DNA from: a virus
Lineage: Duplodnaviria; Heunggongvirae; Uroviricota; Caudoviricetes
Length of the DNA stretch: 64,000 bases
Virus record (IMG/VR): IMGVR_UViG_3300027917_003468
Coordinates: 1-64,000 of that record
Strand: one strand, 5' to 3'
This document shows, piece after piece, positions 1 through 64,000 of the stretch. Made by a program: the position numbers and the translations under genes. A model generated the notes under the pieces. The model made no database searches, was not told the DNA's origin, and saw only the letters and a program-made list of their open reading frames with translations. Numbering within the stretch: the stretch's first letter is position 1; the number at the start of each line of letters is the position of its first letter.

Positions 1-146
1 GTCGCCCCGCTACCCACCCCTATTCGCTATGCCACATCCTCCCGGCGGGGCGACTGGTCTTTATTGTAAGGTAGAACGTACTTCCTATTGAGATATTCAG
101 TACTGAAATAGTACGAGCTCGAACCAAAAAATCCTTGTGAAAGTTC

Positions 147-180
147 TTGACATGGTCGCTTGTATTTGAGAGAATGATAG
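147..180 (+). promoter_or_regulatory. sigma70-like promoter (TTGACA -17- GAGAAT/TATTTG) upstream of ORF 235
   Basis: TTGACA at 147-152; AT-rich -10 region; RBS AAAGGAG before ATG 235. Confidence 0.4.
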
Positions 181-234
181 TGGGAGGTATTCAGTTTAAC
201 CGGTTGCCCTTTAGGGGCGGAAAGGAGCATTATC

Positions 235-561
235 ATGACTAAAACAAAGCTTCCTAGTTTAGAACAATGGGTTGCGTACTTCAGGGAACAGGCACAATGT
301 GGTACATCAGGGTGCGTCTACAATCCCATGCACGAGAATGCCACCATCATACTGGGAGAGGCGGAGTTATTGCTGGCGGATTGGCTTCGGGTCGGCAAGA
401 CTACACCAGAAATCGAGGAGAGATGTTCTAATCTGCAAAAAATGATTCTTGACCACGAAAAAATTAAATATGAACTTGGAGCCGATGAGCCATTGTATCA
501 GTTATTAGAACTTGTTTCTAGTATTGACGTCGGCACCATACCTGACACGTCGCAAAACTAA
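235..561 (+). CDS. hypothetical early protein
   Basis: ORF with RBS aaaggagc, own promoter and downstream hairpin terminator. Confidence 0.55.
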   Translation: MTKTKLPSLEQWVAYFREQAQCGTSGCVYNPMHENATIILGEAELLLADWLRVGKTTPEIEERCSNLQKMILDHEKIKYELGADEPLYQLLELVSSIDVGTIPDTSQN

Positions 562-568
562 ACTAATT

Positions 569-606
569 GTGCCCAGTAGAATGCCTCCCCTACTGGGCAT
601 TTTTAT
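569..606 (+). terminator. intrinsic terminator hairpin (GTGCCCAGTAG..CTACTGGGCA + T5)
   Basis: 10-bp stem with 11-nt loop followed by TTTTTATT; member of a repeated hairpin family (also 1200, 1648). Confidence 0.6.
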
Positions 607-663
607 TGGCCCGTATCCCCAGTATAACACCGTATCCGCAAGCAAGATCCGTGCCACCGAGCT

Positions 664-679
664 TGGCACGGAATTTGCA
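664..679 (+). promoter_or_regulatory. sigma-54 (-24/-12) promoter consensus TGGCACGgaatTTGCA
   Basis: Exact TGGCAC-N5-TTGCA spacing (GG 665-666, GC 677-678). Confidence 0.5.
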
Positions 680-726
680 TTACAGGGGCGTTTTGCCTTT
701 TAGAACGAGGTTTGTGCGATTTTTTT

Positions 727-768
727 CCAATCACCCCACCATATCATATCAAAGGGTGGGGTGATTGG
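727..768 (+). repeat. perfect 14-bp inverted repeat CCAATCACCCCACC/GGTGGGGTGATTGG with 14-nt loop
   Basis: Seen directly; lies downstream of putative sigma-54 promoter in leader of gene 933. Confidence 0.6.
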
Positions 769-854
769 AACAGAGTTATTTATCTTGCTAATAAGTATGT
801 TATACCTAGTAGAACAGCTCCTCCTAGCCACCTAAAAATAATTTGCTAAACTTC

Positions 855-882
855 TTGACAATCTTATCCGATTCGTTAAAAT
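855..882 (+). promoter_or_regulatory. sigma70-like promoter TTGACA-16-TAAAAT
   Basis: 855-860 TTGACA, 877-882 TAAAAT, 50 nt upstream of ATG 933. Confidence 0.5.
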
Positions 883-932
883 AGAAGATAGGGAGGCTTT
901 CAACAACTAACTAGTCTAAGGGAGGAATCAAG

Positions 933-1190
933 ATGACGTTATGGAAAACAATTAAAGTCGAATTGCTGACAACAAAAGATCTTATTGAGATCTTCGAGAA
1001 ACTGTCATCATATCGTCCGGCAAGTGTAAGGGAATTCGAGGCGATTGAAATGGCTATGAAGATCCGTAATAGCTTGATAGACTGGTCGCAAGTAGAAGAC
1101 GATCCAACCATCGACCAGTTTATCCGAGAACGTATCGAGGAAGATCTTAACAACAGTATTTCGGCATACATCGAGGAATACTCAATATAA
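933..1190 (+). CDS. hypothetical protein
   Basis: RBS AAGGGAGG 8 nt before ATG. Confidence 0.55.
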   Translation: MTLWKTIKVELLTTKDLIEIFEKLSSYRPASVREFEAIEMAMKIRNSLIDWSQVEDDPTIDQFIRERIEEDLNNSISAYIEEYSI

Positions 1191-1246
1191 CCACTTTGAC
1201 TAGGTAGAACGCCTCCCCTACCTAGTCATTTAGGGAGGGTAAGATT

Positions 1247-1636
1247 ATGAGTAAACCGAGAGAAGTTATTAGTGACAACCCAATCTATGATGCACTTCAG
1301 GAATGTATGTATGCCATGTCTTCACTTAACATGGAGGATGAAATCAACCCTGACTATGATCCCGATTCCGATGACTTCAACGACCATTTCATTTCAAACA
1401 AGTTTGTCTATGGGAAACATAGTTATGAACACATGAGAGCGGTCATCGAGGCTTTGTTCGTGGCAGAAGAAGAGAAGAAAAAGACCAAGGTCAAATTCTA
1501 TCAGGCCCTTGAGAAGCTACATTCTATGAAGCAAAACAATGAGCCAATTCCAGAAGAAGATACTTGCCACTCGATTGATTGTGAGTGTATCGATTGTTTG
1601 ATCCTTATAACGTACCAAAGATTTAATAAGATCTAA
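1247..1636 (+). CDS. hypothetical acidic protein
   Basis: RBS AGGGAGGG; followed by terminator hairpin. Confidence 0.55.
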   Translation: MSKPREVISDNPIYDALQECMYAMSSLNMEDEINPDYDPDSDDFNDHFISNKFVYGKHSYEHMRAVIEALFVAEEEKKKTKVKFYQALEKLHSMKQNNEPIPEEDTCHSIDCECIDCLILITYQRFNKI

Positions 1637-1647
1637 ATAAACTGATT

Positions 1648-1687
1648 GTGCCCAATAGAACACTCACTCTATTGGGCACTTTCTTTG
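1648..1687 (+). terminator. intrinsic terminator hairpin (GTGCCCAATAG..CTATTGGGCAC + T-rich)
   Basis: 11-bp stem, loop aacactcactc, followed by TTTCTTT. Confidence 0.55.
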
Positions 1688-2002
1688 TCTTGTATTCGGT
1701 TTATAACGTCTTTATATTTGGTATAGGTGGCGTTTTATTTTTTACAACACTTTTATTCCGCTCGCCCCGCTTTTTCCCGCCACCATCCCCATACACCTAC
1801 CTGGCGGGGCGAATGGAATAGGTTTTATTTTTCATTTTTTTTTCGTTTTTTTTTCGTTTTATATGTACAAGAACAATGGTATATCCAAGCTGGTAAGTGG
1901 GATGCCAGGGAGATCCACAAGATTCCTACTCAAATAGTGTATGCTCAAATAATACGTGGTGAAATAGTCCGTAGTGAAATAGTACGAGTTCGTACTATCT
2001 CT

Positions 2003-2018
2003 TGGCACGATAATTGCT
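2003..2018 (+). promoter_or_regulatory. sigma-54 (-24/-12) promoter consensus TGGCACGataaTTGCT
   Basis: Exact TGGCAC-N5-TTGCT; about 90 nt upstream of ATG 2109; preceded by GAAATAGTACGAG motif. Confidence 0.5.
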
Positions 2019-2108
2019 TGTAAAAAATGGTTCGTGAATCCTCTTGACAAGATATATATTGTTCATGTAGGATAAAAGGAAAAAACCACGAAAGGGGGTC
2101 GGGAGGCC

Positions 2109-2342
2109 ATGGAAAAACCTATTTCACGAAAGGGGGTAGAAATGGATCGACGGGAACAGTTGCAAGTTCTTACCACGGGGATTGCGCTCGAAACGCTCAA
2201 GGCAAAAATTGAACTTGCCATACGTTCATATACACCAGAAGATTATGAACGTATGTATCTGGCGAGCGCATTGACAAAGGTCCGTGAGTGTATCGATTGG
2301 ATAGACGATCTAATCTTACTTGCCAAATCAGAAAGGGGGTAA
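2109..2342 (+). CDS. hypothetical protein
   Basis: ORF after promoters; RBS GGGAGG. Confidence 0.5.
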   Translation: MEKPISRKGVEMDRREQLQVLTTGIALETLKAKIELAIRSYTPEDYERMYLASALTKVRECIDWIDDLILLAKSERG

Positions 2343-2557
2343 TGATGAGTCAATTATCGATCCAATCCTTGTATGATGTATTGGGGTATCTAGATCGGGC
2401 AAAACGCCGACTAATGACGGTGTATTCGTCAGATCTAGACGATGGACAAAGGGAAATTCTAGACGATGCTAGATCGGCGATACGGGCAATCGAACCAGAT
2501 CTGAGAGAGGTATTGAATGAACTTAAAACCGGCCAAAAATGGATTGCGCCGGAATGA
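2342..2557 (+). CDS. hypothetical protein (start ATGATG overlapping upstream stop TAATG)
   Basis: Translational coupling geometry; the track ORF started earlier at 2288 inside the previous gene. Confidence 0.4.
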   Translation: MMSQLSIQSLYDVLGYLDRAKRRLMTVYSSDLDDGQREILDDARSAIRAIEPDLREVLNELKTGQKWIAPE

Positions 2558-2569
2558 AAGGGGGATATC

Positions 2570-2890
2570 ATGTATCTCAAGAACCTAAGGCAAAATAGTC
2601 CGTACCTGATTGACGAGAACGGTATCTCTGTTATTAGTCCGTTCGGTGACAAATCTTCCTTGTATCTAATCAAGGATGCGGCCATTGGCGCATTCAGGGC
2701 ATTTACCGCTTGTGATGCCAAGAACCAGAAAGAGTTTATCCGATTGCTTGCAGAACAGATGGTCAAATTTGCTGTCGATGAATATGATTGGAACCCTGAT
2801 AACGCCAATGAGAGAATCAAGAGGGTTGTTTTGAATCCAATAGCAGAAGCATATGCACAAGGCTGGGCAGACAGTAGAGAGAATCCTTAA
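2570..2890 (+). CDS. hypothetical protein
   Basis: RBS AAAGGGGG; terminator follows. Confidence 0.55.
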   Translation: MYLKNLRQNSPYLIDENGISVISPFGDKSSLYLIKDAAIGAFRAFTACDAKNQKEFIRLLAEQMVKFAVDEYDWNPDNANERIKRVVLNPIAEAYAQGWADSRENP

Positions 2891-2902
2891 GCACTTTTCA
2901 AA

Positions 2903-2942
2903 GGCCCGTGAAATGCCCATCGATTCACGGGCCTTTCTATTT
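2903..2942 (+). terminator. intrinsic terminator (GGCCCGTGAA..TTCACGGGCC + TTTCTATTT)
   Basis: 10-bp GC-rich stem followed by T-rich run. Confidence 0.6.
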
Positions 2943-3120
2943 GGTAAAAAGCTATTAGCACGGTGTTTCTATATACAAAACACTCTTGATAACATTTCAC
3001 CCTCTTTCTACTCCCACCCTACCCATATTTTTTTCCTTGACTTTACCTCTAACTAAATACTATAATCTAAGTATACAATTCATAACCATAATCAACCAGC
3101 AATCAGAGAAGGATACTTAC

Positions 3121-3951
3121 ATGACTCATTTTCAGTTATCAGCAAAACTAAATCACATACAATCCAGATACACTTACAACGCCCAAGCTTTTGACGAGCT
3201 AGATGGGGAGAGTGCATATTGGCTGGGGTTTATATATGCTGATGGGAACATGTACAACAATCGACTCACTATATGTTTACAGGCCAGGGATAGGTACGTA
3301 CTAGAACATTTTCGTTCGTTCATGCAAGCTGACATTTCCCTGCACTACCGGCCTCGCACAAATGCCTACGCCGTCAGTATCGGAAATCCGTATCTTGCTG
3401 CACGGTTGAAGATGTTAGGGGTAGTTCCAAGGAAGGCTAGAAAGATTCGTTATCCTGAGGTTATAAGTGAGTTAGGGTTAGATGGCGCTTTTATTCGGGG
3501 CTATTTTGATGGAGACGGATGGATTGCAATAGGTAAGCGTTCTACTCTAAGACTGGGGTTTGCATCGAACAGAGATTTCTTGGATGGGATTACAACAGTT
3601 ATAGAGGGGAAACTGGCGATAGTGAAACCCACATTCTTTGCAAACAAGCGTAAGCATCGAAATGGTTATTATGGTTCCATTAACTATTCAGGACGAGAGG
3701 ACATAAAAAAGATTGTGGATTTCATGTGTTCTGATATGGGATTCTTTATGGAACGGAAATTGGGGAAATTCTACAAGCTCTACATGCAGCTAGAAAACAA
3801 AAAAGGGAGACTAACAGGAAAAGAACGTAACGGTCGCCTTTACAAGAAATTCTATCTTCCTGAAGCACACCAGCAAGCCTATAGCCAGCTCCTTCTATTG
3901 AGCAGGGTACATGAGCCCCTTCCACCCTTTCCCTTTCAATCGGGGCACTAA
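3121..3951 (+). CDS. LAGLIDADG homing endonuclease (free-standing)
   Basis: Two LAGLIDADG-type motifs: WLGFIYADGN and IRGYFDGDGW. Start moved to the Met at 3121; the track start 2986 looks too far upstream. Confidence 0.75.
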   Translation: MTHFQLSAKLNHIQSRYTYNAQAFDELDGESAYWLGFIYADGNMYNNRLTICLQARDRYVLEHFRSFMQADISLHYRPRTNAYAVSIGNPYLAARLKMLGVVPRKARKIRYPEVISELGLDGAFIRGYFDGDGWIAIGKRSTLRLGFASNRDFLDGITTVIEGKLAIVKPTFFANKRKHRNGYYGSINYSGREDIKKIVDFMCSDMGFFMERKLGKFYKLYMQLENKKGRLTGKERNGRLYKKFYLPEAHQQAYSQLLLLSRVHEPLPPFPFQSGH

Positions 3952-4326
3952 ATGAGAATTAGTTATCAGGGCAAAGAGATGCGGTTGTCAGACTGGGCAA
4001 GGGAGACTGGCACAGGGACAAAAACGATCATGTACAGGATCAAAGCTGGATGGAGTGTGGGGGAGGCATTAGGATTTGTTGAGCGAGAAAAGAAGGGGCC
4101 GCAGGATTACGTGAAGGCCAAACGGTTAACTTACAATGGTCAAACTGCTACCTACAAAGAATGGAGCGAACTGACTGGACTGCCTATTACCACCATCAAT
4201 TCCAGAGTGCTTGCAAACTGGCCGGAGGAAGCAGTACTGAATACCCCTCAAGGAACCCGACTGGAAGATTACCTGCAAGCTAGACGTGTTCGGGGGCTGT
4301 GGCGATTCTTGAAGTTCATTCTTTAG
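3952..4326 (+). CDS. tandem ~35-aa repeat DNA-binding-like protein (homing-endonuclease-associated HTH module?)
   Basis: ATG immediately after the homing-endonuclease stop codon; two repeats of a ~35-aa W..TG....I..R...W pattern. Confidence 0.45.
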   Translation: MRISYQGKEMRLSDWARETGTGTKTIMYRIKAGWSVGEALGFVEREKKGPQDYVKAKRLTYNGQTATYKEWSELTGLPITTINSRVLANWPEEAVLNTPQGTRLEDYLQARRVRGLWRFLKFIL

Positions 4327-4390
4327 TTTGTATATGCAGGAAGGGACAGCCAAGAAAATTTTTGGAAATAAAATCACTACTTCATTTTAC

Positions 4391-4420
4391 TTGACAACCC
4401 CTTACTCTACATAATATAAT
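4391..4420 (+). promoter_or_regulatory. sigma70-like promoter TTGACA ... TAATATAAT
   Basis: TTGACA 4391-4396; -10 candidates at 4412-4420. Confidence 0.4.
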
Positions 4421-4553
4421 CATCTAAATACCCATCAAATAGAGCAGCCGGTAAAATAATCGGTAATATTTGGCTACTTACCGGCAATTGGGGGCACTTA
4501 TCGGTAATATCTGGCAGTTTAATAAGCAATAGGCAAGCAATAAGGAGGAGCGT

Positions 4554-5294
4554 ATGGAGCAAGCTAATACCGCCTTTGCAAGGGATTCTGGCGCTGTAGC
4601 TTTCGGAATGGAAGTTTACGAGGCCTTGAGATCGTATGCAATGGCTAGGAGAGAGTGGCCAAAGACATTACGAAAGCATTTAATAGAGATAATGGCATTT
4701 AGGATTTTAAGGGACCAGACCACAGACCAGAGAGAGCGAAACAGGTATACCGGTTATATCACTTATCGTTGGAATTTCTGGAATAACCAAGCAAAGAACA
4801 GGCGATATTACGAGAATACCCGAGAATGGCAACGAGCGAAGGCCAAGGTACATCTGGAGGAAAACTGGGAGGAGATAAATCACAGGAAGCGGAAAAATAA
4901 TCGTAGGAGGACAGCAGAGAACAGGAAATTGGCAGAGCAAGGAGATTGGCGAGGGATAGTACAAAGGATGGTTACGTCGGTTCGGTCCAGGTCCAAGAAG
5001 AAGAATGCTTGGGATGAGCCATTTGACATAACCGATGAATGGATACTAACAGAGATGGAGCGTAGTGAATATAGGTGTCCAGATGACTGGCTGATACCGA
5101 GCATTGACCGTATAGATTCTACAAGAGGGTATACACAAGAGAACTGTCAGATTACATGTTTGCTATATAACTATTTGAAGAGGGAAATGAATGACGTAAT
5201 AGCAAGGAGGATGATGGCTGATTTTTTAGATATGGCTTGCTTTTATTGGCCGCAGAAGAAGATAGCAATGGCACGGGAGCAGACGGCAGCGTAA
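4554..5294 (+). CDS. basic protein with degenerate HNH-like motif (IDRID...ENCQ)
   Basis: Strong RBS TAAGGAGGAG; C-terminal IDRIDSTRGYTQENCQ resembles the HNH DHID..N..NL motif with His changed to Arg. Confidence 0.45.
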   Translation: MEQANTAFARDSGAVAFGMEVYEALRSYAMARREWPKTLRKHLIEIMAFRILRDQTTDQRERNRYTGYITYRWNFWNNQAKNRRYYENTREWQRAKAKVHLEENWEEINHRKRKNNRRRTAENRKLAEQGDWRGIVQRMVTSVRSRSKKKNAWDEPFDITDEWILTEMERSEYRCPDDWLIPSIDRIDSTRGYTQENCQITCLLYNYLKREMNDVIARRMMADFLDMACFYWPQKKIAMAREQTAA

Positions 5295-5469
5295 ACTTGG
5301 GGGCAAGGGCAATAACCGGCCAGATCTTACGGCTTAATAGGAAAGGGACAAGCTAACAGGAAAGATATTGCTGATAAAAACGCTTACTGCAGTGGATAGA
5401 GGGCACTGTAAACTTGTGTATTCTCAAACTTACAATGCCCCTGATCCTTTGCTGGTTGCTCGTTTAAGT

Positions 5470-6500
5470 GGTATGGATTTCTTCTTCCCTCTGGTTCATT
5501 TTGGCGAGCTGGCGGTCTAACTCTTCATGATTCACTTCTACACATTGGGGGTCTTAGCATGGATGATTCACTTTATGCCATTGGGTTCCTTTTACTTTGT
5601 GATTCGCTTTAGTCATATGGGCCTCTAAACTATGCTGGCTCACTCTAGGACTTTGGGCTCCTATGTGGGGATGATTCACTTAACAACAATGGATTTCTTT
5701 GGCTGGGTGGTTCACTTCTTTTTCAAGGGTTTCTTAAGAGTCTTGGCTCGCTTCGCTTATCTGGGTTTCTTTAAATTATTGGCTCGCTTTTGGTATATGG
5801 GTTTCTTATGACCGGTGATTCACTTAATCGCCATGGGTTTCTTATGAAAGGTGATTCACTAAACGATAATGGTTGCCTTTATCTGGGTGGTTCACTTCTT
5901 CTCTCAATGGGGTTCTTTCTTGTCATGATTCACTAATGCTCTTTGGATTTCTTTGAGTGGGTGATTCATTTCGGAAAGTTGGGTTTCTTAGAGATTGTGA
6001 TTCACTAACCAACCCTGGGCTTCTTTGATGTATTGATTCATTTCAATATCTTAGGTTTCTTAGGACCATTGATTCACTTTATGCCATTAAGAACCTATGG
6101 GTTCCTTTTACTTTGTGATTCACTTAATCATTTTGGGTTCCTTTGTAGCATTGATTTAAACACTTGATTCACTTTGCTCAATTGGATTCCTTGGAGTTCA
6201 TGATTCATTTCGGCAGCTTGGGTTCCTGCGTCCTAATGGTTTATTTGGGGACTCTGGGGTTTTTTGCGTCTATGGTTCACTTTACGGTCATGGAGTTCTG
6301 TCTGTCAATGATTCACTTGATCTTCCTGGGTTTCTTGGTTCTTGTGATTCACTTTGCGCCTCTAGGTTTCTTGCTTCTGATGGTTCACTTGCTCAAATTG
6401 GGCGTCTTTGATTTTGTGATTCACTTAATGATCATGGGTTCCTTTGAGTTTGTGGCTCATTTAAGGAGCTTGGTTGTCTTGAAAGTTATGATTATTCCTT
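5470..6500. repeat. non-coding tandem array, ~28 copies of a 36-bp unit (alternating 18-bp half-units TGATTCACTT / TGGGTTTCTT)
   Basis: Seen directly; each conserved block is followed by 7-8 variable nt; no long ORF except a repeat-driven 114-aa frame. Confidence 0.8.
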
Positions 6501-6507
6501 GCAAATA

Positions 6508-6542
6508 AAAGAGGGGGATCTAATATTCCCCCCTCACCGGTC
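6508..6542 (-). terminator. hairpin GAGGGGG..CCCCCTC followed by T-rich run on minus strand
   Basis: Immediately downstream of minus gene 6544..7497. Confidence 0.5.
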
Positions 6543-6543
6543 T

Positions 6544-7497
6544 CTAATGCAACAATTTCATACCCTCATATACCCATCCTCGTTCTTCGGGCATAATCAT
6601 TCTATGAGCTCCTCCTAAAACTGCCACTGGATATACAGGATCGGTAGGCAGTCCTGATAGTGTTCTTCCTACGTACCAGTAATCGGCCAGGAAGTGTTTG
6701 GCAATCTCCCGGCATGCAGCATTATGGCGATGACCTTTGCTGGCATCTTTCCACATGACTTGCTTGTATCCCCCTTTGACTCTGGTGTGGGTAATACGCT
6801 CTGAGTCGATATACTTGGCTTTTACTTTTTCCTCAAGATAAGCATAAGGCCCTATCGGATCTTTGTTCTTGGCACGAATCTGAGACATGGCCATATTATA
6901 AAGCGCTGTTCTCAGGTTTCGGTTGCCGCCTCCTTTCTCTCCTCTTTTGTAGCGTTGGTAGGCAGGTTTGTCGTAGCCAGCATAAGCCCAAAGACTGGAG
7001 GCGTGATCGGCCTTTTCCAGATCGAGATATACCGTGCAATAAGCTACCGTAATGGGACCGATGTAGGGAACGCCCAAAGCAGAGGTAATAAGCGGGTTGT
7101 TCTCGCTCATCACCAGAATATGCTCTGAGACTTGCTGGGAGAGTTTATTCAGCCTATTTCGGTGAGGTTCCAGGTGTGCTTCGTAGTAGGCCAAGGTTTC
7201 GGGGTTTAAGTGATCGGTTCGGCGTTTTTTGAAGGCATCGATCCTGTTTTCAAGGGAGACCACAAGTTTCAGGATTTGATTACGGTCGTCTACAAGGCTC
7301 TTCAGGTGATCCAGCTCTTCGGTACGGTCTCGCCAGCTATCGTGATGTTTCAGATGCTCAACCGGTTCCATATATACAACATTTTCTTCTGAGTAAGTTC
7401 CTCCTTTCGATCCAGGTACTACACGGTGTTTGTCTCGACCTGCCTCCGACCCCTCTTCTAGTTCTTCTACTACTTTTTCATCTTCTAGTTTTGTCAT
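6544..7497 (-). CDS. IS110-family transposase C-terminal (Transposase_20-like) domain protein without recognisable DEDD N-domain
   Basis: GVPYIGPITVAY...AYAGYDKPAYQRYKRGEKGGGNRNLRTALYNMAMSQIR matches the IS110 C-domain pattern; N-terminus is acidic/coiled-coil. Confidence 0.5.
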   Translation of the reverse strand: MTKLEDEKVVEELEEGSEAGRDKHRVVPGSKGGTYSEENVVYMEPVEHLKHHDSWRDRTEELDHLKSLVDDRNQILKLVVSLENRIDAFKKRRTDHLNPETLAYYEAHLEPHRNRLNKLSQQVSEHILVMSENNPLITSALGVPYIGPITVAYCTVYLDLEKADHASSLWAYAGYDKPAYQRYKRGEKGGGNRNLRTALYNMAMSQIRAKNKDPIGPYAYLEEKVKAKYIDSERITHTRVKGGYKQVMWKDASKGHRHNAACREIAKHFLADYWYVGRTLSGLPTDPVYPVAVLGGAHRMIMPEERGWVYEGMKLLH

Positions 7498-7568
7498 TTC
7501 TCAGCTCCTTTATAGTGGTTGGCTTATACTATAAAGATGCATGAGAATGGCGTTTTTATCATCTCACC

Positions 7569-8036
7569 TCAAAAAAAATTGAAATTTTTTATATCCTTGA
7601 CAATATCCTGCCAGAATCTCTCTCGTAGCCACTTATCCATTACGGTGATAAGGTGTTGGTAGCTTTCGGTAGGCAGGGATACTTCATATTTTGCTGCTCG
7701 AACAATATCATCCCTCGTTCCTTTGATTTGGTCGGTTATAAGCCATTGAGCAGAGTCAAATAGCTTTCGGTTATGGATGATCTCGAACTTGAATTGCGGG
7801 TTTTCACTATCAGCCCAGAGACGGAAGAGATAGGGATAGGGACGGATACGTGGATGTTTGTAATCTTCGTATGCCCAGAGAACACGCCAGTACTCGATTA
7901 CGTCAGGGTTATATTCCGGTTCTACCCAATTAGTGTCTTCGTAATAGCGTGTGGTTTGGTCCTGGGTTTTAGGTATTGGTATTACAGGGATCAAGGCGGC
8001 TGCAGGTAGAGCTCGTAAGAATTCACGTCTTTTCAT
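7569..8036 (-). CDS. secreted protein with Tat-like signal (MKRREFLRALPAAALIP)
   Basis: Internal Met gives an RREFL twin-arginine-like signal peptide; the longer track ORF (to 8189) would overlap the upstream gene extensively. Confidence 0.4.
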   Translation of the reverse strand: MKRREFLRALPAAALIPVIPIPKTQDQTTRYYEDTNWVEPEYNPDVIEYWRVLWAYEDYKHPRIRPYPYLFRLWADSENPQFKFEIIHNRKLFDSAQWLITDQIKGTRDDIVRAAKYEVSLPTESYQHLITVMDKWLRERFWQDIVKDIKNFNFF

Positions 8037-9231
8037 CTTGGGACTCCTTTGTGGTTTCGGGTTTCGTTCTTCTAGGGTTGTCAGGGATTCTAAAGTTAGG
8101 GCCGGTCCAGCTTGATATACCACTCTTACGGGCAGAGTGGGCGTATCGGTAAGTATGTCGGTGACGTCCAAGGATTCGTGCTTGGGCATTTAGGTCTGCT
8201 TGTAATCTTCGGTCAGTCCTCATAAGATATCTAGTGCTTTTCTCCAGTAAGATTAATCCCTTGTCCAGACCCCTTACCACTTTTGCCTGTTCTGTCACAT
8301 ACTCATGCAGGTACTCTCTACTGGCTGTTAGCTGCCGTATTGTCTTCTCTATGCTGCTGGTCTTGTAAGTTTGCTCTCGTAACTCCCGGCCTAACCGTTT
8401 CACCTCCTTTTCTAGGGCGGCTACTTGCTCTTTCATTTGTATGTCCTCCATTTCCGGCGGGACTATGAAGATCTCGCCATCAGGTCTATCCACTTCTGCC
8501 CGTTCTCTTAAATACGCCCTTTTCAGCTTCTCCAGTCCTTCCCGTTCGATCTGCCGTACCCGTTCCTTTGTTATGTCCATCTTCTGAGCAAGGCATTCGA
8601 GGGATATAGGATCGTCTTCTAACCCATCTAAGCCAAATCGATTCCTGAGGATGTACTGGTATCGATAATCCAAGCCTCCTAATGCCATTTTGAGGTAGTA
8701 CTTGTCTTCTTCTTTTAGTAAGAGCTCTTCAGGGCTCTCGGGTAAGGTATGGACATTGGCAAAAGCAAGTGCCTCGGATTTGGATACTTCGAGCTCGTAA
8801 TAGTTCTGCTTGGGGCTTCGGAACTCCTCAGGGAATAGATCTTCAGGTAACACGCCTAATGCCTCGGCCAGAAGACCTGCCGATTTGATCCAGTACAGGC
8901 CTTCGTAGCCGATGACAGGCTTATTCTTGTGGCCTCTGTGCTTGGCGCTTTTGGTGATCAGATCTTTCTTGAAGTTGAGTAAGCCCCCTACGGTTGAAGC
9001 GTCGATACCGGTTCTCCTGGCAAGTTCGCTCTGGTTGATGTTGCCCCACTTGTTCTTGACCAAGGTCCAGATGCGGTTGTTCTGTAACCTGACCTTTACC
9101 AGGAGATCTTTGGAAATTGTACTGTACTGATCATAAATGAACGGGACAGGTAGATCGTCCATAGCCCTTCTTTTCCTTACACCCTCAAGCTGTAGGTTGT
9201 GGTTGTATGGGCTATCCTTTCTTACTGTCAA
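8023..9231 (-). CDS. sigma-70 region-4-containing transcription regulator (N-terminal HTH + sigma region 4 + coiled coil)
   Basis: ILRNRFGLDGLEDDPISLECLAQKMDITKERVRQIEREGLEKLKRA is a typical region-4 HTH. Confidence 0.6.
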   Translation of the reverse strand: MTVRKDSPYNHNLQLEGVRKRRAMDDLPVPFIYDQYSTISKDLLVKVRLQNNRIWTLVKNKWGNINQSELARRTGIDASTVGGLLNFKKDLITKSAKHRGHKNKPVIGYEGLYWIKSAGLLAEALGVLPEDLFPEEFRSPKQNYYELEVSKSEALAFANVHTLPESPEELLLKEEDKYYLKMALGGLDYRYQYILRNRFGLDGLEDDPISLECLAQKMDITKERVRQIEREGLEKLKRAYLRERAEVDRPDGEIFIVPPEMEDIQMKEQVAALEKEVKRLGRELREQTYKTSSIEKTIRQLTASREYLHEYVTEQAKVVRGLDKGLILLEKSTRYLMRTDRRLQADLNAQARILGRHRHTYRYAHSARKSGISSWTGPNFRIPDNPRRTKPETTKESQDEKT

Positions 9232-9637
9232 ATATATACCACAAAATTTTAAAACTTGTGGGATTGGAGGTACATACTCATTTGTTGACCCTCTTTATAC
9301 CACGAGAATTGCACCTTGTCAATATCTTTATTAAAAAATTTTATAGGCATATTCTAAATGGATGTTTTATACCATAAAACACTTTTGAGTAAATGGCTTC
9401 TTATTTTTTTGTGCGATTGCGTCATCCAGCTGTTCCTTAGCTCAACGCCACACATGATCAAATACTGTCTCAAAATCATCAAGCGGGTAGGTTTCTTGAA
9501 GGTTAAACTCATCTCCGTTTGTCTTTACCTGAATGCGCAGCTCGAAAGTGGATGGCCTTTCGAAGTATCTTACCACTCTAATTTTCACTTCATTCAGAAT
9601 CATCTACATCCTCCTCAAGTCTTGGTAGCATAGCATC

Positions 9638-10264
9638 CTAACAGTTCCCATCATGAACTTCGTAAATATAGCCACATACTGAACATCTCACTGTATAGTC
9701 CCATTCGATTGCGTTCATACAATCCATACTATAAACAGGGTAAGAATTATAATTATAGACGTTGATATTTCTGAAGATGGTAGTTCGGGGGCATCCGCAT
9801 TTGACCAGGTATGCTTCCTCCCAGACACGTTTGAGTTTGGAATGTTTATCATACCACTCCCTGTCTCTTGGAAGCATATAACTGACTCGGTCGGGTGCTG
9901 GTTTCATCCAGTCCCGTTTGAACTCATAAGCTACCCGTCTGGCTTCTGACAGGCATCGGTTGATCCACCAGTCTTCGTCTCCGTCTACTACAAACCGGTC
10001 GATATCATTACAGTGGCATCCTTTATGGTGTAGGGTAACTTCCTCAACACCGCCTGGATCATCTTCTAGTGGATCAGAAGCGCCACAATTAGGGCACCCG
10101 TTGTCAGGATAGTTACATACACCACATACAATACAGTCAAAAGAATGCCAATCATCTTTCTCATGTACAGTCAAGGCTTCACAACTACCGCACCAGCGAT
10201 AGCCTTCGGGTACTTGAACCACACCCTCTTTCACAGTTAATTCGGGATAGCTTTTTTTGTTCAT
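9638..10264 (-). CDS. cysteine-rich hypothetical protein
   Basis: Many CxxC pairs; no recognised family. Confidence 0.5.
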   Translation of the reverse strand: MNKKSYPELTVKEGVVQVPEGYRWCGSCEALTVHEKDDWHSFDCIVCGVCNYPDNGCPNCGASDPLEDDPGGVEEVTLHHKGCHCNDIDRFVVDGDEDWWINRCLSEARRVAYEFKRDWMKPAPDRVSYMLPRDREWYDKHSKLKRVWEEAYLVKCGCPRTTIFRNINVYNYNSYPVYSMDCMNAIEWDYTVRCSVCGYIYEVHDGNC

Positions 10265-10311
10265 CTCTCGAATTTGTTTATTCTATAGATTTTGCGGTCG
10301 GCGTCACAAAA

Positions 10312-11178
10312 TTACTTCACACCATCTAGACTGATAAGAAATCCGCCATTAGCTCCTGCCAGTCTCGGTACTGCTCCGTCCCATTTATCAATCATTCGAT
10401 ATTGTACAAGAGTATCTGTCAAAGATGCAGCTACAATTTTATTGGCTTTGGCCTGGGCTTCAGCTTCAATCAATGTAGATTCAGCATTTCCTCTCGCTTC
10501 GGCGATTTTCTTTTGAGCCTCGGCCTTTTTTTCTTTAATCTCATTTTCTCTTTGCTGAGCTCTTTGGACCGCCTCTATTTTTGCGTTTAGAGCTGCTACA
10601 ACACTGCCTGGAAGACGAAGACTGCCGATAAAATAAAGTCTTTCCAAGTCAATACCGATAGGAGCAACCTGTTCTCTAATCAGATCTTCGGCAGCACTTA
10701 ATATTTCCATTTTACCTGGACCGTAGACAAACTCAACTTCTTTTTGGCTACATATAGTATTAAGAGCATCACGAGCCATATTTCGTAGGTAAACGTCTGT
10801 AATCTCGTCAACACCACGGCGGTACTTCTGAAAGACCGTGTCTACTTTATCGGGCTCGATCTTGTAGGATATTCCAACATCTGCTCCGATAGTTAGTCCT
10901 TCCTTAGTCTGCATGGTAATGGATTCATCATCTGTTGAACCTTCCCGTGAATCGGCGGTCCAGACATAATTCTGCGTGAAGGTAGGAAACTGATAGACTG
11001 AATAAGTAATACCTAACCAGACATACCCTACACCAACTTCTTCAGTCTCCACTCCTTTCTCGCTCCCGAATTTGTTTACTTTCACTCCTCGATATCCCGG
11101 TTGAATCCGAACACATCCCAGAGCTGTCACTGCTATGATAAGTGACAGCATTAGCAAGATCTTTAAGTGCTTTGTCAT
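10312..11178 (-). CDS. SPFH/band-7 (HflC/stomatin-like) lipoprotein
   Basis: Signal peptide plus lipobox ALGC; SPFH-like core; C-terminal coiled coil. Confidence 0.65.
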   Translation of the reverse strand: MTKHLKILLMLSLIIAVTALGCVRIQPGYRGVKVNKFGSEKGVETEEVGVGYVWLGITYSVYQFPTFTQNYVWTADSREGSTDDESITMQTKEGLTIGADVGISYKIEPDKVDTVFQKYRRGVDEITDVYLRNMARDALNTICSQKEVEFVYGPGKMEILSAAEDLIREQVAPIGIDLERLYFIGSLRLPGSVVAALNAKIEAVQRAQQRENEIKEKKAEAQKKIAEARGNAESTLIEAEAQAKANKIVAASLTDTLVQYRMIDKWDGAVPRLAGANGGFLISLDGVK

Positions 11179-11347
11179 AATTGAACCTCCTTAAGATACG
11201 GGTTAAAAGGAATATGGTAAAGGCAGCGACGCCGACCGCTCCAATAGCAGCTGCGGGGGTGTTCTTCATTGAAATTAACCACGGACCTAAGAACCCATAA
11301 ACTAAAACACATGCAATAAGCCAAAAAAGGAAGGTTAAGATCTTCAT
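11042..11347 (-). CDS. small two-TM membrane protein (NfeD-like partner?)
   Basis: Two hydrophobic helices; overlaps the SPFH gene by ~137 nt so the extent is uncertain. Confidence 0.3.
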   Translation of the reverse strand: MKILTFLFWLIACVLVYGFLGPWLISMKNTPAAAIGAVGVAAFTIFLLTRILRRFNYDKALKDLANAVTYHSSDSSGMCSDSTGISRSESKQIRERERSGD

Positions 11348-11730
11348 ATTACTCTCCTTTTCTTTTCCAACTCCTTACGAAAATCTTCAAACATCTTCTT
11401 GTGGAGGGTCTGTAGGCAAAGGTCGATGTTTCTCATAGCCTCAAGTTTATCTACTACGAGGCTAGGTGCATTAAGGCAATAGTTCACCTCATATCGCTTT
11501 TCATCCGTTGTTTTCGACCACGCCAGTACATGAAGGCCATGGTCTATTACAGCTTCTGCCTTAGCCATAACACTGAAGCGAACCTCATGATATGGAATGG
11601 ATAACTCTATCTCAGAGGGTTCCCAGTATGGGGGGACAAAGCTAGGTTTGTTATATCTCTCTGAAAACTCCAATCGCTTTCGTAGCCTATCGTTTTCCTC
11701 TTCTAGAAACATTTCATATACTGTTTTCAT
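11344..11730 (-). CDS. hypothetical protein
   Basis: ORF in operon context. Confidence 0.45.
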   Translation of the reverse strand: MKTVYEMFLEEENDRLRKRLEFSERYNKPSFVPPYWEPSEIELSIPYHEVRFSVMAKAEAVIDHGLHVLAWSKTTDEKRYEVNYCLNAPSLVVDKLEAMRNIDLCLQTLHKKMFEDFRKELEKKRRVI

Positions 11731-12179
11731 AATTTGCGGTATCCTATTTTGACCAGCAATTTACACAGATATCAGTTTGTACAATCTCTGGATGCTGTTC
11801 TCTTAAGATATGTTTCTCCCCATCTGCATCTTCATATATTTTTACTACTATGAGTAACATTAACATTATTCTTTAATGTTAATGTTACTCATACAGATAT
11901 TAAAGGCAAAGCACCAATTCCATTTTGGATCAGGTAAACATAGAATACTTTCAGGTGTCACTAGTTTAAAGTAGCACCCAACAATAACCCAAGAAAATGG
12001 CGGTAAGTAAGTTTTCTCTGTGACGATAATACGTTCTTTATAGAGATAACCATGCCTCTTGAGTTTTTGGATCCAAGGCTGTTCTGTCCATGAAAGTGGT
12101 ATATGTATTGTTGCGGCGGTTGGTAGAATAATTGCACTTTTTAGAAACTCACGTCTGGTTACCACACCTTCTCCCCCAT

Positions 12180-12395
12180 TTAGAAACAGCTCGCCGGTTT
12201 TCCTGTTGAGCCTTGAGTAACACATCGAGAGCATACCATTCCTGTTTCGGTTTTCTCTCCGGTTCTTACTATCTTCTGTTTACCCTCCTCATCGGTTTGG
12301 ATCTCACAACACTCCACCATATACTCAGCTAGTACCATCTGCCCACCGCACCAGCACAGATCATTCAGGGGACATAGAACTCGTTCAAGTTTCAT
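12180..12395 (-). CDS. small Cys-rich protein
   Basis: CxxC..CC..C pattern. Confidence 0.3.
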   Translation of the reverse strand: MKLERVLCPLNDLCWCGGQMVLAEYMVECCEIQTDEEGKQKIVRTGEKTETGMVCSRCVTQGSTGKPASCF

Positions 12396-12904
12396 CTCTT
12401 ATCCTCTCTTATCCTCTTACAGTATCGTAGCCAACCTTCCTTATCTTTCTCTACGAGGAAAGGTTTGACCAACTCCCCAATTCTGATAGCATTTTGGTAC
12501 CAGATATATCCTTCTCCTTGTTCTCCCCAAAGGTTATCCATCCCTAAACACTTACCAAGAGCTGCAATACTGGCTCCAGGGAAAGATTTATTCAAGAGCT
12601 CTTCACTATGCTCAAATATCCAATCCAGATCCGACTGTTCAGCAATACGAGCTTCTATCTCAGCCTTCCACACATCGATAAGATCTGTACGCCCCTTTTC
12701 GATGAGGATCAGGTTTTCTTCGTCATACCAAGAGCATTGTCCCTTGTTTTTGATAAGAAGACAATACTCCGGTGCGTCGGTACCACCGTATTTGTCTGCA
12801 TATGAGTACATTACAATTGCATCAGCACCGGAGATAAAATGACTCATATACTCTGGTAGCTTATCAACTATCTTTACTAGATCTCCCCTTTGAAACTTCT
12901 GCAT
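12392..12904 (-). CDS. hypothetical protein
   Basis: ORF, operon context. Confidence 0.5.
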   Translation of the reverse strand: MQKFQRGDLVKIVDKLPEYMSHFISGADAIVMYSYADKYGGTDAPEYCLLIKNKGQCSWYDEENLILIEKGRTDLIDVWKAEIEARIAEQSDLDWIFEHSEELLNKSFPGASIAALGKCLGMDNLWGEQGEGYIWYQNAIRIGELVKPFLVEKDKEGWLRYCKRIREDKR

Positions 12905-13331
12905 CTGCTGGATCCTCTTTTCGCTGGAATATGCTTGCTCGGTGCTTTTCTATGTTAATCTTTTTCTGGTAGCAATAATCTCTTCCTTCTTCCAGAATTC
13001 CAATAAAGGAATTCAGGTGTTTCTCATCAATAATCATTAAGTCAGTATTCATCTCAAGATAACCGGTGAAGAGAAGACGTATTACAGCACCAAGTCTTCT
13101 CCAGTAATTTGTAATACGGTTCCGCAAGTCACAAAGGAATTTGCCATAACTATAATTAGGGTAGTAATACATATCACCATAGATTGTAAGTTGTACTCCC
13201 CATTCCTTATTAAGTTCTATATCTACTGTCCAATTGTGTCTCGGATCACTGCAATTACAAAGGAGCTGATAGGTTTTGGACATGTCAGTTTCGTAATCGA
13301 GCGCTACCTTATATACGGCCTTCTCTTGCAT
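12864..13331 (-). CDS. hypothetical protein
   Basis: ORF. Confidence 0.45.
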   Translation of the reverse strand: MQEKAVYKVALDYETDMSKTYQLLCNCSDPRHNWTVDIELNKEWGVQLTIYGDMYYYPNYSYGKFLCDLRNRITNYWRRLGAVIRLLFTGYLEMNTDLMIIDEKHLNSFIGILEEGRDYCYQKKINIEKHRASIFQRKEDPADAEVSKGRSSKDS

Positions 13332-13334
13332 TAC

Positions 13335-13526
13335 TTACTCCTCGTTGATGTGCTTATCCCACGCTTCACGATAGGTCAATTCTGTATGAATGGCACTGGC
13401 TCCTTCTGGATAGTTTTGAGAGAACCACATCTGATCAAGAAGCCATACAAGATAAGAGTTTGGTACATCCTCAATATCTTGTCCTTTGAATTTACCGAAA
13501 GGGAGTGTAAAAAGACTTTCTGCCAT
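13335..13526 (-). CDS. hypothetical small protein
   Basis: ORF tightly packed. Confidence 0.35.
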   Translation of the reverse strand: MAESLFTLPFGKFKGQDIEDVPNSYLVWLLDQMWFSQNYPEGASAIHTELTYREAWDKHINEE

Positions 13527-13537
13527 AGCTTATTCCT

Positions 13538-13825
13538 CTACTCCGGTATAGTCTTTAGCCATTCACCAACATCCCACACAGAAATGAGGAACATCATCTT
13601 ATTATAGGATGGAAGAGATTCATACCAGTCGTAATACCGTTTCCAGTTCCCATCTTCATTCTCGATAGCTTCTTTCGCCTTTATGCTGGCTGCTCGAAGT
13701 AGTATCTGTCTGGCATTGAATACCCATCGATTTCTAATAAAGAATATAATAGAGATGCCGAATCCTGTAATAGCTCCAAGAAATAATATCTGTGTAGCGG
13801 TCAAAACTGAGCCTTCTATAGTCAT
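13538..13825 (-). CDS. small membrane protein
   Basis: One TM segment. Confidence 0.4.
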   Translation of the reverse strand: MTIEGSVLTATQILFLGAITGFGISIIFFIRNRWVFNARQILLRAASIKAKEAIENEDGNWKRYYDWYESLPSYNKMMFLISVWDVGEWLKTIPE

Positions 13826-13849
13826 GATTGAATTCCTCTTTTCTTATGT

Positions 13850-14182
13850 CTAGAAATAATCCTTGTCTACATTGGGGAGTTTTACCTCCTTGAACCATAA
13901 CGACAAGAGATAGGCGCATCCCGCTTCTTTGTGCTCGTGCTTAGGTTCGAAAGAGCGTAAGACAGCGGCAATGTGTCGAAGCGCTTTTTCTGCATTAATC
14001 CCATCTTTGGCGATAAAGTTGGTGTTTTTGGGCAGTCCATCAAAGAACCACTTGGAAATAATCCTGTTCCAGTCAGTCTTAAATCGCTGAAATTCTTCGG
14101 GAAGATCTTCATAAGGAGGCAAGAGCTCTTTGATCCTACCACCAAATGCCAATTCAACATCAGTGACTTCTTGTGGTTCCAT
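13850..14182 (-). CDS. hypothetical protein
   Basis: ORF. Confidence 0.4.
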   Translation of the reverse strand: MEPQEVTDVELAFGGRIKELLPPYEDLPEEFQRFKTDWNRIISKWFFDGLPKNTNFIAKDGINAEKALRHIAAVLRSFEPKHEHKEAGCAYLLSLWFKEVKLPNVDKDYF

Positions 14183-14205
14183 AGCCTTCCCCTATTGAAG
14201 ATTTA

Positions 14206-14658
14206 CTATAATTCTATATCCTTGGAATTGTCAACTTTTAATTTGGAGGATTTGGGCTTATTTGTGGGTTTAGACTGCTTTATTACAGGTGCTTCAGAAT
14301 CGATTGTATCTTCAATACTTAGCTCAATTAGTTGTATTTCGTCATTCCATTTTACAGTATGGAGAGTTCTTTCATTAGGAGTAAGCCCATAATGTTTCAA
14401 GAAGGCTCGTCCATGTACAGTACCATATCTCGTATTGGATCTCTTTTGGATACTATAGGTATATTGGGCTTTTCTGTTTACTGGCATAATACCTACTTTT
14501 TTACTTTCATCGTCATAATATAACTCAACGTACTGATGATCTTTGATAAACTTTTCTAAACATTGCTCGTTAAGATTAAACATTCCATTTTTTGTAATTG
14601 ATATCGCTGGAAATGGAAGAGCTCTGTAATTACTTGTCTTGAATTGTTTGAATGCCAT
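14206..14658 (-). CDS. hypothetical protein (start at internal Met MAFKQF)
   Basis: Trimmed to avoid a large overlap with the sigma-54 activator gene. Confidence 0.4.
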   Translation of the reverse strand: MAFKQFKTSNYRALPFPAISITKNGMFNLNEQCLEKFIKDHQYVELYYDDESKKVGIMPVNRKAQYTYSIQKRSNTRYGTVHGRAFLKHYGLTPNERTLHTVKWNDEIQLIELSIEDTIDSEAPVIKQSKPTNKPKSSKLKVDNSKDIEL

Positions 14659-15664
14659 GACCAATCTCCTTTCCCGTCCGTTCTCGGTACCGTTGAAGTT
14701 TGTAATGCAATTTACTTTTACTAATACCCAGTTCACATGCTGCAGCCTTTTGTACAAATCCAGTCTTTTTTAGACTACGTAAGATCCATTCCAATTCTAT
14801 ATCCTCTAGTGCCTCTGTCATCTTGTTAGTGTAGCCGTTCGTACTTAGATGTTCTACAGTATGTGTTATGAGCTTCTTGGTGTCCGTAGGGATGGTGCTT
14901 GCAAGAACAGCATCTTTCTTGTGGAATAATATATGATCTTCCTTAATCTGATCATCAAAACAGAATAACACTGCTTGTTCCAGTACGCTTTTCAGTTCTC
15001 GTATATTTCCAGGCCATAGGTAGTGTTGTAATTTTTCTATAGCTGCTTTAGAGAACGATTTTATTGTACGCTGTTTATTGTATCTCTCTCTGAATATGGT
15101 TACATAGTGTTTTACTAATAGTGGGATATCTTCTAATCTATCTCTTAATGTCGGAACCTGTATTGTTGTGGTATTCAAACGGTAAAAGAGATCATCTCTA
15201 AATTTGTTCTGGTTAATCAACGTAATCATATCTTTGTTTGATAACGAAATAAATCGAGTATTGATATGAAAGGATTCGGTCCCACCTACCATTTCAAATT
15301 GCTGATTCTCCACTACTCTTAAAATCTTGGCTTGTACTGCCCAGCTCATATTCGAAATTTCATCCAGTACCAATGTTCCCTGGTCGGCAATGTGTAGCTT
15401 TCCTAATTTTCTTGTACTGGCATCTGTGAAGGCTCCTTTTACATGTCCAAACAATTCGGATTCTAATAGAGAGTCTTGTATAGCAGCGCAGTTTACTTTG
15501 ACTAGTTTATTTCTTATCCTTGCACTTTGTCTGTGCAGCTCATCTGCCACTAATTCTTTTCCTACTCCTGTTTCTCCTAGAACCAGTACAGGAATGGAGG
15601 AAGGAGCAACAAGCTTTATTTTTTCTTTTACTTCTTTGATTGCTTCACTTTTTCCTACTATCAC
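14630..15664 (-). CDS. sigma-54-dependent transcriptional activator (bEBP AAA+ domain + C-terminal Fis-type HTH; no receiver domain)
   Basis: Walker A GETGVGKE; ESELFGHVKGAFTDA (GAFTGA-like); Walker B LVLDE; C-terminal HTH AAACELGISKSKLHYKL. Confidence 0.8.
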   Translation of the reverse strand: MIVGKSEAIKEVKEKIKLVAPSSIPVLVLGETGVGKELVADELHRQSARIRNKLVKVNCAAIQDSLLESELFGHVKGAFTDASTRKLGKLHIADQGTLVLDEISNMSWAVQAKILRVVENQQFEMVGGTESFHINTRFISLSNKDMITLINQNKFRDDLFYRLNTTTIQVPTLRDRLEDIPLLVKHYVTIFRERYNKQRTIKSFSKAAIEKLQHYLWPGNIRELKSVLEQAVLFCFDDQIKEDHILFHKKDAVLASTIPTDTKKLITHTVEHLSTNGYTNKMTEALEDIELEWILRSLKKTGFVQKAAACELGISKSKLHYKLQRYRERTGKEIGHGIQTIQDK

Positions 15665-15765
15665 AAACTGTTCCGTCCTTGTTCACCTCATTTTGTGGAT
15701 CTGCCGATAACTCCATCCGCATATACAGAGCGTATCCCAACAATGCTCACAATCAGCCATTCCCA

Positions 15766-16140
15766 TTATTTATCCTCTCCTGCCTGTTCCCAGATACAAT
15801 GTTGGCAACGAGTCATAAACCAGCCGTTCTTATCATGGAGGGTTGCCCAGGTACTTCCACATCTCTCACATATGTAACTAGAGAGCCATTCGACAAAATG
15901 AATAGTTTTATGTGCAGCCTCATTTCCTCCCTCATAATAAAACCGTAGAGTCCCGAATTTTTCTTTTACCTGGATGGCTTTGACCTGTGGCATATTCTGT
16001 TGGTCGGTTAGATGCTGTAAGTACTTTGAGAGCCGGTCAATTAACCAGCTCCATCCGTCCAAATGCTCGAAGATGAAGTCTTTGTCGTAAATCTTTGAAT
16101 ACTTCCAGATAAGTTCTTTACGTAGTTCGTGACTCAGCAT
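15766..16140 (-). CDS. hypothetical Zn-binding protein
   Basis: CERCG...CQHC. Confidence 0.4.
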   Translation of the reverse strand: MLSHELRKELIWKYSKIYDKDFIFEHLDGWSWLIDRLSKYLQHLTDQQNMPQVKAIQVKEKFGTLRFYYEGGNEAAHKTIHFVEWLSSYICERCGSTWATLHDKNGWFMTRCQHCIWEQAGEDK

Positions 16141-16158
16141 GTTGTCTCCTATCTACGT

Positions 16159-16368
16159 CTACCAGTCCGTATTTTTTCTATATTTAAGAATTTGCTCTAC
16201 TGCTGTACTTATTACTTGAGAGAATTCATGGATAGAGTAGGCTATTGCAAGTAACCCACGAGAAATCATTCTACCGTCACTAGTAAGACCACGGTCGATT
16301 TTTTCTTCTATCACTTGTAACTTTGATTCGGTAAACCCCCGAATATATGATCTCTCCTCCAAATCCAT
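16159..16368 (-). CDS. hypothetical small protein
   Basis: ORF. Confidence 0.3.
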   Translation of the reverse strand: MDLEERSYIRGFTESKLQVIEEKIDRGLTSDGRMISRGLLAIAYSIHEFSQVISTAVEQILKYRKNTDW

Positions 16369-16371
16369 TTA

Positions 16372-17343
16372 CTATGTCTCCGCTTTTTTAATTTGTTTTG
16401 CGGGAACTCCAGCCACAACTACATTAGGGGGGACATCATCAATTACAACGGCTCCCATACCCACTACACAATCCTTTCCGAGTCTTAGGCCGTTAAGGAT
16501 GGAAGCGCTGGGACCAACCCATACACAGTCTCCCATCTCAACACTTCCTCCAATCATGGCAAGAGCTACAATAGCGCAGCTTTTGCCAATCTTACAGTTA
16601 TGCGCTATATGCACCAAGTTATCGATTTTACTTCCTTCCCCTATTATAGTATCTCCTAGAGCTCCTCTGTCCACACAGGTATTTGCTTGTATCTCAACAC
16701 GATCCTCAATGATTACTCGACCTAGTTGTGGAAATTTTATAAGGTTGCCAGATGAAGTTCGCCACATTCCAAATCCGTCTGCTCCAATAATCGTACCAGC
16801 GTGGATAGTAACATCTTTACCTATTACTGTTTTAGGATGAATATGTGTATGTCCATGGAGACAACAATGGCTACCTACTTCACAGTTATTACCTACATAT
16901 GCAAATGGGCCTATGTAAGAGCTCGGATCGATTTTTGCTGAGGGCTCTATGATAGCTGAAGGATGGATCCCACCTAAGAATATGGAGCTGAAAAGTTTTG
17001 CTACCTCAATAAAGGCAAGTCTTGGGTTATCAACAAAAATTAATGTACTTGAAGTTATCCCACTGCAAACACGTTGGAGACTTGTTGGGCATATAATAGC
17101 TGATGCACGGCTGGTTTTAATTTTCTCCTGGCTTTGTATCATTTGATCTTGAGTGAATTCGGGGATCTCATCAATTATATCTAAGGGTCTCCGCTTTCGA
17201 TTACTAATACCTGGGAAATCGCAAAATGTAATTGTCCCTGTATCAGCCTCATGAATCGGCGCAACACGGTGGATTTCTATATCGAGATTGCCCCAGGTTG
17301 TATAAGGACAGCTAATTCTCTGGAGGATTACTTGTAGATTCAT
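16372..17343 (-). CDS. left-handed beta-helix (hexapeptide-repeat) sugar N-acyltransferase, LpxD/PglD-like
   Basis: Long run of [LIV]GxxxxI hexapeptides; C-terminal [10 protein letters not shown]. Confidence 0.7.
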
Positions 17344-17949
17344 CTAGTCAACCCACCTTTTTATAATAAATGCCTCTGCGTGGACTACTCCGATATGCTG
17401 CCCACGTAAACGAGCCAATGCTTCAATCTGTTCTAAGGATCGGTGCTGTCTAACTAATGTTTTATAGCGTCTGTAGGCTTCTAACTTTTGCTCTATATTG
17501 ATAGGTACAAAGTAATTAACTTCATAGTCCATGTTGTACCAGAAACAATCGAGCAGTTCATAGACAAGTACCTTCTTTACAAAAAATATTTCATCGTGTG
17601 GCCTGAGAGCTGTCATAGCAGTATCGTAGATAAGACGGTGATCTTGATTGTACGAAGGATATGGCAAGAAGATGCGGTCAGGTTGCTGCTCATTGATAAT
17701 TTTTTGGAACACATTAACCCAATATTGTTCGCCATAGTACTGGTAGCGATTAGCTTCTATACGGAACTCGCTATCCCAGGAGTATTTTAGAAATTCAGCA
17801 ACAGTTTTGAGATCGTCGATTAGATGTTCCTTGGTTACGTGGGGGAGTAGATTAAGACCACAAAAATACACATGGGAAGAAGAACTGAGTATGCCTCCGC
17901 ACCCAAGTACTTCGTCATCTACGTGGGGAGATATAATAAGATCTTTCAC
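17344..17949 (-). CDS. PIG-L/LmbE-family deacetylase
   Basis: N-terminal SPHVDDEVLGCGG motif. Confidence 0.65.
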   Translation of the reverse strand: MKDLIISPHVDDEVLGCGGILSSSSHVYFCGLNLLPHVTKEHLIDDLKTVAEFLKYSWDSEFRIEANRYQYYGEQYWVNVFQKIINEQQPDRIFLPYPSYNQDHRLIYDTAMTALRPHDEIFFVKKVLVYELLDCFWYNMDYEVNYFVPINIEQKLEAYRRYKTLVRQHRSLEQIEALARLRGQHIGVVHAEAFIIKRWVD

Positions 17950-18257
17950 TCTTCTTCTCCCTTCACATAATTGTCTATCAATCCATCAACATCTTCATCA
18001 AGCTCAAATTCAAAATTCTGTGGGAGTGCTTTCTTCTCTTCTGCTGTAAATCCTTTGTCATTACTTACTCTCTCACACACCCATTCCCTGTAGTCTAATT
18101 CTGGAATGAAGCATATTCGACAACATATTCCGTCAAATGAGGGCGAGTTCATATTGCAGTTAACCCAGTCTCCGCACTCTTCACTGTACGCTGTATTTAC
18201 TATAATTCCAGTAAGTACGAGTATTATTCCTATAAGTAGTATAGTTAGTTTATCCAT
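17946..18257 (-). CDS. small secreted Cys-rich protein
   Basis: Signal peptide MDKLTILLIGIILVLTGIIVNTAYS. Confidence 0.45.
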   Translation of the reverse strand: MDKLTILLIGIILVLTGIIVNTAYSEECGDWVNCNMNSPSFDGICCRICFIPELDYREWVCERVSNDKGFTAEEKKALPQNFEFELDEDVDGLIDNYVKGEEE

Positions 18258-18697
18258 GCGCCTTTTCCTCTCTTTAATGTTTTTCTATGGGAGGTTGATA
18301 ACTTTTTCTGCTTTTTGTATCCTAGATCATCTTCTAACTCTTTTAAGATTATGTTCCATCTCTTCTTGATGTATTTCCTAAAGGTGGGATCATTCTTGAA
18401 TAGTATTGCCATTGCACACATAAGCTGCATATGTTCTGGTACTGGATCATCATCTCCTAAGTGAGCGGGTAGAAAAAGAGTACTCTCTTTCTCTCCGATA
18501 ACTAAGGCTACATCCCCCTCATTCAGTTCGATGGATGCGGGTGTGTCTTCCGTTGTCTGGGAAGTTTTTATTAGTGGCTCCTTCTTAGTTATTTTACTTT
18601 TTTGTTTTGGCTGTGCTTTTGGCATTTTGCCTCCATTTATTCCGCAGGAATAGTAACCCACCAAAGACAATTCTTGTTGTGATCCCGTTTTTGACAT
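18245..18697 (-). CDS. hypothetical protein
   Basis: ORF. Confidence 0.4.
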   Translation of the reverse strand: MSKTGSQQELSLVGYYSCGINGGKMPKAQPKQKSKITKKEPLIKTSQTTEDTPASIELNEGDVALVIGEKESTLFLPAHLGDDDPVPEHMQLMCAMAILFKNDPTFRKYIKKRWNIILKELEDDLGYKKQKKLSTSHRKTLKRGKGAWIN

Positions 18698-18912
18698 ATG
18701 CTTTTGGAAAGTACAGGTTGGGTTCTAATCGTTTCCCAAGTCATGCATTGACCCGTGCTTTTGGAATATTCCTTGCAGATCCGCTCTACCTGAATCGGTC
18801 CCATATTGTACCTTATTTCTTCCTGGCCCATTTGTGTAGATTGGGCTGAAATTATAACCGGCAGTAAAATTCCAATTCCTGTCAGTAGGCATATTGTCTT
18901 TACTAGTCTCAT
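18637..18912 (-). CDS. small secreted protein (start MRLVKTI, RBS GGAGAA)
   Basis: Signal peptide begins at an internal Met of the track ORF. Confidence 0.4.
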   Translation of the reverse strand: MRLVKTICLLTGIGILLPVIISAQSTQMGQEEIRYNMGPIQVERICKEYSKSTGQCMTWETIRTQPVLSKSICQKRDHNKNCLWWVTIPAE

Positions 18913-18934
18913 GGTATTCTCCTTCTTGGATTTT

Positions 18935-19291
18935 CTACTTTTTTTGAATGATGTGAGTAATAAAATACCGACTCTCTCCTCTCCATGGAATTTGAGGTAT
19001 GATCTCCCTATATCCGAGTGTAGCCAACTTTCCACTTCTTGCCACATCTTCCACCTGTTTGATGAGGTCTAGATTACCGCCGCCCATCTTTTCCACAGAG
19101 AATTTCCAGATGTTTTCAAGAGTTCCTGATGCTCCTTCTGCCCCTAACGTCATTGTTCCTTCCCATGTTTTGAATATCACCCCCTTCCGGCTGAATTTTG
19201 TAATTACCCCTGTACGTTCTCCTTCACTGTAAGTACATGCCTGTACTGTGATAAATCCAATTAGTAATACTCCGTAAACTAGTTTCTTCAT
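18935..19291 (-). CDS. lipoprotein
   Basis: Signal plus lipobox VQAC. Confidence 0.45.
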   Translation of the reverse strand: MKKLVYGVLLIGFITVQACTYSEGERTGVITKFSRKGVIFKTWEGTMTLGAEGASGTLENIWKFSVEKMGGGNLDLIKQVEDVARSGKLATLGYREIIPQIPWRGESRYFITHIIQKK

Positions 19292-19662
19292 TCTTCTCCT
19301 CCTTTCTGTTTGTCTTCATCTTCTATCTTATCAAGTTCTTCTGCCCATATCTCTTCATATCCATGCAAAGAATAACCGATATCTCTGTAAAACTGCATAA
19401 AGTCATCTATTATGGTAGGATCGTCAAGTTGTGGCATAAAGTAACCCCACATATCATTTAGATTTATTTTATCTGCTAACCATCGAATAGTTGGTCTTGC
19501 TTGGTATCGGTATGTTCCATGATCATCAAGTATGATTGGATGGTCTGAAAGGGAGGCCGTGAATTGGAAACGTTTTGGAATATCCTTGAGACTTACAATC
19601 TTTCCTTTTCTCATTTCCTCCTCCCAGTTAAAGTAAAATAGCTCCTTGATACTGCCAGTCAT
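19288..19662 (-). CDS. hypothetical protein
   Basis: ORF coupled to the radical-SAM gene. Confidence 0.4.
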   Translation of the reverse strand: MTGSIKELFYFNWEEEMRKGKIVSLKDIPKRFQFTASLSDHPIILDDHGTYRYQARPTIRWLADKINLNDMWGYFMPQLDDPTIIDDFMQFYRDIGYSLHGYEEIWAEELDKIEDEDKQKGGEE

Positions 19663-20512
19663 ATCGTAAATGTCCGTCAGGAAAGAATATGAGTTGCCTT
19701 AACTTTTCTTCACTGGGATCTATGGTAAGACAATCAGTAAGGCATATATTCTGGCCGTCCCACTCATATACTGTAGCTCCATGCATCAGATCCATGAGTT
19801 TGACTGCCTTTTCATCAAAGAAGTGCCTGATGTCATTTATTTGGAAATTAGATAATTTGTGGGCCTCGATGAAGTCAGTGATATTCCCAGGTGCGGTTGA
19901 TACTTGAGGCCTTCCAATCCGTCTGAAGGTGAGTTGCTCGACACGATTGTACCGACAGAAATCAGCAAGTTTGAGCATGTGATCCACCGAATCAATGTAA
20001 TTCTTCATAAGTATACAAGAGAGCCGGATGCTGTACCCAATACCATGGAGTAGGTTGATTACATCTTCCAGGTTGATATAGTCTGAGTTCGGGCAAAAAA
20101 TTCTCTTATTTTTCTCTTGTCGGTAATCTGCTATAGAAAGGGCAATGGTTGTTAGTCCATTATTATACCAACGCTGTAGGTAGCTGTCTATATTTTTCTT
20201 GGGATTTCCAAATAAAAGTCCATTGGTCTGAAGCTCAATAAATGGGAACTCATATTTTTTTATTGCATCTAAATACCAATTGATTTCTAGAGGATGTAAA
20301 GTAGGTTCCCCCTTTCCAGTGAGAAGAACTGTGGAGACATTACTTTGCTGGGCATAACGGCATGCAATCTGAAAATTTCTACGGTTTAACTGGTCCAGCG
20401 ATCTTTGTTTTAGCTCAACACCCATTTTCGGTGTCATTTTCGAGACGCAGAAGGGGCAGTGTGCATTACAGGCTCTGGTTCCTATACAGATCGAGAACGT
20501 TTGGATCTTCAC
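19628..20512 (-). CDS. radical SAM enzyme
   Basis: CNAHCPFC (CxxxCxxC) near the N-terminus. Confidence 0.7.
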   Translation of the reverse strand: MKIQTFSICIGTRACNAHCPFCVSKMTPKMGVELKQRSLDQLNRRNFQIACRYAQQSNVSTVLLTGKGEPTLHPLEINWYLDAIKKYEFPFIELQTNGLLFGNPKKNIDSYLQRWYNNGLTTIALSIADYRQEKNKRIFCPNSDYINLEDVINLLHGIGYSIRLSCILMKNYIDSVDHMLKLADFCRYNRVEQLTFRRIGRPQVSTAPGNITDFIEAHKLSNFQINDIRHFFDEKAVKLMDLMHGATVYEWDGQNICLTDCLTIDPSEEKLRQLIFFPDGHLRYDWQYQGAILL

Positions 20513-20698
20513 TATTTACCCTTTCTCTTGGTAGGCTCTCCTGATATGTTTCGTTCAGTAGCACATATAGTACATCGATAAATGAATCCTTCTGGAGCCT
20601 TCTTCGTGGGATTATGCCACCTATTTCCCTTTCCGTACTTCTGGTCTTGGAATTCATGCTGGCATGTACATTTTAGAACCATAGTCTTCTCTTATGAC

Positions 20699-21826
20699 CT
20701 AATCTTTTCCAAGTATCTTTTTGAGATACGTCACCAACTGTTTTGCTCTTATATCTACTGTATGATAACGATGTACTAGCTCGAATCCAGCTTTTGTTAT
20801 ACGTTCCAATTCTTCTGATTGCCCTAACCAATGTATGATCTTATCTTTGATGCTCTTATCATTTAATGATATCTCTATCATGTTATTATCTGGAATAAAG
20901 CCTAATCTTCCTAGTTCTGGTGTATAATCGGAGAGTAGAGCCGAATTACAGGCTGGTATCTCAAAAGTTTTCAACACGGAATAGTTTAATATACTTGTAC
21001 AGGAAACCGCCATGAAAGAGCTGTTAATCATCTTAGCGTATTTTTTGCCGGTATATGTCCCTAACTCTCTTTTTGTGTATATCTCATGTGGGAGAGGAAG
21101 GTGCATGCAGAACGATTCCTCTTTAAGTTCTTGGCTCATACGATATCGGAGAGGGTATACTTCTGAATTGTTATGTCCAGTTAATAGACATCCAATAGAT
21201 TTTTCATGTCTATAGTCTTTATAGATTGTAGGAGATATACATAGAGGTAACCACATTACCTGTTCCATATTTATGTCTGGAAGGAGTGTATTGAATGGAT
21301 CATAATAAGCAGCCAACATGACTTCAAATCCAAATTCAGTATTAACCTTTCTAATTTGCTTTTGTAGTCTAGATCCGTGGATGTCAACTAATCTTAGGAC
21401 TTTGAGCTGATCGTATTTTTTCCACTTTTCTGTCATGAATGCCCAGATCGCATCACAGATAATGACATCGCAATTTTCTACCTTGCGTTTGGATAACAGT
21501 GGTTCTGATTCAATTGTCCCATTCCATACCTTATCTCTCCAAACAGAATGCTCCAGTTTTATATTACGCTCTTCGAGATATACATTGGCATATTTGGCCA
21601 CAGCTCTGGGCAACGGTGTAAAATATTGTGAATCCCATCTTTTAGAGCGATCAACGGTCAGCCATAAAATTGTAATATCATGATTACTGCTGCTAATAAG
21701 TTTACTGTGTGGTTCAAGATACCTATAAAATCCTTTTTCTACCCTCCTTTTGGCAACGCTCTCGGAAACACTCTTGATAGCTCCATCAGCAATTCTTTCG
21801 ATCTTGACTACTGGTTGTTTGGCCAA
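20699..21826 (-). CDS. CgeB-like/DUF3880-like glycosyltransferase-family protein; paralog of 51844..52854
   Basis: Shared C-terminal block FEIPACNSALLSDYTPELGRLGFIPDNNMIEI with the paralog. Confidence 0.5.
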   Translation of the reverse strand: MAKQPVVKIERIADGAIKSVSESVAKRRVEKGFYRYLEPHSKLISSSNHDITILWLTVDRSKRWDSQYFTPLPRAVAKYANVYLEERNIKLEHSVWRDKVWNGTIESEPLLSKRKVENCDVIICDAIWAFMTEKWKKYDQLKVLRLVDIHGSRLQKQIRKVNTEFGFEVMLAAYYDPFNTLLPDINMEQVMWLPLCISPTIYKDYRHEKSIGCLLTGHNNSEVYPLRYRMSQELKEESFCMHLPLPHEIYTKRELGTYTGKKYAKMINSSFMAVSCTSILNYSVLKTFEIPACNSALLSDYTPELGRLGFIPDNNMIEISLNDKSIKDKIIHWLGQSEELERITKAGFELVHRYHTVDIRAKQLVTYLKKILGKD

Positions 21827-21835
21827 ATAATTCTC

Positions 21836-22105
21836 CTATAGGAGGCTTTGTATAGCTGTTGTTCTGGTTCTTGGCTTTGCTTTTCTTGATCGGGAAAGTT
21901 TTTTTACTTTCTTTGTCTGATGAGTGGTGCTGCAGTTAGGGCAAAGCCAATGTGCTACAGAGCCGTCAGTTTTGGTTTCTCTCCACCCACAAATTGTAGC
22001 AAGTCTGAAAAGATCTTTAGTAGTTACGTGCTCGATCTTCCTGCTACAGTTCCGATCATCACACTCAATGTAGTTAAAGTGTCCCATTGTCTTTACAACT
22101 GGCAT
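21836..22105 (-). CDS. small Zn-ribbon protein with basic tail
   Basis: C..C ... CPNC; KK-rich C-terminus. Confidence 0.4.
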   Translation of the reverse strand: MPVVKTMGHFNYIECDDRNCSRKIEHVTTKDLFRLATICGWRETKTDGSVAHWLCPNCSTTHQTKKVKKLSRSRKAKPRTRTTAIQSLL

Positions 22106-22394
22106 GACTCTCTCCTTTTTCTCTGTTTTTGCTGGTAGTGCTGGGCTTTGTTAAATTATCTCAAAATTCTTTATAAAGTACTTTAATATATGAATACAAC
22201 ATCTTATGTCCGTGAGTTAATATCAAATGACTTTGTAATCCAGAAGGTTTTTATAAAAATCAATTTAGAATGAACTCTCCCATTGGTACTGATTTTTGGT
22301 ATTTTATTGCCTATACCAATACCAATGGGGAGATTGTTTGCACGGTTAAGAAATACAGGACTTTTACTTCAGTAAATGGCATCATCCACTCTGT

Positions 22395-22859
22395 TTATGA
22401 GATGACATTAATTGCAAGAACCGTCCCCTGTTGTGCTGCTTTAGGGAGTTTCTTCTTTGAACCATTAACTGGTTGTGTGTGGAGCTTCCATCTGTTCTTG
22501 TCCTGGTATAAGAAAAGGCGGAGCTCCTGTTTCTTGATCTTCTTCTTCTGGGCCGTGAGAATCTCCTCTCGATTTTTTTTGTAGTAGTCTTTTAGATAGG
22601 CTTGGATCTCCTTTCTATACTTCCTGTAACGCTTTTGTTGATAGGCAATGATTTTGTCTTTGTTCTTTTGGTAGTACTCCGCACGTTCTGCCTTGTGTAT
22701 CTGGTAGTATCTTTTCTGATACTCCCGCACCTTCTTGGGGGTGCGGTAAGCCTTCTTTGGCTTACCTGTAGTGCGTGTCTTTCTCATTTTCCTCCCCTTT
22801 GTTTGAAGTTGTCGTTTCCTACCTACTTTGATGCCTTCCGGCCAAGGAAAGTACCGCAA
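22395..22859 (-). CDS. highly basic Lys/Arg/Tyr-rich protein (nucleic-acid-binding?)
   Basis: KRYRKYRKEIQAYLKDYYKK repeats. Confidence 0.45.
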   Translation of the reverse strand: MRYFPWPEGIKVGRKRQLQTKGRKMRKTRTTGKPKKAYRTPKKVREYQKRYYQIHKAERAEYYQKNKDKIIAYQQKRYRKYRKEIQAYLKDYYKKNREEILTAQKKKIKKQELRLFLYQDKNRWKLHTQPVNGSKKKLPKAAQQGTVLAINVIS

Positions 22860-23151
22860 GTGTGCGAATTTTTTGTATTTTCTACGGTGGCTTTTTAATC
22901 ATAACTTATCCTCCTATTTTAGTGGGTTATAAAAAATATGTTACACTCTACTTGAATTTAATTAATTTTATTTTTAGTTGAGCTCGTTAGAGTAGAGTAG
23001 TTGTCGAACCGCCTCTATTTCATGCCAACGTTCAAGAGCTATCTGCAATTTATGAATAGTAGTTTCTAAAATGTCTCCTTCGGGAATCGTATATTTTGAT
23101 ATGTGCCCATTCATAGTTATGATAAGTGCGAGTGCAGTAAGTAAGGCATCT

Positions 23152-24111
23152 TCAATTTTGTCTACTTCTGGCACTTTCACTATTCCTCTTTCTCTTGTGA
23201 TATTTTAAAATCCTGGCAAGGGAATCAGAGTAGGGAAGTGTCCTAGCGGTTTTAGATTTTTTCATAGCAAGTAACTGTGCCACAATCTTTGCCTCTTCTT
23301 GGCTGTATCGCAACCGTTTGGGATCTACTTTAGTACCTTTTGTTCCTGTCATATCACTGAGCATTTTATTTATATCATCAAGAAACTTTGGGTTGGCAAC
23401 TACGTCTAGATCGTAGCCACCTACAATTCTAGTAGCTGTTCCTCGCCCATCAAAATAGCCTCTTATGAATGACGTATGCAGTAAAGAATTGTTTAGGATA
23501 TTAGGATACTTGATATGTACAATGGGACGGACACCTAATTCAGAGAGCTTACTAACCAGTTCCTTACAGGTTATGGTAAAACGGATCCGAGTATCAGTTG
23601 TGATCCAAGGCTGTTTTGTATTTAGGAACTCTCGAAATCTATTAATTCGCATGGTGTGGAATCTGTCACTTGGAGCATTCACCTCAAAATGGTATTTGGA
23701 CTTGAGAAACCCTCTAGAATAAAGATATCCTAACCAATACACGGAGTGAATGTTGAGAGTATCAAATGCCTTATAGTTTATATCGTATTTTCTTCTTTTA
23801 ACGGGCTCTACTTTATTGCTCTTGAATATACGGGAGATGGTACTTGGACATACGTTATATTGTCTTGCTAGTTCTTCCAGGGTTTCTCCATTATACTTTT
23901 GGCACATGGTCTTAATTTGTTCAGGTGATAATTTTCTCCAACTACCACGCTTTCTAATAGGTTCCCCCCAAGCAATTAAATTTTTGGACACAGTCTCATG
24001 GGAAACACCATACTTTCTTCCTATAGCTCTGAGGGAACGACCTCTTTGGTAATCTTGTATTATTCTAGTTTTGAATCTCTCTACGGTGCTCACCGGTAAT
24101 ACCTCTTTCAA
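23152..24111 (-). CDS. LAGLIDADG homing endonuclease with N-terminal HTH domains
   Basis: VYWLGYLYSRGF and FIRGYFDGRGT motifs; N-terminal HTH repeats; paralog of 3121..3951. Confidence 0.75.
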   Translation of the reverse strand: MKEVLPVSTVERFKTRIIQDYQRGRSLRAIGRKYGVSHETVSKNLIAWGEPIRKRGSWRKLSPEQIKTMCQKYNGETLEELARQYNVCPSTISRIFKSNKVEPVKRRKYDINYKAFDTLNIHSVYWLGYLYSRGFLKSKYHFEVNAPSDRFHTMRINRFREFLNTKQPWITTDTRIRFTITCKELVSKLSELGVRPIVHIKYPNILNNSLLHTSFIRGYFDGRGTATRIVGGYDLDVVANPKFLDDINKMLSDMTGTKGTKVDPKRLRYSQEEAKIVAQLLAMKKSKTARTLPYSDSLARILKYHKRKRNSESARSRQN

Positions 24112-24124
24112 AGAACACTGTTCT

Positions 24125-24460
24125 TTATTCAGGATCTTCTTGTTCTAGAAGTAGTTCTTTGCGCCCACAGTTAGGACATTTTTTATCAGGATCCTTCTCA
24201 TAGTCTTTATAAGTGTACCAATACATGTGTGTTATTGTCTCGGCTATATATTGCAACTCACAAGCGGTATGTAAGAAGATATCGATGGCTTCAATGTTTT
24301 GCCCGTTGATTCTAGGTGTGATTGATCGGACCTTGGGGTCATTAATGGCAAGTTCGAATATTCCTTTGATAGCAGAAAAGGTGTCGTTTTTGAATGGATG
24401 GTATTCATCATTCCAAAAATGATCTTGCGCCCAGCTACAACTCTGGCATGCAACAAACAT
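24125..24460 (-). CDS. hypothetical Zn-ribbon protein
   Basis: CPNCG motif. Confidence 0.4.
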   Translation of the reverse strand: MFVACQSCSWAQDHFWNDEYHPFKNDTFSAIKGIFELAINDPKVRSITPRINGQNIEAIDIFLHTACELQYIAETITHMYWYTYKDYEKDPDKKCPNCGRKELLLEQEDPE

Positions 24461-24488
24461 TTCGCCCCCCTTCTTTTGTCAAAAGATA

Positions 24489-24845
24489 TCATCTGACAAC
24501 ATCCCCCTTTTCTTGTGCAGCTTGATTTTCCTCCTCCTTCATTAACTTCGGAAGGTTAATTAGATTGGTTATTTGCTCGTCCTGCAATCTAATAATAGTA
24601 CAGAGTTTGTATACAAGTTCTGGAGATTGAGCGAGGAATTCCAACAGAGTGGCACTAGTAATTTTTCTAACTTGTTGTAAGGTCAATGGTGGGTTGATTT
24701 GTTCGACGGCCTCTTCTATAACTTCAATATCTTTTATGGTAATCAGTTCGGGTCTTTTATTGATGAAGGTTCGCAGATTAGTTATAGGCATTTTTATTAT
24801 TCCCTGTATGTCTTTTGGCTGGCGTGAGTGGATTCGAACCACCAT
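24489..24845 (-). CDS. hypothetical protein
   Basis: ORF; the track end overlaps tRNA-Asn slightly. Confidence 0.35.
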   Translation of the reverse strand: MVVRIHSRQPKDIQGIIKMPITNLRTFINKRPELITIKDIEVIEEAVEQINPPLTLQQVRKITSATLLEFLAQSPELVYKLCTIIRLQDEQITNLINLPKLMKEEENQAAQEKGDVVR

Positions 24846-24892
24846 ATTCCTGATTAACAGTCAGGCTCCATTGCCGAGTCGGACACACGCCA
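24816..24892 (-). tRNA. tRNA-Asn (anticodon GTT), CCA encoded
   Basis: Hand-folded cloverleaf: acceptor TGGCGTG/CACGCCA, T-loop GGTTCGAATCC, anticodon loop CTGTTAA. Confidence 0.75.
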
Positions 24893-24971
24893 GGATTGGG
24901 GCATATCTCTAATCTGGACTGCGATCCGACTATTCTCGTGTTGATGAATACAGAATGTCATCTTTTCCTCC

Positions 24972-25045
24972 CTTTAACTGGCTTGGGGAAAAGGACTCGA
25001 ACCCTTATTTCTGGAGCCAAATTCCAGCGTCCTGCCGTTGGACGA
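24972..25045 (-). tRNA. tRNA-Gln (TTG), CCA encoded
   Basis: Acceptor TTGGGGA/TCCCCAA, T-loop GGTTCGAGTCC, anticodon loop ATTTGGC. Confidence 0.7.
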
Positions 25046-25210
25046 TCCCCAAACTCTTTCGCTGGTTAATTTATTCATGGTCTGACGGTACCATAGCTCT
25101 GGATTCTTGTCAATACCTTTTAGAAAAAAAATTGAATCCCAAGAAAATATTTGATTCGGTTACAGAGAGTGTTATAATAAAATAACTAAATAATATAACA
25201 GGGGAATTCC

Positions 25211-25837
25211 ATGGATAATAAACCTTTCCTAACTGTTGTAACTCGTTGCTTTAAAAGGCCTTTGTTGTTACGAGAAAATGTAAAATCTCTTAAATCACAA
25301 ACGGACCCAGATTATGAACAGATTTTTATCATAGATCGTAAAGGTAAAGGTCTTGCTGCTGCTGATCGAGTCTTGGATGAGTACAAGGATCTCAATACGG
25401 GCCAGTACATTCTTGTATTAGATGACGATGACATGGTTCTAGAATCCGAGTTTATTGCTACTGTCAAGGAGGTGGCAAAAGATAAAGATCCAGATGTAAT
25501 TATATGGAGAGGTCGGTTTGGTAAAGGATATCAAACCGACCTTCCACCTAAAGATACTAATTGGGGAAAGACTATTGTAAAAGCTAAAATAGGCAGTTTC
25601 AACTATGCCATAAAAAATGAACTTTATAAAAAACATATTCATGTCTGCAAAACCGGAGTGGCTGGTGACTTTGATTTTCTAAAAAAAGTTCTTAATCAAT
25701 GTCCTCCTCAAAAGGTTGTGTGGCTTGATACTACCTTTGTTGGAATACAGGTAAAGAGTAAAGGTAGAGCCGTTCAAAGTGTACGTAAGATTGGTAACAA
25801 AAGAGTTCTCAGTCGCCATAAGAATCGCTGGCGGTAA
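25211..25837 (+). CDS. GT-A-like glycosyltransferase-family protein; paralog of 53621..54238
   Basis: FLTVVTRCFKRP...DPDYEQIFIIDRKGKGL matches FLTIITRAYKKP...DADYEHIILEDKIGKGL; isolated + strand gene with extended -10 TGTTATAAT upstream. Confidence 0.55.
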   Translation: MDNKPFLTVVTRCFKRPLLLRENVKSLKSQTDPDYEQIFIIDRKGKGLAAADRVLDEYKDLNTGQYILVLDDDDMVLESEFIATVKEVAKDKDPDVIIWRGRFGKGYQTDLPPKDTNWGKTIVKAKIGSFNYAIKNELYKKHIHVCKTGVAGDFDFLKKVLNQCPPQKVVWLDTTFVGIQVKSKGRAVQSVRKIGNKRVLSRHKNRWR

Positions 25838-25839
25838 TA

Positions 25840-26235
25840 TTACTTGATCTCAATCTTCTTTACGTATTTCTCTTTCTTTGGAATCGTGATTAGTAGGATA
25901 CCGTTCTTTAGCTCTCCCTCAATCTGATCTACTATAATATTATCTGGTAGGGAATAGGTTCTAGAGAAGGCTCCGCTAAAATCCCATTCGTCGCTCTTTT
26001 CTTTCTTCTCGCCCCGAATACTTATAATACCATCAGAAATTTCTACTGTAACTTCATCCTTCTCAAATCCAACCGCTTCTGCACGAATAAGATACTCTTT
26101 GTCGGTTTCTTTCGTTTTCAGTTCAAAAGATGCATTCCCAGCCCCTCCCCAGGTAGTATCCATATCTGACCAGTAGGGAAAAAGAGACTGGTTGAAATCA
26201 AACAATGATTTTAATGGATTGTATTTTACTATCAT
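25840..26235 (-). CDS. small heat-shock protein (Hsp20/alpha-crystallin domain)
   Basis: Alpha-crystallin pattern: AEAVGFEKDEVTVEI..ISIRGEK...F.R...LP...V....GILLITIPKK. Confidence 0.65.
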   Translation of the reverse strand: MIVKYNPLKSLFDFNQSLFPYWSDMDTTWGGAGNASFELKTKETDKEYLIRAEAVGFEKDEVTVEISDGIISIRGEKKEKSDEWDFSGAFSRTYSLPDNIIVDQIEGELKNGILLITIPKKEKYVKKIEIK

Positions 26236-26438
26236 GGTTTTATCCCCCTATCTTAGTATGTTTGTATGCCGCAGTAAAGGACAGCACCTAGATAACCAGT
26301 GACGAGTAGAGTTGCTATTGTAAGCCCAACTTCAGCTATTTTTTCTTTGGTACATTTACTCATCTTTAATTCCTCCCGGTTTGTTTTTACTAGATATATT
26401 CCAGTATACCTAGTAAAATAATCATTAATTTAAACCGG

Positions 26439-26933
26439 TCAACCTTTTGTTTTGAGATATTCTAAAATTTTACACATCCGATTATATGTGCGCTCATGAA
26501 TATCTGTGTAACCTTTTCTTCCTTCGGAATTACCAGCTACATTGAGTACGTGAATTGAATTTTTTTCAATCCACATAGCTACCTTCTCAGTTTCCTTGTC
26601 ATCCTCTTTTTTTAGATCAATATCAAAATGGGGCTTGTTACAGTATTTTATTGCCTGTCTGGTACATCGTTCTCCAGCAGTATTAAATGTTACAGCAAAT
26701 CGTATAGTACCGTCAGATATGATTACATTTGCCCATGTACGTTGAGGATATCCCCCCCCTTTAAGTTCAGCAAGTCCAAATCTATTTTTCAATAGTTTCT
26801 TGTTCGGGCCATCTAGAGTCATCCAACCTTCAGGGGCAAATCCGCCAGTTTTGATCTTATATTTTTTAGCTGCAAATAAACCGGCCTGATCTGCTCCTGT
26901 TTGACCTCCAGATATAATCATTTCTAATGGCAT
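26439..26933 (-). CDS. SLOG-superfamily protein (putative molybdenum-cofactor-carrier-like, GGQTGAD motif)
   Basis: MIISGGQTGADQAGL N-terminal motif. Confidence 0.45.
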   Translation of the reverse strand: MPLEMIISGGQTGADQAGLFAAKKYKIKTGGFAPEGWMTLDGPNKKLLKNRFGLAELKGGGYPQRTWANVIISDGTIRFAVTFNTAGERCTRQAIKYCNKPHFDIDLKKEDDKETEKVAMWIEKNSIHVLNVAGNSEGRKGYTDIHERTYNRMCKILEYLKTKG

Positions 26934-26948
26934 CTTCTTACCTCTTGA

Positions 26949-27446
26949 TCATGTCTTTCTTTTCACCTTGTATACTCTTCTTTTCTTTACTATCGGTTCT
27001 TGTACTTTCTTCACAACAGGAGCAGATTTGAGAGCCCCCGCTTTCTTGAGTTTGACATACTCCTGATACTCCTGCCAAATTTTGTCTACTCGTATCTTCT
27101 TCTTTGTCTTACCGAAACTACTGATGGCCATCTTCTTTATATTTTTGAATTCTTTCTTTGCCACTTCAGAGCTATCTCCTATTCTCATGTCCTCCACCGA
27201 TTTACAAACATGATGGAACCCGAGAAAGTACATAGGACAGTAAGTACAGACAGCAGTAGTAGCTTTTGTTTGTTGATGTATATTCTGGCAGAGGGGACGT
27301 AATACTGTAGCCTGATCGATATACTGGAAGTTAAACGCCATCCAGATATCCAGAGTTCTGTCAATAGCTTTTAGTAGGTCCTCACGATCTACACCTTTGA
27401 AACCCATATGATTTCTCCTTATAGAAGTACTAATAACATAATACAA
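26949..27446 (-). CDS. hypothetical protein with Lys-rich tail
   Basis: ORF. Confidence 0.4.
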   Translation of the reverse strand: MYYVISTSIRRNHMGFKGVDREDLLKAIDRTLDIWMAFNFQYIDQATVLRPLCQNIHQQTKATTAVCTYCPMYFLGFHHVCKSVEDMRIGDSSEVAKKEFKNIKKMAISSFGKTKKKIRVDKIWQEYQEYVKLKKAGALKSAPVVKKVQEPIVKKRRVYKVKRKT

Positions 27447-27523
27447 ATAAGACCAAAAATTGTTGACAAAAGAATTAGGTCTTCGATTTCTCTGGGGTCC
27501 ATTTTATTGCCTTCCTGTATTAC

Positions 27524-27607
27524 GGAGGATAGAGGATTTGAACCCCTACTGGTGTTACCCAGACTTCCGATTTCGAGTCGGATACCTTACCATTCAGTCA
27601 ATCCTCC
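27524..27607 (-). tRNA. tRNA-Ser (CGA), long variable arm, no encoded CCA
   Basis: Acceptor GGAGGAT/ATCCTCC; anticodon arm TCCGA-CTCGAAA-TCGGA; long extra arm; T-loop GGTTCAAATCC. Confidence 0.7.
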
Positions 27608-27789
27608 AATTTTTTGAGAATGTTTTTATAATGCTCTAAAGCTTTTATAGTGTCCCAATAAGTATAAGTAGATAGAATATCCTCGCTTTTTGTAATTTCC
27701 CATATTTCATCGTCAACATCTCTTGGGTCCATAAATTCACTTCTGGGATAAAGTAAATAGGCTAAAGCTTTCATAACTGGATCAATCAT

Positions 27790-28188
27790 TTAATTCTCCT
27801 TATTTATCTCTTCTCGCATCCAGTTACTTAATGGGCAATCCTGTTTTAAGAGCTCTTCAAAATAACCTGGTGCGTGAGAGAGGTAGACACGAGTGTGTTT
27901 ATCATTTTGGATTAGCACACTTTTGAATGTGGGAGTCCAAACATGGCCACACCCAGAAGGTTCGGTTTCGAAGTCTTTCTCCTTACAGATCCTTTCCTTC
28001 TCTACCCATTTCTTTGCACTCATGTAATATTCATATAACTCATTGTAAGTTGGCTCTCTACCATTTAGAGACCAATCATAATCACAACAGATATCATCGA
28101 TCTCTTTGCCGCACTTTGGACAATCAATATAACCCATCATAATAGTCAATCCTCCACAATATTTTTTGCTGCTTCTTCCCCAGCCCAT
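27790..28188 (-). CDS. hypothetical Zn-binding protein
   Basis: CPKCG..CC. Confidence 0.4.
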   Translation of the reverse strand: MGWGRSSKKYCGGLTIMMGYIDCPKCGKEIDDICCDYDWSLNGREPTYNELYEYYMSAKKWVEKERICKEKDFETEPSGCGHVWTPTFKSVLIQNDKHTRVYLSHAPGYFEELLKQDCPLSNWMREEINKEN

Positions 28189-28344
28189 AGTATTAGGTCG
28201 TCTGAAAGCTGCGGGTTTTCTTTTGAGATTATCTGTGCATAGGTTATCATGGCTTTTCTTGAGGCTACTGCGTATATGTCAGTACCCTTTGGCTTGAGAA
28301 CAAAATACTTCATTACTAGACCTTCCATTTCTTCCTCCTTCCAT

Positions 28345-28422
28345 TGGCAGGTGGGACAGGATTCGAACCCGCACAGTCTCTGGATTTGGAGTCCAGTGCC
28401 TTACCAGTTTGGCTACCCACCT
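28345..28422 (-). tRNA. tRNA-Trp (CCA), CCA encoded
   Basis: T-loop GGTTCGAATCC; anticodon loop CTCCAAA; acceptor pairs. Confidence 0.7.
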
Positions 28423-28598
28423 ATGTTATCTTTCTTATACCTGTGAAGTCCATTTCTTGCTCCACAGATAGGACATTTTTTCCATTCGTTCACTAACATC
28501 ATATCACATTTGTCGCACCAAAACTTCCCCTTTTTTGGTGTGAATCTTTCTTCTCTATTTGATTGTTTATACTTGTAGAGCTCTAATACTGTTGCCAA
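28413..28598 (-). CDS. small Zn-ribbon protein
   Basis: CDKCD...CPICG; 3' end overlaps tRNA-Trp by ~10 nt. Confidence 0.35.
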   Translation of the reverse strand: MATVLELYKYKQSNREERFTPKKGKFWCDKCDMMLVNEWKKCPICGARNGLHRYKKDNIGG

Positions 28599-28618
28599 TG
28601 TTTACCTCCTGCATGTCA

Positions 28619-29023
28619 TTAAAAGGTATAGAGACTTTCCTTTTTTTCTTTTGCTCGTTGCTGTTGGATTTTGAGGGTTTCGCAGCTCTGTTGTAGTACT
28701 GTGTCATTTGGAGTCCTGCGTAATTCTCTCAGGCAATTATTGTAGTCCCTTTCAAGTGAGTCCTCTAAATAATCATATTGCTGATACTGCTGCCCCTTTT
28801 GGAAATCCTTCATAGTTTGAACTGTTTCAAGTTCTAGTTGTACGATTTTTTGTTCCAATTTCTCTTCAATATGTAAAAATCCTTTCTTCACTTCTTCACA
28901 CTTTGCAAGCCGATCATCGTATTTGATAAATCCAAAAATAAGTCCAAATGCGACACCAACACCAGTAACCGTTTTCCAAATTCTACCGTTAGTTTTCTTT
29001 CTGTTATTATTGTTCTCAGTCAT
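28619..29023 (-). CDS. membrane-anchored coiled-coil protein
   Basis: N-terminal TM segment. Confidence 0.4.
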   Translation of the reverse strand: MTENNNNRKKTNGRIWKTVTGVGVAFGLIFGFIKYDDRLAKCEEVKKGFLHIEEKLEQKIVQLELETVQTMKDFQKGQQYQQYDYLEDSLERDYNNCLRELRRTPNDTVLQQSCETLKIQQQRAKEKKESLYTF

Positions 29024-29079
29024 GGTTCTCTCCTTCTATCCTATTACTGATACTTGACAACAACACTAGTGCTTTCCTC

Positions 29080-29110
29080 TTGACTTTCGATTTTTCTTGC
29101 GTTATTATAT
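29080..29110 (+). promoter_or_regulatory. sigma70-like promoter TTGACT-17-TATTAT(ATAAT)
   Basis: Upstream of + gene 29192. Confidence 0.5.
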
Positions 29111-29191
29111 AATACATAGCTCGTAATGTGCAACCTCAAAACAGAGGCTGGTTAAACAAAAAAGGCCAGTGTAGACAAAGGAGAAGGCTCA

Positions 29192-29656
29192 ATGACAGAA
29201 CAAGATCTAAAGTACCAACAAGAACGTGAATTCGAAACTGGTATGGATGAGTTCTTCAAAGCACACACGCTAGGAAGATCGAGTTCAGAGGCCGAGAATC
29301 TAAGAAATCTGTATGCAAACATCAAGAGAACATTTGATGAGTACCAGCAAGAAAGTCTGGAATCCATCAAGAGAAATCGGACATTTGTAGATAAGGTGCT
29401 TACAGATGCGCAGCAAAATGATAATGCTCGGCAAAACATTGCCAACCAAGCGCTACAGAATGCAGTAGAAACAGCGAATATGGTAGGCAAACAGGCTGTA
29501 CGGCATAGTGACATTGCGATTGATCGGCAGTGGAATGTGGATGAGCAAGGATATACAGCACAGAAAATCCTAGCTGCGATCCAAGATCCCGCAGTGATTG
29601 CTGCTATGGCTGCGTCGATTGCGAAGGCTATGACTGACATGGCCGGTAACAAGTAA
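29192..29656 (+). CDS. hypothetical protein (moron-like: own promoter and terminator, opposite strand to neighbours)
   Basis: RBS AAGGAGAAGG; followed by terminator 29686-29720. Confidence 0.55.
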   Translation: MTEQDLKYQQEREFETGMDEFFKAHTLGRSSSEAENLRNLYANIKRTFDEYQQESLESIKRNRTFVDKVLTDAQQNDNARQNIANQALQNAVETANMVGKQAVRHSDIAIDRQWNVDEQGYTAQKILAAIQDPAVIAAMAASIAKAMTDMAGNK

Positions 29657-29685
29657 CCTGTTCTATTTATAAGAGCTGGAGATAG

Positions 29686-29720
29686 GCGTGGGGCATTGTG
29701 TTCCACGCCTATTTTTTGAT
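29686..29720 (+). terminator. intrinsic terminator ATAGGCGTGG..CCACGCCTAT + T6
   Basis: 10-bp stem plus TTTTTTG. Confidence 0.65.
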
Positions 29721-29791
29721 AGAGACGAAGGGAATTGAACCCCCATATCACGGTTCGTAGCCGTGCGCTCTATCCTTTGAGCTACGTCTCT
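29720..29791 (-). tRNA. tRNA-Arg (ACG)
   Basis: D-arm TAGCTCAAAGGATAGAGC; anticodon arm CACGG-CTACGAA-CCGTG. Confidence 0.75.
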
Positions 29792-30128
29792 ATGGTACGA
29801 AATTGTAACCAAGGTATTCTATCACTCCGTGTACAATTTGCTTTGCTATTTTTTTGTTGGGAGCTGCCTTGATAAATTCATTAATGGCAACTAGAGGAAT
29901 CCTACCATCTTCCAACTTCTCATCCAGAAACCATCCAATATTGTATACTATTGCATCTGCATCTGACATAATCATATACGTTCCAGGGGTGTAGGTGGGT
30001 GGATCGTCTGGACGTTCTTGTGTATTGAATTCCTTATTTTCTTTGAGTGCTTCTCCAATTTCTTTTATCACGAACTCAGATACTTCATCTCCCCATTGCC
30101 AGACTTCTTTGCTCAAATGTGCTGTCAT
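29790..30128 (-). CDS. hypothetical protein
   Basis: ORF between tRNAs. Confidence 0.4.
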   Translation of the reverse strand: MTAHLSKEVWQWGDEVSEFVIKEIGEALKENKEFNTQERPDDPPTYTPGTYMIMSDADAIVYNIGWFLDEKLEDGRIPLVAINEFIKAAPNKKIAKQIVHGVIEYLGYNFVP

Positions 30129-30146
30129 AAGACTCCTCCCGTTTTA

Positions 30147-30222
30147 TGGTGGTGACGATAGGATTCGAACCTATGCTCTCTGGATTATCGGTCCAACGCT
30201 TTACCAGCTAAGCTACGTCACC
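30147..30222 (-). tRNA. tRNA-Ile (GAT) tentative, CCA encoded
   Basis: Acceptor GGTGACG/CGTCACC; D-arm GCTTAGCTGGTAAAGC; anticodon loop CCGATAA (C at position 33 is unusual). Confidence 0.65.
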
Positions 30223-30499
30223 AATTACATTAAATAAAATCCTTCTGTAAACTGCTCAATGAATACGGGGGTACTATCGCCGACCCACGCACCTAAAACA
30301 TTGTATTCAAAATATTCCATAGCTTCATCGTTGGTCATACCTTTTCCTATTAATATCTGGATACAATTGTCATAATCATAACATGCCACTGCAGGTTGCC
30401 CCGCTCGATAACATATTCCTATTAAAGCCTCTTCAAATCCATCAGCAAGTAAAGCATCTTCATTTGCATCGGTAAGCATCTCAACCTTCTCCTCAAATT

Positions 30500-31261
30500 T
30501 CATAAGATATGTACTCCCAATGAATGTCTGAATGCTTTTGATATCACAGTCTTTCCTGTGAGTAATTTGGTTCTTCCTAGGGTTTTAAATTTTTTGGGAA
30601 AGATACTATTGTACAAGGTGAAGCAGAGAGTATCTTCACTAATCAATGACATCATACGTTTCTCTTCCTTAAAGAACAGACCTGCATTTTCGATTTTTAC
30701 AGGATATACCTTTCTCTGTTCCACCTTGTAACATTTTTTGTGAAGCTTTTGGACTATTGGTGTTAATGATTTGTGGCCAAGATCTCCCCATTTGAACTTC
30801 GTCTTGTTTTTGATTAGATAATCTAGTATATTGACGTAAGCTGAAATAATCTTTCCACCCTTCTGACTGCCCATAAAGCAAGCACCTACATACTGTTTCT
30901 TGTACGCCTCTTGAATACTGTAAACAAAATCCTTTTTCATTTTATGTAGTGCCGCATGAACCTCCTCAAAATCTCTTATAACCAATGTATCTGAATCTAG
31001 CCACACACCACCATATTTTTTTAGAAGAGCGGCTCGTATATAATTGGATCTGGCTGTAACTGTATGTACTGGATTAGTGTCGTACCCAACTTGATATACT
31101 CTTTCATTCAGATCTGGTAAAAATTTTCTCAGATTTTTGGGAGTTATGTGATTAACTGTAAAGTGCTTGCTGCAGTGCTTTGTTATAGTCTCCTCACATA
31201 CACTTATATATCCAGGTTTTGATGATCCTTTAGGCGTTTCCCAATAAGTAAATAAGTGCAT
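30500..31261 (-). CDS. DxD-type glycosyltransferase (capsule-synthesis/Gly_transf_sug-like)
   Basis: AALLKKYGGVWLDSDT motif. Confidence 0.45.
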   Translation of the reverse strand: MHLFTYWETPKGSSKPGYISVCEETITKHCSKHFTVNHITPKNLRKFLPDLNERVYQVGYDTNPVHTVTARSNYIRAALLKKYGGVWLDSDTLVIRDFEEVHAALHKMKKDFVYSIQEAYKKQYVGACFMGSQKGGKIISAYVNILDYLIKNKTKFKWGDLGHKSLTPIVQKLHKKCYKVEQRKVYPVKIENAGLFFKEEKRMMSLISEDTLCFTLYNSIFPKKFKTLGRTKLLTGKTVISKAFRHSLGVHIL

Positions 31262-31413
31262 AATATTAGCTCATGCACTGGCACATCTGGCATATAACAA
31301 TAATAAACATTACAACTCCCAGCTCATTTAGATGCCTTTCGATTTGGGTCAGCAACTCAATAATTTGGTTAGCACTTTCAGGATCCATATATACTATATC
31401 TCCATTCTGCTGA

Positions 31414-31896
31414 TTATGGTAAACTTATTGATACAACTGGTGAATTGTTGTTTGTCTCATCTGATTCATCCACTCGACAATGTTCTGGCATGAATTCATC
31501 ACCAGCACAGCTATCACCTTCGGCCCACATATCAACAGTTATACCATGTGTCTGGGGTATAAAGGTAACTACTCCAACAAATGTCTCCTCATATCCTTCT
31601 CTTAATGAGGCTGTAGTAGACGGATACCAAAAATTCGTTTGCCCAGGAACAGCAAATGAGACTACAAAAGGTGGATGATAGGCTTCTGTACTATTGGCCC
31701 ACATAGCTGTTTTGAATGTACCAGCACTTCCATCACCTTGATTCCTTACTGTTACTGTTGCTGGAACTTGAACAGATCCAGCCGCATTGATTGATGGAGT
31801 TCCTAATATAAGATTAGGTACCACTATGTCAGGTGTGCAACCAAACAAAGTGATTATAAGGAGGAAAATTGATGTTAAGATGTAATATGATTTCAT
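31414..31896 (-). CDS. lipoprotein
   Basis: Signal plus lipobox LFGC. Confidence 0.45.
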   Translation of the reverse strand: MKSYYILTSIFLLIITLFGCTPDIVVPNLILGTPSINAAGSVQVPATVTVRNQGDGSAGTFKTAMWANSTEAYHPPFVVSFAVPGQTNFWYPSTTASLREGYEETFVGVVTFIPQTHGITVDMWAEGDSCAGDEFMPEHCRVDESDETNNNSPVVSISLP

Positions 31897-31995
31897 AATG
31901 CATGCTCCCTTCTATTATGATAATTATGTAACTACTGCCTACAAACTTAACCTTTTATTTTATATTTATAAGGCACTTTTATGTGCTCTTGTTTT

Positions 31996-32070
31996 TGGGA
32001 GCAGGGAGGGGATTCGAACCCCTGTAGACTGGCGTATGAGACCAGTGAGAAACCACTTCTCCACCCTGCT
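31996..32070 (-). tRNA. tRNA-Met/CAT-anticodon tRNA (could be initiator, elongator or lysidine-Ile)
   Basis: Acceptor AGCAGGG/CCCTGCT; anticodon arm CTGGT-CTCATAC-GCCAG; T-loop GGGGTTCGAATCCCC; CCA encoded. Confidence 0.7.
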
Positions 32071-32248
32071 ATATTAGTTCAGGTGGCCCATAAGGTCCAG
32101 ATACTTCGATATGTCTGATATTTAGTATTGTTACTCCCTCGTACATCAGTTCTCTCCTTGCCTTCATCTCTGCTTCTTTTACAGATCCAGCGTCTATCAA
32201 AAAGGAGTCGATTGCTTCATACACGATTTCTACTTGATATTCGGGCAT
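32069..32248 (-). CDS. small protein between tRNAs (start MPEYQVE, RBS AAAGGGGGGA)
   Basis: Trimmed so it does not overlap the tRNAs. Confidence 0.35.
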   Translation of the reverse strand: MPEYQVEIVYEAIDSFLIDAGSVKEAEMKARRELMYEGVTILNIRHIEVSGPYGPPELI

Positions 32249-32269
32249 GGTCTGTTCTCCCCCCTTTAA

Positions 32270-32345
32270 TGGAAGGCGTGGCGGGACTCGAACCCACAAC
32301 TTTCAGCTTAGAAGGCTGATACTCTTTCCGTTGAGTTACACGCCT
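32270..32345 (-). tRNA. tRNA-Arg (TCT), CCA encoded
   Basis: Acceptor AGGCGTG/CACGCCT; anticodon arm TCAGC-CTTCTAA-GCTGA; T-loop GGGTTCGAGTCCCG. Confidence 0.7.
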
Positions 32346-32791
32346 ACTTATTATTTCTTTAAAAGTTTTCCTATTGTACTGTTCTTCCCATACCATTCAT
32401 AACTGCAAAGTATCCTCTCATCCCACTCGTAACTGTGATGTAGTAACTTTCCATCCTGCCTTCTCCTTTTCGTACCTTTCTATTAGCCGAGATCTTATCC
32501 TTGTGGTATATTTTGATCTCCATATCCATCTTGAAACTAAATCCCTAAATATGGTTATAGGTGATGTCACTAGTCTCAATGGAAAAATTTGAAAGGCACA
32601 GATATTACAATGGAGGACGCAACTGCCTTTCCTCAGCTCATTGAAAAATGATATGGATTTTGGGGGAACACATTTATTATCTGCTATCCAAGGTGTTTCA
32701 AATCCAAAGTAAGTTACCCACGACCAACTTTCATATATGTGGTAGATCCTTGGGAATTTTTCTTTGAGTGCCATTCTATTCTCCTTTGGTA

Positions 32792-32879
32792 TGGCGGAGG
32801 GTAGAGGATTCGAACCCCTGCAGGTGTCACCCTGATGTCGATTTTCAAGACCGCTACCTTACCACTCGGTCAACCCTCC
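32792..32879 (-). tRNA. tRNA-Ser (TGA), long variable arm, CCA encoded
   Basis: Acceptor GGAGGGT/ACCCTCC; anticodon loop CTTGAAA; long extra arm. Confidence 0.65.
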
Positions 32880-33307
32880 TATCGTACTACTTCCTCTAAG
32901 ATAGTTCTGAATTTAGCTCTGTATGTAATATTACCGCACCACTTTCCTTTTTCAAATATATCTTCAAATAAGCATCTGATAACAACAATATCACGATACC
33001 TATTACCACCTAAATTTTTCAACTTTAGAGCGCCGTGTTTAGTTGGAAAGAAATAAAATCCGCCAACTTTGGAATTTTTTCTAATTGCTATTTCCTTACA
33101 GATTATTCCCTCCTCATCAGTTGTATAACTCCGATACGTTGCTCTATATCGTTTTTCTTTCTCATAGTTATAAGAAACGCAGTAAAACGGTATATAATAA
33201 TCATCACGCTTCTCGGTTACGGCATAGCCGATCTTCTTATCAATATGAACTCTTTCTCCTGTTCCGAGATCTAAACACATATTGATGCCTTTCTTATTAA
33301 TTAGCTC

Positions 33308-33577
33308 CTATTCATATCCAAGAGTCCTATCGATTTCATCTTTTATTTGTTGCAGTCCTTCCTCAGTATAATACATCAAATGCATACTGCCATCTTTACA
33401 TTTATACACACGCCCAAGTTCCTCTGAATCTAGTGGTTCGTAAAAAATTATAATACACTCGCAATTCAATGGTACAAAGTTTTCTAGCTTTCGTTCTTTT
33501 ATTTGTCGGCTTTCTGATGGGGTATATGAGAGAAGCAGTAGTATCAAAAGGACAAGCATAGATAGCTTGTTTCTCAT
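33308..33577 (-). CDS. small secreted protein
   Basis: Signal peptide MRNKLSMLVLLILLLLS. Confidence 0.4.
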   Translation of the reverse strand: MRNKLSMLVLLILLLLSYTPSESRQIKERKLENFVPLNCECIIIFYEPLDSEELGRVYKCKDGSMHLMYYTEEGLQQIKDEIDRTLGYE

Positions 33578-33615
33578 GGTATCTCTTATGTGTTGTAAGG
33601 TTCATCTTATTTTCT

Positions 33616-33795
33616 TTATATATCCTTCCCCAACCAAATTTCTGCTTCGTCCTCTGCCTTGTAATCGTCGGATTTTTTGTAGCACTCATCACTACAATAG
33701 ATCCACCACCAATCTTCCCAGAATTCACTGTATTTGTCAAATCTTTGTGTGGGACGTTTACATATGGGACAAATAAATTTATACCATCCACTCAT
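33616..33795 (-). CDS. 59-aa Zn-ribbon protein (MSGWYKFICPICKRPT...), ATGA-coupled to upstream gene; not in the ORF track (below its length threshold)
   Basis: Read by hand from the minus strand; C..C...C..C pattern; the end coordinate is approximate by ±1 nt. Confidence 0.35.
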   Translation of the reverse strand: MSGWYKFICPICKRPTQRFDKYSEFWEDWWWIYCSDECYKKSDDYKAEDEAEIWLGKDI

Positions 33796-35060
33796 ACTGC
33801 TCTTATTCCAATCCTTGCCTTTTCAATCTGTTGCTTGGGTAGAGTATTTTTATTTATTTCTGCATAGAGAGTAGACAGTGTGTATGTATCCTTATCCTTA
33901 ATCCAAGTACTCTTCTTACCTCTGTCCTTTAGCCATTTTTTAGCTTGAGAACTTGTAAACGGCTCGAATTTGAGTTTTTGTAAGCATCTTCCAGATCTAA
34001 GAAAAGCTGGATCAATATCTTGTTCTTTTTCATTAGAGGTTATGAGAAAGAGTAGTCGTAATCCCTGCCCTAAAATACCGTCTGTAAGATTAAGCAGCCG
34101 AGACATCGCACCACTTTCATGTACTCTGGATTCCTTCAAAAGAAAGTTCAGACCGTCTTCAATGATAAAAAGCTTGAGTGCAGCGTTTTCTTTTCTTTCC
34201 TGTTGTCTGCTACTCTCTCCAAATGCTGTTAGTGGTATCTCCGAGTCAGAGCGGAAATCTGATATGATGATCTCTTTCATATATCCACCGTCATTAAAGA
34301 AACGTTCTGGGTCAATTACATAAATAAAATCAACATCGTTTTTCCATTCTCTCATCAGAGCACGGATGAGAAAGCTCTTCCCAGTACCTGGATCTCCGTG
34401 CCAAAATATAAATTTTCCAAGATCATCGGGTTGTTCTGCATGCAGTAAACTTTCTACATGCTCTTCAAGTAGAGGATAATTCGGTTTGATCTCTCCCCAT
34501 GACGGACAAATAATCTCTCGGCTTGATATGTTTGCATCACCAGAACTATCCATATAGGTAAAGGTTACTCTTACAATTCTAGGATCTTTCGGTAAGGCAA
34601 TATATTCTTCCAAAAGTTTATTAAAAAAAGGAAGGAGCTGTTGATGAAAATAAGCCTGTCCTTGTACTAGATCTTGTGCATATAAATCTACTACGAATGT
34701 TCCTATATGAAATGTAAGTTTAAGGACTATAGTTCCCTCTACTGGAGTACTAATCCATCTACTAGGTATGACTTTATAAATATACTGGTACTTATATCCA
34801 CTGTATCGATAATTAATTATTGTGTATTGATCTCTATCAAGTTTATTGATAACTATATCTCTACGAAATGTATCAGATAGTTTTTGCCACATCGCACTAT
34901 CAATATAACGTATATGTTCACCTTTAAACTCGTCGAGAATACTTGTATACTTTGCAAATTCTTCAATATCGTTTGCAAAAATCGTATGAGTTTCTTTTTT
35001 CATGCCTCCCCTTTCAGATATATGCCTGTTGACGCCCCATTGGGGCGTAGTCAACCACAC
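33792..35060 (-). CDS. AAA-family ATPase
   Basis: Walker A GDPGTGKS; Walker B FIIED; RSGRCLQKLKF arginine-finger/sensor region. Confidence 0.65.
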   Translation of the reverse strand: MWLTTPQWGVNRHISERGGMKKETHTIFANDIEEFAKYTSILDEFKGEHIRYIDSAMWQKLSDTFRRDIVINKLDRDQYTIINYRYSGYKYQYIYKVIPSRWISTPVEGTIVLKLTFHIGTFVVDLYAQDLVQGQAYFHQQLLPFFNKLLEEYIALPKDPRIVRVTFTYMDSSGDANISSREIICPSWGEIKPNYPLLEEHVESLLHAEQPDDLGKFIFWHGDPGTGKSFLIRALMREWKNDVDFIYVIDPERFFNDGGYMKEIIISDFRSDSEIPLTAFGESSRQQERKENAALKLFIIEDGLNFLLKESRVHESGAMSRLLNLTDGILGQGLRLLFLITSNEKEQDIDPAFLRSGRCLQKLKFEPFTSSQAKKWLKDRGKKSTWIKDKDTYTLSTLYAEINKNTLPKQQIEKARIGIRAV

Positions 35061-35223
35061 CTGTCACAGAGGTATTGGTAACACATATGTCCTGTTCCTG
35101 TATCAGGCATGCCAGATATCACCCCCTTTCATATATAGAAGGATGAGGCACAGATGATCCGACCGTGGTGATGTTTTTGCAGTACAAGGAGAAATATCTC
35201 TGTGCCCCATCCTATGCACTTAT

Positions 35224-35637
35224 TTATTTTACATCAGTTACTTGTAGATTTGTACATCCTTGTGGTGGCTCAATAGCAGGTGTAGTAGCTTGAATGATGT
35301 TCGTCCAACAAAATATGATGCCTGTCCCATAATGAGCACCAACACGAATCTCATACGTCGTTTCTGGCGGAAGATCTTGAATAGTAAAGGTCTTTTGTCT
35401 GTCAGTACTATCAGAAGTATTCCAGATTGTAGAACCCAAAACTCGCCACTGCACTCGTGAAATGATTGGCTTATCTGGAGGGATAGGGTATCCTGCTATT
35501 GAACAATCCCCATCTGAAACTGTAGTTAATGGTAAATCCCATGCTAGGCTAATAGAGTGGGAGTTTGCCGCTTGCGTAACACTTCCAATCAAACTACACA
35601 CTAAAATGGCAATTAGTAGTAACCTGTACAATCTCAT
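35224..35637 (-). CDS. secreted protein, possible FN3-like fold
   Basis: Signal peptide ending VTQA. Confidence 0.4.
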   Translation of the reverse strand: MRLYRLLLIAILVCSLIGSVTQAANSHSISLAWDLPLTTVSDGDCSIAGYPIPPDKPIISRVQWRVLGSTIWNTSDSTDRQKTFTIQDLPPETTYEIRVGAHYGTGIIFCWTNIIQATTPAIEPPQGCTNLQVTDVK

Positions 35638-35849
35638 TTTTTATTCCTCCGTTCTTGTTTGGGTTTACCTACGATAAGTGACATTGGAATTTGATGGTAG
35701 TCGAGCTCTTCTACAATGGCTTCTGCAATTTCTCTTGGTTGTTCTTCAATGTGTCTGTAAATAATAAATACTATCTCGTCTACTTTTGATTCCATGAAAA
35801 TTTTGAGCTCTTCGGGTGTCACGTTTTTGCTAATTTCTCCAATGCACCT

Positions 35850-36731
35850 TTATATTTTTACTATATGTTGTTGCAGAAGCAAAGCAAACTCACTTTCACG
35901 ATCAAGTTCTCTCATATCTATTTTCCATGGTACAAGTTCGGCTCCATCACCTCTAATGGTATAGAATTCTCCACATTCGTCGCACACATAAATACAATGG
36001 TATCTATTTTGCTCTACTCCTACAGCGTTTTGGAGCTCAGGTAATACAATTTTAAGAAGACCAGTACTTTTCATGGTATGTATCATATTGCTGGGTACTG
36101 GATATTTCATTCCTTTTATGAGCTCCATCCTCAGCCTTTCTGCAGAGATACGTCTAATCTGCCGTGCATTTCTCCTTATACCGTTGAAGGTTTCTGGTGC
36201 TATGCTCATGTCCATGTCCAACGCCATGAACCGGCAAGCTCTCAACATTCTTAAGTAATCTTCCTGAAACCGTTTGTCTGCATTCCCTACAGTACGAATG
36301 ACTTTGTGGGAAATATCACGCTGTCCACCAAAGGGATCTAAAATACCATCGGTCTCCAAATCCAGTGCTATGGCATTCATAGTAAAATCTCGACGTTCAA
36401 GGTCGTCATTAATACTGTTAGAGAATTTTACAATGGGTTTCCTACCATTACATTGGAGATCCTTCCTAAAAGTAGTAATTTCAACTGCGTAATTTCGTTC
36501 TTTGCAGTAGATACCTAAAGTGCCGAAACTCTTACCAACACTGTAAATATAATAATCAGAGAATAACTTTTCGATTTCGTGCGGTTTCGCATTAGTGGCA
36601 AGATCTATATCTAATGGTTCTCTCTTGAGGTAAAGATCCCGCAGATATCCGCCGACAATATATGCCTTGTATCCTCTGCATATAAGCCTCTCGCCTATAA
36701 TCTGTGCAAATTCACCTAGTACGACACTCAT
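35850..36731 (-). CDS. cca: tRNA nucleotidyltransferase (CCA-adding enzyme) head/neck domain
   Basis: VGGYLRDLYL...DIDLAT (GGxxRD..DxD) and RRDFTMNA motifs. Confidence 0.8.
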   Translation of the reverse strand: MSVVLGEFAQIIGERLICRGYKAYIVGGYLRDLYLKREPLDIDLATNAKPHEIEKLFSDYYIYSVGKSFGTLGIYCKERNYAVEITTFRKDLQCNGRKPIVKFSNSINDDLERRDFTMNAIALDLETDGILDPFGGQRDISHKVIRTVGNADKRFQEDYLRMLRACRFMALDMDMSIAPETFNGIRRNARQIRRISAERLRMELIKGMKYPVPSNMIHTMKSTGLLKIVLPELQNAVGVEQNRYHCIYVCDECGEFYTIRGDGAELVPWKIDMRELDRESEFALLLQQHIVKI

Positions 36732-37392
36732 ATAAATATCTCTTTACCCTGTGTAGGAGTAGTTCTTTCTTATTGATCTCTGGATGTTCTAGTACCTGTT
36801 CGAGTAGGTGATTCAGAAGCTTTCCAAATACAGGTCCAGGTTTCAGTCCTAACTCGATCAGGTCATGCCCATTGATATCCAAATCGGTTACCTGCATCGG
36901 TGGTTGTTCAGTTTCAATCTCTCTAATTTTCTTTATGAGCTCTTTCAGATGAAAGTTGATTGGGGGTAAACCAGCCTTTGCCAGATTCCCTTTTCGGTCT
37001 GCAATCCGTAACCTTAAGTTGTCTCGGTAATCAGGATTGTTTACCATCCACCTCTTGATACTCTTGGGCTTTGTATCAGGAGTTACGAAATGCATGTGAT
37101 TCCTGACAACTCTGCAGATGTACTCCGTCTCGTTGTTACTGAATTTTAACCGGTCGCAGATCTCTCGGACCATCTTTTCACCCTCTACTTCGTGGGCAAA
37201 GAAATGATAGTCACCAGTATCTTTATCAACAGTACGAGTAGGCACTTTTCCAATATCATGGAGTAGTGCTGCTAACCGTAGAAGTGGGAATCGAGGGTTA
37301 ATTGCGTCCATTGTACGTACACTATGGCTGTACACGTCAGATACCTCTTCCACGCACTTTAGGTTCTCGTATTTGCATTTGTGCTTTTTCAT
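36712..37392 (-). CDS. HD-domain plus CCA-enzyme C-terminal tail domain protein (separate ORF upstream of, and overlapping by 20 nt, the NTase head)
   Basis: LAALLHDIGK ... NHMHF HD motifs; tail TDLDINGHDLIELGLKPGPVFGKLL resembles CCA/poly(A) polymerase C-terminal domains. Confidence 0.65.
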   Translation of the reverse strand: MKKHKCKYENLKCVEEVSDVYSHSVRTMDAINPRFPLLRLAALLHDIGKVPTRTVDKDTGDYHFFAHEVEGEKMVREICDRLKFSNNETEYICRVVRNHMHFVTPDTKPKSIKRWMVNNPDYRDNLRLRIADRKGNLAKAGLPPINFHLKELIKKIREIETEQPPMQVTDLDINGHDLIELGLKPGPVFGKLLNHLLEQVLEHPEINKKELLLHRVKRYLYECRTR

Positions 37393-37440
37393 TTTTTCCT
37401 TGCGTGTTTTTACCCTGCATTTGCGTACTATCTCTACGCA

Positions 37441-37515
37441 TGGTGGTGGTGTCGGGGATCGAACCCGAATCTTGCCGTTATAAGCGACCTACTCTGCCCA
37501 TTGAGTTACACCACC
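37441..37515 (-). tRNA. tRNA-Ile (TAT) tentative, CCA encoded
   Basis: Acceptor GGTGGTG/CACCACC; D-arm ACTCAATGGGCAGAGT; anticodon loop CTTATAA (top stem pair mismatched); T-loop GGGTTCGATCCCC. Confidence 0.6.
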
Positions 37516-38328
37516 AAAATAGAAGTTCTCCAGACATTCCTGTAGGAGATCTCTTATTTCTTCGTGGTGTATTTCTGGCCCCCAAGGAAGTGCGGAGTTC
37601 TCATAGATATGCTGCAATCTCGTCTCCATTTGTTTGAAATATATATGCACTTCCTCTAGGGTATAGAATCCTTTCATAACGGATTTTAGCTGCTCTCTGT
37701 TACGAGTCAGGTCAATATTGCCTCCCAGTAGAATTTGCTCGACCTCATCAAGAAGCCGGAAGATATGAACAGCAAACTTCGTGTCATATCCATACTTCTC
37801 GATCAGTGCCTTTCTTTCTGGACTTTCCCTGCCGTCTGGATCGGTTTTGATCTTGTTCAATTGGCTGAATGCGTATCCTTTAAATTTGTGCCAGGATCCT
37901 TTATGCAAGAACAGGTGCCGATTCTTCCGCACTAGTGTTGCGATTTCTGTTTCAATCAGCACACAATTCCTGGCAGTGAACAAGCTATCAACCATATTTG
38001 GGTTATTTGCTTCTACCAGTTTAAAATACTTTGCGATGTTGTAAATCTGGAAGTCCAAACTATCTTTTTTTGTTTCCCCTTCTACCTCTCCCCTAAACTG
38101 GTCAAATTTAGGAAAGTCATCGTAACCATAGATAAACCCAGATGAACTAGGGTAAACATATTCAATGGGTGGAATGGTAAATCCGTACACATCCCAGTCA
38201 CTGTTCTCGTGATGAGTTCCATATGCGTGACTACCCATAAGAGTCAGGTACTGGATGTTATCAACCATCCACTCCTGCCCCTCGGTAACACGACTTCTAA
38301 TTTTCTTGAGGATCGTGTCTTTATTCAT
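37489..38328 (-). CDS. Pol-beta-superfamily nucleotidyltransferase (YcgL-like)
   Basis: MGSHAYGTHHENSDWDV = GS-x10-DxD minimal nucleotidyltransferase motif; last ~8 codons overlap tRNA-Ile(TAT). Confidence 0.55.
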   Translation of the reverse strand: MNKDTILKKIRSRVTEGQEWMVDNIQYLTLMGSHAYGTHHENSDWDVYGFTIPPIEYVYPSSSGFIYGYDDFPKFDQFRGEVEGETKKDSLDFQIYNIAKYFKLVEANNPNMVDSLFTARNCVLIETEIATLVRKNRHLFLHKGSWHKFKGYAFSQLNKIKTDPDGRESPERKALIEKYGYDTKFAVHIFRLLDEVEQILLGGNIDLTRNREQLKSVMKGFYTLEEVHIYFKQMETRLQHIYENSALPWGPEIHHEEIRDLLQECLENFYFGGVTQWAE

Positions 38329-38437
38329 TTTGTCCTAAGGAATAAGAGGAGGAGAGGGGCGAAACTCCCCTCCCCTTTAGATATCAGATTTAGACTTCGC
38401 CCATAACAAAGCTGCGGATAATTCGAGGTACGTCGGT

Positions 38438-38623
38438 TCATATGTGCGCCCATGTATACCTGTGAACAATATTCCAAACGTTTGTCCGTTTAGCTCCTGT
38501 CAATTGTGCTATTTTCCAAATCGGTACGCTCTTTTGATACAAACTCCGAATCTCTTTTACTTGCTCCTCGGTCAGTTTGGCTTGGAAGTTCTTCTCTCCG
38601 CCTAGTGATTGTTTTTGGTTCAT
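38438..38623 (-). CDS. small HTH protein translationally coupled to rsr
   Basis: ATGA overlap with the rsr stop; HTH-like IWKIAQLTGAKRTNVWNIV. Confidence 0.4.
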   Translation of the reverse strand: MNQKQSLGGEKNFQAKLTEEQVKEIRSLYQKSVPIWKIAQLTGAKRTNVWNIVHRYTWAHI

Positions 38624-40233
38624 ATTTTATCTGTAACAAACGCCTCGATAACACGGGGAACCTCTGCCGAGAAGCCAACACAATCAAGCATCCCAGCATC
38701 TGTAGGATCGGCAATGGAGAAGTTGGTTGCAGTCATACCCATTACAATCAACTTCGCATCTGGATTTACAGCCTTACGGTAGTTGCGCAGTGCCTGATAT
38801 GGATGTGTACGCCCATACCATGTCTCGTTATCAGTAATTACGAGAAAGGTATCGAACTCTGCTCCCATTTTCTGTGCGTGAATCATTGGTAGCGCACAGT
38901 CCGTAGAACCGAAGTTACTGTCCCTCATCTTCCGCACAACTGTATCTAGCCGTTGTTTTGGGCTAATATCCAGTGGCTTGAACTGGTGAGAGAACTTGTA
39001 TACCGCATAGTCCTTCTCCGTATTGGCTGTAACCAGTGCCATTGCTCCTGCTGCTTCCACGCATCGTAGGTTGCTGTTCATGAGGTGCCAACTCATGGAT
39101 CCAGATACGTCAACAGCAATCATGAACCGCTTTCCTGTAGGTTCCACCGCCTTGAATGCTAGATAGAAAGCGCTGTCCAAAGCATCCACGACTCTCTGTA
39201 CTGGCTTCCAAGATAGGCTTCCCCTGAACCCCTGCCCTTCTGCATATGTCTTCAGGGCGAACAGGATTGCGATTGGATGTACACGAGCCTTTTGTAGGGC
39301 CTTCACGTCTCCCAGACTGTCCTCAATTTTTCTTACTAGGTCTAGGTTGTCAGTAGTCAGAAGTCCAACAGAGCTCATTACTCCCAAGTTCCTGATCATC
39401 GCTGTCATGGGCATCTTCTCGGCAAGAGTTTCCCACACCTTTTTACTTTTCTTGAACTTGGTAGGAAGCATCTCATGAGTCAGACCATGATCTCTGACGA
39501 TCTCGGTCAGTCTCTTTTCTGTCATGCCTTCCTCATGTGCTCTCATGTAGGCATCCAGCAAAAGAATACCGGTAGGCTTCACTTTCTTTTCCTTACCCTT
39601 GCCTTCGTAGAAAGCATCCCTATCGGTTACCCATTTGAACAGTAAGGATTCTTTCTCATCACGAGGCTTACGATGGATGACCCTCAGAGCATCTCGTTGA
39701 GACCAGTCGCCTCGGCTTTGGTACTTCACCATCTGGTAGGCCAACTTGTCCAGTGGCTTCTGGTACCAGTTCCACATCAGTCTCCGTACCTTCCGGTTCC
39801 AGCTTGTCAGTTCGTTCAGGTATCCAACAAAGGTTAGAAAATGTGTACCGGTTCTGACCACCTTGTTGATGTTATCAGGAGAGACGGACTGTCCCTTCGG
39901 CTGATTCGCCACGCAAAGAGCAAGAGCAAACAATGCTGGATCGTTCTTGTGTGCCAGACCTTGATCAGAAACCTCAACGATCTCTTTCACTGTGCGGTCG
40001 AAATCAGTACTGATACACTCAAGAACATTCTGGGCGCTCTTGACTGTGAGTGGATGCTCCTTTGTGTAATAGGTTCCACCCTCTGTTCCAAGGATGAGGA
40101 ACCTACGAAGTGTCTGCCACTCGTCAACCTGGAAGACATACCCACCGGCATAGTTCTTGACCTGATCTTTTCTGGCTTTTGTTCGCTGGTTTGTGTTTGT
40201 TACAGCCTTTGCGTAGTTTAGTTTCCGTGCCAT
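38620..40233 (-). CDS. rsr: Ro60/Rsr orthologue (TROVE domain + von Willebrand factor A (vWA) domain with metal-ion-dependent adhesion site (MIDAS) motif)
   Basis: GYVFQVDEWQTLRRFLILGTEGGTYYTKEHPL and PALFALALC match the Ro60 N-terminus as recalled from memory (no alignment run); vWA MIDAS MIAVDVSGSM. Confidence 0.9.
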   Translation of the reverse strand: MARKLNYAKAVTNTNQRTKARKDQVKNYAGGYVFQVDEWQTLRRFLILGTEGGTYYTKEHPLTVKSAQNVLECISTDFDRTVKEIVEVSDQGLAHKNDPALFALALCVANQPKGQSVSPDNINKVVRTGTHFLTFVGYLNELTSWNRKVRRLMWNWYQKPLDKLAYQMVKYQSRGDWSQRDALRVIHRKPRDEKESLLFKWVTDRDAFYEGKGKEKKVKPTGILLLDAYMRAHEEGMTEKRLTEIVRDHGLTHEMLPTKFKKSKKVWETLAEKMPMTAMIRNLGVMSSVGLLTTDNLDLVRKIEDSLGDVKALQKARVHPIAILFALKTYAEGQGFRGSLSWKPVQRVVDALDSAFYLAFKAVEPTGKRFMIAVDVSGSMSWHLMNSNLRCVEAAGAMALVTANTEKDYAVYKFSHQFKPLDISPKQRLDTVVRKMRDSNFGSTDCALPMIHAQKMGAEFDTFLVITDNETWYGRTHPYQALRNYRKAVNPDAKLIVMGMTATNFSIADPTDAGMLDCVGFSAEVPRVIEAFVTDKI

Positions 40234-40263
40234 GACCGTCCCTCCCTATTATGGGGGTTTCAA

Positions 40264-41022
40264 GGAGCGAAGTGGTTAAGGCCTATCCCTAACCTCGGCT
40301 CCTCATTAAAAATAGAGAACTGGATATTATACTTGAGTGGCGTGGGTTGCTTATCGATCTTGGCTATCTCAGTTCTCTGAAAAAGTTGGGAGCAAATTTG
40401 AAAGAGGAAGTTGCCCGAAGGCATTGCGGGTTTGATTAAATGTCAAATGCGATAATCCTCTTTCCCCGGCTCCCCAAACTGGTTTAGATAAAAAAATGAG
40501 GGCAAATAAACTTTGGAAGGAGGTATCATTATAAGTGATAACCTTCCAAATTCGGCCCTCCATCTTACTCAAGAACTAGGTGCGCTTTTTGGAGGTGAGT
40601 TCCTTTCACCTAATGGCTTTCCTAGTTCTGTTTTAAAAGTTGAGAGCTAAACCCGACCAAAGATCTGCCATTTAACACTGGGGTTGGGCGGCAAAACCCT
40701 CCGTTAACCTTTGACCCTCGGCTCTCCATATCATTTATTCCAAAAAAGTGAGAGCAAATCTTAGAGACGATGCCTTTTCCAATTAGGCTATCGCCCCATA
40801 TGTGGGGCGAAATAGATTCGAACTATTAATAACCATCTCTATCCGGCTCTCCAAAAAATTTAGGAGCAAAATTTAGTAAGGGGATCGACATGATCGACAT
40901 GTATGATAACCCTTTACCATCGGCTCCTCAAATTGTCAGATATATATAAGGTTGAGAGCAAAAATTGTTAGAGGGAGCGTTCGCACCATTGCAAGGTAAC
41001 CCTCTACCATTCGGCTCTCCAA
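40264..41022 (-). ncRNA. tandem array of 6-7 small structured RNA genes (Y-RNA-like candidates) immediately 5' of rsr
   Basis: Units on the + strand (co-oriented with rsr; minus-strand reading favoured) at ~40264-40302, 40388-40474, 40498-40560, 40642-40736, 40750-40851, 40863-40927, 40954-41019. Each has a terminal stem GAGAGC/GCTCTC with compensatory variants (GAGGGC/GCCCTC, GGGAGC/GCTCCC, GGAGC/GCTCC) and a second co-varying inner stem. On the minus strand one unit carries a canonical T-arm AATAG-TTCGAAT-CTATT and another a GCC-UUCG-GGC tetraloop. Confidence 0.55.
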
Positions 41023-41042
41023 ACCTTTTATTTCAAGGGGGC

Positions 41043-41098
41043 GGGAGAAATGGACTGGAATCAAGATATTTGGTATTGGTTATATCTCCATTTCTCCC
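41043..41098. repeat. 12-bp perfect inverted repeat GGGAGAAATGGA/TCCATTTCTCCC with ~32-nt loop
   Basis: Seen directly, just beyond the RNA array. Confidence 0.5.
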
Positions 41099-41146
41099 TA
41101 TGTTAACTTGGACATGTAATACAATTGCCCAAGGGAACTGTTACAA

Positions 41147-41205
41147 GCTTGACTCTATTTGTAACACGGTATAAAAATCGTGTCAAGCTTTTTTTTGAAA
41201 AATTT
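41147..41205 (+). terminator. hairpin CAAGCTTGAC..GTCAAGCTTG followed by T8 (A8 precedes on the opposite strand)
   Basis: 10-bp stem plus TTTTTTTT; orientation is puzzling because the neighbouring genes are on the minus strand. Confidence 0.45.
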
Positions 41206-41213
41206 AAATTTTT

Positions 41214-41912
41214 TTATTTCCTTGGTTTATAAGCTGCAGCAATCTCTTTATCTATTTCACCTGTACCTACTTGAGCTTTGAAAATGGGCTCTTCCCGTTT
41301 TACCCATGGAACTCCAACAGAGGCCAGAACCTGCCGTGCTTCTGTACGTTTTACAGGCATGCAACTCATCCCGGCCATGATTGCTGCAATGGCTCTATCA
41401 AAGGCAATCTTACGTCCGGTAGCTTTACAGAATTTTTGCTTGCCACCAGGAAATTGAGAGACGTGTTCTAATGGTGAACAAATAGAAATGCCTCTGTAAG
41501 TAGCCCCAAAGTAAATAATATCGCATATACATACTACGGGTCTGTTGTTATCATCCCGTAAGAAGAAGAATCTGGGCTTTTTGATGTCTGGATCTTCACT
41601 GTTTGGGTCTACCAGTTCATTCAGGTTATCAGTAGCTTCCTTTATTTCCTCCTTAATATCCCTCCATTTCCTCTCAAGTTCTGTGTATTCCTCAACTGTC
41701 TTTATATGTTGTGTCTGTTCCATCTCTTTCTTAGCCTCTTCCGCATCCTTTTTAAGTCTCGTTACCTTCTGTCTGAGGCTGTCAACTATTGAGTACTTCT
41801 TGATGGTATCTACAATGTGTTTTCGACGTTCTTTTCTCTCCTTTTTTCTTGGGAATTGGGTTGCCTTTGTAGCGTCGTCTTGTGCTTCGACTTTACGCTC
41901 TCCTGGTTCCAT
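41214..41912 (-). CDS. hypothetical coiled-coil protein
   Basis: ORF; promoter-like TTGACA-15-TATAAA on the minus strand at ~42005-41975. Confidence 0.5.
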   Translation of the reverse strand: MEPGERKVEAQDDATKATQFPRKKERKERRKHIVDTIKKYSIVDSLRQKVTRLKKDAEEAKKEMEQTQHIKTVEEYTELERKWRDIKEEIKEATDNLNELVDPNSEDPDIKKPRFFFLRDDNNRPVVCICDIIYFGATYRGISICSPLEHVSQFPGGKQKFCKATGRKIAFDRAIAAIMAGMSCMPVKRTEARQVLASVGVPWVKREEPIFKAQVGTGEIDKEIAAAYKPRK

Positions 41913-42312
41913 GATCTTCTCCTTTCCTGATTGACATGGGGGAATAGTGATATACTATTCCTTTACTGAGTGAAGAGTTTATAGGAATTATCAAAGCCTG
42001 TCAACTAAATTTTTCTACATTTGGTAGTTGACATTATATATATTAACATACCATTATGATTTTTCTGGCAATTTGACTCCTCTCGGGCGTCTCTCTTTGC
42101 TTGACTTGTCCTCCTTTTGGGGTAGTAAAGGACCTTTAAGAGGGTTTTTGCATGAGATCGTGGAGGAAAGTAGACATTACCAGCTCCAGGTCTCCTTGAC
42201 AACCATGTATTTCTGGTCATGTACACGTTCCTTCTCCAAAGATTGCGATAAAAATGCCCCTGTTTCTATTATAAGTGACTTGACAGTTGGTCGTCTCTTC
42301 ACCTGATAGTAG

Positions 42313-43134
42313 TTATTCCTCTTCAGCTCCTCCAGGTTCAACGATTTCAATTGGATGTTCCTCTACGGTGGCTTCAATTTCTTTTTCGGGGGGACTCTCA
42401 ATCACTTCCTTTTGCGGCTCTTCCTTTAGCAGTGGATTTCTTAAGATTATCCAGTTCTCATTGATCGTGTAATCAACTTTGAGATCTTTACAGATTGTAT
42501 CTACACTGTGATAATTGTGGATATTAGCCCACAATTCTAGTTTTTCGCCAAAATAATCTGGAATGGTACGTTTTGCAGTAGTAGTTTCCTCGATTTCAGA
42601 AAAGGGCTTCACATCGATATGAACAACGGTTTTCCCAATAAGTAGGCTGCGCCGAAGGAATCTTTCTAGATCCTCTTGCTGTCGTATTACATGCCGTGTG
42701 AAAAGCAGATCAAAAGATTGTGGTGGTGGACGTTTGTAAAGATTTAGTTCGGTAAATGATATGCCAGGATTGTATACTCGTGCCATGGCCAATACAGAGG
42801 GTCTTATATCGAACCCGCTATATTCTACCCCTTTGAGATGTGCTCCATACTCCTTATAGAACAGACCGGCTCCACATCCTAGTTCAGCTACAGATTTAAA
42901 TCCCTCCTTCTTTATAAACTCTACGATGTTTGCGTGATCCTCTTTGATGCCATGCTGATACATCTTGTTGAAATGGTAGAGCATTCCTAGGTGATCCTTA
43001 CAGAGAGTTCCTGGGAATTTTATAGGAATACCTCCACGTTTGATTTGAGGTGGTCGTAGGTTTACTCTGGGGGTTTTTAAAGTCTTTTCACAAGCAGCAC
43101 ATTTGAAAGTTTCTATAGTTTCTATGATCTCCAT
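42313..43134 (-). CDS. class I SAM-dependent methyltransferase
   Basis: Motif I VAELGCGAGLF. Confidence 0.6.
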   Translation of the reverse strand: MEIIETIETFKCAACEKTLKTPRVNLRPPQIKRGGIPIKFPGTLCKDHLGMLYHFNKMYQHGIKEDHANIVEFIKKEGFKSVAELGCGAGLFYKEYGAHLKGVEYSGFDIRPSVLAMARVYNPGISFTELNLYKRPPPQSFDLLFTRHVIRQQEDLERFLRRSLLIGKTVVHIDVKPFSEIEETTTAKRTIPDYFGEKLELWANIHNYHSVDTICKDLKVDYTINENWIILRNPLLKEEPQKEVIESPPEKEIEATVEEHPIEIVEPGGAEEE

Positions 43135-43223
43135 GGTTTTCTCCTTTTAAATTGTATGTTTGTTTCCATTTGAGTAGCGACTTTGACTCTGCCATGTTCC
43201 AGTAAGTAATATTTTCTTGTTTT

Positions 43224-44408
43224 CTATTTCCATTTGTATCCTCTAAAAATAGCGTCTTTATTTACTCTATATATGAATGCGTTTATAAGACGCAATATTT
43301 CTACTAGCACTTCTGTTGTTAGAAGATTAGGTTTGAGGCCAAGATCTAATAGCTTTGTGTGTGTAGGATTGTAATAATGCTTCTCCTTCTCTACTCTGGG
43401 ATTTGGAATATGAGAGATCTTAACTTTCTTGTTTCCTTTACTTATAGTCTCATACGCCTCCTTGACCTTCTCTGCCAGTTCATTCACAGAAAATATCTCG
43501 GTTATCTGGTTATAGATCTCTAATTTTCCTGATTGTGGTGGATTCATTGCTGCTAGGTAAACACACTGCATTGTATCCTTAATGTTCAAGTATCCTCGTG
43601 TCTGACCGCCTTCTCCGTATATGGTAAGAGGATGATCAATCAGTGCTTGAACAAGAAAGCGATTCAAGACAGTACCAAAGACTTCATCATAATGGAAATT
43701 GGTAAGTAGTTCTATATCAATCTCTTTTTTATCCCCATCTTCTCTCATCTCGTCCGTCACAAGGCCGTAGACTGGACCCTGCATTAGGTCTGTAACACGC
43801 AATCCCCAAGTTCTCACGTAAAACCATAACATATCTGTATCCATCACCTTTGTTGTGTGATAAAGACTTCCAGCTGCTCGTGGAAATAAAAGTGTGTCTT
43901 TGCGCCCTTTGTAATCTAACTCAAACCAACCTTCAGGAATATCGACATTAGGTGTACCAAACTCACCCATGGTCCCCAGTTTGATAATGTGACAATTAGG
44001 ATTCGTGTCTTTTACAACATATGCGACATTTAAAGTACTGACAAGATTGTTTCGTAAGGTTTGCTCAGCACGTTTTCTGTCAATCATAGACCATGGACCC
44101 GATGGTTGTTCAGCATAATGTATAACAGCTTCGGGTTGGCAATACTCAAATACTCCTCGTAAAAAATCGTAATCAGTAACGTCACCGATTTCTAGTCCAA
44201 TTACTGTATTACTATCTGCTGAAGTATTCCAATGTTTTACTCGTTGATGAAGATTGGGGTTAGGAATAAGAGCTTCTACATCCAGATCCCTCGAAGCATT
44301 ACGTCTGAAATAGTTATCAACACCATAAACTGAATGTCCTCGTTTTGCGAAGTACATTGCAGTTGGCCACCCAAGATATCCGTCCATTCCTAGTATTAAG
44401 ATTCGCAT
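43224..44408 (-). CDS. NAD-dependent sugar epimerase/dehydratase, SQD1/SqdB-like (UDP-sulfoquinovose synthase family)
   Basis: GMDGYLG Rossmann motif; YHTTK catalytic motif; ~394 aa; WGLRVTDLMQGPVYG resembles SQD1. Confidence 0.6.
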   Translation of the reverse strand: MRILILGMDGYLGWPTAMYFAKRGHSVYGVDNYFRRNASRDLDVEALIPNPNLHQRVKHWNTSADSNTVIGLEIGDVTDYDFLRGVFEYCQPEAVIHYAEQPSGPWSMIDRKRAEQTLRNNLVSTLNVAYVVKDTNPNCHIIKLGTMGEFGTPNVDIPEGWFELDYKGRKDTLLFPRAAGSLYHTTKVMDTDMLWFYVRTWGLRVTDLMQGPVYGLVTDEMREDGDKKEIDIELLTNFHYDEVFGTVLNRFLVQALIDHPLTIYGEGGQTRGYLNIKDTMQCVYLAAMNPPQSGKLEIYNQITEIFSVNELAEKVKEAYETISKGNKKVKISHIPNPRVEKEKHYYNPTHTKLLDLGLKPNLLTTEVLVEILRLINAFIYRVNKDAIFRGYKWK

Positions 44409-45187
44409 TTGTTTTTGCTCTCCCGATTTTTAGTAACTCTTTTAGATTCTTCGATGAATTGCTGTAGCTTCTCAGCCGCTGCTTTTGGCCCGAGTTTGGG
44501 ATGCGCCATTAGTCGTTGGAATTGTCGTCTGTTATAGTGGCTTCCTTTCCCTTTTGAGTTCTTTCCTTGATAAGTACTTGTTCCATCACCACGAACCTTG
44601 ATTAATGCTTTATGTTCGTCAGTTTTTCCAAATGACCAACGCATATGCTCGATTAGTACACCTTTCACTAATGCTGTTCTATTGATGAGCTGGGCAGTTT
44701 GTGTGAACCAGTTATCGATTCCGTGAAAAGGGAGTGGAGGCGCATAATAACCGACGGCCCTTACCCAATTTTGATGAACAAATCCGTGTGTGCCCCAGTA
44801 TTGGTAATTCTTCCATCCATCGTTTGTCCATACATATTTTATTCTATCTAGAGGTTTCATGAATCGTGCTATGATTTGAGAATCCCAATTACGAGTCCTG
44901 AATACAATGTCATCAGATGAAAGCATGAGGATGTCACCAGTTGCTTTTTTGTAGGCTTCGTTCCACATATCACTTCCATTCTCCTGATGTGGGCCTATTG
45001 TACCAGTAACATTGGCATGTTCTGTTTGCATCTCATTAAATTTTTCAATTCCAACTTCATCGTCCTCGTCCAAATAGAATACTATCTCTAGATTTTCAGG
45101 GGCATGAGCCGTCTCTATTGCTGAGCCCCACACGCCATCCATATTCTTAGGACGCCCACGAGTAGGGGTGAGAAGTGATATTCTCAT
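44396..45187 (-). CDS. GT-A-like glycosyltransferase (putative)
   Basis: LLTPTRGRP N-terminus and DD motifs. Confidence 0.4.
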   Translation of the reverse strand: MRISLLTPTRGRPKNMDGVWGSAIETAHAPENLEIVFYLDEDDEVGIEKFNEMQTEHANVTGTIGPHQENGSDMWNEAYKKATGDILMLSSDDIVFRTRNWDSQIIARFMKPLDRIKYVWTNDGWKNYQYWGTHGFVHQNWVRAVGYYAPPLPFHGIDNWFTQTAQLINRTALVKGVLIEHMRWSFGKTDEHKALIKVRGDGTSTYQGKNSKGKGSHYNRRQFQRLMAHPKLGPKAAAEKLQQFIEESKRVTKNRESKNKCES

Positions 45188-46149
45188 TATTTGTTCTCCT
45201 TTAATTTTGGAAGGTTCAGGTGCTCAGTAATAGTTGTTAATATTACCTCAACGATATTCTGCCAGTTAAGATGAATAACACCTTGTCTTATTTTGGCTAC
45301 ATCGATATTTTCTATGGCATGTATAAAGGCAGACTCTAATGAATCAAAGCGATGTGCTGCAAAATGTTGTAAGCCTTTTAATAATTCTGGATTGATATAA
45401 CTTTTATTTGCTAAGAATAGTTGAGCTCCACACATTGAACTTTCTATTACAGAGAGACCTAGCGTTTCTTTGTGGGTGGGGCAGAAAAGGTGAGCTCTTC
45501 GGTAGTAAGGAAGATATACTTCATCCCAAGGCCCTGAGATACGTTTCGGTTTTCGATAGTTGTTGACATCATGGACTGTAGGATCTTCAAGGATCTTCAG
45601 TTCTAGCGTTATTCCTTTAGAGGCTACTTTTTCGAGAGCTTTGAAGTAACGCTCATATATCTTATAATTCTCTTTATTAGAGATATGGTCGAGCAGTATA
45701 CTAATGCGGTCGGTGGGCTGATTAGGCATACATCTCTTTGGATCTGCAGCCCAACTGATCTTTGTATCTCCGTAAGTTTCCAACATTGCAAATGCATGCT
45801 CATATTTCTTTGATTTTCTTGTAGATCCATTGACGGTATATATTTTCTTACTTCTAACTTTATTTAATAGTGGCTTCATGAATTTATCGTTCGCATATAA
45901 TTTACCAAACTTACGACTGCTGGAGAGTGGTTTGCAAGAAAGGATAGCATCTGCTTTAGGAAGAGCTTTTATTCGATTGATTACCTGTTTGCTATTTAGC
46001 GTTGGCCACTTTGCAATATCTTCCCTTGTAACTTCAATACCACGGCGTTCTAATTCCTCACAGATGAAGAATGAGGTGTTGCTGCTAAAGTTTTTAATAT
46101 CCTTCAGGGAACTGGCTTTTCCGTCGGATAGGAATATTATCCTTTTCAT
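45187..46149 (-). CDS. GT-B (family 1/4-like) glycosyltransferase
   Basis: C-terminal GLSVIESSMCGAQLF motif. Confidence 0.5.
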   Translation of the reverse strand: MKRIIFLSDGKASSLKDIKNFSSNTSFFICEELERRGIEVTREDIAKWPTLNSKQVINRIKALPKADAILSCKPLSSSRKFGKLYANDKFMKPLLNKVRSKKIYTVNGSTRKSKKYEHAFAMLETYGDTKISWAADPKRCMPNQPTDRISILLDHISNKENYKIYERYFKALEKVASKGITLELKILEDPTVHDVNNYRKPKRISGPWDEVYLPYYRRAHLFCPTHKETLGLSVIESSMCGAQLFLANKSYINPELLKGLQHFAAHRFDSLESAFIHAIENIDVAKIRQGVIHLNWQNIVEVILTTITEHLNLPKLKENK

Positions 46150-46766
46150 TTACCCACTCCCTTTAAGAGATAGAGATTACAGCTAGTAATTGGAGGTTTG
46201 CTCCATGTCCAAACTCTGGCTTGAGTATAGAACTTCTTGCAATGTTCATAAAAGGAATTATCAAGTACGCACGAAGGATGCCATAGATTTTTTGGCACAT
46301 AGTAAAGTTGTTTGTAGATTTCTGGCATACTGTTTACGTAAGACCAATTACTCTTCAAGAATATATCACTGATTATGGTGTTCATCCCAATAGTGGTTAT
46401 GACTATGTTGTGTAATAATATATGATCCATCATTCCATATTCACCAATTGGGTTGTGTGTATATATATAATCATAAGTTTTAGCTCTTATAGTTTTTTCT
46501 ATATGCTTCGCTAGTTCCTTGAGTTCTCCTCTACGAGCATCAACTTTGTAAAAGGCAGAATCATAGGCAAGACATGTGCAAGGAATCTTTAATGATTTGC
46601 AAAGATCAAATAGGGAGTATTTTCTTTTAGCGCACCAGGACCTATTGGGATTTCTCTCATCGCTAGCGCATATTAAGATTTCCTTCTCGCAGTCCTTGTT
46701 CTGTAATATAGGCCAACCGAAGATTATTTCGTCGTCAGGATGTGCCAGTACCATTAAAACCTTCAT
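46146..46766 (-). CDS. PIG-L/LmbE-family deacetylase (paralog of 17344..17949)
   Basis: MVLAHPDDEIIFGWP. Confidence 0.65.
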   Translation of the reverse strand: MKVLMVLAHPDDEIIFGWPILQNKDCEKEILICASDERNPNRSWCAKRKYSLFDLCKSLKIPCTCLAYDSAFYKVDARRGELKELAKHIEKTIRAKTYDYIYTHNPIGEYGMMDHILLHNIVITTIGMNTIISDIFLKSNWSYVNSMPEIYKQLYYVPKNLWHPSCVLDNSFYEHCKKFYTQARVWTWSKPPITSCNLYLLKGVGK

Positions 46767-46772
46767 GATAGA

Positions 46773-47573
46773 CTAACTCCTAAATTTCTGATCCTGCTTC
46801 TCCATTATAGGTTTATAAAAATCTTGTACTTTTTTATGCCCTACATGGAGTACTATCTCGTCTCCAATACCAGCATGTTTTTTGCAGACACACCATTGAG
46901 GAGGAAGTACATACGGATTGAAGTTATGACCTGATTCATATGTAGCTCGCCACAGTGCGATTGTTCCTCGTCCTGTTTGTTTCCTGTGTTTCATGTAGCA
47001 TTCTAAAAATTGAAGTGCTTTTGAATTGGTAGGATCTGTAGCCATGAAACCATTATTTACTGCTAATCCATAGCCCCCAGTTCCATCCAGTATCTTATCA
47101 CTATCTGCCCCAACTAAAGTATCTGTTTTAACCAAAAATCTTGGGTTGAGAGGAAAGCACACTCCAAATCGTTCAACTAAAGGTATGATCATTTTAACAG
47201 CATCAGAAATAACATATAGATCGGCATCCGCAGCAATTGCAATTTTATGTTCTGAATTTGCTAGTCCATATGCTCTAAAATATGAACTCGCTCTCCAACC
47301 ATATCGAGGATGAGATGGATCAAATGGAACAACTGGTCGAACAATCTCAATATTTGACTTATTAAGAGAATACCAGGGCTTCGATAATGAGATGTCTTCA
47401 AATAAAAGATCGGTATAAATAGTTAATCTCATATCGGGAAAATAACGCAGCATTGTTTTTAGTGTTGGGTTGAACCTATCATGTTTGGATAGATTTGCAT
47501 CCCCACTATTACGACGCCGCCTACCAAATTCCGACATTATTAAGTTAATCACTTTTCGATCCACCATACACAA
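46773..47573 (-). CDS. hypothetical (DxD-containing, possible glycosyltransferase)
   Basis: AADADLYV motif only. Confidence 0.35.
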   Translation of the reverse strand: MCMVDRKVINLIMSEFGRRRRNSGDANLSKHDRFNPTLKTMLRYFPDMRLTIYTDLLFEDISLSKPWYSLNKSNIEIVRPVVPFDPSHPRYGWRASSYFRAYGLANSEHKIAIAADADLYVISDAVKMIIPLVERFGVCFPLNPRFLVKTDTLVGADSDKILDGTGGYGLAVNNGFMATDPTNSKALQFLECYMKHRKQTGRGTIALWRATYESGHNFNPYVLPPQWCVCKKHAGIGDEIVLHVGHKKVQDFYKPIMEKQDQKFRS

Positions 47574-48118
47574 TTGTCTTCGATGTTAATTGTGTGCGTA
47601 CTTTCAAAAGCTTCATGTACAGCTTTTGCTACGCCCCAGTTACGTTCTGCTTCACGATTTTTGTAGTCGTGCCCTGCTAAGATTCCTCCTTTTCTAATCT
47701 TGGGCAACCATAAACTAATATCAAGTCTAACTGATTCATAGTGGTGGTCGGCGTCAATGAAAGCCCAATCGAATATTTCATCCTTAAATAGCTTACTAGC
47801 TTCTTCACTGGAAAGGCATAAGTATGAAATCTTTGGAGGTGCGTCTTTATATCTCTCACTAAGTCCAGTAATAAATTGTTGATAGGATTCAATATTCCCG
47901 CCTCCCTTTTGTTCTTTTGTTCTACCATAAGGATCAATACCAATAATAGTTTTCAGGTTGGGTAGATTCTTGTATAGACCGAAGAGATTAAGCGCTCGAT
48001 TCACACCAACCTCCACTCCGTATTCATGGTTACGATCCTTGAGTAAATTTTCCAATACTTCCCAACGTATCAATGGAGACATTGTGTAACTCCTTTTATT
48101 TTTCAATCCACCACACAA
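47549..48118 (-). CDS. TylF/MycF-type (Methyltransf_24-like) class I O-methyltransferase
   Basis: VEVGVNRA; FIDADHHYESVRLDISLWLP; tandem paralog of the next gene. Confidence 0.6.
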   Translation of the reverse strand: MCGGLKNKRSYTMSPLIRWEVLENLLKDRNHEYGVEVGVNRALNLFGLYKNLPNLKTIIGIDPYGRTKEQKGGGNIESYQQFITGLSERYKDAPPKISYLCLSSEEASKLFKDEIFDWAFIDADHHYESVRLDISLWLPKIRKGGILAGHDYKNREAERNWGVAKAVHEAFESTHTINIEDNCVWWIEK

Positions 48119-48605
48119 AATCGTCTTCTAGTTGAATATTATAATTACTATCTAATACTTCATGAACCGCCTGTCTAACTCTCCAACCACGTTCCTTCTC
48201 ATGCCTGTTATAATCATGCCCAATAAGAAGCCCTCTAGTTTTGACTTTAGGAAGCCACGCTAAAATATCTGCTTTAACAGCTTTATAAGTGTGATCACCA
48301 TCTATAAAAATGAAATCGAATATTTCATTTGCAAAGAGAGTAGCAGCTCTAATACTAGATAACTTAATAATGGACAATCTTATTTGGGGATGTTTGATAA
48401 GTTCTCTGAGTACTGTCTGATAACTTTTTTGGTTTCCTGGTTCTCCAGTAGGTGCTTTGTACGGATCAACACCAATAATCCTTTCTAGTTTTGGTAATCG
48501 TTGGGCTATATATATTATATTCCTCCCTTGATTAACTCCAATTTCCACTCCTAATTTATGACATCTAGATGTTAATAACTCCGTAAGAACTTCCCATCGT
48601 TTCAT
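48096..48605 (-). CDS. TylF/MycF-type O-methyltransferase (tandem paralog)
   Basis: VEIGVNQG; FIDGDHTYKAVKADILAWLP. Confidence 0.6.
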   Translation of the reverse strand: MKRWEVLTELLTSRCHKLGVEIGVNQGRNIIYIAQRLPKLERIIGVDPYKAPTGEPGNQKSYQTVLRELIKHPQIRLSIIKLSSIRAATLFANEIFDFIFIDGDHTYKAVKADILAWLPKVKTRGLLIGHDYNRHEKERGWRVRQAVHEVLDSNYNIQLEDDFVWWIEK

Positions 48606-48608
48606 TAG

Positions 48609-49436
48609 TTAACTCCTAGGATCAAACTTGAAAATTTTGGAGGAGAGTGCTGCTAGTTCACTATAGTTATTGAGTAGTTTCCAATCGCTATTGTCCAGAG
48701 TTTTCCAGCGAGATAATGTTTGCATTTTTTTAGCATTGTTTTGAAATTTGAATCTGTCAAAAGAAGATCCCATACTACTGACACGATTGATACCTTTGTC
48801 AGAGAATGGTTCTTCGATATATTTTGAAATCAGCTGGCGATATTCTTGATCCTTGCAAAATTGGTTGTAACTAACTGCAAACCAATCTTCTGTTGGATCC
48901 AAGAAAAATGTCTTTGCATATTGAATCCACAGCTCTATTCTTCTACGAGCTCTACCTTCTTCTAGTTCTTGCTGATCAACTTTTACTATACCTGTTTTCC
49001 AGCTCGCAAACCAATTGAATGGATCTCGTAAAATAACCAAAGCGTATTTTTTAGTTTTTCTTCTCCCTGTATCACCTTTCAATTTAGTTGGATCTCTACA
49101 AATATCTGTTTGACTGCGATATGTGTAGCGTTCTTGCTCTTTGCAGCTTCCGTTTTCGTAGCTAATAATTTGCGTACTGCCGTGTTTTGGTGTGGGAAAG
49201 GGAATACGCAATTTTGGTTCGGGCAATTTGTATCGTGGGCCATCTATATTGTAGCGTTGATCACTCAAGTAATTATTTAGGAATATATGGTGCCGTCTTA
49301 ATGTAGTATCAAGAGTTCGAGAGTCTAATCGCAAGAAGTTCTTTGGAAACGTGTGGTAGTAATGGCCAAATAAAAATTCAGTTAGTGCATGATTACCACA
49401 TCTAGAAATTCCCCATACAAAAATCTCTTTTAACAT
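48609..49436 (-). CDS. hypothetical; weak resemblance to sulfotransferase 5'-PSB P-loop (GISRCGNHAL)
   Basis: Motif-level only. Confidence 0.3.
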   Translation of the reverse strand: MLKEIFVWGISRCGNHALTEFLFGHYYHTFPKNFLRLDSRTLDTTLRRHHIFLNNYLSDQRYNIDGPRYKLPEPKLRIPFPTPKHGSTQIISYENGSCKEQERYTYRSQTDICRDPTKLKGDTGRRKTKKYALVILRDPFNWFASWKTGIVKVDQQELEEGRARRRIELWIQYAKTFFLDPTEDWFAVSYNQFCKDQEYRQLISKYIEEPFSDKGINRVSSMGSSFDRFKFQNNAKKMQTLSRWKTLDNSDWKLLNNYSELAALSSKIFKFDPRS

Positions 49437-49437
49437 T

Positions 49438-50199
49438 TTAGGCTTCCAATTTCAATCTTTTAAGTTCTTTTTGGAATATCTCTAAATTTTTCCACTTGCT
49501 TTCTTTATGCCCGTGCCAAACTTCTGACTCTTTATTAAGAAAGCCGTCATTCAGTGATAGCGGTAAAGCTTTGAATTTCATTTTCCTCTTTTCAAGGCAC
49601 TGTTTAAGAAGAAGTTGATCTCCTGATACGGATCTACCCTTAGAACGGGGGCGCATAAAATTAGTAATTTGAGATTCCATCAGCTGTTGCCACTCCTGTA
49701 CAAAAGCTAATACATTGTCATTGTGCCCAAATCCTACTAGTCCTGTTGCATAATGTTTATCTTTAGGCATATAAGGTCGGTAGAGGCACGTAATCTCAGC
49801 TTTGTTTTCTATCATGTTTTGAATACGAGTAATTTTCTTTCGTATCAGGACATCAACATCGAAGTAAATGAGAGGTTTTTGCTGTTCTTGGAGCGTCTTT
49901 AAAATATGTGCTCCCTTTGTGGCCATGAGCCAACCTTTATAGTGCTGTTGTGAGTAAGCACTGAAATCTTCTTTTCTTTCTGTAAATATAATTGAAGGAT
50001 TAAGCTGTAATAACTGCTGTTTAAAATCTTCTGGGAAATTTACAGCATAAAAATGAACTGCTTCGTTAGGATGCTGCATATGAAGACTCTCGGCCATAAT
50101 TAGAGTAAACTGTTTGTAGAGAGGAGTATCGTCTTTCTTGGGACCTTTGTATGCCCAGTTGTGAGGACTATTAATTCCTAGGAATGCAATAAAAGACAT
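49438..50199 (-). CDS. hypothetical (DVD motif, possible nucleotide-sugar transferase)
   Basis: YFDVDVL. Confidence 0.35.
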   Translation of the reverse strand: MSFIAFLGINSPHNWAYKGPKKDDTPLYKQFTLIMAESLHMQHPNEAVHFYAVNFPEDFKQQLLQLNPSIIFTERKEDFSAYSQQHYKGWLMATKGAHILKTLQEQQKPLIYFDVDVLIRKKITRIQNMIENKAEITCLYRPYMPKDKHYATGLVGFGHNDNVLAFVQEWQQLMESQITNFMRPRSKGRSVSGDQLLLKQCLEKRKMKFKALPLSLNDGFLNKESEVWHGHKESKWKNLEIFQKELKRLKLEA

Positions 50200-50214
50200 T
50201 ACTCGCTCGCTCCC

Positions 50215-51096
50215 TTACAGGTCTAAAGTCTCTTTGAACATTTTACGATAGTTTTCAGCTTGTATTTCCCATGACCACGCAGTTTCTGCTGTTTTTCTAG
50301 CTTCCCAACCCATACGCTTAACTGCCTGTTTATTATACCTGAAATACTTGAGTTTTTCAACGTACTCTGGAATTGCCAGCGATATTTGAAATCCGTTAAC
50401 ACCGTCTATAATAAATTCAGGCATATTACCAATAGAATTAGAAATAAGAGGTCTGCCGGTTGCAGCAGCTTCTAGTGCAGGATTCGGAGTACCATCAATG
50501 GTACTTGCTACTAAATATAGATCAATAGTTCGGTAAAATTCTGGGATTGTAATAATAGGATCAGCGTCTTTCCATGATTTGGTGAATGTCCTTAACTCTA
50601 CACCAGGAACCTTTCGGATAGCAGGAATTATGAATCTCCTTAATCCTTTTTCTGGCATTGGCTTTCCCAGGTAACCAACAACTATATTCGGGTTTCGTGT
50701 GGGCTCCTGATATTTAAATAAAGTACAATCAACACCATTTGGAGTGTAGTAAATCCTCTCATGCCGCCCATCCAATGCTCTAGTCAGTATACGACTATTA
50801 ACATGTAAACCTGCACAAACATCATTAAAATTCTTCTGTCCGATATGTTTCCTAAGAGCAAGATGTCCTGTGATCCCAGTCAGTTTACGATTTCTATCTA
50901 TATTCTGGATATATCTCAGATGGACAGGAGTGTAGGTGAGGTAGATATCATATTCATCTTTAATTCTGCTATTCAACTCCAGGTATTGAATTTGTACATC
51001 AAATTCATCGGAAAGATATTTTTGTAGGTAGCGGCTCTTTATTCCCCATGCCCATTGTGGAACATCTGGCATAAGTAAAATCTTTGGTTTCTTCAT
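50215..51096 (-). CDS. GT-B family-1-like glycosyltransferase (start at internal Met MKKPKIL)
   Basis: EAAATGRPLISNSIGNMPEFIIDGVNGF motif; start trimmed to remove a 152-nt overlap. Confidence 0.6.
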   Translation of the reverse strand: MKKPKILLMPDVPQWAWGIKSRYLQKYLSDEFDVQIQYLELNSRIKDEYDIYLTYTPVHLRYIQNIDRNRKLTGITGHLALRKHIGQKNFNDVCAGLHVNSRILTRALDGRHERIYYTPNGVDCTLFKYQEPTRNPNIVVGYLGKPMPEKGLRRFIIPAIRKVPGVELRTFTKSWKDADPIITIPEFYRTIDLYLVASTIDGTPNPALEAAATGRPLISNSIGNMPEFIIDGVNGFQISLAIPEYVEKLKYFRYNKQAVKRMGWEARKTAETAWSWEIQAENYRKMFKETLDL

Positions 51097-51100
51097 ACTA

Positions 51101-51847
51101 TTACCTAGCAATATACTCAAGCAGTTTTCTATTAGGATCTTTTTTACTTTTATCTCTACCTTCCTTGCCTTTGAAATGAATAATGTAAGGATGATGTATG
51201 AGCCACTCTGGTTTGTAGCAATTATACTTTTCGCAGGGAAGCTTTTGTACATTCATGGAAAGAAATTCAGGTTCTTCCATCAAATGCAAGAAGATGTTTT
51301 GTTCGTATTGACCTGTGTTATCAGGGACGTGCTTCTTAATCTTTGCCCACTTATTCCAAAGAGTTTCAGTCTGATTGGACAGACGCCAGAATACAACTCC
51401 TAAATTAGGATAGGCATCTTTGTGCTTGCGGAATTTTAGAATATAGCTTGAATCTTTACGTACTGTTAAAACAATCTCTGCATTAGGATCGATGTCTGGA
51501 AATTGTCCGTCTGCGATAGCCGTATCAGCATCTAGTTGTAGAATAGCTCCCTTTCGATCTATTCTTTTAATTGTTCTTAGAAATTCTACTCGATTATTTA
51601 TGATCATCTTATACTGAGGAGATTGTGTTCTGAAGGTTCCTTTATTCTTGTGAGGGAGGTCAATAACACTTACTTTATACTTATGTACTAAGAGCTCAAT
51701 TTCGCTCTCTGATAGTCCCACATCCCCTATAAATATCTGCTTTCGGTCTACATCAAATTTCCACAGGGACTCTAACAGTATCTTCAAGAATCTGATTACG
51801 TTATGACTGGCGATGATTCCTATTGAGTAGTCATGGATCGTTTTCAT
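51101..51847 (-). CDS. hypothetical (DAD motif; possible glycosyltransferase)
   Basis: LQLDADTAI. Confidence 0.4.
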   Translation of the reverse strand: MKTIHDYSIGIIASHNVIRFLKILLESLWKFDVDRKQIFIGDVGLSESEIELLVHKYKVSVIDLPHKNKGTFRTQSPQYKMIINNRVEFLRTIKRIDRKGAILQLDADTAIADGQFPDIDPNAEIVLTVRKDSSYILKFRKHKDAYPNLGVVFWRLSNQTETLWNKWAKIKKHVPDNTGQYEQNIFLHLMEEPEFLSMNVQKLPCEKYNCYKPEWLIHHPYIIHFKGKEGRDKSKKDPNRKLLEYIAR

Positions 51848-52854
51848 ATATACTTCTTCATACTTGCAATAAATTCTTTAGCCCTGATTTCTGTGGTGTG
51901 TCGTTCTAAAATGAGAGAATAGCCATTTCGGGTTATTTGTTCTAATTGGGAAGAAGCTAGCCATTTTTTAATCAAGATTTTAGAGTTATCCGTGTGCTTT
52001 ATCTCAATCATATTCTTACCAGGTACAAAACCAAGTTCTCCTAATTCAGGAATAAAGTCTGAGCATAAAGCAGTAGCACATGCAGGGATTTCAAAAAGTT
52101 TCATAACAGGATAGCCAAACCGAGAAGTACAACCAACCGCAATTTTGCATTCATTCAGTAGTCTTGCATAATCAATGCCTGATGGCCATGCTCTACCTTT
52201 TCCTGGCATTCTCTCGGAAGGCCGCTCGATTCGTTTATAAAAAGAGGCATTCTTCAATTCTTTGTCAATCTTGGCTCGAATGGGATAAACTTTGGAGTTA
52301 TTTATACCGGTAGAAAGGCACCCAATAGGTTTTTGGCGTCCATAGTCTCTAAATACCTCCCACGGAATTGAATGTGGTAACCAAATAATTGAATGGTTAT
52401 TTAAATAGGGGTGGAACTTCTTTGTGGCATTTTTATATCGCATGCAGAATATATTAAATTTGAAGTTGTTGTGGGCTTGTTCTACATATCGTCGTACCAT
52501 TGGCCCATGTTGATCTTCTATGAGTATTGCTTTGGGTATTTTAATATCTTTCCACCTTTCAGACATGAACCCAAAAATAGCATCTGTAAAAACTAAATCG
52601 TAATCATTAACCGTATCTAAATTTATCATAGAGGGTAATTTACGTCCCTGCATGACAACTTGCCTACAAAATGTACCTGCTACCGTATCGGGTTTTCGAA
52701 TAACAAAATCTACATGAACTAATTGTCTTACTGCTTGTTGTAATCCGGCAAATATATGAGAAGCAACTCGATTCGTTCTATCTATTGTCAGCCATAATAT
52801 CTTCATATCTATTTCCCAATCCTTACATTCCATTTTTTGTAGAAACGATCCCAA
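51844..52854 (-). CDS. CgeB-like/DUF3880-like glycosyltransferase-family protein (paralog of 20699..21826)
   Basis: LFEIPACATALCSDFIPELGELGFVPGKNMIEI. Confidence 0.5.
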   Translation of the reverse strand: MGSFLQKMECKDWEIDMKILWLTIDRTNRVASHIFAGLQQAVRQLVHVDFVIRKPDTVAGTFCRQVVMQGRKLPSMINLDTVNDYDLVFTDAIFGFMSERWKDIKIPKAILIEDQHGPMVRRYVEQAHNNFKFNIFCMRYKNATKKFHPYLNNHSIIWLPHSIPWEVFRDYGRQKPIGCLSTGINNSKVYPIRAKIDKELKNASFYKRIERPSERMPGKGRAWPSGIDYARLLNECKIAVGCTSRFGYPVMKLFEIPACATALCSDFIPELGELGFVPGKNMIEIKHTDNSKILIKKWLASSQLEQITRNGYSLILERHTTEIRAKEFIASMKKYI

Positions 52855-53621
52855 CTTCTTTTTGCGTGTTCTGCGTTGTGCCTAATCTTTTTGTACTTCG
52901 GATTCTTCTCATTTGGGTTATAAGCAGCGTAACCTCCTATGTTGAGGTATCCAATCTTCCAGTTAGCTTTTTTCATTTGCATACAGAAATCCATATCTCC
53001 CCATCCAATGTAGTAGTTTTTATCGAGATCACATTTATCGAATACTTCTTTTCGTATCATCATTGTAGCAGAACCTACCCCATCTAACTGTCCGAACGGT
53101 TTTGGAGCGGGTCTATTTAGAAGACGATCACCTTCTAATCTAGCTGTCATTGATGGAGGTCGACAAGATAAGGCAACAGCACCAAATTGGGACTTTCTTT
53201 CAAGTATAGAGGCTAAAACCTCTACTGCATAAGGTGGAAGAATAATGTCATCATCCAAAGTCATGATATAAGGAGTGCCAAAATGCTGACGGGCTCTAGT
53301 AACAACATCATTTCTTGGAACTCCAGAACCATGATTTCTATGTGTGAATTGTAGATCATATGCCCTGTAATATTTAGTAAGTGTTTGTACAAGCTTGATT
53401 TTGAAAGCTAGTGGCATAACTTCCGCAGCTTGTACACGTAGGCAAAGATACAATGGGGTCTTTATTGCTTTGTGAGTATTCTCCAATTGTTTGAATAATA
53501 GTTCGTAACGATAAAGTGATAGTGTGGCCATTGTAACAAGTGGTTCTTTTGCTTCTGCTATTTTCATTATAGTATTGGGATTTAGCCCTTCCCACTTCTT
53601 AGCCAATTCTTTAATTTCCAC
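52809..53621 (-). CDS. family-2-like glycosyltransferase
   Basis: MTLDDDIILP DxD motif; PRNDVVTRAR. Confidence 0.55.
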   Translation of the reverse strand: MEIKELAKKWEGLNPNTIMKIAEAKEPLVTMATLSLYRYELLFKQLENTHKAIKTPLYLCLRVQAAEVMPLAFKIKLVQTLTKYYRAYDLQFTHRNHGSGVPRNDVVTRARQHFGTPYIMTLDDDIILPPYAVEVLASILERKSQFGAVALSCRPPSMTARLEGDRLLNRPAPKPFGQLDGVGSATMMIRKEVFDKCDLDKNYYIGWGDMDFCMQMKKANWKIGYLNIGGYAAYNPNEKNPKYKKIRHNAEHAKRSWDRFYKKWNVRIGK

Positions 53622-54238
53622 TAAATATCCTTCCGATCCATTGCTTTACCGAATGATTTTTGCTGAGTTCTTACTAGAATCTTTCTTACCCAATGAATTT
53701 TATCTTTAGGTAATTCCTGGTACATGGCCAGGAGAAAATCGTAGTCTCCTGCGATTCCACTTTTACAGAGATGGATATGCTTGTTATAGAGCTCTTTCTT
53801 GGAACAGTAATTGAAGGATCCAATCAGGCCCCGAGCTGGGACGGTACCAAATCTATAATCGATAGGGGGCAAAGAGTATTCGATCTCAGAAAAGTACCCT
53901 CTCCATAAGATAAGACTAGGAGCATACTGCTGATCGAGGAATTTAAGAAGGGCAATGAAACCATGATTTGTAATTTCGTCGTCATCATCCAGAACCATAA
54001 TAAATTTTCCATGGCTTAAATCTTTCTTTTCATTTAATAACTGATCTGCCCATGCCAATCCCTTTCCTATTTTATCCTCTAATATTATATGCTCGTAATC
54101 CGCATCTGTTTGCATTTCCACAGAGGCAATGCAGCGGTGGAGGCAATTAGGCTTTTTATAGGCTCTTGTGATAATCGTTAAGAAGGGCTGCTTATCCAGG
54201 GGAGCAGCTTTTCCTCTATGACATTTGATATCAAGCAT
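53621..54238 (-). CDS. GT-A-like glycosyltransferase-family protein (paralog of 25211..25837)
   Basis: Aligned by eye to the 25211 protein; start placed at the Met just before LDKQPF. Confidence 0.5.
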   Translation of the reverse strand: MLDIKCHRGKAAPLDKQPFLTIITRAYKKPNCLHRCIASVEMQTDADYEHIILEDKIGKGLAWADQLLNEKKDLSHGKFIMVLDDDDEITNHGFIALLKFLDQQYAPSLILWRGYFSEIEYSLPPIDYRFGTVPARGLIGSFNYCSKKELYNKHIHLCKSGIAGDYDFLLAMYQELPKDKIHWVRKILVRTQQKSFGKAMDRKDI

Positions 54239-54804
54239 TTTCGCCCTTCTAAATCTCTGATGTGGATGTAGTAGACAATATGAGGATGCGTAGCTTCTAT
54301 CAGATTCAAGAGTCCACATATTGTAAAATAGACTTTATATTTATTTATTGCACTAGGGGGTGACAGAGGATCTTCGGGGGTATCGAGTAGTGGTGATAAG
54401 CAAAAGATAATATCATAAGTCTTTTTTGCATGTTCCACTCCTTTTGTAATATATTTCCAAACTTCTCGGGTCTCTACATTATGTTCAGAGAAGGTAAGAA
54501 AATATGCTACATTATCAAGTGTTGTCCTGTCAGAAACAAATCCGTACTTCTTATGTTTCCTTTCCCAATATACTTTCTTGTTTATCAAGCTCGACTGAAA
54601 TTCAAAGTTATCTTTCCTTGCCAATTCCAAGTCACCTTTATATACTGTATTGATTAATCTTCTAGTTTGATTCAAATAAGTATATTTAAATCCGTATTTT
54701 TCTACTATGTAATTAGCGGAAACTGTTTTCCCCGAACCTTGTCCCCCACAGAATGCGACACACAGTTTTGGATCCTCCCTATAGACACCTGTTTTTTCCC
54801 GCAC
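54178..54804 (-). CDS. P-loop nucleoside/nucleotide kinase-like protein
   Basis: Walker A CGGQGSGKTV. Confidence 0.45.
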   Translation of the reverse strand: MREKTGVYREDPKLCVAFCGGQGSGKTVSANYIVEKYGFKYTYLNQTRRLINTVYKGDLELARKDNFEFQSSLINKKVYWERKHKKYGFVSDRTTLDNVAYFLTFSEHNVETREVWKYITKGVEHAKKTYDIIFCLSPLLDTPEDPLSPPSAINKYKVYFTICGLLNLIEATHPHIVYYIHIRDLEGRKCLISNVIEEKLLPWISSPS

Positions 54805-55141
54805 GGCCCAATGCCTCCTCTATTTTTGTTGTAAGCAGTGAAATCCTTTCCAGCTTGATTATTAGCATAGCAGAATAATTTATGACATCTATGAGCTCAG
54901 AAATAGCTTCTGTAGATAAAGAGCGATTATCCTCATCAGGATCATAGGTACCATGCTTCCTTACACCATCCCTGAATTTCTGCACTGCCAATCCATGTAT
55001 ACGATGGAACTCTCTCTCGATATCTTCTTCTAGTACTCTATCTAATTTCTCATTAATGATATTAGTAGTTCTTCGTATACTATAACCAAGAACAGATTTT
55101 AATGGAGTTTGTCTTAATAGGTGTTTTATGAAATTAAACAT
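54779..55141 (-). CDS. hypothetical protein
   Basis: ORF. Confidence 0.35.
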   Translation of the reverse strand: MFNFIKHLLRQTPLKSVLGYSIRRTTNIINEKLDRVLEEDIEREFHRIHGLAVQKFRDGVRKHGTYDPDEDNRSLSTEAISELIDVINYSAMLIIKLERISLLTTKIEEALGRAGKNRCL

Positions 55142-55149
55142 AATAAATC

Positions 55150-55938
55150 CTACAGTGGCACATTAAATCCACTTGCTTGTTTATGCCCACCGCCTCCATA
55201 TTTTACAGCTATTTCGGAAACATCGATATCTGAACGGGATCGGAGTGAGAATATACGTTTCTCTCCATGGTCATAGTATACAACACCGAATGTGCCGATC
55301 TCTGCTAGTTTCCCTGCAATCTCGCTTTGATAGAGTGGACAATTAACAGCTTTTACCTGATGACCATCTATAACTATATCCCTCTTATTGATAGCTACAA
55401 GCCGATCTACATTCATATCAATGTGCCTCATGATTGCGGTACCGTCACTTATTAATTGCCCGATAGACGCATTCCCGCCTTCGATGAGTGTATCCCAAAC
55501 TTTAAAATCAAATGGATAACTACCAAGTCCATAAGTTACTTCTCTGGAGTTAGGAAGATCAAATTTCCACAGGTCTCGATCTTCGATATATTGAATTAAT
55601 GGTGGAATTTCTAGTCCCGGCATAAAAAGTATCCATGCCATAACAGCACCTGCCCGATCCGAAAATTTACAGTATGGTAAATCTTCGAGAACTGTTTTGG
55701 CTGAAATGTGGTGATCAAGTACGGTTAGAGATTTGGCAATGGAATGTATCTTTTCTATTTCTTCACGTTCAAAACTGAAGTCGAGTATATAGACGTCGTT
55801 GTCTTTACAAATATCGAATTTAGGAGGCTCGCCATACTGCCAGGAGTAGTATTCTGCTTTGGATCCAAACTTTTTCCATGCACAATAGGCAGCACCAAAA
55901 CCATCAGCATCCCGGTGATAAATTATTATTGTACTCAT
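55150..55938 (-). CDS. DHH/DHHA1 phosphoesterase (NrnA-like nanoRNase / pAp phosphatase candidate)
   Basis: HRDADGFGAAY (DHH motif I); VLDHH; C-terminal GGGGH. Confidence 0.65.
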   Translation of the reverse strand: MSTIIIYHRDADGFGAAYCAWKKFGSKAEYYSWQYGEPPKFDICKDNDVYILDFSFEREEIEKIHSIAKSLTVLDHHISAKTVLEDLPYCKFSDRAGAVMAWILFMPGLEIPPLIQYIEDRDLWKFDLPNSREVTYGLGSYPFDFKVWDTLIEGGNASIGQLISDGTAIMRHIDMNVDRLVAINKRDIVIDGHQVKAVNCPLYQSEIAGKLAEIGTFGVVYYDHGEKRIFSLRSRSDIDVSEIAVKYGGGGHKQASGFNVPL

Positions 55939-56033
55939 ACTTCTATCCTCCTTCTAGAATGCGCCATACATGGATAAGAGATTAATAATACAATATGTGG
56001 CTGCAAAATATAGTAGGATACGTTCGAAATTGG

Positions 56034-56964
56034 TCACTTTTTCTTTCTCCCTCTTTTCTTCTTTACCTTTGTCTTGGTTCGTTTTTTCACTTTTGTTTTG
56101 GATCGCTTCTTCACTTTCGATTTGGATTTTCTAGTAATCTTTTTACTTTTCCGTTTCTGCTGTTTTATTTCATTGATGGGGGGATGGGATTCCCAGTCAG
56201 TAAGAAACTCTATATAGCCGCATGTACACCTCCACTTTTCTTTATCTCTCCCTTCCCCCCGTTGCGCTATTCCTTTGAATTTTAGATTCTTGCCGCATTT
56301 GCCGCAAAGCATTTTTTTCCTTTCTTAGCGTATGTCGATTTCTTCGTGTCCTTCCAGTAAACGCTGAATTGATTGTTTGGGGTATTTAATCTTCTTTCTT
56401 ATTTTCGGTCTGTGAGTTTTCTCAGATCGTTGGATGGTTGGTTTGGATTTCCTACGTAGATATTTGTTTGTTTCACGCATGCATTTTACCTCTGTTGTGA
56501 TAAAAAAGGACGTAGATAGTTTTGGAGTTGAGTAAAATAGTTGGTAAGGGTGGAGATCTGGTGAAGACAAATTTCGATATTTTCAGTATCCAGGTGTTTG
56601 CGTAGAGTGTTACATATCTCTATCTGTAGAGATACAGTTTTTAGTTCCCCAAGTATTTCCTGTTGGCGTTTTTGTAGCGAGGCGAGCCGATAGGTATTGA
56701 AGTTAATAGGGCGCTCCTCTTTAATAGGTGCCTGATTGTAAGCGGCTATAACATCTTTTCCCATCGATTCCTTGTCTCTCTAAGATCTACGATGGAACGA
56801 TCTACTTTCGAAGCTGGATTTCGACTTTTAATTTTTTCCAGTTTCTTTAGATACTTAGTAATTTTTCTAATTTTGTTCTTGCGCCGCCTATCTTCTATTA
56901 TGTAACGCTGATTTTTCCTACTATCTTTTTTTGACCGTTTCTGGCTTCTACCTTGACGTGCCAC
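56034..56964 (-). CDS. cluster of 3-4 very small, extremely basic Lys/Arg-rich ORFs (56034..56312, 56325..56570, 56486..56764, 56746..56964)
   Basis: ORF track; overlapping alternatives, so the exact gene set is unclear. Confidence 0.3.
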
Positions 56965-57016
56965 AGAGTCTCCTTCTTAGTATAAAGATGAATGAAAACT
57001 AAGAATTTTTCAACTT

Positions 57017-57514
57017 TTATACAAAATCATCAAATTTTTCTTCTTCATCATCGTTAAATGACATGGATTGTGTAAGGATTTCAATGGCTTTATTCTCACA
57101 TTGTCGTATGTACTCCCTTGTGACTCCACGTTTTTTGCCGATCTCGTCCAGGGTTTTGTCACGATAGTAATATCTTTCAACAAGTATTTCTAACAACTTC
57201 TTTTGTTTTGGTTTGAAAAAGTGTTCTAGATAAGTAAATGCCTTATCACTGGTCTCAAACTTATCTAACATTGGTTTGAGGTCCTTATATTTGTTATCTA
57301 AAATTTCTACTCTTTTTGGCACTTTCGTTACCTCCTCTAATACTTCTCTACACGGTTTACAAATGCCTTTCTGATTTTTCATGATCACTTTGTCACAGAT
57401 ATCGCAATATTCGATAGGATTGGTTTTCCGTCGATGAAACCATCTGTAGCATATGATACACAGATCGAAGGCATAGAGCTCCTTATCCTTATGGCACCAC
57501 CAACATTTTGCCAT
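57017..57514 (-). CDS. sigma-70 region-4-like regulator with N-terminal Cys4 zinc ribbon
   Basis: CWWC..C..C..C..C; C-terminal RGVTREYIRQCENKAIEIL HTH. Confidence 0.55.
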   Translation of the reverse strand: MAKCWWCHKDKELYAFDLCIICYRWFHRRKTNPIEYCDICDKVIMKNQKGICKPCREVLEEVTKVPKRVEILDNKYKDLKPMLDKFETSDKAFTYLEHFFKPKQKKLLEILVERYYYRDKTLDEIGKKRGVTREYIRQCENKAIEILTQSMSFNDDEEEKFDDFV

Positions 57515-57534
57515 TGCTCTGCTCCTTCTTTTAA

Positions 57535-58002
57535 TTAAACATATCTCTGTATGCCTTCTTTATCCAAAAGAATAAGTTTACCCCATGTAGATTGTACGAT
57601 GAAAACTTTTTTCTCATCATTCAATATTGCATAGAAGACATCGAATTTTTTCTTGTCTGCGTCCGGTGATGATTGGTCATGCCAAACATTTATAATCGGA
57701 TACAGATACTCATTTGAGAATTTACCTACCTTACCCAATTGTTCTGAGGCACTATCATTTAGTTCAAAAGCAAGATCACAATCATCTACATCACTAACCT
57801 CTTCACACCACTTCGCAGGAATGACAAAAGTATTACCTCTATCATCAGGGATTGCGAAATAGAGAATAAACTTACGTGGTTCAGGATGGTGAAGATCGTG
57901 CCAGACATGGACTATTGGGTAACGGGGGTGCTTTTCATACTTGGCCAGGTTTTTTAGTTTATCTTTACCATAATCATTAATCTGCGCTTCTAACATCAGC
58001 AT
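57535..58002 (-). CDS. hypothetical protein
   Basis: ORF. Confidence 0.4.
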   Translation of the reverse strand: MLMLEAQINDYGKDKLKNLAKYEKHPRYPIVHVWHDLHHPEPRKFILYFAIPDDRGNTFVIPAKWCEEVSDVDDCDLAFELNDSASEQLGKVGKFSNEYLYPIINVWHDQSSPDADKKKFDVFYAILNDEKKVFIVQSTWGKLILLDKEGIQRYV

Positions 58003-58042
58003 TACCTCCTTTTAAATATCAGAACAGTTCACAAATTCGGAT

Positions 58043-58071
58043 TGACAATTCTAGGAATATTATATATTATA
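58043..58071 (+). promoter_or_regulatory. sigma70-like promoter TTGACA-17-TATTAT
   Basis: 40 nt upstream of gene 58112; marks the strand switch to the packaging module. Confidence 0.5.
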
Positions 58072-58111
58072 GAATATAGTTTTGCAACAAAAATAAATAA
58101 AAAGGTGGCGT

Positions 58112-58714
58112 ATGAGTAAATTGGTACGTTCGACTCGTAGTTTGGATGAGCATGTTGACAACCTGCTAAAAGTGCGGGAGCTCAGAAATGCTGGTAAGAG
58201 TAATCGTAGTATTTGTAAAGAGCTTAATATTAGCTACATCGTATTGAAGAATTACGAAACGATACTTGTTAAAAAAGAGCTTGAAGGATTATCAGATGAG
58301 TTCCAAAATGAAAAACGTTTGCTGTTAGATGATCAGGTTCTATCAGTAATAGGAAAATTAAATGAGGCTGGGAAAGCTGTCGAACAAGAACATGATAATT
58401 TAGTGGAACAAATCAATACCCTACTTGCAGATGATAAAATAGATGTGTTGGTAAAGGCCAAACTAAGAAGATTTGTTCGGTACCCTGTCAATGATATAGC
58501 ACACATTCAAAAACTTATACTCAATGCTGTCGAGCTGCGTTCAAAAATATGGGGGCTTGATAAGGAGCACAAAGAAACAGCTTCCATCACAAATAATAGG
58601 AAAATAGTTTTTCAGTTGAATGAAAAAGTCGAGACAGATGCCAATAAGTTAAACTCTATAGCAGATTCAATTATAGAAAATACACATGGGATGCGGATGC
58701 AAAAAGAGAACTAA
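58112..58714 (+). CDS. candidate small terminase subunit (HTH N-terminus, coiled coil)
   Basis: Position immediately upstream of the large terminase; N-terminal HTH-like NRSICKELNISYIVL. Confidence 0.4.
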   Translation: MSKLVRSTRSLDEHVDNLLKVRELRNAGKSNRSICKELNISYIVLKNYETILVKKELEGLSDEFQNEKRLLLDDQVLSVIGKLNEAGKAVEQEHDNLVEQINTLLADDKIDVLVKAKLRRFVRYPVNDIAHIQKLILNAVELRSKIWGLDKEHKETASITNNRKIVFQLNEKVETDANKLNSIADSIIENTHGMRMQKEN

Positions 58715-58934
58715 TGGTACGAGGGCAACAGCAACAGAGAATGCTTTACGATTTGTTTATTGTCCTCAGTGCGATGTGGTAAAAGCAAAAAGGGGCATAG
58801 CTTCTGAAATAGCGAAGTATAGATGCCCCCAATGTGACCACAAGCCGGTAATTTTTGCTAGGCCACCAACAGCACAAAGACTGCGTAGAGAGAAGGAGAG
58901 GCGAGGGATTGATGAGCCTTCAATCGGTAGCTAA
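58686..58934 (+). CDS. small Zn-ribbon protein
   Basis: CPQCD...CPQCD. Confidence 0.3.
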   Translation: MGCGCKKRTNGTRATATENALRFVYCPQCDVVKAKRGIASEIAKYRCPQCDHKPVIFARPPTAQRLRREKERRGIDEPSIGS

Positions 58935-61710
58935 TGATCAAATTACTGACAAACCAGTTCAAGTCGAATTGGATATGGATGAATGGTATAACTTGTGCCG
59001 TGAACGTCCTGATGCCTTTGCACACTATTATTTCAAACATATTCTTAGATCTCCTAGTAGCGACTTCCACTTCTTATTGTATTCTCTTATCAAAAAAATA
59101 AATGAGACACCCTATCCTAATAATATTGCTATTGCAGCCCCACGAGGAAGTGCCAAGACACAAATTATAAATGTAATCCTCCCTATCTGGTGTGCAGCCT
59201 TCGAACTAAAAAAATTTATTGTGGTTATGAGTGAAACAAGCAGATTGGCAGAAGCAAACTTAGAATCTATTAAGTATGAGCTTACGTCCAATGAACTTCT
59301 TGCTGAGCACTTTCCGCATCTTGTTGGTGAGGGAGCAACTTGGAGAAAGGAAGTTATTGATACTTGTAATGATATACGAATCATTGCAGTGGGCAGTGGT
59401 AAACAGGTACGAGGAAGTCAGAAGAAGGGAGGACACAGGCCTGATTTGACATTGTGCCATCCTGCTGGAACTAAAATACTAGGTACCAAAAATAATATTG
59501 ATGTATCTATGTTAACAGTAGGAGATAAAGTTTATAACCATAATTGGGAAGAGGATGAGATTATAGCCTGGAAACCTCATACTTGGACTGGTGATTACTA
59601 TAAATTCAAACTCTACGGGCACCCAGAAGAAATTGTAGCTACAGCAGGGCACCAATTTTTTGTAAGGAAGAGGGTAGGAAAAAAATATATAAGAACCGGT
59701 AATCACATGAAATGTTTAGATAGAGGAAAATGGAAGAGAAACCAATATGAATGCCTGGTAACATATTCAGAGCCCAAAAAATTGAATGTAAGAGAAATAG
59801 AAAAGGGGGATATGGTAGGGTATAAAATAAATACTAAAATAATTCCCATAGAAGAAATAGCAAGAAAAGAAAATTGGAATATATACAAACCTGGGGGGGA
59901 GATAATAAATAGGGATGATAAAGGTAGGATTGTACAAGGCGGTAAAGGATCATATAAGCCAGTAAATATTGGTGGTAAAGAGTGGTGGCTGGCTTCGAAG
60001 GAGTTTTGGTGGCTTGCAGGAGTATTTTTAGGAGATGGGACAGTAGATAGAAAAACAGGTTATAGTACTAGATTCTCTTGTAATCCGTCAGAAATAGACC
60101 ATATTAATAAAATTATTAGAAGTATCGAATTTTTGGGGAATACGCCCTCTAAAATCCGAGAGAAAACAGTTGTAAGTATACACCTATCAAATAGACTCAT
60201 AAATTATATTTTTAATCAATGGAAAAGAGAAAAGAACTCCCACAAAGTACCTTCAAGAAATATTGAGTTTTTAGATCCAGAATTACAAAGGCAATTAATC
60301 TTAGGTTATATTGCCGCAGATGGTTGGGTTTCTAAAGAGCAGGGGGTTAGAATTACATCGGTGTGTTTTGAGCTCCTAGAATTTATACAGAGGATCCTTC
60401 TTCGGCAGGGAATAGTTAGTAGTATTAGGAATGGAATAAAAGGAGGAGAGGTTAAAATATTTGACCGTATTGTAAACACTCAAGATAAGTATGATCTCTA
60501 TTTTAAACAAGATGCCTGGAAACTCGGTCTACTACCAAAACCAAAAAGCAAACTTAAATTGAATAAGCGCTGGTTTATTGAAGATGATACTGTGTGGAGA
60601 AAAGTTAAAAGTATAGGTTCAGAATATAAGACAGATATTGTATTTCCATTTAAAGTAAGAGATGAGCATTCTTATCTAACTACCCAATTTTATAGCCTAA
60701 ATTGTGATGACCTTTCCTCGGACGAGATGGTAAGAACAAAGAAAAGACGTGATGATCATGAGGATTGGTTTAGGAGGGCTGTTATGGGAATGGAAGGAAC
60801 GGCTGATACAAAAATGGATGTTATTGTCACAGGTACTATTCTACACCCCCATTGTCTTCTTTCCAAGTTACTAGATCCTAAAATATTTGCTGGTTGGGAA
60901 TCCTATAAATATAAAGCCATATACGAATTTTCTAAATCACCTCTATGGAAAACGTGGGAGCACCTTTATACAAGTTATGAGGATGAGAAGAGAGAAGAAA
61001 CTGCATACAATTTTTTTAAAGCGCATGAAAAAGAAATGCTAGAGGGTACTAAAGTGCTTTGGCCAGAGGGAGATGGGTACTATAAACTGATGGTTTATAA
61101 AATTAAAGCTGGACCAAGAGCTTTTGCTAGTGAGAAACAAAATACTGCAATTGATCCTTCACAAACTCTATTTGACCCACAAAGAATAGTTTACTTCGAC
61201 CGCAGGGACATAGATCTAGATAAATTGGTTATATATGGTGCTATAGATCCTGCTAGTGGTGAGGCAAAACGACAAGGAGACTTATCAGCAGTTGTAACTA
61301 TTGGCAGGGATCCAAAGTCAGGCATTATATATGTATTAGATGTAATGGCCGCAGCGAAGGGTCCTAGTTACTGTATTAAGTATATTAAAAGAGTGCATGA
61401 GCTCTATGACTACCGAAAGTTTGGAGTGGATCAGGACGCACTAAAAATGCTAAAGGATTTCATCGAGAAGGACATACCAGATTTACAGGGAAAATTAACC
61501 TTGTATGATTTGAGACTACCTAAACCTAAACGTATTGATCGATTAGAACCTATTATTCATAGTGGGCTCTTACGTTTTCAAAGGAATCAGTTAGAGGCGA
61601 CGGAGGAATTAACATTTTATCCCAATAGTGAGCATGACGATGTTCTGGATGCCTTAGAGATTGCTGTAAGACTTACAGGACACCGAGGTTACAGACTCTT
61701 AACATATTAG
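58912..61710 (+). CDS. terL: terminase large subunit interrupted by an intein
   Basis: Walker A AAPRGSAKT; exteins join to give RPDLTL-CDDL (Walker B-like); C-terminal nuclease region; start placed at MSLQSV after RBS GGAGAGG. Confidence 0.85.
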   Translation: MSLQSVANDQITDKPVQVELDMDEWYNLCRERPDAFAHYYFKHILRSPSSDFHFLLYSLIKKINETPYPNNIAIAAPRGSAKTQIINVILPIWCAAFELKKFIVVMSETSRLAEANLESIKYELTSNELLAEHFPHLVGEGATWRKEVIDTCNDIRIIAVGSGKQVRGSQKKGGHRPDLTLCHPAGTKILGTKNNIDVSMLTVGDKVYNHNWEEDEIIAWKPHTWTGDYYKFKLYGHPEEIVATAGHQFFVRKRVGKKYIRTGNHMKCLDRGKWKRNQYECLVTYSEPKKLNVREIEKGDMVGYKINTKIIPIEEIARKENWNIYKPGGEIINRDDKGRIVQGGKGSYKPVNIGGKEWWLASKEFWWLAGVFLGDGTVDRKTGYSTRFSCNPSEIDHINKIIRSIEFLGNTPSKIREKTVVSIHLSNRLINYIFNQWKREKNSHKVPSRNIEFLDPELQRQLILGYIAADGWVSKEQGVRITSVCFELLEFIQRILLRQGIVSSIRNGIKGGEVKIFDRIVNTQDKYDLYFKQDAWKLGLLPKPKSKLKLNKRWFIEDDTVWRKVKSIGSEYKTDIVFPFKVRDEHSYLTTQFYSLNCDDLSSDEMVRTKKRRDDHEDWFRRAVMGMEGTADTKMDVIVTGTILHPHCLLSKLLDPKIFAGWESYKYKAIYEFSKSPLWKTWEHLYTSYEDEKREETAYNFFKAHEKEMLEGTKVLWPEGDGYYKLMVYKIKAGPRAFASEKQNTAIDPSQTLFDPQRIVYFDRRDIDLDKLVIYGAIDPASGEAKRQGDLSAVVTIGRDPKSGIIYVLDVMAAAKGPSYCIKYIKRVHELYDYRKFGVDQDALKMLKDFIEKDIPDLQGKLTLYDLRLPKPKRIDRLEPIIHSGLLRFQRNQLEATEELTFYPNSEHDDVLDALEIAVRLTGHRGYRLLTY
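59455..60702 (+). mobile_element. intein (~416 aa) with LAGLIDADG homing-endonuclease domain inside terL
   Basis: Starts with CHPAGTKILG and ends ..FYSLN just before CDD; blocks LAGVFLGDGTV and LGYIAADGWVS. Confidence 0.75.
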
Positions 61711-61723
61711 AAGGATAACCAAG

Positions 61724-63334
61724 ATGCAAAAAGTACATGAGAGACGTCACCCACTGTACGAGGAATATCAGGATGACTGGGAATTTTATATGCAGAGTTT
61801 CAAAGGTGGTGATACATACCTGGAAAAATATCTCGCCACTCATCGTCTTGAGAATGCTGCAGACTATGGCCGACGTAAGCAAAGAGCCTACTACTTGAAT
61901 TACTGTGCTCCTATTGCAATGATTCCGTCAGATTTTATATTTAAGAAGGAAGCAACACGTCCCGCAGATGATACTTTAACTGCTATCCGAGAAGACGTGG
62001 ATATGAGAGGAACGAATATACATGAATTTATGCGGCGTATTTGTACATTAAGTTCTATCTACGGTCATATACATATTCTTATAGACCGACCCAGACCTCC
62101 ACAAGAATTTGAAGAATTAATTCTCAATGGTAAGACAACTAAATTAGATAGTATAGTTTTAAGACCCTATGCAACAATCATCGAACCACCAAATCTGTTA
62201 GACTGGTCAGTGAATGCGGAGACACAAGAACTTAATTGGATATTATTATATGAGGAAGTATATGACGATGAAAACTTCGAAGAAGAACGTGAGGTAAAAG
62301 CTCGATATAAAATATGGACAAAAGATGAATGGATTATCTACGATGAGGATAATAACATTACAGATAGAGGAATGCATGGTCTAGGATTTGTGCCGCTAAT
62401 TACATGTTATCATAAAGATATTGATCTTGATATGATTGGTGAAAGTATGTTGAAAGATGTGGCCGATGCAAACAAAGCTATCTTTAATTGGTGCAGTAAC
62501 ATTGATGAGATGATTGCACGTCAAACATTTTCGCAATTAATATGCCCTGATGATGGTTCCATGCTTACAGAGGAAGTAGATGAACAAGGCAAGTCGGCAG
62601 CATTGAAACAAGTAGGATCATCCACAATATTCACGTTCCCAGCCGATGCAAGACACGCACCAGCTTTTATTTCCCCAGATACTCGCCAAATTAGTACGAT
62701 ATGGGAAATGATACAAAACCATGTGAGAGAGATGTTTCGTATGGCAGGACTAGTATCCGCAAAAACATCCCTTGTACAACTCCAACAGCGTACAGGTCGA
62801 GCTCAAGAATTCGAATTTCTAGATATGGCAGTATTCTTTTCAGCAAAAGCAAAAAAACTTGAAAGTACAGAAAATAAAATGAATCGAGTTTTTTATAAAT
62901 GGATGGCTGTATATGATAGAAGTCCAGAACGATGCTACTATCCAGAAAAATTTGACATTACATCACCTAATGAAATTGTAGAACTATTCACGAAGGTAAC
63001 TCTCAATGCAATCTCAGGAACACTAAATAAAGAAATGGCAAAGAGACTGACACATCAAGTATTACCAAATGCTGAAGACGAAATAGTCGAGAAGATCTAT
63101 AAAGAGATTGAAGCAAATCAAGTACTTGAAGATCCAACACTATTAATGAAGGAGCAGCAAAAACCTAATATTAAGACTCCTCCTTCCCAAGACGAGGAAA
63201 GTAGTGAGGAGCAAGAAGAGGAGGAAGAAGAGGAGGAAGAAGAAAAAAAGCAAGGACAACCCAAAAAGGAACGAGTACCTAATACCAAAAATCCAACACG
63301 TAGAGCAAAATGGAGGAACCAACAAAATAAGTAA
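61724..63334 (+). CDS. portal protein (acidic poly-Glu C-terminus)
   Basis: Size and position directly after terL; no motif proof. Confidence 0.6.
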   Translation: MQKVHERRHPLYEEYQDDWEFYMQSFKGGDTYLEKYLATHRLENAADYGRRKQRAYYLNYCAPIAMIPSDFIFKKEATRPADDTLTAIREDVDMRGTNIHEFMRRICTLSSIYGHIHILIDRPRPPQEFEELILNGKTTKLDSIVLRPYATIIEPPNLLDWSVNAETQELNWILLYEEVYDDENFEEEREVKARYKIWTKDEWIIYDEDNNITDRGMHGLGFVPLITCYHKDIDLDMIGESMLKDVADANKAIFNWCSNIDEMIARQTFSQLICPDDGSMLTEEVDEQGKSAALKQVGSSTIFTFPADARHAPAFISPDTRQISTIWEMIQNHVREMFRMAGLVSAKTSLVQLQQRTGRAQEFEFLDMAVFFSAKAKKLESTENKMNRVFYKWMAVYDRSPERCYYPEKFDITSPNEIVELFTKVTLNAISGTLNKEMAKRLTHQVLPNAEDEIVEKIYKEIEANQVLEDPTLLMKEQQKPNIKTPPSQDEESSEEQEEEEEEEEEEKKQGQPKKERVPNTKNPTRRAKWRNQQNK

Positions 63335-63350
63335 AACTATAGGAATTTTA

Positions 63351-63378
63351 TTGACTTTATAATATTTTTCTATATAAT
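63351..63378 (+). promoter_or_regulatory. sigma70-like promoter TTGACT-16-TATAAT
   Basis: Upstream of ATG 63456. Confidence 0.5.
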
Positions 63379-63455
63379 GAAAATGATGGGTATTACTAGA
63401 TGTCTTACCCGTTGATTACAAACTACATCCCGAAGAGTCGGGAGAGGAGGTAAAA

Positions 63456-64000
63456 ATGCCAGAAGAGACGAAACAAGAAGACGGAAAGACCGGAGTAAGC
63501 GCCTCTGAAAAAAAGGTGGATGATCTCGAAAAACAGATTGAGTTAGAGAGAAAACGTCAGGAAAATTTGAAGGCTAAAGAAGAAGAAGACAAACTGCGTA
63601 AAGTAGAAAACGAAGAAGAGAAAGTAGCTGCCGCAAAAAAACCTGAAGAAGATCCTAACAAAATTACTGTTGAACGAGCATACCTTTCACAAATCAGAGA
63701 TGAGGCCAAGGGATATCGGAAAGAGCTAGAGAGCCTTAAAGAACAATTCACGAATGTGCAGTCCGTATTGAAGAATCAATTTGGAGTTGATTCTGCATCG
63801 GCTCTGCAAGAAAAATTGGAGGAAGCAAAAAAGGCAAAAGAGAAAGAAGAAGAAACAAAACTAAGTAAGGTTGAATTAGCTGAGAAACGTGCCCAAAGTT
63901 TAGAAAAACAACTCGAAGAGGAAAGAATCAAAAGTGAGACAAGAGTGAACGAGCTAATTAAATCTAGGGATGACATGATCATCCAACATTCACTAATCCA
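63456..64000 (+). CDS. scaffold-like coiled-coil protein (5' partial; runs off the window)
   Basis: RBS GGAGAGGAGG; Lys/Glu-rich heptad-like sequence; position after the portal. Confidence 0.45.
   Translation, partial: MPEETKQEDGKTGVSASEKKVDDLEKQIELERKRQENLKAKEEEDKLRKVENEEEKVAAAKKPEEDPNKITVERAYLSQIRDEAKGYRKELESLKEQFTNVQSVLKNQFGVDSASALQEKLEEAKKAKEKEEETKLSKVELAEKRAQSLEKQLEEERIKSETRVNELIKSRDDMIIQHSLI

Follow-up and report, generated by a model that had tools for sequence, protein, structure and literature searches.

Genes for an Ro60 orthologue, for nucleotidyltransferases and for a tRNA lie side by side in an uncultured tailed phage (Caudoviricetes), together with an array of small RNAs. This raises two questions: whether these parts constitute one RNA-maintenance system, and whether a CCA-adding enzyme encoded in two pieces and in inverted order is a real enzyme. 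The window, i.e., the whole 64-kb stretch of DNA analysed, holds the island on its minus strand, running from 41.2 kb to 35.8 kb. The order is promoter-like site, seven Y-like RNA units, rsr, a helix-turn-helix (HTH) ORF, RlaP, tRNA-Ile(UAU), an HD+tail ORF and a head+neck ORF; the genes share a common strand and are separated by gaps of at most 164 nt, or overlap. For every part named in the initial annotation, Pfam, ARAGORN, Rfam and the translations gave the same position and the minus strand. No genome match was found for this phage, and its portal protein is at most 27% identical to that of any cultured phage. On balance, we consider it likely that the locus is a conserved, probably co-transcribed RNA 3′-end maintenance island with a two-subunit CCA-adding enzyme, although a GC-rich hairpin (38350–38376) could separate rsr from the genes downstream.

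Split and swapped order of the CCA-adding enzyme

36712..37392, minus strand: predicted C-terminal half, 226 aa, encoded first (Pfam HD, E 4.5e-12; tRNA_NucTran2_2 tail, E 6e-13)
35850..36731, minus strand: predicted N-terminal half, 293 aa, encoded second (PolyA_pol head, E 5e-33, and PolyA_pol_RNAbd neck)

Judged by domain and motif content, a class II CCA-adding enzyme is divided between these two ORFs precisely where neck and HD body meet, with the C-terminal half first. The HD+tail ORF opens with an 18-aa Cys/His leader, continues with the HD phosphohydrolase body and ends in a tRNA-binding tail, and its HD signature (H23, H45-D46, H67, H99 and D132) is invariant in alignments. The head+neck ORF, which overlaps it by 20 nt, reads in translation GGYLRD..DID and RRDF in the head and EDYLR in the neck, and ends in a 48-aa tail with a CxxC motif and a Trp. 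No catalytic motif is missing from the split enzyme, and its HD signature is intact. In PHROG 2244, the head ORF covers positions 3–221 and the HD ORF positions 223–375. The Pfam assignments (PolyA_pol, HD, tRNA_NucTran2_2 and, for rsr, TROVE) are those the initial annotation had predicted, and none of the nucleotidyltransferases falls into the antibiotic or CBASS families by HMM search.

Canonical class II Cca enzymes with an HD domain (E. coli Cca; B. stearothermophilus, 1MIV) share with the phage halves both the domain set of head, neck, HD body and tail and the motifs GGxxRD..DxD, RRD, EDxxR and H..HD..H..H..D. They differ in that the phage has two polypeptides, with the C-terminal half upstream and the break between QNxxH and DVxxH, which just two residues separate in canonical enzymes; moreover, the broken ends in the phage bear the extra Cys/His elements of the 48-aa tail and the 18-aa leader. 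The CC-adding and A-adding enzymes of Aquifex aeolicus are full-length (head to tail) class II paralogues that divide the reaction steps. CCA synthesis by two separately encoded class II family proteins, as predicted for the phage, is common to both systems, but the phage divides one enzyme by domain, and neither piece is a complete enzyme.

The description of the enzyme as permuted or split is correct, and split and order are kept in relatives. The HD-then-head order occurs in seven lineages (the window, L081, L083, L084-86, L087, L094 and L096; 47–100% identity), and the junction of the window was assembled independently in three samples. The canonical head-then-HD order was found in 44 of 44 more distant IMG/VR phage homologue loci with a detectable HD part. 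The swapped order is thus real and conserved. The halves are adjacent in the same order in seven of eight lineages, usually with the 20-nt overlap, which suggests translational coupling. The exception is L095, where a DUF5662 gene comes next after the HD+tail gene and no head gene lies within 780 bp downstream, so that the halves can be uncoupled, at least positionally; in L094, an 84-aa ORF separates the two genes.

The non-canonical gene order could in principle betray a rearranged pseudogene or an assembly artefact. That explanation is effectively refuted by the identical junction in three independent assemblies and in six further lineages, by two intact frames with all catalytic motifs, and by dN/dS. 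With dS near saturation the dN/dS values are rough, but at about 0.05–0.2 for both halves (head ORF 0.06–0.12, leader 0.05–0.18, CxxC tail 0.12–0.34) they indicate that both halves are under purifying selection.

The two elements at the broken ends match no Pfam family. The alignment shows no variation in the CxxC and the Trp of the tail, apart from one head protein (P0128) that lacks CxxC, and a Cys/His pair is present in every HD-ORF leader examined. In an AF2 model of head and HD joined in canonical order (pLDDT 91.5, pTM 0.86), which forces the two chains together and was built from an alignment without paired rows, the junction insert is ordered (pLDDT 74–91), whereas the leader is disordered (pLDDT <50) when the HD ORF is modelled alone. 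The prediction is thus that the CxxC tail and the Cys/His leader form one folded element at the junction, which may be built around a zinc ion common to both. The fused model matches 1MIV at E 2e-19, and its top 46 PDB matches are all class II CCA-, A- or CC-adding enzymes or close relatives.

The halves might instead be independent enzymes, the HD+tail protein acting as a free-standing RNA 3′-end healing phosphoesterase with a tRNA-binding tail, and the head+neck protein as a free-standing, possibly less specific nucleotidyltransferase of CCA-like or poly(A)-like type. We regard this as unlikely. Both ORFs do have a start codon of their own and a full set of domains, the genes are apart in L095 and L094, and in E. 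coli Cca the HD domain by itself shows phosphatase and 2′,3′-cyclic phosphodiesterase activity. However, class II CCA-adding enzymes need body and tail for tRNA positioning, the same-order adjacency holds in seven of eight lineages, and the conserved Cys/His elements sit exactly at both broken ends, with the leader predicted to be ordered only beside the head tail.

Y-like RNAs, rsr and RlaP

41158..41186, minus strand: promoter-like element upstream of the array (TTGACA, 17 nt, TACAAA, 3′ of an A-rich tract), tentative
41043..41098, minus strand: leader hairpin, 12-bp stem and 32-nt loop (inverted repeat, 100% complementary; same stem in L081)
40954..41019, minus strand: Y-like RNA U1, 66 nt
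40862..40928, minus strand: Y-like RNA U2, 67 nt (L081 comparison)
40750..40851, minus strand: Y-like RNA U3, 102 nt, YrlA-like (Rfam RF02553)
40642..40726, minus strand: Y-like RNA U4, 85 nt
40498..40560, minus strand: Y-like RNA U5, 63 nt (L081 comparison)
40388..40474, minus strand: Y-like RNA U6, 87 nt (L081 comparison)
40261..40305, minus strand: minimal Y-like helix U7, 45 nt, in the rsr 5′ leader, 27 nt 5′ of the start codon
38620..40233, minus strand: rsr, Ro60 orthologue, 537 aa (Pfam vWA_Ro60, E 6e-65; TROVE, E 1.7e-37; PHROG 850, E 3e-83)
38438..38623, minus strand: HTH ORF, 61 aa (phrog_20467, HNH endonuclease, C-terminal part, E 8e-5)
37489..38328, minus strand: RlaP-family Pol-beta nucleotidyltransferase, 279 aa (PF10127, 53.6 bits, cut-off 23; PHROG 388, E 4e-42)

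The intergenic region 40261–41019 contains seven units that each begin with RRGRGCCGR, a motif with nine occurrences in the window, seven of them in the array, against a chance expectation of 3.2 for the whole window on both strands. The Y-like RNAs are structured and covary: among 146 base pairs in the seven unit pairs orthologous between the window and its closest relative, L081, 119 are unchanged, 15 differ on one side, 11 are compensatory and one is broken. U1 carries GCCGAAUG, which matches the Ro-binding motif GNCGAAN0-1G (PMC4201824), and its helices are kept in L081 via compensatory changes. The closing helix of U4 is GAGAGC/GCUCUC, and the L081 counterpart AGGAGC/GCUCCU is a compensatory difference. 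U7, which is 96% identical to its L081 counterpart, might have a regulatory role. The leader hairpin lies between the first unit and the promoter-like site; TTGACA-N17-TACAAA is also present in L081, but the site is called tentative since a generic promoter scan did not flag 41158..41186 and found no enrichment.

U3 has a T-arm, a 7-bp acceptor-like stem with a short closing loop and a D-arm, all mounted on a long stem that ends in a GAGAGCCG/GCUCUC closing helix. Compared with L081, six of its 30 pairs are changed on both sides and none is broken; L081 has two YrlA-like units, both with the 7-bp acceptor-like stem. With 38.3 bits (E 1e-6), the match of U3 to the Rfam YrlA family (RF02553) stays under the gathering score of 69. 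In Mycobacterium smegmatis, RNase P cleaves YrlA, and the RNA receives CCA in vivo (PMC4201824). U3 resembles that RNA in its tRNA-like module and 7-bp acceptor-like stem, with an Rfam score under the family threshold. In the array, the two strands of the Ro-binding helix can both be made out, unlike in M. smegmatis YrlA, and this is the state of D. radiodurans and metazoan Y RNAs (PMC4201824).

The rsr protein combines a TROVE ring with a vWA domain that has a DVSGS MIDAS-type motif, and is 85% identical to its L081 counterpart. Homologues occur in 365 phage records, with a best identity of 42%. The small HTH protein of the initial annotation exists as an ORF, but is not part of the core, being absent from L081, where rsr directly precedes RlaP. 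The ORF has no Pfam match; given its PHROG similarity to the C-terminal HTH of homing endonucleases, it is probably an accessory DNA-binding remnant of homing-endonuclease type. Homing-endonuclease-like remnants and inteins lie close by.

What had been annotated as a minimal Pol-beta nucleotidyltransferase is indeed present, and can be assigned specifically to RlaP (motif G32-S33...D44-x-D46; dN/dS about 0.09–0.11). This family, to which T4 NrdC.11 belongs, is linked to RNA repair; it puts one or two nucleotides on the 3′-OH of damaged RNA and prefers damaged ends (PMC12776372). In 38 of 80 phage loci, cca has an RlaP gene no more than 8 kb away.

tRNA genes and conservation of the neighbourhood

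37441..37515, minus strand: tRNA-Ile(UAU), CCA encoded (ARAGORN, Rfam)
24816..32879, minus strand: nine further tRNAs (Asn, Gln, Ser-cga, Trp, Arg-acg, Ile-gat, Met, Arg-tct, Ser-tga), with small ORFs scattered between them
33792..35822, minus strand: conserved downstream neighbours, in identical order in L081, L083 and L084, namely
35634-35822, minus strand: 62-aa ORF
35224-35637, minus strand: fn3-like ORF
33792-35060, minus strand: classical-clade AAA ATPase, also 3′ of the head gene in L094

The 5′ 27 nt of tRNA-Ile are the last eight codons and the stop codon of RlaP, an overlap that recurs in L081, L083 and L084. The run of nine more tRNA genes noted earlier exists, but it lies downstream in the direction of transcription, and is spread over 8 kb among ORFs. 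CCA is not encoded in two of the ten tRNAs, Ser(cga) and Arg(acg), nor in two to four tRNAs of each relative. L081, L083 and L084 have the identical tRNA set and order, and which tRNAs encode CCA differs. No link to RNA was found for the downstream neighbours in 33792..35822.

The adjacency may reflect a general RNA-gene neighbourhood rather than one machine, since in most other phages Rsr has no neighbouring RlaP or Cca; the rsr-RlaP-cca triple was not seen among the other phages inspected. The remnants and inteins mark the region as rich in mobile genes, and separate accessory genes might simply have piled up in a variable, tRNA-rich region. We think it improbable that the arrangement has no functional meaning, because L081, L083 and L084 retain the succession rsr, RlaP, tRNA-Ile, HD, head at 61–85% protein identity with synonymous change saturated, and other phages provide independent instances of the RlaP-cca and Ro-tRNA pairings.

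Relation to known systems and proposed role

The rsr-yrlBA-rtcBA operon of Salmonella, implicated in tRNA repair (PMC7790460, PMC4201824), likewise has Y RNAs, including tRNA-like YrlA, 5′ of rsr and co-located genes for RNA-end repair. It differs from the phage locus, which lacks RtcB, RtcA and RtcR, has RlaP and the CCA-adding enzyme as partners, contains seven Y-like units instead of two, and is phage-borne. Jumbo-phage RNA-repair kits, described as means by which phages mend RNA ends, comprise RlaP and a CCA-adding enzyme along with tRNA genes and a Ro/TROVE protein that has a tRNA-like partner (PMC7824862). In those kits RlaP tracks RNA ligases, whereas no ligase is detectable in the 64 kb here, where the parts are contiguous on one strand and Cca is split with its order swapped. 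Streptomyces phage Wofford, Gordonia phage Sixama and Mycobacterium phage Sparky have a Ro60 orthologue (39–42% identical) in or beside a tRNA cluster, but neither RlaP nor a CCA-adding enzyme next to it, and their annotation shows nothing comparable to the Y-like array of seven units.

A search of the roughly 100 ORFs of the window detected neither an RNA ligase nor a polynucleotide kinase, and likewise no RtcA/B, archease or 2H enzyme, which favours 3′-end maturation or repair over repair of anticodon breaks. The earlier proposal that the module protects or repairs the tRNA pool is thus supported in part: 3′-end maintenance fits the RNA-repair link of RlaP and the intact motifs of the split Cca, but repair of breaks by anticodon nucleases finds no support among the encoded genes.

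In the mechanism we propose, the seven Y-like RNAs and Rsr would assemble into a ribonucleoprotein that binds RNA ends which are structured or damaged, RlaP would add one or two nucleotides to the damaged 3′-OH, as is known for its family, and the two-subunit CCA-adding enzyme would afterwards restore or build CCA tails. The HD+tail subunit would bind the tRNA elbow and probably act as a 2′,3′-cyclic-phosphate/3′-phosphate esterase, and the head+neck subunit would be the templated CCA polymerase. Translated from overlapping, probably translationally coupled genes in swapped order, the subunits most likely reassemble via the small junction element into the canonical seahorse-shaped enzyme. Likely substrates would be phage tRNAs whose genes do not encode CCA and tRNAs with 3′ ends trimmed or blocked during infection, possibly also the YrlA-like Y RNAs themselves.

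Whether such maintenance serves counter-defence is a further question. The island could be housekeeping for phage translation and small RNAs, Cca maturing phage tRNAs and YrlA-like RNAs without CCA while Rsr and Y RNAs take part in RNA quality control or decay, like the RYPER complex with host PNPase. We see this as possible rather than probable. It agrees with the shifting identities of the CCA-less tRNAs, with actinophage Ro genes in or beside tRNA arrays, and with the missing break-repair ligase and kinase. Bacterial hosts, however, normally supply a CCA-adding enzyme of their own, and the intact HD signature suggests end healing. CCA can be put on YrlA (PMC4201824), while the preference of RlaP for damaged ends (PMC12776372) speaks against pure housekeeping, which in any case overlaps with the 3′-end maintenance reading and does not exclude it.

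A counter-defence role may be envisaged against systems that target tRNA 3′ ends, for example Cas12a3-type tail cleavage (PMC12851939), and plain maturation fits equally well, because two of ten tRNAs lack an encoded CCA in a pattern that varies among relatives. Phage kits for RNA repair or tRNA maintenance that combine Ro, RlaP, Cca and tRNAs have been published before, and the concept is not new; what is unusual here is the conserved, swapped split of the CCA-adding enzyme.

Two-piece CCA-adding enzyme

The gene calls made in the island from the raw sequence in the initial annotation were all borne out by profile searches. The main elements along the strand are:

41019–40261 (−), seven Y-like RNA units, U1–U7
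38620–40233 (−), rsr, the Ro60 orthologue
37489–38328 (−), RlaP, a Pol-beta nucleotidyltransferase
37441–37515 (−), tRNA-Ile(UAU)
36712–37392 (−), HD and tail domains of a class II CCA-adding enzyme
35850–36731 (−), head and neck domains of the same enzyme

The ORF proposed to hold the head and neck matches PolyA_pol (PF01743, E = 5e-33) and PolyA_pol_RNAbd (PF12627, E = 5e-17). Motif A (GGYLRD...DID) and motif B (RRDF) of the head fall on invariant alignment columns, as do Glu157, Asp158, and Arg161 of the neck templating motif D (EDxxR), and all head and neck catalytic motifs are kept. The body and tail domains are located on the separate ORF at 36712–37392, which gives the expected HD and tRNA_NucTran2_2 matches and carries the complete H..HD..H..H..D signature, also on invariant columns. 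A class II enzyme is a single head-neck-body-tail polypeptide; here, the domains are divided between two ORFs, with the C-terminal half encoded ahead of the N-terminal one. The HD and tail gene is upstream, and its last 20 nt overlap the start of the head and neck gene. Canonical enzymes have only two residues between the end of the neck (QNxxH) and the first HD helix (DVxxH). In the phage enzyme, the head ORF runs through NRYH and continues with an additional 48-residue C-terminal extension, the HD ORF has an 18-residue leader that precedes DVYSH, and the phage tRNA-nucleotidyltransferase profile is divided between the two at positions 221/223. Template-independent CCA synthesis on tRNA is the activity predicted from the sequence of this two-ORF enzyme.

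The split and the swapped order, which had been called at the outset, are kept in seven lineages. HD-then-head order is seen in the related metagenomic contigs L081 (78% head identity), L083 (68%), L084–86 (61%), L087 (51%), L094 (49%), and L096 (47%), while L095 has an HD and tail gene without an adjacent head gene. Canonical order, with HD directly after the head, is found in 44 of 44 IMG/VR phage loci with a detectable HD part. A pseudogene or a misassembly can be rejected on the basis of independent assemblies (the HD/head junction was assembled three times independently), relatives with the same order, and dN/dS values of ~0.05–0.2 for both halves and <0.35 for the extension and leader, ratios that are rough because synonymous change is near saturation. 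We also reject a circularly permuted single polypeptide produced by frameshifting, since the halves are separated by a 9-nt gap in L087 and by a whole ORF in L094; furthermore, the two ends of a canonical CCA enzyme are at opposite poles of an elongated molecule. The intervening ORF in L094 (269–523) encodes 84 amino acids, and the 20-nt overlap with the head gene is retained.

A search of 1.84 billion representative proteins gave 41,399 hits. In the top 150 of them, the extension is shared by a few short protein clusters only (P0123, P0244, and P0245), and no unsplit protein with the same insert was found; cluster P0322 has an insert, but an unrelated one. In the literature searched, we found no description of a two-piece, order-swapped CCA-adding enzyme, and the swapped split is the most unusual part of the island.

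The extension has an invariant Trp and an invariant CxxC, Cys250 and Cys253 in the window protein, and every leader examined has a Cys/His pair, which is HxC in most, with His4 and Cys6 in the window, and CxxH in L096. When the two window proteins are joined in canonical order and modelled with AF2 (pLDDT 91.5, pTM 0.86; joining biases toward contact), the junction element is ordered with pLDDT 74–91, and consists of three strands and a helix contributed by the extension and one strand by the leader. The joined model matches full-length solved enzymes, and its best 46 PDB matches are all class II CCA-, A-, or CC-adding enzymes or close relatives. When the HD ORF is modelled alone, it is confident except for the leader, which has pLDDT <50 and lacks secondary structure. 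No Pfam family matched the junction element. We infer that the halves would form a heterodimer held together by a small composite element that is possibly zinc-binding.

A split intein was considered for the junction and rejected: the extension and leader together amount to 66 amino acids only, a terminal HN and a +1 nucleophile are both missing, relatives have Asn, Ser, or Glu in place of the first Cys, and no intein family matches. The segment FALLLQQH in the extension resembles LAALLHD, and the extension was considered as a possible relic of a duplicated HD domain; as modelled, with three strands and a helix, it looks unlike the start of such a domain.

Rsr and the Y-like RNA array

The assignment of rsr as a Ro60 orthologue is confirmed by matches to TROVE (PF05731, E = 2e-37) and to the Ro60-type vWA domain (vWA_Ro60, PF25045, E = 6e-65), with a DVSGS MIDAS motif in the translation. 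The Y RNA genes that would accompany a Ro60/Rsr protein are represented by seven Y-like units directly upstream, in a 980-nt gap. Each unit begins with RRGRGCCGR and ends with a complementary GCYCYY, giving a closing helix and an adjacent unpaired C, and a T-run follows five of the seven. The window contains nine copies of the 5′ motif, with seven of these in the array, compared with a chance expectation of 3.2 for the whole window on both strands. The published Ro-binding motif, GNCGAAN0-1G (PMC4201824), is present in its strict form in U1 only (GCCGAAUG), and the other units have GCCGR.

U3 aligns end to end with the Rfam YrlA family (RF02553), including the T-arm and D-arm, at 38.3 bits against a gathering threshold of 69; the two YrlA-like units of L081 reach 42.9 and 27.3 bits against the same threshold, and U1, U2, and U4–U7 gave no Rfam hit. 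A 7-bp acceptor-like stem with a short closing loop is found in U3 and in both YrlA-like units of L081. The Rsr of L081 is 85% identical to that of the window, and the array of this contig differs in having an additional YrlA-like unit. For the seven orthologous unit pairs, with identities down to 55%, 119 of 146 consensus base pairs are unchanged, 15 have one-sided changes and are still paired, 11 are changed on both sides, and one is broken. U3 alone accounts for six compensatory pairs and none broken. The closing helices of paralogous units also covary (GAGAGC/GCUCUC, GAGGGC/GCCCUC, GGGAGC/GCUCCC, and AGGAGC/GCUCCU). With base pairs conserved and covarying in this way, U1–U7 are genuine structured RNAs of Y type, although only one is recognisably YrlA, and they are putative ligands of Rsr.

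The last unit, U7 (40261–40305), is a minimal Y-like helix within the 5′ leader of rsr, 27 nt upstream of the start codon and 96% identical in L081, and could be an autoregulatory site for Rsr on its mRNA. At the other end of the array, between a promoter-like TTGACA and the first unit, a hairpin with a perfect 12-bp stem and a 32-nt loop (41043–41098) is unlike the Y units and is conserved in L081. Directly upstream of the array, a 232-aa protein (41214–41912) with a Lys/Glu-rich N-terminal half has no family match, and is found in the same position in L081 with 66% identity.

RlaP, tRNA genes, and RNA 3′ ends

The second nucleotidyltransferase, described initially as a minimal Pol-beta enzyme, is indeed of this kind and can be assigned specifically to RlaP (PF10127, 53.6 bits compared with a cut-off of 23), with Gly32-Ser33...Asp44-x-Asp46 in the translation. 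RlaP enzymes are found in many phages, including T4, and add one or two nucleotides to damaged RNA 3′-OH ends, with addition of 1–2 NMP to RNA 3′-OH known for Pseudomonas RlaP enzymes only (PMC12776372). We find RlaP in 364 phage records, and in 38 of 80 IMG/VR loci, many of them near-duplicates, its gene is at most 8 kb from cca and often directly upstream. The RlaP reading frame ends within the tRNA-Ile(UAU) gene, whose 5′ part includes the final eight RlaP codons and the stop codon (37489–37515), and the overlap is kept in relatives (5975–6001 in L081, 2371–2391 in L084). With the stop codon in this position, RNase P processing would strip it from the RlaP mRNA, which hints at a coupling between tRNA processing and RlaP expression.

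All ten tRNA genes counted in the initial annotation are present; the nine at 24816–32879, thought to form a run upstream of the island, are downstream in the direction of transcription and scattered over 8 kb. Inspection of the genome-encoded CCA ends, suggested at that stage, shows that two of the ten lack an encoded CCA, as do two of eight in L081, two of six in L083, and four of seven in L084, with different identities. For Ser(tga) and Ile(gat), CCA is encoded in the window and L081 and absent in L083 and L084; for Arg(acg), it is absent in the window only. Such a shifting pattern is as expected with a CCA-adding activity always at hand. It fits plain maturation and a counter-defence role equally, and a counter-defence role of the island is unproven.

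Searches of the ~100 ORFs of the 64-kb window (at least 60 aa, E ≤ 1e-3) detected neither an RNA ligase nor a kinase, RtcA/B, or any related family, and the association with an RNA ligase that gave the RlaP family its name is not seen within the window. This negative result favours activity on 3′ ends over the repair of breaks in anticodon loops. The tRNA and RNA maintenance originally proposed for the island is partly supported: it holds as RNA 3′-end maintenance, and the anticodon-break component is unsupported. Unlike the rsr-yrlBA-rtcBA repair operon, which has an RtcB ligase, an RtcA cyclase, and an RtcR activator, the window has no detected counterpart of any of the three. Ro genes are found in or beside tRNA arrays of annotated actinophages. 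The phage RNA-repair tools listed in a survey of jumbo phages include RlaP, a CCA-adding enzyme, and a Ro/TROVE protein that has a tRNA-like partner (PMC7824862), and the category is therefore known. In the window, rsr, RlaP, tRNA-Ile, and cca are directly contiguous, in an order that is kept in L081, L083, and L084. Specific to this clade are the contiguous order, the large Y-like array, the split and swapped Cca, and the lack of a detected ligase, kinase, or RtcA/B.

Phage setting and biological meaning

A portal and a large terminase with an inserted element at 58.9–63.3 kb identify the window as part of a tailed phage, with nearly every gene between 6.5 and 57.5 kb on the minus strand. The portal is at most 27% identical to that of any deposited phage, no cultured phage is close, and the island had no megablast match in 50,697 phage records. 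The window sequence recurs as a 78-kb metagenomic contig and in two more short assemblies. Scans of the HD ORF against IMG/VR and against 185,579 species genomes yielded no confirmed relative. Neither set contains the clade, and the scans pointed to no host. Promoter and terminator scans of the window gave counts at the level of shuffled sequence and are uninformative. Other recognisable features of the window are:

2986–3951 (+), LAGLIDADG-type homing endonuclease-like ORF
6544–7497 (−), IS110-family transposase-like ORF
23152–24111 (−), LAGLIDADG-type homing endonuclease-like ORF
10312–11178, Band_7/SPFH protein
19628–20512, radical SAM protein
26439–26933, circularly permuted YpsA (SLOG) protein, within the tRNA region
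55150–55938, DHH/DHHA1 phosphoesterase (nanoRNase/RecJ-like)

The homing endonuclease-like and IS110-type ORFs point to a genome rich in mobile elements. The small HTH protein noted in the island does exist, as a 61-aa ORF that resembles the DNA-binding end of a homing endonuclease; its absence from the nearest relative, L081, marks it as an insertion rather than a core part. The large terminase (58855–61710, 951 aa) has a middle segment that matches a ribonucleotide-reductase-type phage family rather than terminase; this segment is likely an intein or other inserted element. An AAA ATPase gene downstream of the island (33792–35060; 4799–6997 in L084) contains a homing-endonuclease-type intein (Hom_end_hint) in L084 and in L085, and none in the window. 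A partnership of this ATPase, as a MoxR-type protein, with the vWA domain of Rsr was considered and rejected: the ATPase belongs to the classical p97-like clade and no link was found. An HSP20 is among the small ORFs of the window. Directly upstream of the island, a 12-kb cluster (42313–54319), unusually large for a phage, encodes glycosyltransferases, methyltransferases, a nucleotide-sugar epimerase, and PIG-L-type deacetylases as sugar-modification functions.

A speculative reading, which we regard as improbable, is that of a phage "repairosome", in which the split is functional and Y RNA adaptors tether Ro60 to a 3′-end-building enzyme. The HD and tail subunit, freed of the catalytic half, would dock on the tRNA-like elbow of a YrlA-type Y RNA held by the Rsr ring, and the zinc-clasp-like junction would recruit the head and neck subunit and perhaps RlaP too. 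The seven different Y RNAs would be exchanged as adaptors or gates according to the RNA client. In the RYPER complex, Y RNA tethers Ro60 to the 3′-end-degrading PNPase. A repairosome would mirror this arrangement, with an enzyme that builds 3′ ends in place of one that degrades them.

The general concept has already been published, and the island thus adds a variant and a test system rather than a new principle. The parts that merit follow-up are the order-swapped two-piece CCA-adding enzyme and the seven-unit Y-like array. The split Cca looks like a natural experiment, on a much-studied enzyme, with a clean cut between neck and HD, a swapped order, a small Cys/His element where the two pieces part, and purifying selection across a phage clade. 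To enzymologists, it offers a two-piece system for asking what share body and tail have in CCA synthesis, and whether the HD phosphoesterase acts alone. The function of Ro–Y RNPs in bacteria and phages is still poorly defined, and a 5.4-kb segment with rsr, an unusually large Y-like set, RlaP, and a CCA-adding enzyme can be cloned and tested as a unit. If the island guards the 3′ ends of tRNAs, it would form the counterpart of defences such as Cas12a3 and MenT, which cut or extend tRNA tails.

Follow-up and report, generated by a model that had tools for sequence, protein, structure and literature searches.

[quoted passage not shown] A different division of labor is found in Aquifex aeolicus, where a CC-adding and an A-adding enzyme collaborate. 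Genes with permuted parts are also known from other families, examples being the permuted or two-subunit DNA methyltransferases and the permuted tRNA genes of Cyanidioschyzon. In the bacterial heterotetrameric GlyRS the HD domain of the beta-subunit resembles the body of class II CCA enzymes (PMC8464048), and phage tRNA nucleotidyltransferases in general have been discussed elsewhere (PMC7693777, PMC7824862). A search of the open-access literature revealed no description of a split, permuted or heterodimeric CCA-adding enzyme, and no earlier description of a swapped two-gene order for this enzyme family. The locus described here most probably represents a genuinely split, order-permuted heterodimeric CCA-adding/repair enzyme of a tailed phage, the assembly of the two chains and their activity being predicted.

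The locus lies in a window (the whole stretch of DNA that was analyzed) of 64,000 nucleotides. On the minus strand a 226-aa ORF carrying the HD domain and the tail (ORF-C, the C-half) precedes a 293-aa ORF carrying the head and neck (ORF-N, the N-half); coordinates of both, together with their domains and signals, are collected in Table 1. The first-pass annotation had reported two ORFs in different frames overlapping by 20 nt, with HD and tail upstream and the nucleotidyltransferase head second, all of which is confirmed by the ORF list and the Pfam matches, and the GxDLxxLGxxPGPxFG-type tail motif which it claimed is present in ORF-C as NGHDLIELGLKPGPVFG. Its order of domains for the usual enzymes, head-neck-body-tail(-HD), has to be corrected, since the HD domain of class II enzymes constitutes the "body", situated between neck and tail, which makes the upstream ORF body (HD) plus tail.

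Table 1. Features of the gene pair and its immediate surroundings (positions in the window).
Feature	Position	Strand	Remark
ORF-C (C-half), 226 aa, body (HD domain) + tail	36712..37392	-	translated first
N-terminal extension of C-half, residues 1-18, MKKHKCKYENLKCVEEVS	37339..37392	-	alignment A2
HD phosphohydrolase domain, C-half residues 21-104	37081..37332	-	Pfam PF01966, E 4.5e-12
Tail / tRNA-binding region, C-half residues 153-214	36751..36936	-	Pfam PF13735 (tRNA_NucTran2_2), E 6e-13
ORF-N (N-half), 293 aa, head + neck, motifs A-E, then GVEQNRYH and 48-aa extension	35850..36731	-	
Pol-beta-type nucleotidyltransferase head, N-half residues 23-146	36294..36665	-	Pfam PF01743 (PolyA_pol), E 5e-33
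Neck, N-half residues 174-235	36027..36212	-	Pfam PF12627 (PolyA_pol_RNAbd), E about 5e-17 (4.6e-17)
C-terminal extension of N-half, residues 246-293, CIYVCDECGEFYT...W...ALLLQQHIVKI	35853..35996	-	alignment A5
Overlap of the two ORFs, 20 nt, ATGAGTGTCGTACTAGGTGA; N-half in +1 frame relative to ORF-C	36712..36731	-	
TAA stop (36744-36746) closing the N-half frame 15 nt before its ATG	36740..36746	-	
SD-like AAGGA, 5 nt before the C-half ATG	37397..37401	-	seen directly in sequence
tRNA-Ile(TAT), immediately upstream of C-half, overlapping last codons of RlaP ORF	37441..37515	-	

All the motifs of a class II enzyme can be located in the two products. The head of the N-half contains motif A (GGYLRD..DIDLAT) and motif B (ERRDFTMNA), while motif D, EDYLRMLRACRF, is found just upstream of the neck, and its residues E157, D158, R161 and R164 are invariant in 75 aligned sequences. 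The metal-binding residues H..HD..H..H..D of the HD domain are kept in the C-half; numbered as in the concatenated alignment, H316, H338-D339, H360 and H392 show no variation and D425 almost none, and the HD models PF01966 and TIGR00277 (HDIG) both score above cut-off. As the first-pass annotation had suggested, both ORFs were aligned to CCA families, and both match: ORF-N matches NF009814 (CCA tRNA nucleotidyltransferase; 218 bits, model positions 11-231) and TIGR02692, ORF-C matches TIGR02692. Of the 466 positions of this last CCA tRNA nucleotidyltransferase model the N-half covers 19-250 and the C-half 257-456. The N-half also aligns to the sequence of 1MIV with an E value of 1.6e-43. Measured against the cut-offs that the NCBIfam equivalogs set for the whole protein, each half falls short (218 vs 290 bits, and 69.5 vs 438.8), the body and tail being present but on a separate upstream polypeptide, not contiguous with the head and neck. 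Taken together the two products make up a complete enzyme, with nothing duplicated and nothing missing. CCA transferases (NF009814, TIGR02692) are the families matched best, although PcnB is also matched at 155 bits; it is from these family matches that CCA-adding specificity, rather than CC-adding, A-adding or poly(A) synthesis, is suggested.

The two halves have every domain and motif in common with the single-chain class II enzymes (NF009814/TIGR02692, Bacillus stearothermophilus 1MIV and E. coli Cca, a multifunctional protein of CCA addition and repair), namely GGxxRD..DxD, RRD, EDxxR, H..HD..H..H..D and the tail GxxPGPxxG. What differs is that here there are two polypeptides, that the gene order is swapped and that a 66-aa insertion holds the chain break. 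Like the Aquifex aeolicus pair, two polypeptides would serve to make or maintain CCA, but in Aquifex two complete paralogues divide the steps of the reaction, whereas here the domains of one enzyme are divided between chains. The arrangement resembles GlyRS, with its catalytic alpha and tRNA-binding beta subunits, in that catalysis and an HD-containing tRNA-binding module reside on separate chains encoded by adjacent genes; GlyRS belongs to another catalytic family, however, and shows no permutation of order when set against a single-chain form of its own enzyme. With permuted genes the locus shares the encoding of the 3'/C-terminal part upstream of the 5'/N-terminal part, and it is in the state that would be expected halfway to circular permutation by fission or duplication, but as far as can be judged from the sequence the pieces remain unjoined at the RNA or protein level, and the enzyme family is a different one.

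Two further arrangements were compared. Head+neck-only proteins of about 230 aa, which are also phage-encoded, have a Pol-beta head and a neck homologous to the N-half but end before GVxQNxxH (model position 237 at the latest), usually with LWLKPTxEK, and near their genes no C-half could be detected within 6 kb. The second is a split pair in the metagenomic locus L094, whose C-half (P0217) is found on six contigs and in which the break falls in the same loop (…WHPEG / …GDALTHT). Both of its ORFs are intact and its N-half includes GGCVRD. It differs from the pair described here in having the N-half followed by the C-half, a 151-nt spacer with a terminator-like hairpin and no CxxC/HxC extensions. 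With no more than 40% (N-half) and 29% (C-half) identity to the proteins of the window, L094 is an independent split; we know of no published description of such a canonical-order split CCA-enzyme gene pair either.

The permuted arrangement is not restricted to the window. At 48-78% identity, at least eight independent metagenome assemblies from several samples have the C-half in front of the N-half, and this order holds for every related locus showing both halves (L001-L007, L092 and L091+L008, the last joined by an exact 30-nt overlap of contigs from the same run, i.e. k-1 as inferred from the Logan k=31 assembly). Since the same order is found in every related locus that is long enough, the permuted arrangement is far beyond chance. 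JGI, ENA and Logan, which are independent of one another, each yielded the identical protein pair. H245 followed by the added extension is retained in all the short N-halves (P0001-P0008, 48-100% identity), and stand-alone C-halves are represented by P0121-P0129. Where dS is unsaturated, dN/dS is 0.06-0.24 for the cores and both extensions (0.12-0.24 for the N-extension), which indicates that cores and both extensions are under purifying selection. The concatenated halves are 36-45% identical to single-chain relatives over their whole length. Among 50,697 deposited phage genomes there were no close DNA relatives, and protein matches there reached at most 39.5% identity. The permuted arrangement was seen in none of 80 viral loci scanned in IMG/VR, where 56 had single-chain genes and about 25 only the N-half, and no relative was found in species-representative cellular genomes. 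One further apparent split, P0162 in L093, was discarded as it proved to be a scaffold gap of Ns.

The chain is interrupted in a loop flanked on one side by the invariant His of GVxQNxxH and on the other by DVxxH, with which the HD domain opens, and GVEQNRYH, the body domain's first element, stays on the N-half. In 70 of 70 single-chain relatives there are exactly two residues between H245 and DV, and it is this two-residue loop which is replaced by the 66-aa insertion with the chain break; the insertion is thus derived. The N-terminal extension of the C-half has no counterpart in the 70 single-chain relatives. Its HxC is present in all ten C-halves having an N-terminus and a second Cys in seven of these ten (alignment A2). 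In the N-half extension CxxC and Trp are invariant in the seven sequences of alignment A5, and CxxC is also found in fragments P0242 and P0243 and in the N-half of L092, while the family member P0008 is without it. A profile of the N-extension, searched exhaustively against 1.84 billion representative proteins, retrieved family members and fragments only (P0003, P0242, P0243); neither a single-chain ancestor with the insertion nor a donor family was among them. A Pfam search with the joined extensions gave no match. We also considered that the N-extension could be the decayed first helices of an HD domain left by tandem duplication (ALLLQQHIVK vs AALLHDIGK), an idea rejected on the basis of an hhalign probability of 0.2%. 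As aligned by MAFFT, the last residues of the N-extension (QQHIVKI/Y) faintly resemble the first ones of the C-extension (KKHxCKY), a likeness too weak to use. The position of the break inside the H-x-x-D-V-x-x-H segment, where the HD domain begins, was absent from the first-pass annotation, as were the conserved Cys/His-bearing extensions on both new termini.

AlphaFold2 was given the two halves as an artificial single chain, the N+C concatenation, in which the extensions were covered by unpaired rows only. The resulting model has a mean pLDDT of 92.2 and a pTM of 0.88, and Foldseek aligns it over about 500 columns to full-length CCA-adding enzymes, with 1MIV as the best PDB match (E 1.7e-20, TM 0.77 normalised to the target). 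All of the top matches are CCA-adding enzymes or class II relatives, and among the matches are the A-adding enzyme structures 1VFG and 4WC2. Joined in canonical order, the halves are thus confidently predicted to fold as a class II CCA enzyme. In the junction region (pLDDT 64-88) the N-extension is modelled as three strands and a helix and the C-extension as one strand. The extensions modelled alone reach a pLDDT of 64.6, which is moderately confident, and this model gave nothing with E < 5 when compared with the PDB by Foldseek. On the model it is plausible that the extensions form a small intermolecular beta-sheet clasp, a candidate for zinc binding, with CxxC of the N-half and HxC of the C-half, with or without a further Cys, as plausible candidate ligands.

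At the junction of the two genes the purine-rich SD-like AAAGAG (36740-36745, minus strand) overlaps the TAA stop of the N-half frame. An overlap of 20 nt is common to L001, L002, L003, L004 and L005, and the other loci with this overlap have a stop at the same distance from the N-half ATG as well as an SD-like run. Elsewhere among the relatives the junction is a 38-nt overlap, a 9-nt gap with a TAG stop (L006), or is occupied by one ORF (84 aa, in L007) or two ORFs (in L091+L008). Each N-half whose start was read has its own ATG and SD-like purine run. The intervening genes of the two last-named relatives imply a looser translational coupling there. Scans for promoter and terminator consensus sequences returned counts at chance level.

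Several other explanations of the locus have to be weighed. The two ORFs could encode independent proteins, a minimal tRNA nucleotidyltransferase (head and neck) and a tRNA-end phosphohydrolase or binding protein (HD and tail), sharing a pathway but forming no stable complex, which we consider rather unlikely. The N-half might indeed work alone, because head+neck-only enzymes exist in many phages without a C-half nearby, as in the roughly 25 IMG/VR phage loci mentioned above, and the unrelated ORFs between the halves of L007 and L091+L008, as well as the spaced, canonical-order split of L094, speak for independence. Nevertheless, the genes co-occur in the same order in all family members with sufficient contig, and the break is off any domain boundary, within HxxDVxxH, leaving the invariant His and the first body element on the N-half, while the N-only phage enzymes stop before this segment. 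The conserved extensions under purifying selection on both new termini, which AlphaFold2 puts into one sheet, also argue for a partnership. A sequencing or assembly artefact, or a decaying pseudogene, has a negligible probability in our estimation. Split ORFs are often artefacts, as L093 illustrates, but the same protein pair and the same arrangement recur across the independent sources and assemblies listed above, which excludes the sequencing error proposed in the first-pass annotation; both ORFs are intact with all catalytic motifs and a low dN/dS. Nor could an indel of 1-2 nt, which it had envisaged as restoring a single conventional ORF, do so here, as no indel converts a C-then-N order into the usual one.

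The first-pass annotation had also offered a programmed frameshift, by which a +1 shift of the ribosome in the 20-nt overlap would give a single circularly permuted HD-tail-head-neck protein. In its favor, the overlap length is retained in four diverged lineages, and in L001 the last sense codon and stop are TTT TGA, resembling the shift-prone +1 site of prfB. We nevertheless regard it as very improbable: this is not a frameshift fusion, because the junction varies between relatives, with the in-frame TAG of L006 and whole ORFs between other halves, and because the N-halves have their own start signals. Moreover, a stop closes the N-frame just 15 nt before the ATG, and comparison of the overlaps showed no slippery site common to the loci. 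In the class II fold the C-terminus of the tail and the N-terminus of the head are at opposite ends of an elongated enzyme, and therefore a direct tail-head fusion would presumably be unable to adopt the canonical assembly in one chain. A degenerate split intein, whose extensions would trans-splice the halves into canonical order, is an extremely remote alternative. The residue after H245 is Cys in most members, that before DV in the C-half is always Ser, and the phage lineage does have inteins, but the combined extensions amount to 51-81 aa, which by known intein sizes is too small for a HINT fold. They furthermore lack a terminal His-Asn, begin with Asn or Ser in three members (Asn in two), match no Pfam intein and are predicted to be mixed alpha/beta. 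Of the options given in the first-pass annotation the genuinely split enzyme is hence the one that stood, on account of conservation, purifying selection, own translation signals and the complementary cover of one CCA-enzyme model, while frameshift fusion and sequencing error did not.

In the split, order-permuted enzyme which we favor, two polypeptides would be made from neighboring genes that are coupled in translation and stand in the reverse order of the protein parts, and non-covalent association of the two chains would give the customary head-neck-body-tail form. The N-half would supply catalysis via motifs A-E, together with the invariant His245 preceding the HD motif. The C-half would supply tRNA binding and 3'-end healing by removal of 2',3'-cyclic phosphate and phosphate, which is the function of HD in E. 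coli Cca. The role of such an enzyme would be addition or repair of the CCA end on phage and host tRNAs. The swapped order is most likely a consequence of one ancestral rearrangement which was then inherited, and it could have arisen either by classical tandem duplication and truncation or by fission followed by transposition. That an intermolecular zinc (Cys2-His-Cys) clasp specifically evolved to hold the halves, and that the locus is a stable intermediate of circular permutation in an otherwise single-chain enzyme, is a tentative and somewhat doubtful extension of this model. It is more speculative that the HD/tail subunit, because it is a free polypeptide, could also serve other nucleotidyltransferases of the repair block, e.g. 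the adjacent RlaP.

The terminase and portal genes indicate a tailed phage. Around the gene pair there is a block with Ro60/Rsr (469 bits), a YrlA-like (Y-RNA-like) RNA gene and the RlaP nucleotidyltransferase, and the window has ten tRNAs, two of them without encoded CCA. The place of the pair in this Ro60/Y-RNA/RlaP/tRNA RNA-repair block had not been noted in the first-pass annotation. Inteins are found elsewhere in the phage lineage, in the terminase and in the L004 ATPase.

Communication between head/neck and body/tail in class II enzymes has been studied via engineered chimeras and truncations. Here a natural cut at the neck/body junction, a swapped order and a small putative clasp are kept under purifying selection, so the pair would be a ready-made two-piece system in which the contributions of body/tail and HD to CCA specificity and 3'-end repair could be tested in trans, and it would be useful for studying the reassembly of split proteins. 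It would also document a real intermediate of circular permutation. A complete enzyme would be overlooked by annotation pipelines, which would name the two products "HD domain protein" and "truncated poly(A) polymerase". For phage biology, the locus would extend the picture of RNA-repair modules (Ro60/Y RNA, RlaP, CCA enzyme and tRNAs), which probably counter tRNA-attacking nucleases of the host.

The two ORFs amount to exactly one HD-body class II CCA-adding enzyme, whose coding order is body-tail / head-neck. The first-pass annotation had described two overlapping ORFs with the HD domain and tail first and the catalytic head second, and the ORF coordinates and the Pfam and NCBIfam domains agree with it. 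The frame of the downstream ORF (N-half, head and neck) is +1 relative to that of the upstream one (C-half, HD body and tail). Compared with CCA families, as had been proposed, both ORFs match complementary parts of one NCBIfam CCA tRNA nucleotidyltransferase model, TIGR02692 (466 positions), the N-half covering positions 19-250 and the C-half positions 257-456, and among NCBIfam models the N-half scores best against NF009814, a CCA transferase family (218 bits). The N-half also aligns with the Bacillus stearothermophilus CCA-adding enzyme (1MIV; E 1.6e-43), including motifs A (GGYLRD..DIDLAT), B (RRDFTMNA), C and D (EDYLRMLRACRF).

Features of the phage stretch, with the co-directional minus-strand block that contains the gene pair listed first, in block order
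Feature	Coordinates	Strand	Details
YrlA-like RNA	40746-40852	minus	Rfam YrlA RF02553, full model, positions 1-114
Rsr/Ro60	40233..38620	minus	
Small ORF		minus	
RlaP	37489-38328	minus	
tRNA-Ile(TAT)	37441-37515	minus	overlaps last nine codons of RlaP ORF
C-half ORF	37392..36712	minus	226 aa; Pfam HD, residues 21-104; Pfam tRNA_NucTran2_2 tail, residues 153-214
Overlap of halves	36712-36731		20 nt
N-half ORF	36731..35850	minus	293 aa; Pfam PolyA_pol head, residues 23-146; Pfam PolyA_pol_RNAbd neck, residues 174-235
Conserved 62-aa ORF	35634-35822	minus	directly downstream of N-half; no family match
fn3 protein		minus	
AAA ATPase	33792-35060	minus	422 aa
tRNA-Arg(ACG)	29720-29791	minus	no encoded 3' CCA, TCA next
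tRNA-Ser(CGA)	27523-27607	minus	no encoded 3' CCA, TAA next
Transposase-like ORF	6544-7497	minus	PHROG 4285, E 7e-23
Terminase and portal genes	58855-63334		tailed phage
Terminase large subunit	58855-61710	plus	950 aa; LAGLIDADG homing-endonuclease domain, residues 476-542

Nine further tRNA genes lie on the same strand as the pair at lower coordinates, and CCA is encoded in eight of the ten phage tRNA genes. The YrlA-like RNA, about 510 nt upstream of the Rsr/Ro60 gene, scores 38.3 bits (E 1.1e-5), under the gathering score of 69, and plausibly serves as the phage's own Y RNA for Ro60. Counterparts of the 62-aa ORF (59-66 aa) occupy the same position in three related contigs (L001, L003, L004), and this ORF may belong to the module as well. 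CCA-adding enzymes, RlaP and Ro60/TROVE proteins are already listed in jumbo-phage surveys as phage RNA-repair equipment (PMC7824862), so that the function is ordinary and the gene architecture is not.

A sequencing error had been offered as one explanation of the two ORFs, next to a programmed frameshift producing a fusion and a genuinely split enzyme. The N-half query, run against 5.8 billion proteins, found an identical protein in three independent sources, together with seven more short proteins (279-321 aa, 48-78% identity), all lower-ranking matches being single-chain enzymes of 430-505 aa. The C-half query yielded a matching set of stand-alone HD and tail proteins (P0121-P0129), and the C-half gene is upstream of the N-half gene in each contig of sufficient length. 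The halves overlap by 20 nt in L001/L002, L003, L004/L005 and two further contigs and by 38 nt in L092, while in L006 they are separated by a 9-nt gap after a TAG stop of the C-half, in L007 by an 84-aa ORF with no assigned function, and in L091+L008 by a DUF5662 gene and an 88-aa ORF. The last two contigs come from one sequencing run and share an exact 30-nt overlap, taken to be k-1 of Logan's k=31 assembly. Calculated by the Nei-Gojobori method from unsaturated synonymous sites only, dN/dS is 0.06-0.19 for both cores and 0.12-0.24 for the extensions at the chain break. Because the arrangement is conserved across loci and dN/dS is low (0.06-0.24), both sequencing error and a pseudogene are ruled out.

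The frameshift fusion does not hold either. In every locus with the 20-nt overlap a stop codon closes the N-half frame 15 nt before the ATG, and this ATG is preceded by a purine-rich, SD-like run; such runs are also present at the N-half starts read in L006, L008 and L092. The halves are two genes with separate start signals. No slippery motif common to the overlaps was found among the overlapping loci compared. In L001 the C-half ends in TTT TGA, similar to a known shift-prone site, and a +1 shift may happen at a low level in individual phages, but as a conserved mechanism it is impossible, the overlap itself being absent in L006, L007 and L091+L008. By these comparisons the sole model fitting all loci is one in which each half initiates independently, translation being coupled wherever the ORFs overlap, and of the three explanations it is the genuinely split enzyme that is supported.

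All 70 single-chain relatives aligned carry GVxQNxxH-x-x-DVxxH, with exactly two residues from the invariant His to Asp. The split-family N-half keeps QNRYH, its His (His245 of GVEQNRYH) being invariant in all short N-half proteins, and extends 33-63 residues beyond it; about 18 residues precede S-DVYSH at the start of the C-half. The cut is therefore not in an inter-domain linker; the alignment places it at the very start of the HD/body domain, with one invariant His left on the catalytic chain. Both extensions flanking the break are conserved: CxxC and a Trp are invariant in all seven aligned N-extensions, CxxC is also found in two fragments (P0242, P0243) and in the L092 N-half, and in the C-extension HxC occurs in 10/10 complete members, with another Cys in 7/10. 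In an exhaustive search of 1.84 billion representative proteins, matches of the N-extension profile were confined to the split CCA family, and neither a donor nor a single-chain ancestor with the insertion was detected; the extension module matched no Pfam family. A relic of the HD domain could not be recognised in the N-extension.

For structure prediction the two halves were joined in canonical order as an artificial single chain, and the AlphaFold2 alignment took in the relatives' separate halves and 70 single-chain enzymes. The model (mean pLDDT 92.2, pTM 0.88) was aligned by Foldseek to full-length CCA-adding enzymes across about 500 columns, with 1MIV as best match (E 1.7e-20, TM 0.77 relative to target). 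At the junction (residues 246-311, pLDDT 64-88) the N-extension is predicted to supply three strands plus a helix and the C-extension one strand; the joined extensions modelled alone gave the same pattern at a pLDDT of just 64.6 and no match in a PDB search. We infer from conservation and predicted topology that CxxC and HxC(+C) may bind one zinc between the chains.

Searches of the open-access literature found no account of a class II CCA-adding enzyme that is split or permuted in nature. Splitting as such is not unique to this family, as contig L094 (1746-3300) carries an independent pair cut in the same loop, in canonical order and with intact motifs. Its N-half ends in WHPEGAKIIPV and its C-half starts with MIDFDPTNPEHLDPTKFQIIPGDALTHT, with 151 nt that include a terminator-like hairpin between them; a short DP.K..IIP segment occurs on either side of the cut, and the C-half protein P0217 is on six contigs. 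About 25 IMG/VR phage loci (within L058-L088) carry CCA-like nucleotidyltransferases of about 230 aa that comprise head and neck only (match at ~6001-6700) and usually end LWLKPTxEK, with no HD/tail partner detected within 6 kb; in L074/L075 the ORF covers just the head and has a Cys-rich tail. The present family is distinguished by its swapped order, its cut in HxxDVxxH and its paired Cys/His extensions. A further candidate, L093 (2315-3678), is an artefact caused by a scaffold gap (run of N) at the junction, a caution that gene calls alone can miscount split genes.

With synonymous sites saturated, the swap may have arisen by either of two routes: the classical one of tandem duplication with later truncation of both copies, or fission and then transposition. 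Mobile elements are abundant in the lineage: besides the transposase-like ORF, the terminase probably contains an intein, judging by a weak intein-splicing signal around its LAGLIDADG domain, and the L004 homologue of the AAA ATPase is 732 aa long with a Hom_end_hint intein.

The two products, which together amount to one enzyme, would assemble as a heterodimer reproducing the head-neck-body-tail architecture, the extensions serving as a clasp. The N-half would add nucleotides and the C-half would bind tRNA. The H..HD..H..H..D set is intact in the C-half, and through it this chain may heal 3' ends, as does the multifunctional CCA addition/repair protein of E. coli.

From all these comparisons the gene pair appears to encode a class II CCA-adding/repair enzyme made as two chains in permuted order and limited to one small clade of phages, all uncultivated, with about 10 distinct sequences in the public metagenome data searched; two-chain assembly and the zinc clasp are for now its predicted features. 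The role of the enzyme is conventional, its architecture is new for the CCA-adding family, and the gene pair provides a natural split system.

Follow-up and report, generated by a model that had tools for sequence, protein, structure and literature searches.

What are the repeated, structured elements that lie just upstream of the gene for Ro60/Rsr in this phage, and how are they related to that gene? The window analysed here is a 64-kb (64,000-nt) stretch of phage DNA. Y RNAs are obligate partners of Ro60/Rsr from bacteria to humans, and the bacterial and phage Y RNAs studied so far amount to a handful. Based on sequence and comparative evidence, we conclude that positions 40263-41019 on the minus strand very probably hold seven Y RNA genes in tandem that belong to the rsr gene of the phage itself, and we infer that the units are expressed, processed and bound by Rsr.

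The phage rsr gene and its neighborhood

The gene and its downstream context comprise the following features:

38620..40233, minus strand: rsr, Ro60/Rsr orthologue of 537 aa, TROVE ring plus vWA domain
40240..40246, minus strand: rsr ribosome-binding site, GGGAGGG, read from the sequence
38350..38376, minus strand: terminator-like hairpin 3' of rsr and of a 61-aa ORF (consensus scan: 10-bp stem, 7 GC pairs)
35850..38328, minus strand: downstream context overall, with RlaP, tRNA-Ile and CCA-adding enzyme
37489-38328, minus strand: RlaP nucleotidyltransferase (Pfam RlaP, 3.4e-14)
37441-37515, minus strand: tRNA-Ile (ARAGORN)
36712-37392 and 35850-36731, minus strand: CCA-adding enzyme in two ORFs (Pfam and PHROG matches)

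A preliminary description of this DNA had named the protein a Ro60/Rsr orthologue, and Pfam matches bear this out. The N-terminal TROVE domain, a HEAT-repeat ring, covers residues 25-326 (PF05731, E = 1.7e-37), and a C-terminal Ro60-type vWA domain covers residues 369-533 (PF25045, vWA_Ro60, E = 6e-65). The N-terminal peptide quoted earlier is present, as is DVSGSM, in which the DVSGS(M) MIDAS motif (DxSxS) can be read. There are 7963 homologues at E<=1e-50, and the named ones are TROVE/60 kDa SS-A/Ro proteins. The hairpin at 38350..38376 likely marks the end of the transcription unit. Beyond it, the two CCA-adding enzyme ORFs match PolyA_pol, PolyA_pol_RNAbd, HD and tRNA_NucTran2_2, as well as a PHROG tRNA nucleotidyltransferase (7e-62), and the order rsr, RlaP, tRNA-Ile, CCA-adding enzyme also occurs in a relative, L008. 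ARAGORN and the Rfam tRNA model identify ten tRNA genes in the 64 kb. Together with RlaP and the CCA-adding enzyme, these tRNA genes suggest a role in RNA quality control or repair that would protect the translation apparatus during infection. We found no gene for PNPase or another known effector in the window.

Seven structured units upstream of rsr

Upstream of rsr and on its strand, we identified seven units at 40263-41019 (0.76 kb), all 30-790 nt from the gene (R1 and R2 are the covariance models described below):

40954-41019, minus strand: U1, short Y RNA-like unit, GAGAGC-CCGAAUG-stem-UUACC...UUUUU-GCUCUC
40862-40928, minus strand: U2, short Y RNA-like unit (R1 and R2 matches)
40750-40851, minus strand: U3, YrlA-type Y RNA with a tRNA-like effector module (Rfam YrlA)
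40642-40726, minus strand: U4, Y RNA-like, with an 11-bp inner stem, GUUAAC and a branched insert (descriptor and manual parse)
40498-40560, minus strand: U5, short Y RNA-like unit, best family match (R1 and R2 matches)
40388-40474, minus strand: U6, Y RNA-like, with two small apical hairpins (R2 match)
40263-40303, minus strand: U7, minimal 41-nt unit, AGGAGC-CGA-GGUUAGGG-loop-CCUUAACC-ACUUC-GCUCCU (single-unit fold and manual parse)

The preliminary description had counted six or seven units spaced 10-120 nt apart; the upper count holds, with every unit on the rsr strand, and the gaps need correcting to 9-85 nt. The units are 41-102 nt long and follow one plan: a 6-bp closing stem ending in GC, CCG(A/G), a co-varying inner stem of 6-11 bp, usually UUAYC, an insert that differs between units, a U-rich 3' loop and finally the closing strand. 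Their effector modules are tRNA-like (YrlA type) in U3, simple hairpins in U1, U2 and U5, and branched inserts in U4 and U6, while U7 has almost nothing. Two details reported earlier were confirmed: the T-arm-like AATAG-TTCGAAT-CTATT lies at 40811-40827 in U3, where it is joined by a closed 'acceptor' stem and a D arm, and a C(UUCG)G tetraloop caps one of the apical hairpins of U6 (40412-40423). Neither ARAGORN nor the Rfam tRNA model found a tRNA (cloverleaf, anticodon arm, free acceptor ends) in 40200-41200.

The units share a putative Rsr-binding module

Comparing the sequences showed that every unit contains the same putative Rsr-binding module. Its 6-bp closing helix is formed by the 5' and 3' ends of the unit, with a G-C-C-G-R motif on the 5' strand at the helix junction, a U-rich 3' strand facing this motif and a second helix of 6-11 bp. 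The published GNCGAAN0-1G motif is exact only in U1 (GCCGAAUG). U5 has GCCGAA followed by UUUG, and the junction reads GCCGAU in U2, GCCGGA in U3, GCCGAG in U4 and U7, and GCCGGG in U6, leaving GCCG as the invariant core. On the minus strand, a strict descriptor picks out six of the seven units; elsewhere in the 64 kb it has no match on either strand.

Both helices vary in a compensatory manner, as the preliminary description had proposed. The closing stems include GAGAGC/GCTCTC, AGGAGC/GCTCCT, GAGGGC/GCCCTC and GGGAGC/GCTCCC, and the inner stems TTTGGAAGG/CCTTCCAAA, GAAAGAGGA/TCCTCTTTC and TAGAGGG/CCCTCTA. Across 14 units from the window and L008, 89% of cells are paired, compared to 73% in shuffles and 44-56% with a slid partner, and there are 42 double-sided changes where 13.7 +/- 3.3 are expected (0/500 shuffles). 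A manual table covering 18 window and related units shows pairing in 107 of 108 outer-stem cells, with GC/AU/UA/CG swaps. A long, co-varying stem of the 5' and 3' ends is thus found in the window and L008, and it also occurs in independent loci.

Folding on both strands, which had been suggested as a check, gave a divided answer. Each unit but U4 folds 3.3 to 5.1 SD better than shuffles, but the energies are similar on the two strands, and single-sequence MFE structures do not separate them (24/48 vs 25/45 changed pairs stay paired). The strand is assigned from the orientation of the motif, the G.U pairs in the core helices and the gene context. U4 on its own shows no advantage over shuffles (z 0.2). 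When the 927-nt putative precursor is folded as a whole, the units fold independently (z = -4.9).

Family models and other rsr loci

Covariance model R1 was seeded with 17 Rsr-adjacent units from other loci, none of them from the window or L008; its outer helix is 97% paired, with double-sided changes at 7/8 pairs. It recognizes U5 (35.4 bits, E = 1.8e-5), U1 (31.0 bits, E = 1.6e-4) and U2 (E = 1.7e-4), with no further match below E = 1 in 64 kb. A second model, R2, was built from 97 Rsr-adjacent matches, and its six best matches in the window are six of the array units: U5 (49.6 bits, E = 4.1e-9), U1 (42.5 bits, E = 1.7e-7), U2 (E = 6.6e-7) and U6 (30.0 bits, E = 1.3e-4), followed by U3 (E = 0.06) and U7 (12.1 bits, E = 1.8), which are not significant. 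R2 does not find U4, the weakest unit by this measure and by folding, although it does find the L008 orthologue of U4 (25.8 bits).

The outcome of an Rfam search, also suggested earlier, depended on the model. U3 matches YrlA (RF02553) over the full length of the model (1-114; 38.3 bits, E = 1.4e-6), and cmscan aligns its UUCGAAU T loop and GG-containing D loop; the metazoan Y_RNA model (RF00019) has no match at E <= 10 in 40100-41300. The tRNA-like YrlA module is confined to U3, being absent from the other six units. The U3 score lies under the YrlA gathering score of 69 bits, and so do those of the published ET08 YrlA (37.4 bits) and BONAISHI (59.3 bits), indicating that this threshold excludes accepted phage members too. 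The ET08 RNA was named a YrlA by Chen et al. 2014 (PMC4201824).

A search for the module beside rsr in related genomes, as the preliminary description had recommended, was productive. Across 75 other rsr loci, R2 gave 193 matches (163 + 30); every one adjoins rsr and shares its strand. Loci with 3-9 units are common among metagenomic phage and bacterial rsr loci. The literature describes at least two (roughly two) Y RNAs per species. The array had been called unusual, and this remains fair by comparison with the ~2 per species in print, but not with the survey, in which seven units fall in the upper tail of counts. Because arrays of 3-9 units are common beside rsr, the picture of roughly two per species is probably an undercount. 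At some loci the units are inserted directly into tRNA gene arrays, and phage 'tRNA islands' may also hide Y RNAs. In the accessible literature, we found no description of general 3-9-gene Y RNA arrays or of units within tRNA arrays. R2 also finds three units each in the cultured phages ET08, FuzzBuster and BONAISHI, whose proteins are 32-43% identical to the window Rsr; among the records of ET08 and related cultured phages that we examined, none annotates Y RNA-like RNAs. One related unit (L056e) weakly matches the nematode sbRNA family (32.6 bits, gathering score 38).

Imperfect palindromic repeats that cluster in one intergenic region and have similar folding energies on both strands might instead act as DNA, in the form of protein-binding iterons, recombination sites or a miniature mobile element, with the hairpins being incidental. 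We give this reading almost no credence. Pairing is conserved rather than sequence, as the GC/AU/UA/CG swaps attest, and G.U pairs are tolerated (12/17 at one outer-helix position in other loci; 10 G.U cells against 1 A.C in the manual table), which speaks against a DNA-level role because the other strand would hold A.C mismatches. Additionally, 193/193 family matches are in rsr orientation. The preliminary description had considered that the repeats might turn up elsewhere, and none does in the 64-kb window outside the array.

An orthologous array in a relative

The Rsr of L008 is 85% identical to that of the window, and all seven units have orthologues there in the same order, with compensatory changes. 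The inner stem of U1 is rebuilt by such changes, U2 has a compensatory A-U to G-C change, U3 has six double compensatory changes, the outer stem of U4 co-varies (GAGAGC/GCUCUC vs AGGAGC/GCUCCU) and U7 has one G.U to A-U change. U5, U6 and U7 are 94%, 87% and 95% identical to their orthologues, compared to 64% at rsr third codon positions, while U1-U4, at 59-72%, are close to that level. The two loci also differ in copy number, with an extra YrlA-like unit in L008 and one hairpin of the window (HB, below) absent there.

These shifts in copy number, the near-third-codon divergence of U1-U4 and the poor scores of U4 and U7 with the family model would suit decaying tRNA- or Y-derived pseudogenes that arose by local duplication, perhaps with one or two active copies. 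We consider this highly improbable, since the fast-evolving units keep both helices through compensatory changes, U5, U6 and U7 are conserved far above synonymous-like sites, and the order of all seven is preserved.

Predicted promoter, leader and precursor

Several additional elements lie upstream of and between the units:

41158..41186, minus strand: sigma-70-like promoter, TTGACA (41186-41181), 17-nt spacer, extended -10 TGtTACAAA (-10 at 41163-41158)
41107..41133, minus strand: leader hairpin CTTGGG...TCCAAG at the predicted transcript 5' end (MFE and centroid folds of the 927-nt region)
41043..41098, minus strand: HA, perfect 12-bp stem GGGAGAAATGGA/TCCATTTCTCCC with a variable loop (inverted repeat I2; z = -5.0)
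40572..40629, minus strand: HB, second repeat family, AGAACUAGG...CCUAGUUCU (inverted repeat I6; z = -4.9)
40314..40378, minus strand: HC, second copy of the HB-type hairpin (inverted repeat I5; z = -3.6)

We infer that 41158..41186 functions as a promoter because its hexamers are identical in L008 while the spacer has diverged; transcription is predicted to start near 41151. An automated promoter scan misses the element because its -10 ends in A. L008 has a hairpin at the position of the leader hairpin, in a shifted register, and its HA stem is identical to that of the window with a diverged loop. The motif AGAACTRRRAHARCCA is confined to HB, HC and two copies in L008; HC aligns to the 5' half of one of these copies and the 3' half of the other, and the two flank the extra YrlA-like unit. 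HA, HB, HC and the promoter-like element were absent from the preliminary description.

In the model that we propose, the array and rsr would be co-transcribed from the TTGACA-N17-TGtTACAAA promoter at about 41186-41158. The precursor would be cut in the A/U-rich single-stranded linkers and the ends trimmed back to the closing helices, after which each RNA would be bound and stabilized by Rsr on the outer face of its ring, as in Xenopus, Deinococcus and Salmonella. The different effector modules could then control access to the Rsr cavity or link Rsr to different partners, for instance host PNPase or enzymes that recognize tRNA. A polycistronic precursor processed like a tRNA array, as envisaged earlier, is plausible given the single conserved promoter, the linkers of 9-22 nt between most units, which leave no room for internal promoters, and the precedent of D. 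radiodurans. Because no tRNA lies inside the array, there is no obvious handle for RNase P/Z-type processing.

The single upstream promoter and the short linkers would also suit a region that works chiefly in cis as the 5' leader of the rsr mRNA, whose modules are not released but serve as Rsr-binding operators (autoregulation) or message stabilizers, with U7 as the key element. U7 ends 29 nt from the rsr ATG; it and these 29 nt are 95-97% identical in L008 (97% for the 29 nt themselves), and in the predicted fold part of the GGGAGGG ribosome-binding site can be paired to a C-rich stretch. Several other loci likewise have only a few tens of nt between the final unit and the estimated start of rsr. 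Nevertheless, we think this unlikely as the main function, since in many loci (L018, L045, L087, L006) the same module lies downstream of rsr or between tRNA genes, where it cannot be a 5' leader, and the Y RNAs characterized so far are liberated from a polycistronic precursor and then accumulate as free RNPs (PMC4201824). The leader function is compatible with a Y RNA array, and U7 alone could be an operator.

Possible roles of the seven units

Returning to the array of Y RNA genes, we tentatively propose that the units are distinct adaptors rather than redundant copies, forming several Rsr RNPs or titrating host factors: the shared module may dock all seven RNAs on Rsr, with a different effector module in each. 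As further parts of this proposal, which taken whole is possible but somewhat doubtful, U7 might in addition act on rsr translation as an operator that responds to Rsr, and phage and bacterial rsr loci may generally have 3-9 Y RNA genes in tandem.

The partnership of Rsr and Y RNAs is already known, and neither the window array nor the survey changes the basic picture of the system; what stands out here is the high copy number, and similar arrays are common in related genomes. At this locus one constant putative Rsr-binding module is combined with seven naturally occurring effector halves, which bears on the role of the variable half of Y RNAs. With all seven under a single predicted promoter in about 0.9 kb, and an orthologous array to mark the constrained parts, it is a compact substrate for binding, pull-down and knockout work.

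Comparison with known systems

The hallmarks of bacterial Y RNAs given by Chen et al. 2014 are GNCGAAN0-1G near the 5' end, a putative Rsr contact related to vertebrate GGUCCGA, YUAY after the stem, and a position on the rsr strand within 4 kb of the gene (PMC4201824). In the window array the 5' motif takes a CCGA-type form, with the exact published version in U1 only, the inner stem is usually followed by YUAY, and the units share the strand of rsr at less than 4 kb from it. Along with R1 and R2, the YrlA match of U3 and the orthologous L008 array, these hallmarks support the earlier reading of a multi-copy Y RNA locus.

The rsr locus of Deinococcus radiodurans likewise has several small RNAs (Yrn1, Yrn2, a, b, d) upstream on the same strand; a long stem of the 5' and 3' ends holds the Rsr-binding site, and a variable effector module makes up the other end (PMC4201824; bioRxiv 10.1101/312249). 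Yrn2-tRNAAsp-Yrn1 is made as one polycistronic precursor (PMC4201824). Only two of those RNAs are regarded as true Y RNAs, whereas the putative binding module is present in all seven window units, and the Deinococcus locus is chromosomal with a tRNA within the precursor, in contrast to a phage locus with no tRNA inside the array.

U3 is laid out like YrlA of Salmonella Typhimurium (YrlA/YrlB, family RF02553): besides a predicted Rsr-binding stem and YUAY, it has a T arm, a closed acceptor-like stem and a D arm. It departs from the family in that its closing helix is shifted in the Rfam alignment, placing the CCG junction in the model's internal loop. The RNA-repair context is comparable, with RtcB/RtcA in Salmonella and RlaP and the CCA-adding enzyme in the window, but Salmonella has two RNAs 3' of rsr, not seven 5' of it.

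Cultured phages provide a similar setting: in mycobacteriophage ET08 and its relatives, and in Thermus phage phiLo (Yrl1/Yrl2), Y RNA-like genes directly precede a phage Ro60 gene on its strand, in 1-3 copies compared to 7 here. A CGAA motif within a stem-bulge-stem led to the phiLo RNAs, which the phage Ro60 binds in vitro and which also enter complexes with host PNPase (PMC12135203).

Finally, the likeness extends to human Y1, in which the junction motif and spacing (GGUCCGAAGGUAGUGAGUUAUC...CACUUGAC) parallel those of U1 (GAGCCGAAUGGUAGAGGGUUACC...UUUUUGCUC), and the R2 consensus GGGCCGAAG...GGUUAUC...ACUUGUCC resembles the Y1 ends GGCUGGUCCGAAGGUAGUGAGUUAUC and ...CACUACUGCACUUGACUAGUC (PMC3928194). 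Metazoan Y RNAs differ in being separate RNA polymerase III genes bound by La, whereas the window units are predicted to form one bacterial-type operon.

The rsr neighbourhood

The rsr gene and the array upstream of it are enclosed by a minus-strand gene run (~6.5-58 kb of the window) on what looks like a large phage. PHROG matches in the window include homing endonucleases, a sigma factor and a clamp-loader-like ATPase, and there is also a long glycosyltransferase/methyltransferase block and a set of ten tRNA genes at 24.8-37.5 kb. The contig from which the window comes measures 78 kb, and no DNA-level similarity to cultured phages was found. The features around rsr are:

41019 to 40263, minus strand: seven structured units, U1 (farthest from rsr) to U7 (nearest)
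38620-40233, minus strand: Ro60/Rsr orthologue (Pfam vWA_Ro60 6e-65, TROVE 1.7e-37; DVSGS MIDAS motif)
38438-38623, minus strand: ORF of 61 aa with weak HNH-endonuclease PHROG matches, between rsr and the RlaP gene
38376-38350, minus strand: terminator-like hairpin downstream of rsr
Further downstream, minus strand: RlaP nucleotidyltransferase, tRNA-Ile, and CCA-adding enzyme in two ORFs

The same neighbourhood is seen in phage RNA-repair modules (PMC7824862). Rsr protein scans of metagenomes, IMG/VR and GTDB gave no relative above 50% identity; the protein-database route alone yielded two, L008 (Rsr 85% identical) and L010 (81%), the latter on a contig that begins inside rsr and is without the array. 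In both, the CCA-adding enzyme ORFs are arranged as in the window (35850-37392, minus strand), where two overlapping ORFs stand in permuted order and an HD/tRNA_NucTran2 part (36712-37392) precedes the PolyA_pol head part (35850-36731). The rsr-RlaP gap of L008 is 58 nt and has no space for a counterpart of the 61-aa ORF. Elsewhere the window has several genes resembling homing endonucleases and one resembling a transposase (2986-3951 and 4554-5294, plus strand; 23152-24111 and 6544-7497, minus strand). A 951-aa ORF (58855-61710, plus strand) with LAGLIDADG and intein-splicing domain matches is probably an intein-containing gene; in the related contig L011 an epimerase carries the intein instead.

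Seven units share one architecture

Each unit starts, 5' to 3', with UG, a 6-bp closing strand with a GC end, C-G-(A/G) and an inner stem of 6-11 bp. There follow, usually, UUAUC, UUACC or UUAAC and a unit-specific insert of 5-60 nt, then the returning inner strand, a U-rich loop of 5-9 nt and the closing strand. When the 64-kb window was searched on both strands, a strict descriptor of this architecture matched 6 of the 7 units, on the minus strand, and nothing outside the array on either strand. The preliminary description of a Ro60/Rsr orthologue next to six or seven structured RNAs was confirmed; the Pfam matches identify the protein, and the units number seven. Folded whole, the 927-nt region forms the units independently (z = -4.9). 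The units differ as follows (all minus strand):

U1, U2 and U5: simple hairpins as inserts
U3: insert made up of a T arm (40811-40827), a closed stem of 8 bp and a D arm
U6: C(UUCG)G hairpin as insert
U7: minimal 41-nt version, with 29 nt from its end to the start codon of rsr

A CRISPR-like or MITE-like repeat was rejected: pairing of the constant parts is internal to each unit, the repeats are not dispersed, and what the units contain is conserved between orthologues.

The array also holds a hairpin HA (41043-41098) and the related hairpins HB and HC. HB and HC form a second small repeat family (40572-40629 and 40314-40378, minus strand; 3168-3183 and 3379-3394 in L008) with a 9-bp stem, AGAACUrGG/CCyAGUUCU, and a 5' loop containing AGCCA; among all loci searched, the motif occurs only in the window and in L008. 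Inside HA, a mini-ORF (AUG GAG AUA UAA, 41073-41084, minus strand) follows GGGAG and is kept in L008 with the stop UAG; it is probably a coincidence, because just 2 nt separate it from the Shine-Dalgarno-like run.

Conservation and covariation

The L008 array is orthologous, with HA present and the order U1-U7 kept. A promoter-like element is also shared (TTGACA and TGtTACAAA identical, 17-nt spacer diverged). L008 is without HB, and an additional YrlA-type unit is flanked there by two HC-type hairpins; by sequence, HC of the window looks like a hybrid of both L008 copies, as after deletion of the intervening unit. ORFs overlapping the array (e.g. 40369-40572) were set aside, as the lengths of the indels between the window and L008 are not divisible by three. 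Exact-pattern scans of IMG/VR gave no match for U7 and, for U5, a single chance match in a coding region.

Identity to the L008 orthologues is 94% for U5, 87% for U6 and 95% for U7, compared with 64% at rsr third codon positions. U1-U4 have drifted near the third-codon-position rate, which is about neutral, with their helices retained. An RNAalifold consensus of the orthologues, which omits broken pairs by construction, contains compensatory changes, 11 of them double and 15 single. Whole-unit MAFFT misaligned the 3' strand of the inner helix (61% paired in alignment A4), so we used a manual structural table and model-based realignments (A5, A6). In the manual table of 18 units, outer-stem cells are paired in 107 of 108 cases despite GC/AU/UA/CG swaps, and G.U outnumbers A.C by 10 to 1. 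Realigned by the model, 14 units have 89% of their cells paired, compared with 73% when shuffled and 44-56% when slid, and double-sided changes number 42 against 13.7 expected. The compensatory change and the high conservation of U5-U7 contradict the reading of the units as decaying pseudogenes.

A stricter, non-circular orthologue test based on single-sequence MFE folds and pairwise MAFFT, in which the variable inserts were misfolded and misaligned, broke half of the changed pairs on both strands alike. Because it gave the same result for both strands, we assign the strand from the G.U pairs in the core helices, the orientation of motifs and the context, which point to the minus strand. The preliminary description had also considered plus-strand transcripts ending at a terminator. 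The candidate stem at 41164-41183 was rejected: it shares sequence with the promoter spacer, has no conserved counterpart in L008 and has only minus-strand genes as neighbours.

The units match the Y RNA family

At the gathering score, Rfam found only the ten tRNAs in the whole window; YrlA surfaces only in an E-value search, as a full-model match to U3 (38.3 bits, E 1.4e-6; gathering score 69). The YrlA of mycobacteriophage ET08, shown as a representative YrlA by Chen et al. 2014 (PMC4201824), likewise falls under the Rfam gathering score, at 37.4 bits. The same module adjoins rsr in many of the Rsr loci that we collected from IMG/VR, metagenomes and cultured phages. From these, with nothing from the window, we built a covariance model (R1) on 17 short units; in its seed, 97% of the outer helix is paired and 7 of 8 pairs show double-sided changes, with recurrent G.U. 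On the 64-kb window, R1 matched U5, U1 and U2 (E 1.8e-5 to 1.7e-4) and nothing further below E = 1. A second model (R2), rebuilt from 97 R1 matches in other loci, three of them from L008, has array units as its six best window matches (U5 4e-9, U1 2e-7, U2 7e-7, U6 1e-4, U3 0.06, U7 1.8); it misses U4 in the window and finds the U4 orthologue. The earlier proposal of a Y RNA locus is supported by the R1 and YrlA matches.

The R2 consensus, GGGCCGAAG...GGUUAUC...ACUUGUCC, corresponds to the GNCGAA and YUAY features of YrlA and YrlB (Chen et al., PMC4201824), to the vertebrate GGUCCGA, the Ro60 contact site (PMC4201824), and to both ends of human Y1 RNA (PMC3928194). Given the model and Rfam matches and this agreement with published features, we class U1-U7, by sequence, as Y RNAs as the term is generally used; one is of YrlA type and the other six are shorter. 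In an unrelated GC-rich locus (L056), an Rsr-adjacent unit at 2753-2857 gives a near-threshold Rfam match (32.6 bits, gathering score 38) to ceN72-3_ceN74-2, a stem-bulge RNA family of nematodes whose members are considered homologues of Y RNAs.

Arrays at other rsr loci

R2 gave 163 matches in 66 other loci and 30 in nine bacterial MAG loci, on the rsr strand every time.

Units per rsr locus in the R2 survey (range 1 to 9; counts are lower bounds, as many loci are incomplete)
L018: 9 units, some abutting tRNA genes by ~5 nt
L008: 7 (+1) units
L036 and L087 (Anaerolineaceae MAG): 6 units each
L002, L006, L012, L023, L045, L056, L089: 5 units each
About ten loci: 4 units each
ET08, FuzzBuster, BONAISHI (cultured phages): 3 units each

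This 193/193 strand bias, together with pair-preserving swaps and G.U tolerance, contradicts a DNA-level function of the repeats. U7 may act purely in cis as a leader, but this reading fails for the family, whose members are often downstream of rsr or among tRNAs.

In L018 (4701-7277; seawater contig OWNT01000391, 107 kb), one unit precedes rsr and eight follow it, and several sit within a tRNA array (e.g. tRNA 5959-6032, then unit 6037-6152). This layout suggests that the units are processed together with tRNAs and that Y RNAs can go unnoticed in phage tRNA islands. Bacterial MAG arrays of 3-6 units beside rsr, all on its strand (L087 4673-5462, L089 2239-2883, L085 2538-2936), come from Anaerolineaceae, Verrucomicrobiota and a 5.16-Mb Trueperaceae contig. 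On the IMG/VR contig L006, the Y RNA-like array is followed after ~0.75 kb, in a tRNA-rich stretch, by a permuted tmRNA gene (7454-7678, Rfam 71.4 bits).

Proposed mechanism and relation to known systems

We propose that one transcript would begin at ~41151, cover both the array and rsr, and end at the 38376-38350 hairpin. Cleavage in A/U-rich linkers, e.g. ACUUUUUUGG, and trimming of the ends back to the closing helices would release RNAs to be bound and stabilised by Rsr, and the differing inserts may serve as effector or gating modules. Such a role is established for Yrn1, with PNPase, and proposed for YrlA (bioRxiv 10.1101/312249). From the presence of RlaP, a CCA-adding enzyme and tRNAs nearby, we conjecture that the system keeps tRNA or rRNA functional or counters host RNA-targeting defences.

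Three characterised bacteria have at least two Y RNAs each, and 355 putative YrlAs have been counted in 254 bacteria and 22 phages. In D. radiodurans, five small RNAs are encoded upstream of rsr, of which two are classed as Y RNAs (PMC4201824; bioRxiv 10.1101/312249), and Thermus phage phiLo has two Yrl RNAs (PMC12135203). We found no description of larger arrays in the literature searched. The array, initially called unusual, is so only beside these described sets; in our survey, seven units are the upper tail of a common pattern and no singular oddity. The survey suggests that Y RNA genes beside rsr are undercounted in general. Our results support the locus as a high-copy, newly found instance of the known Rsr/Y RNA system, its array a compact natural panel of putative effector modules.
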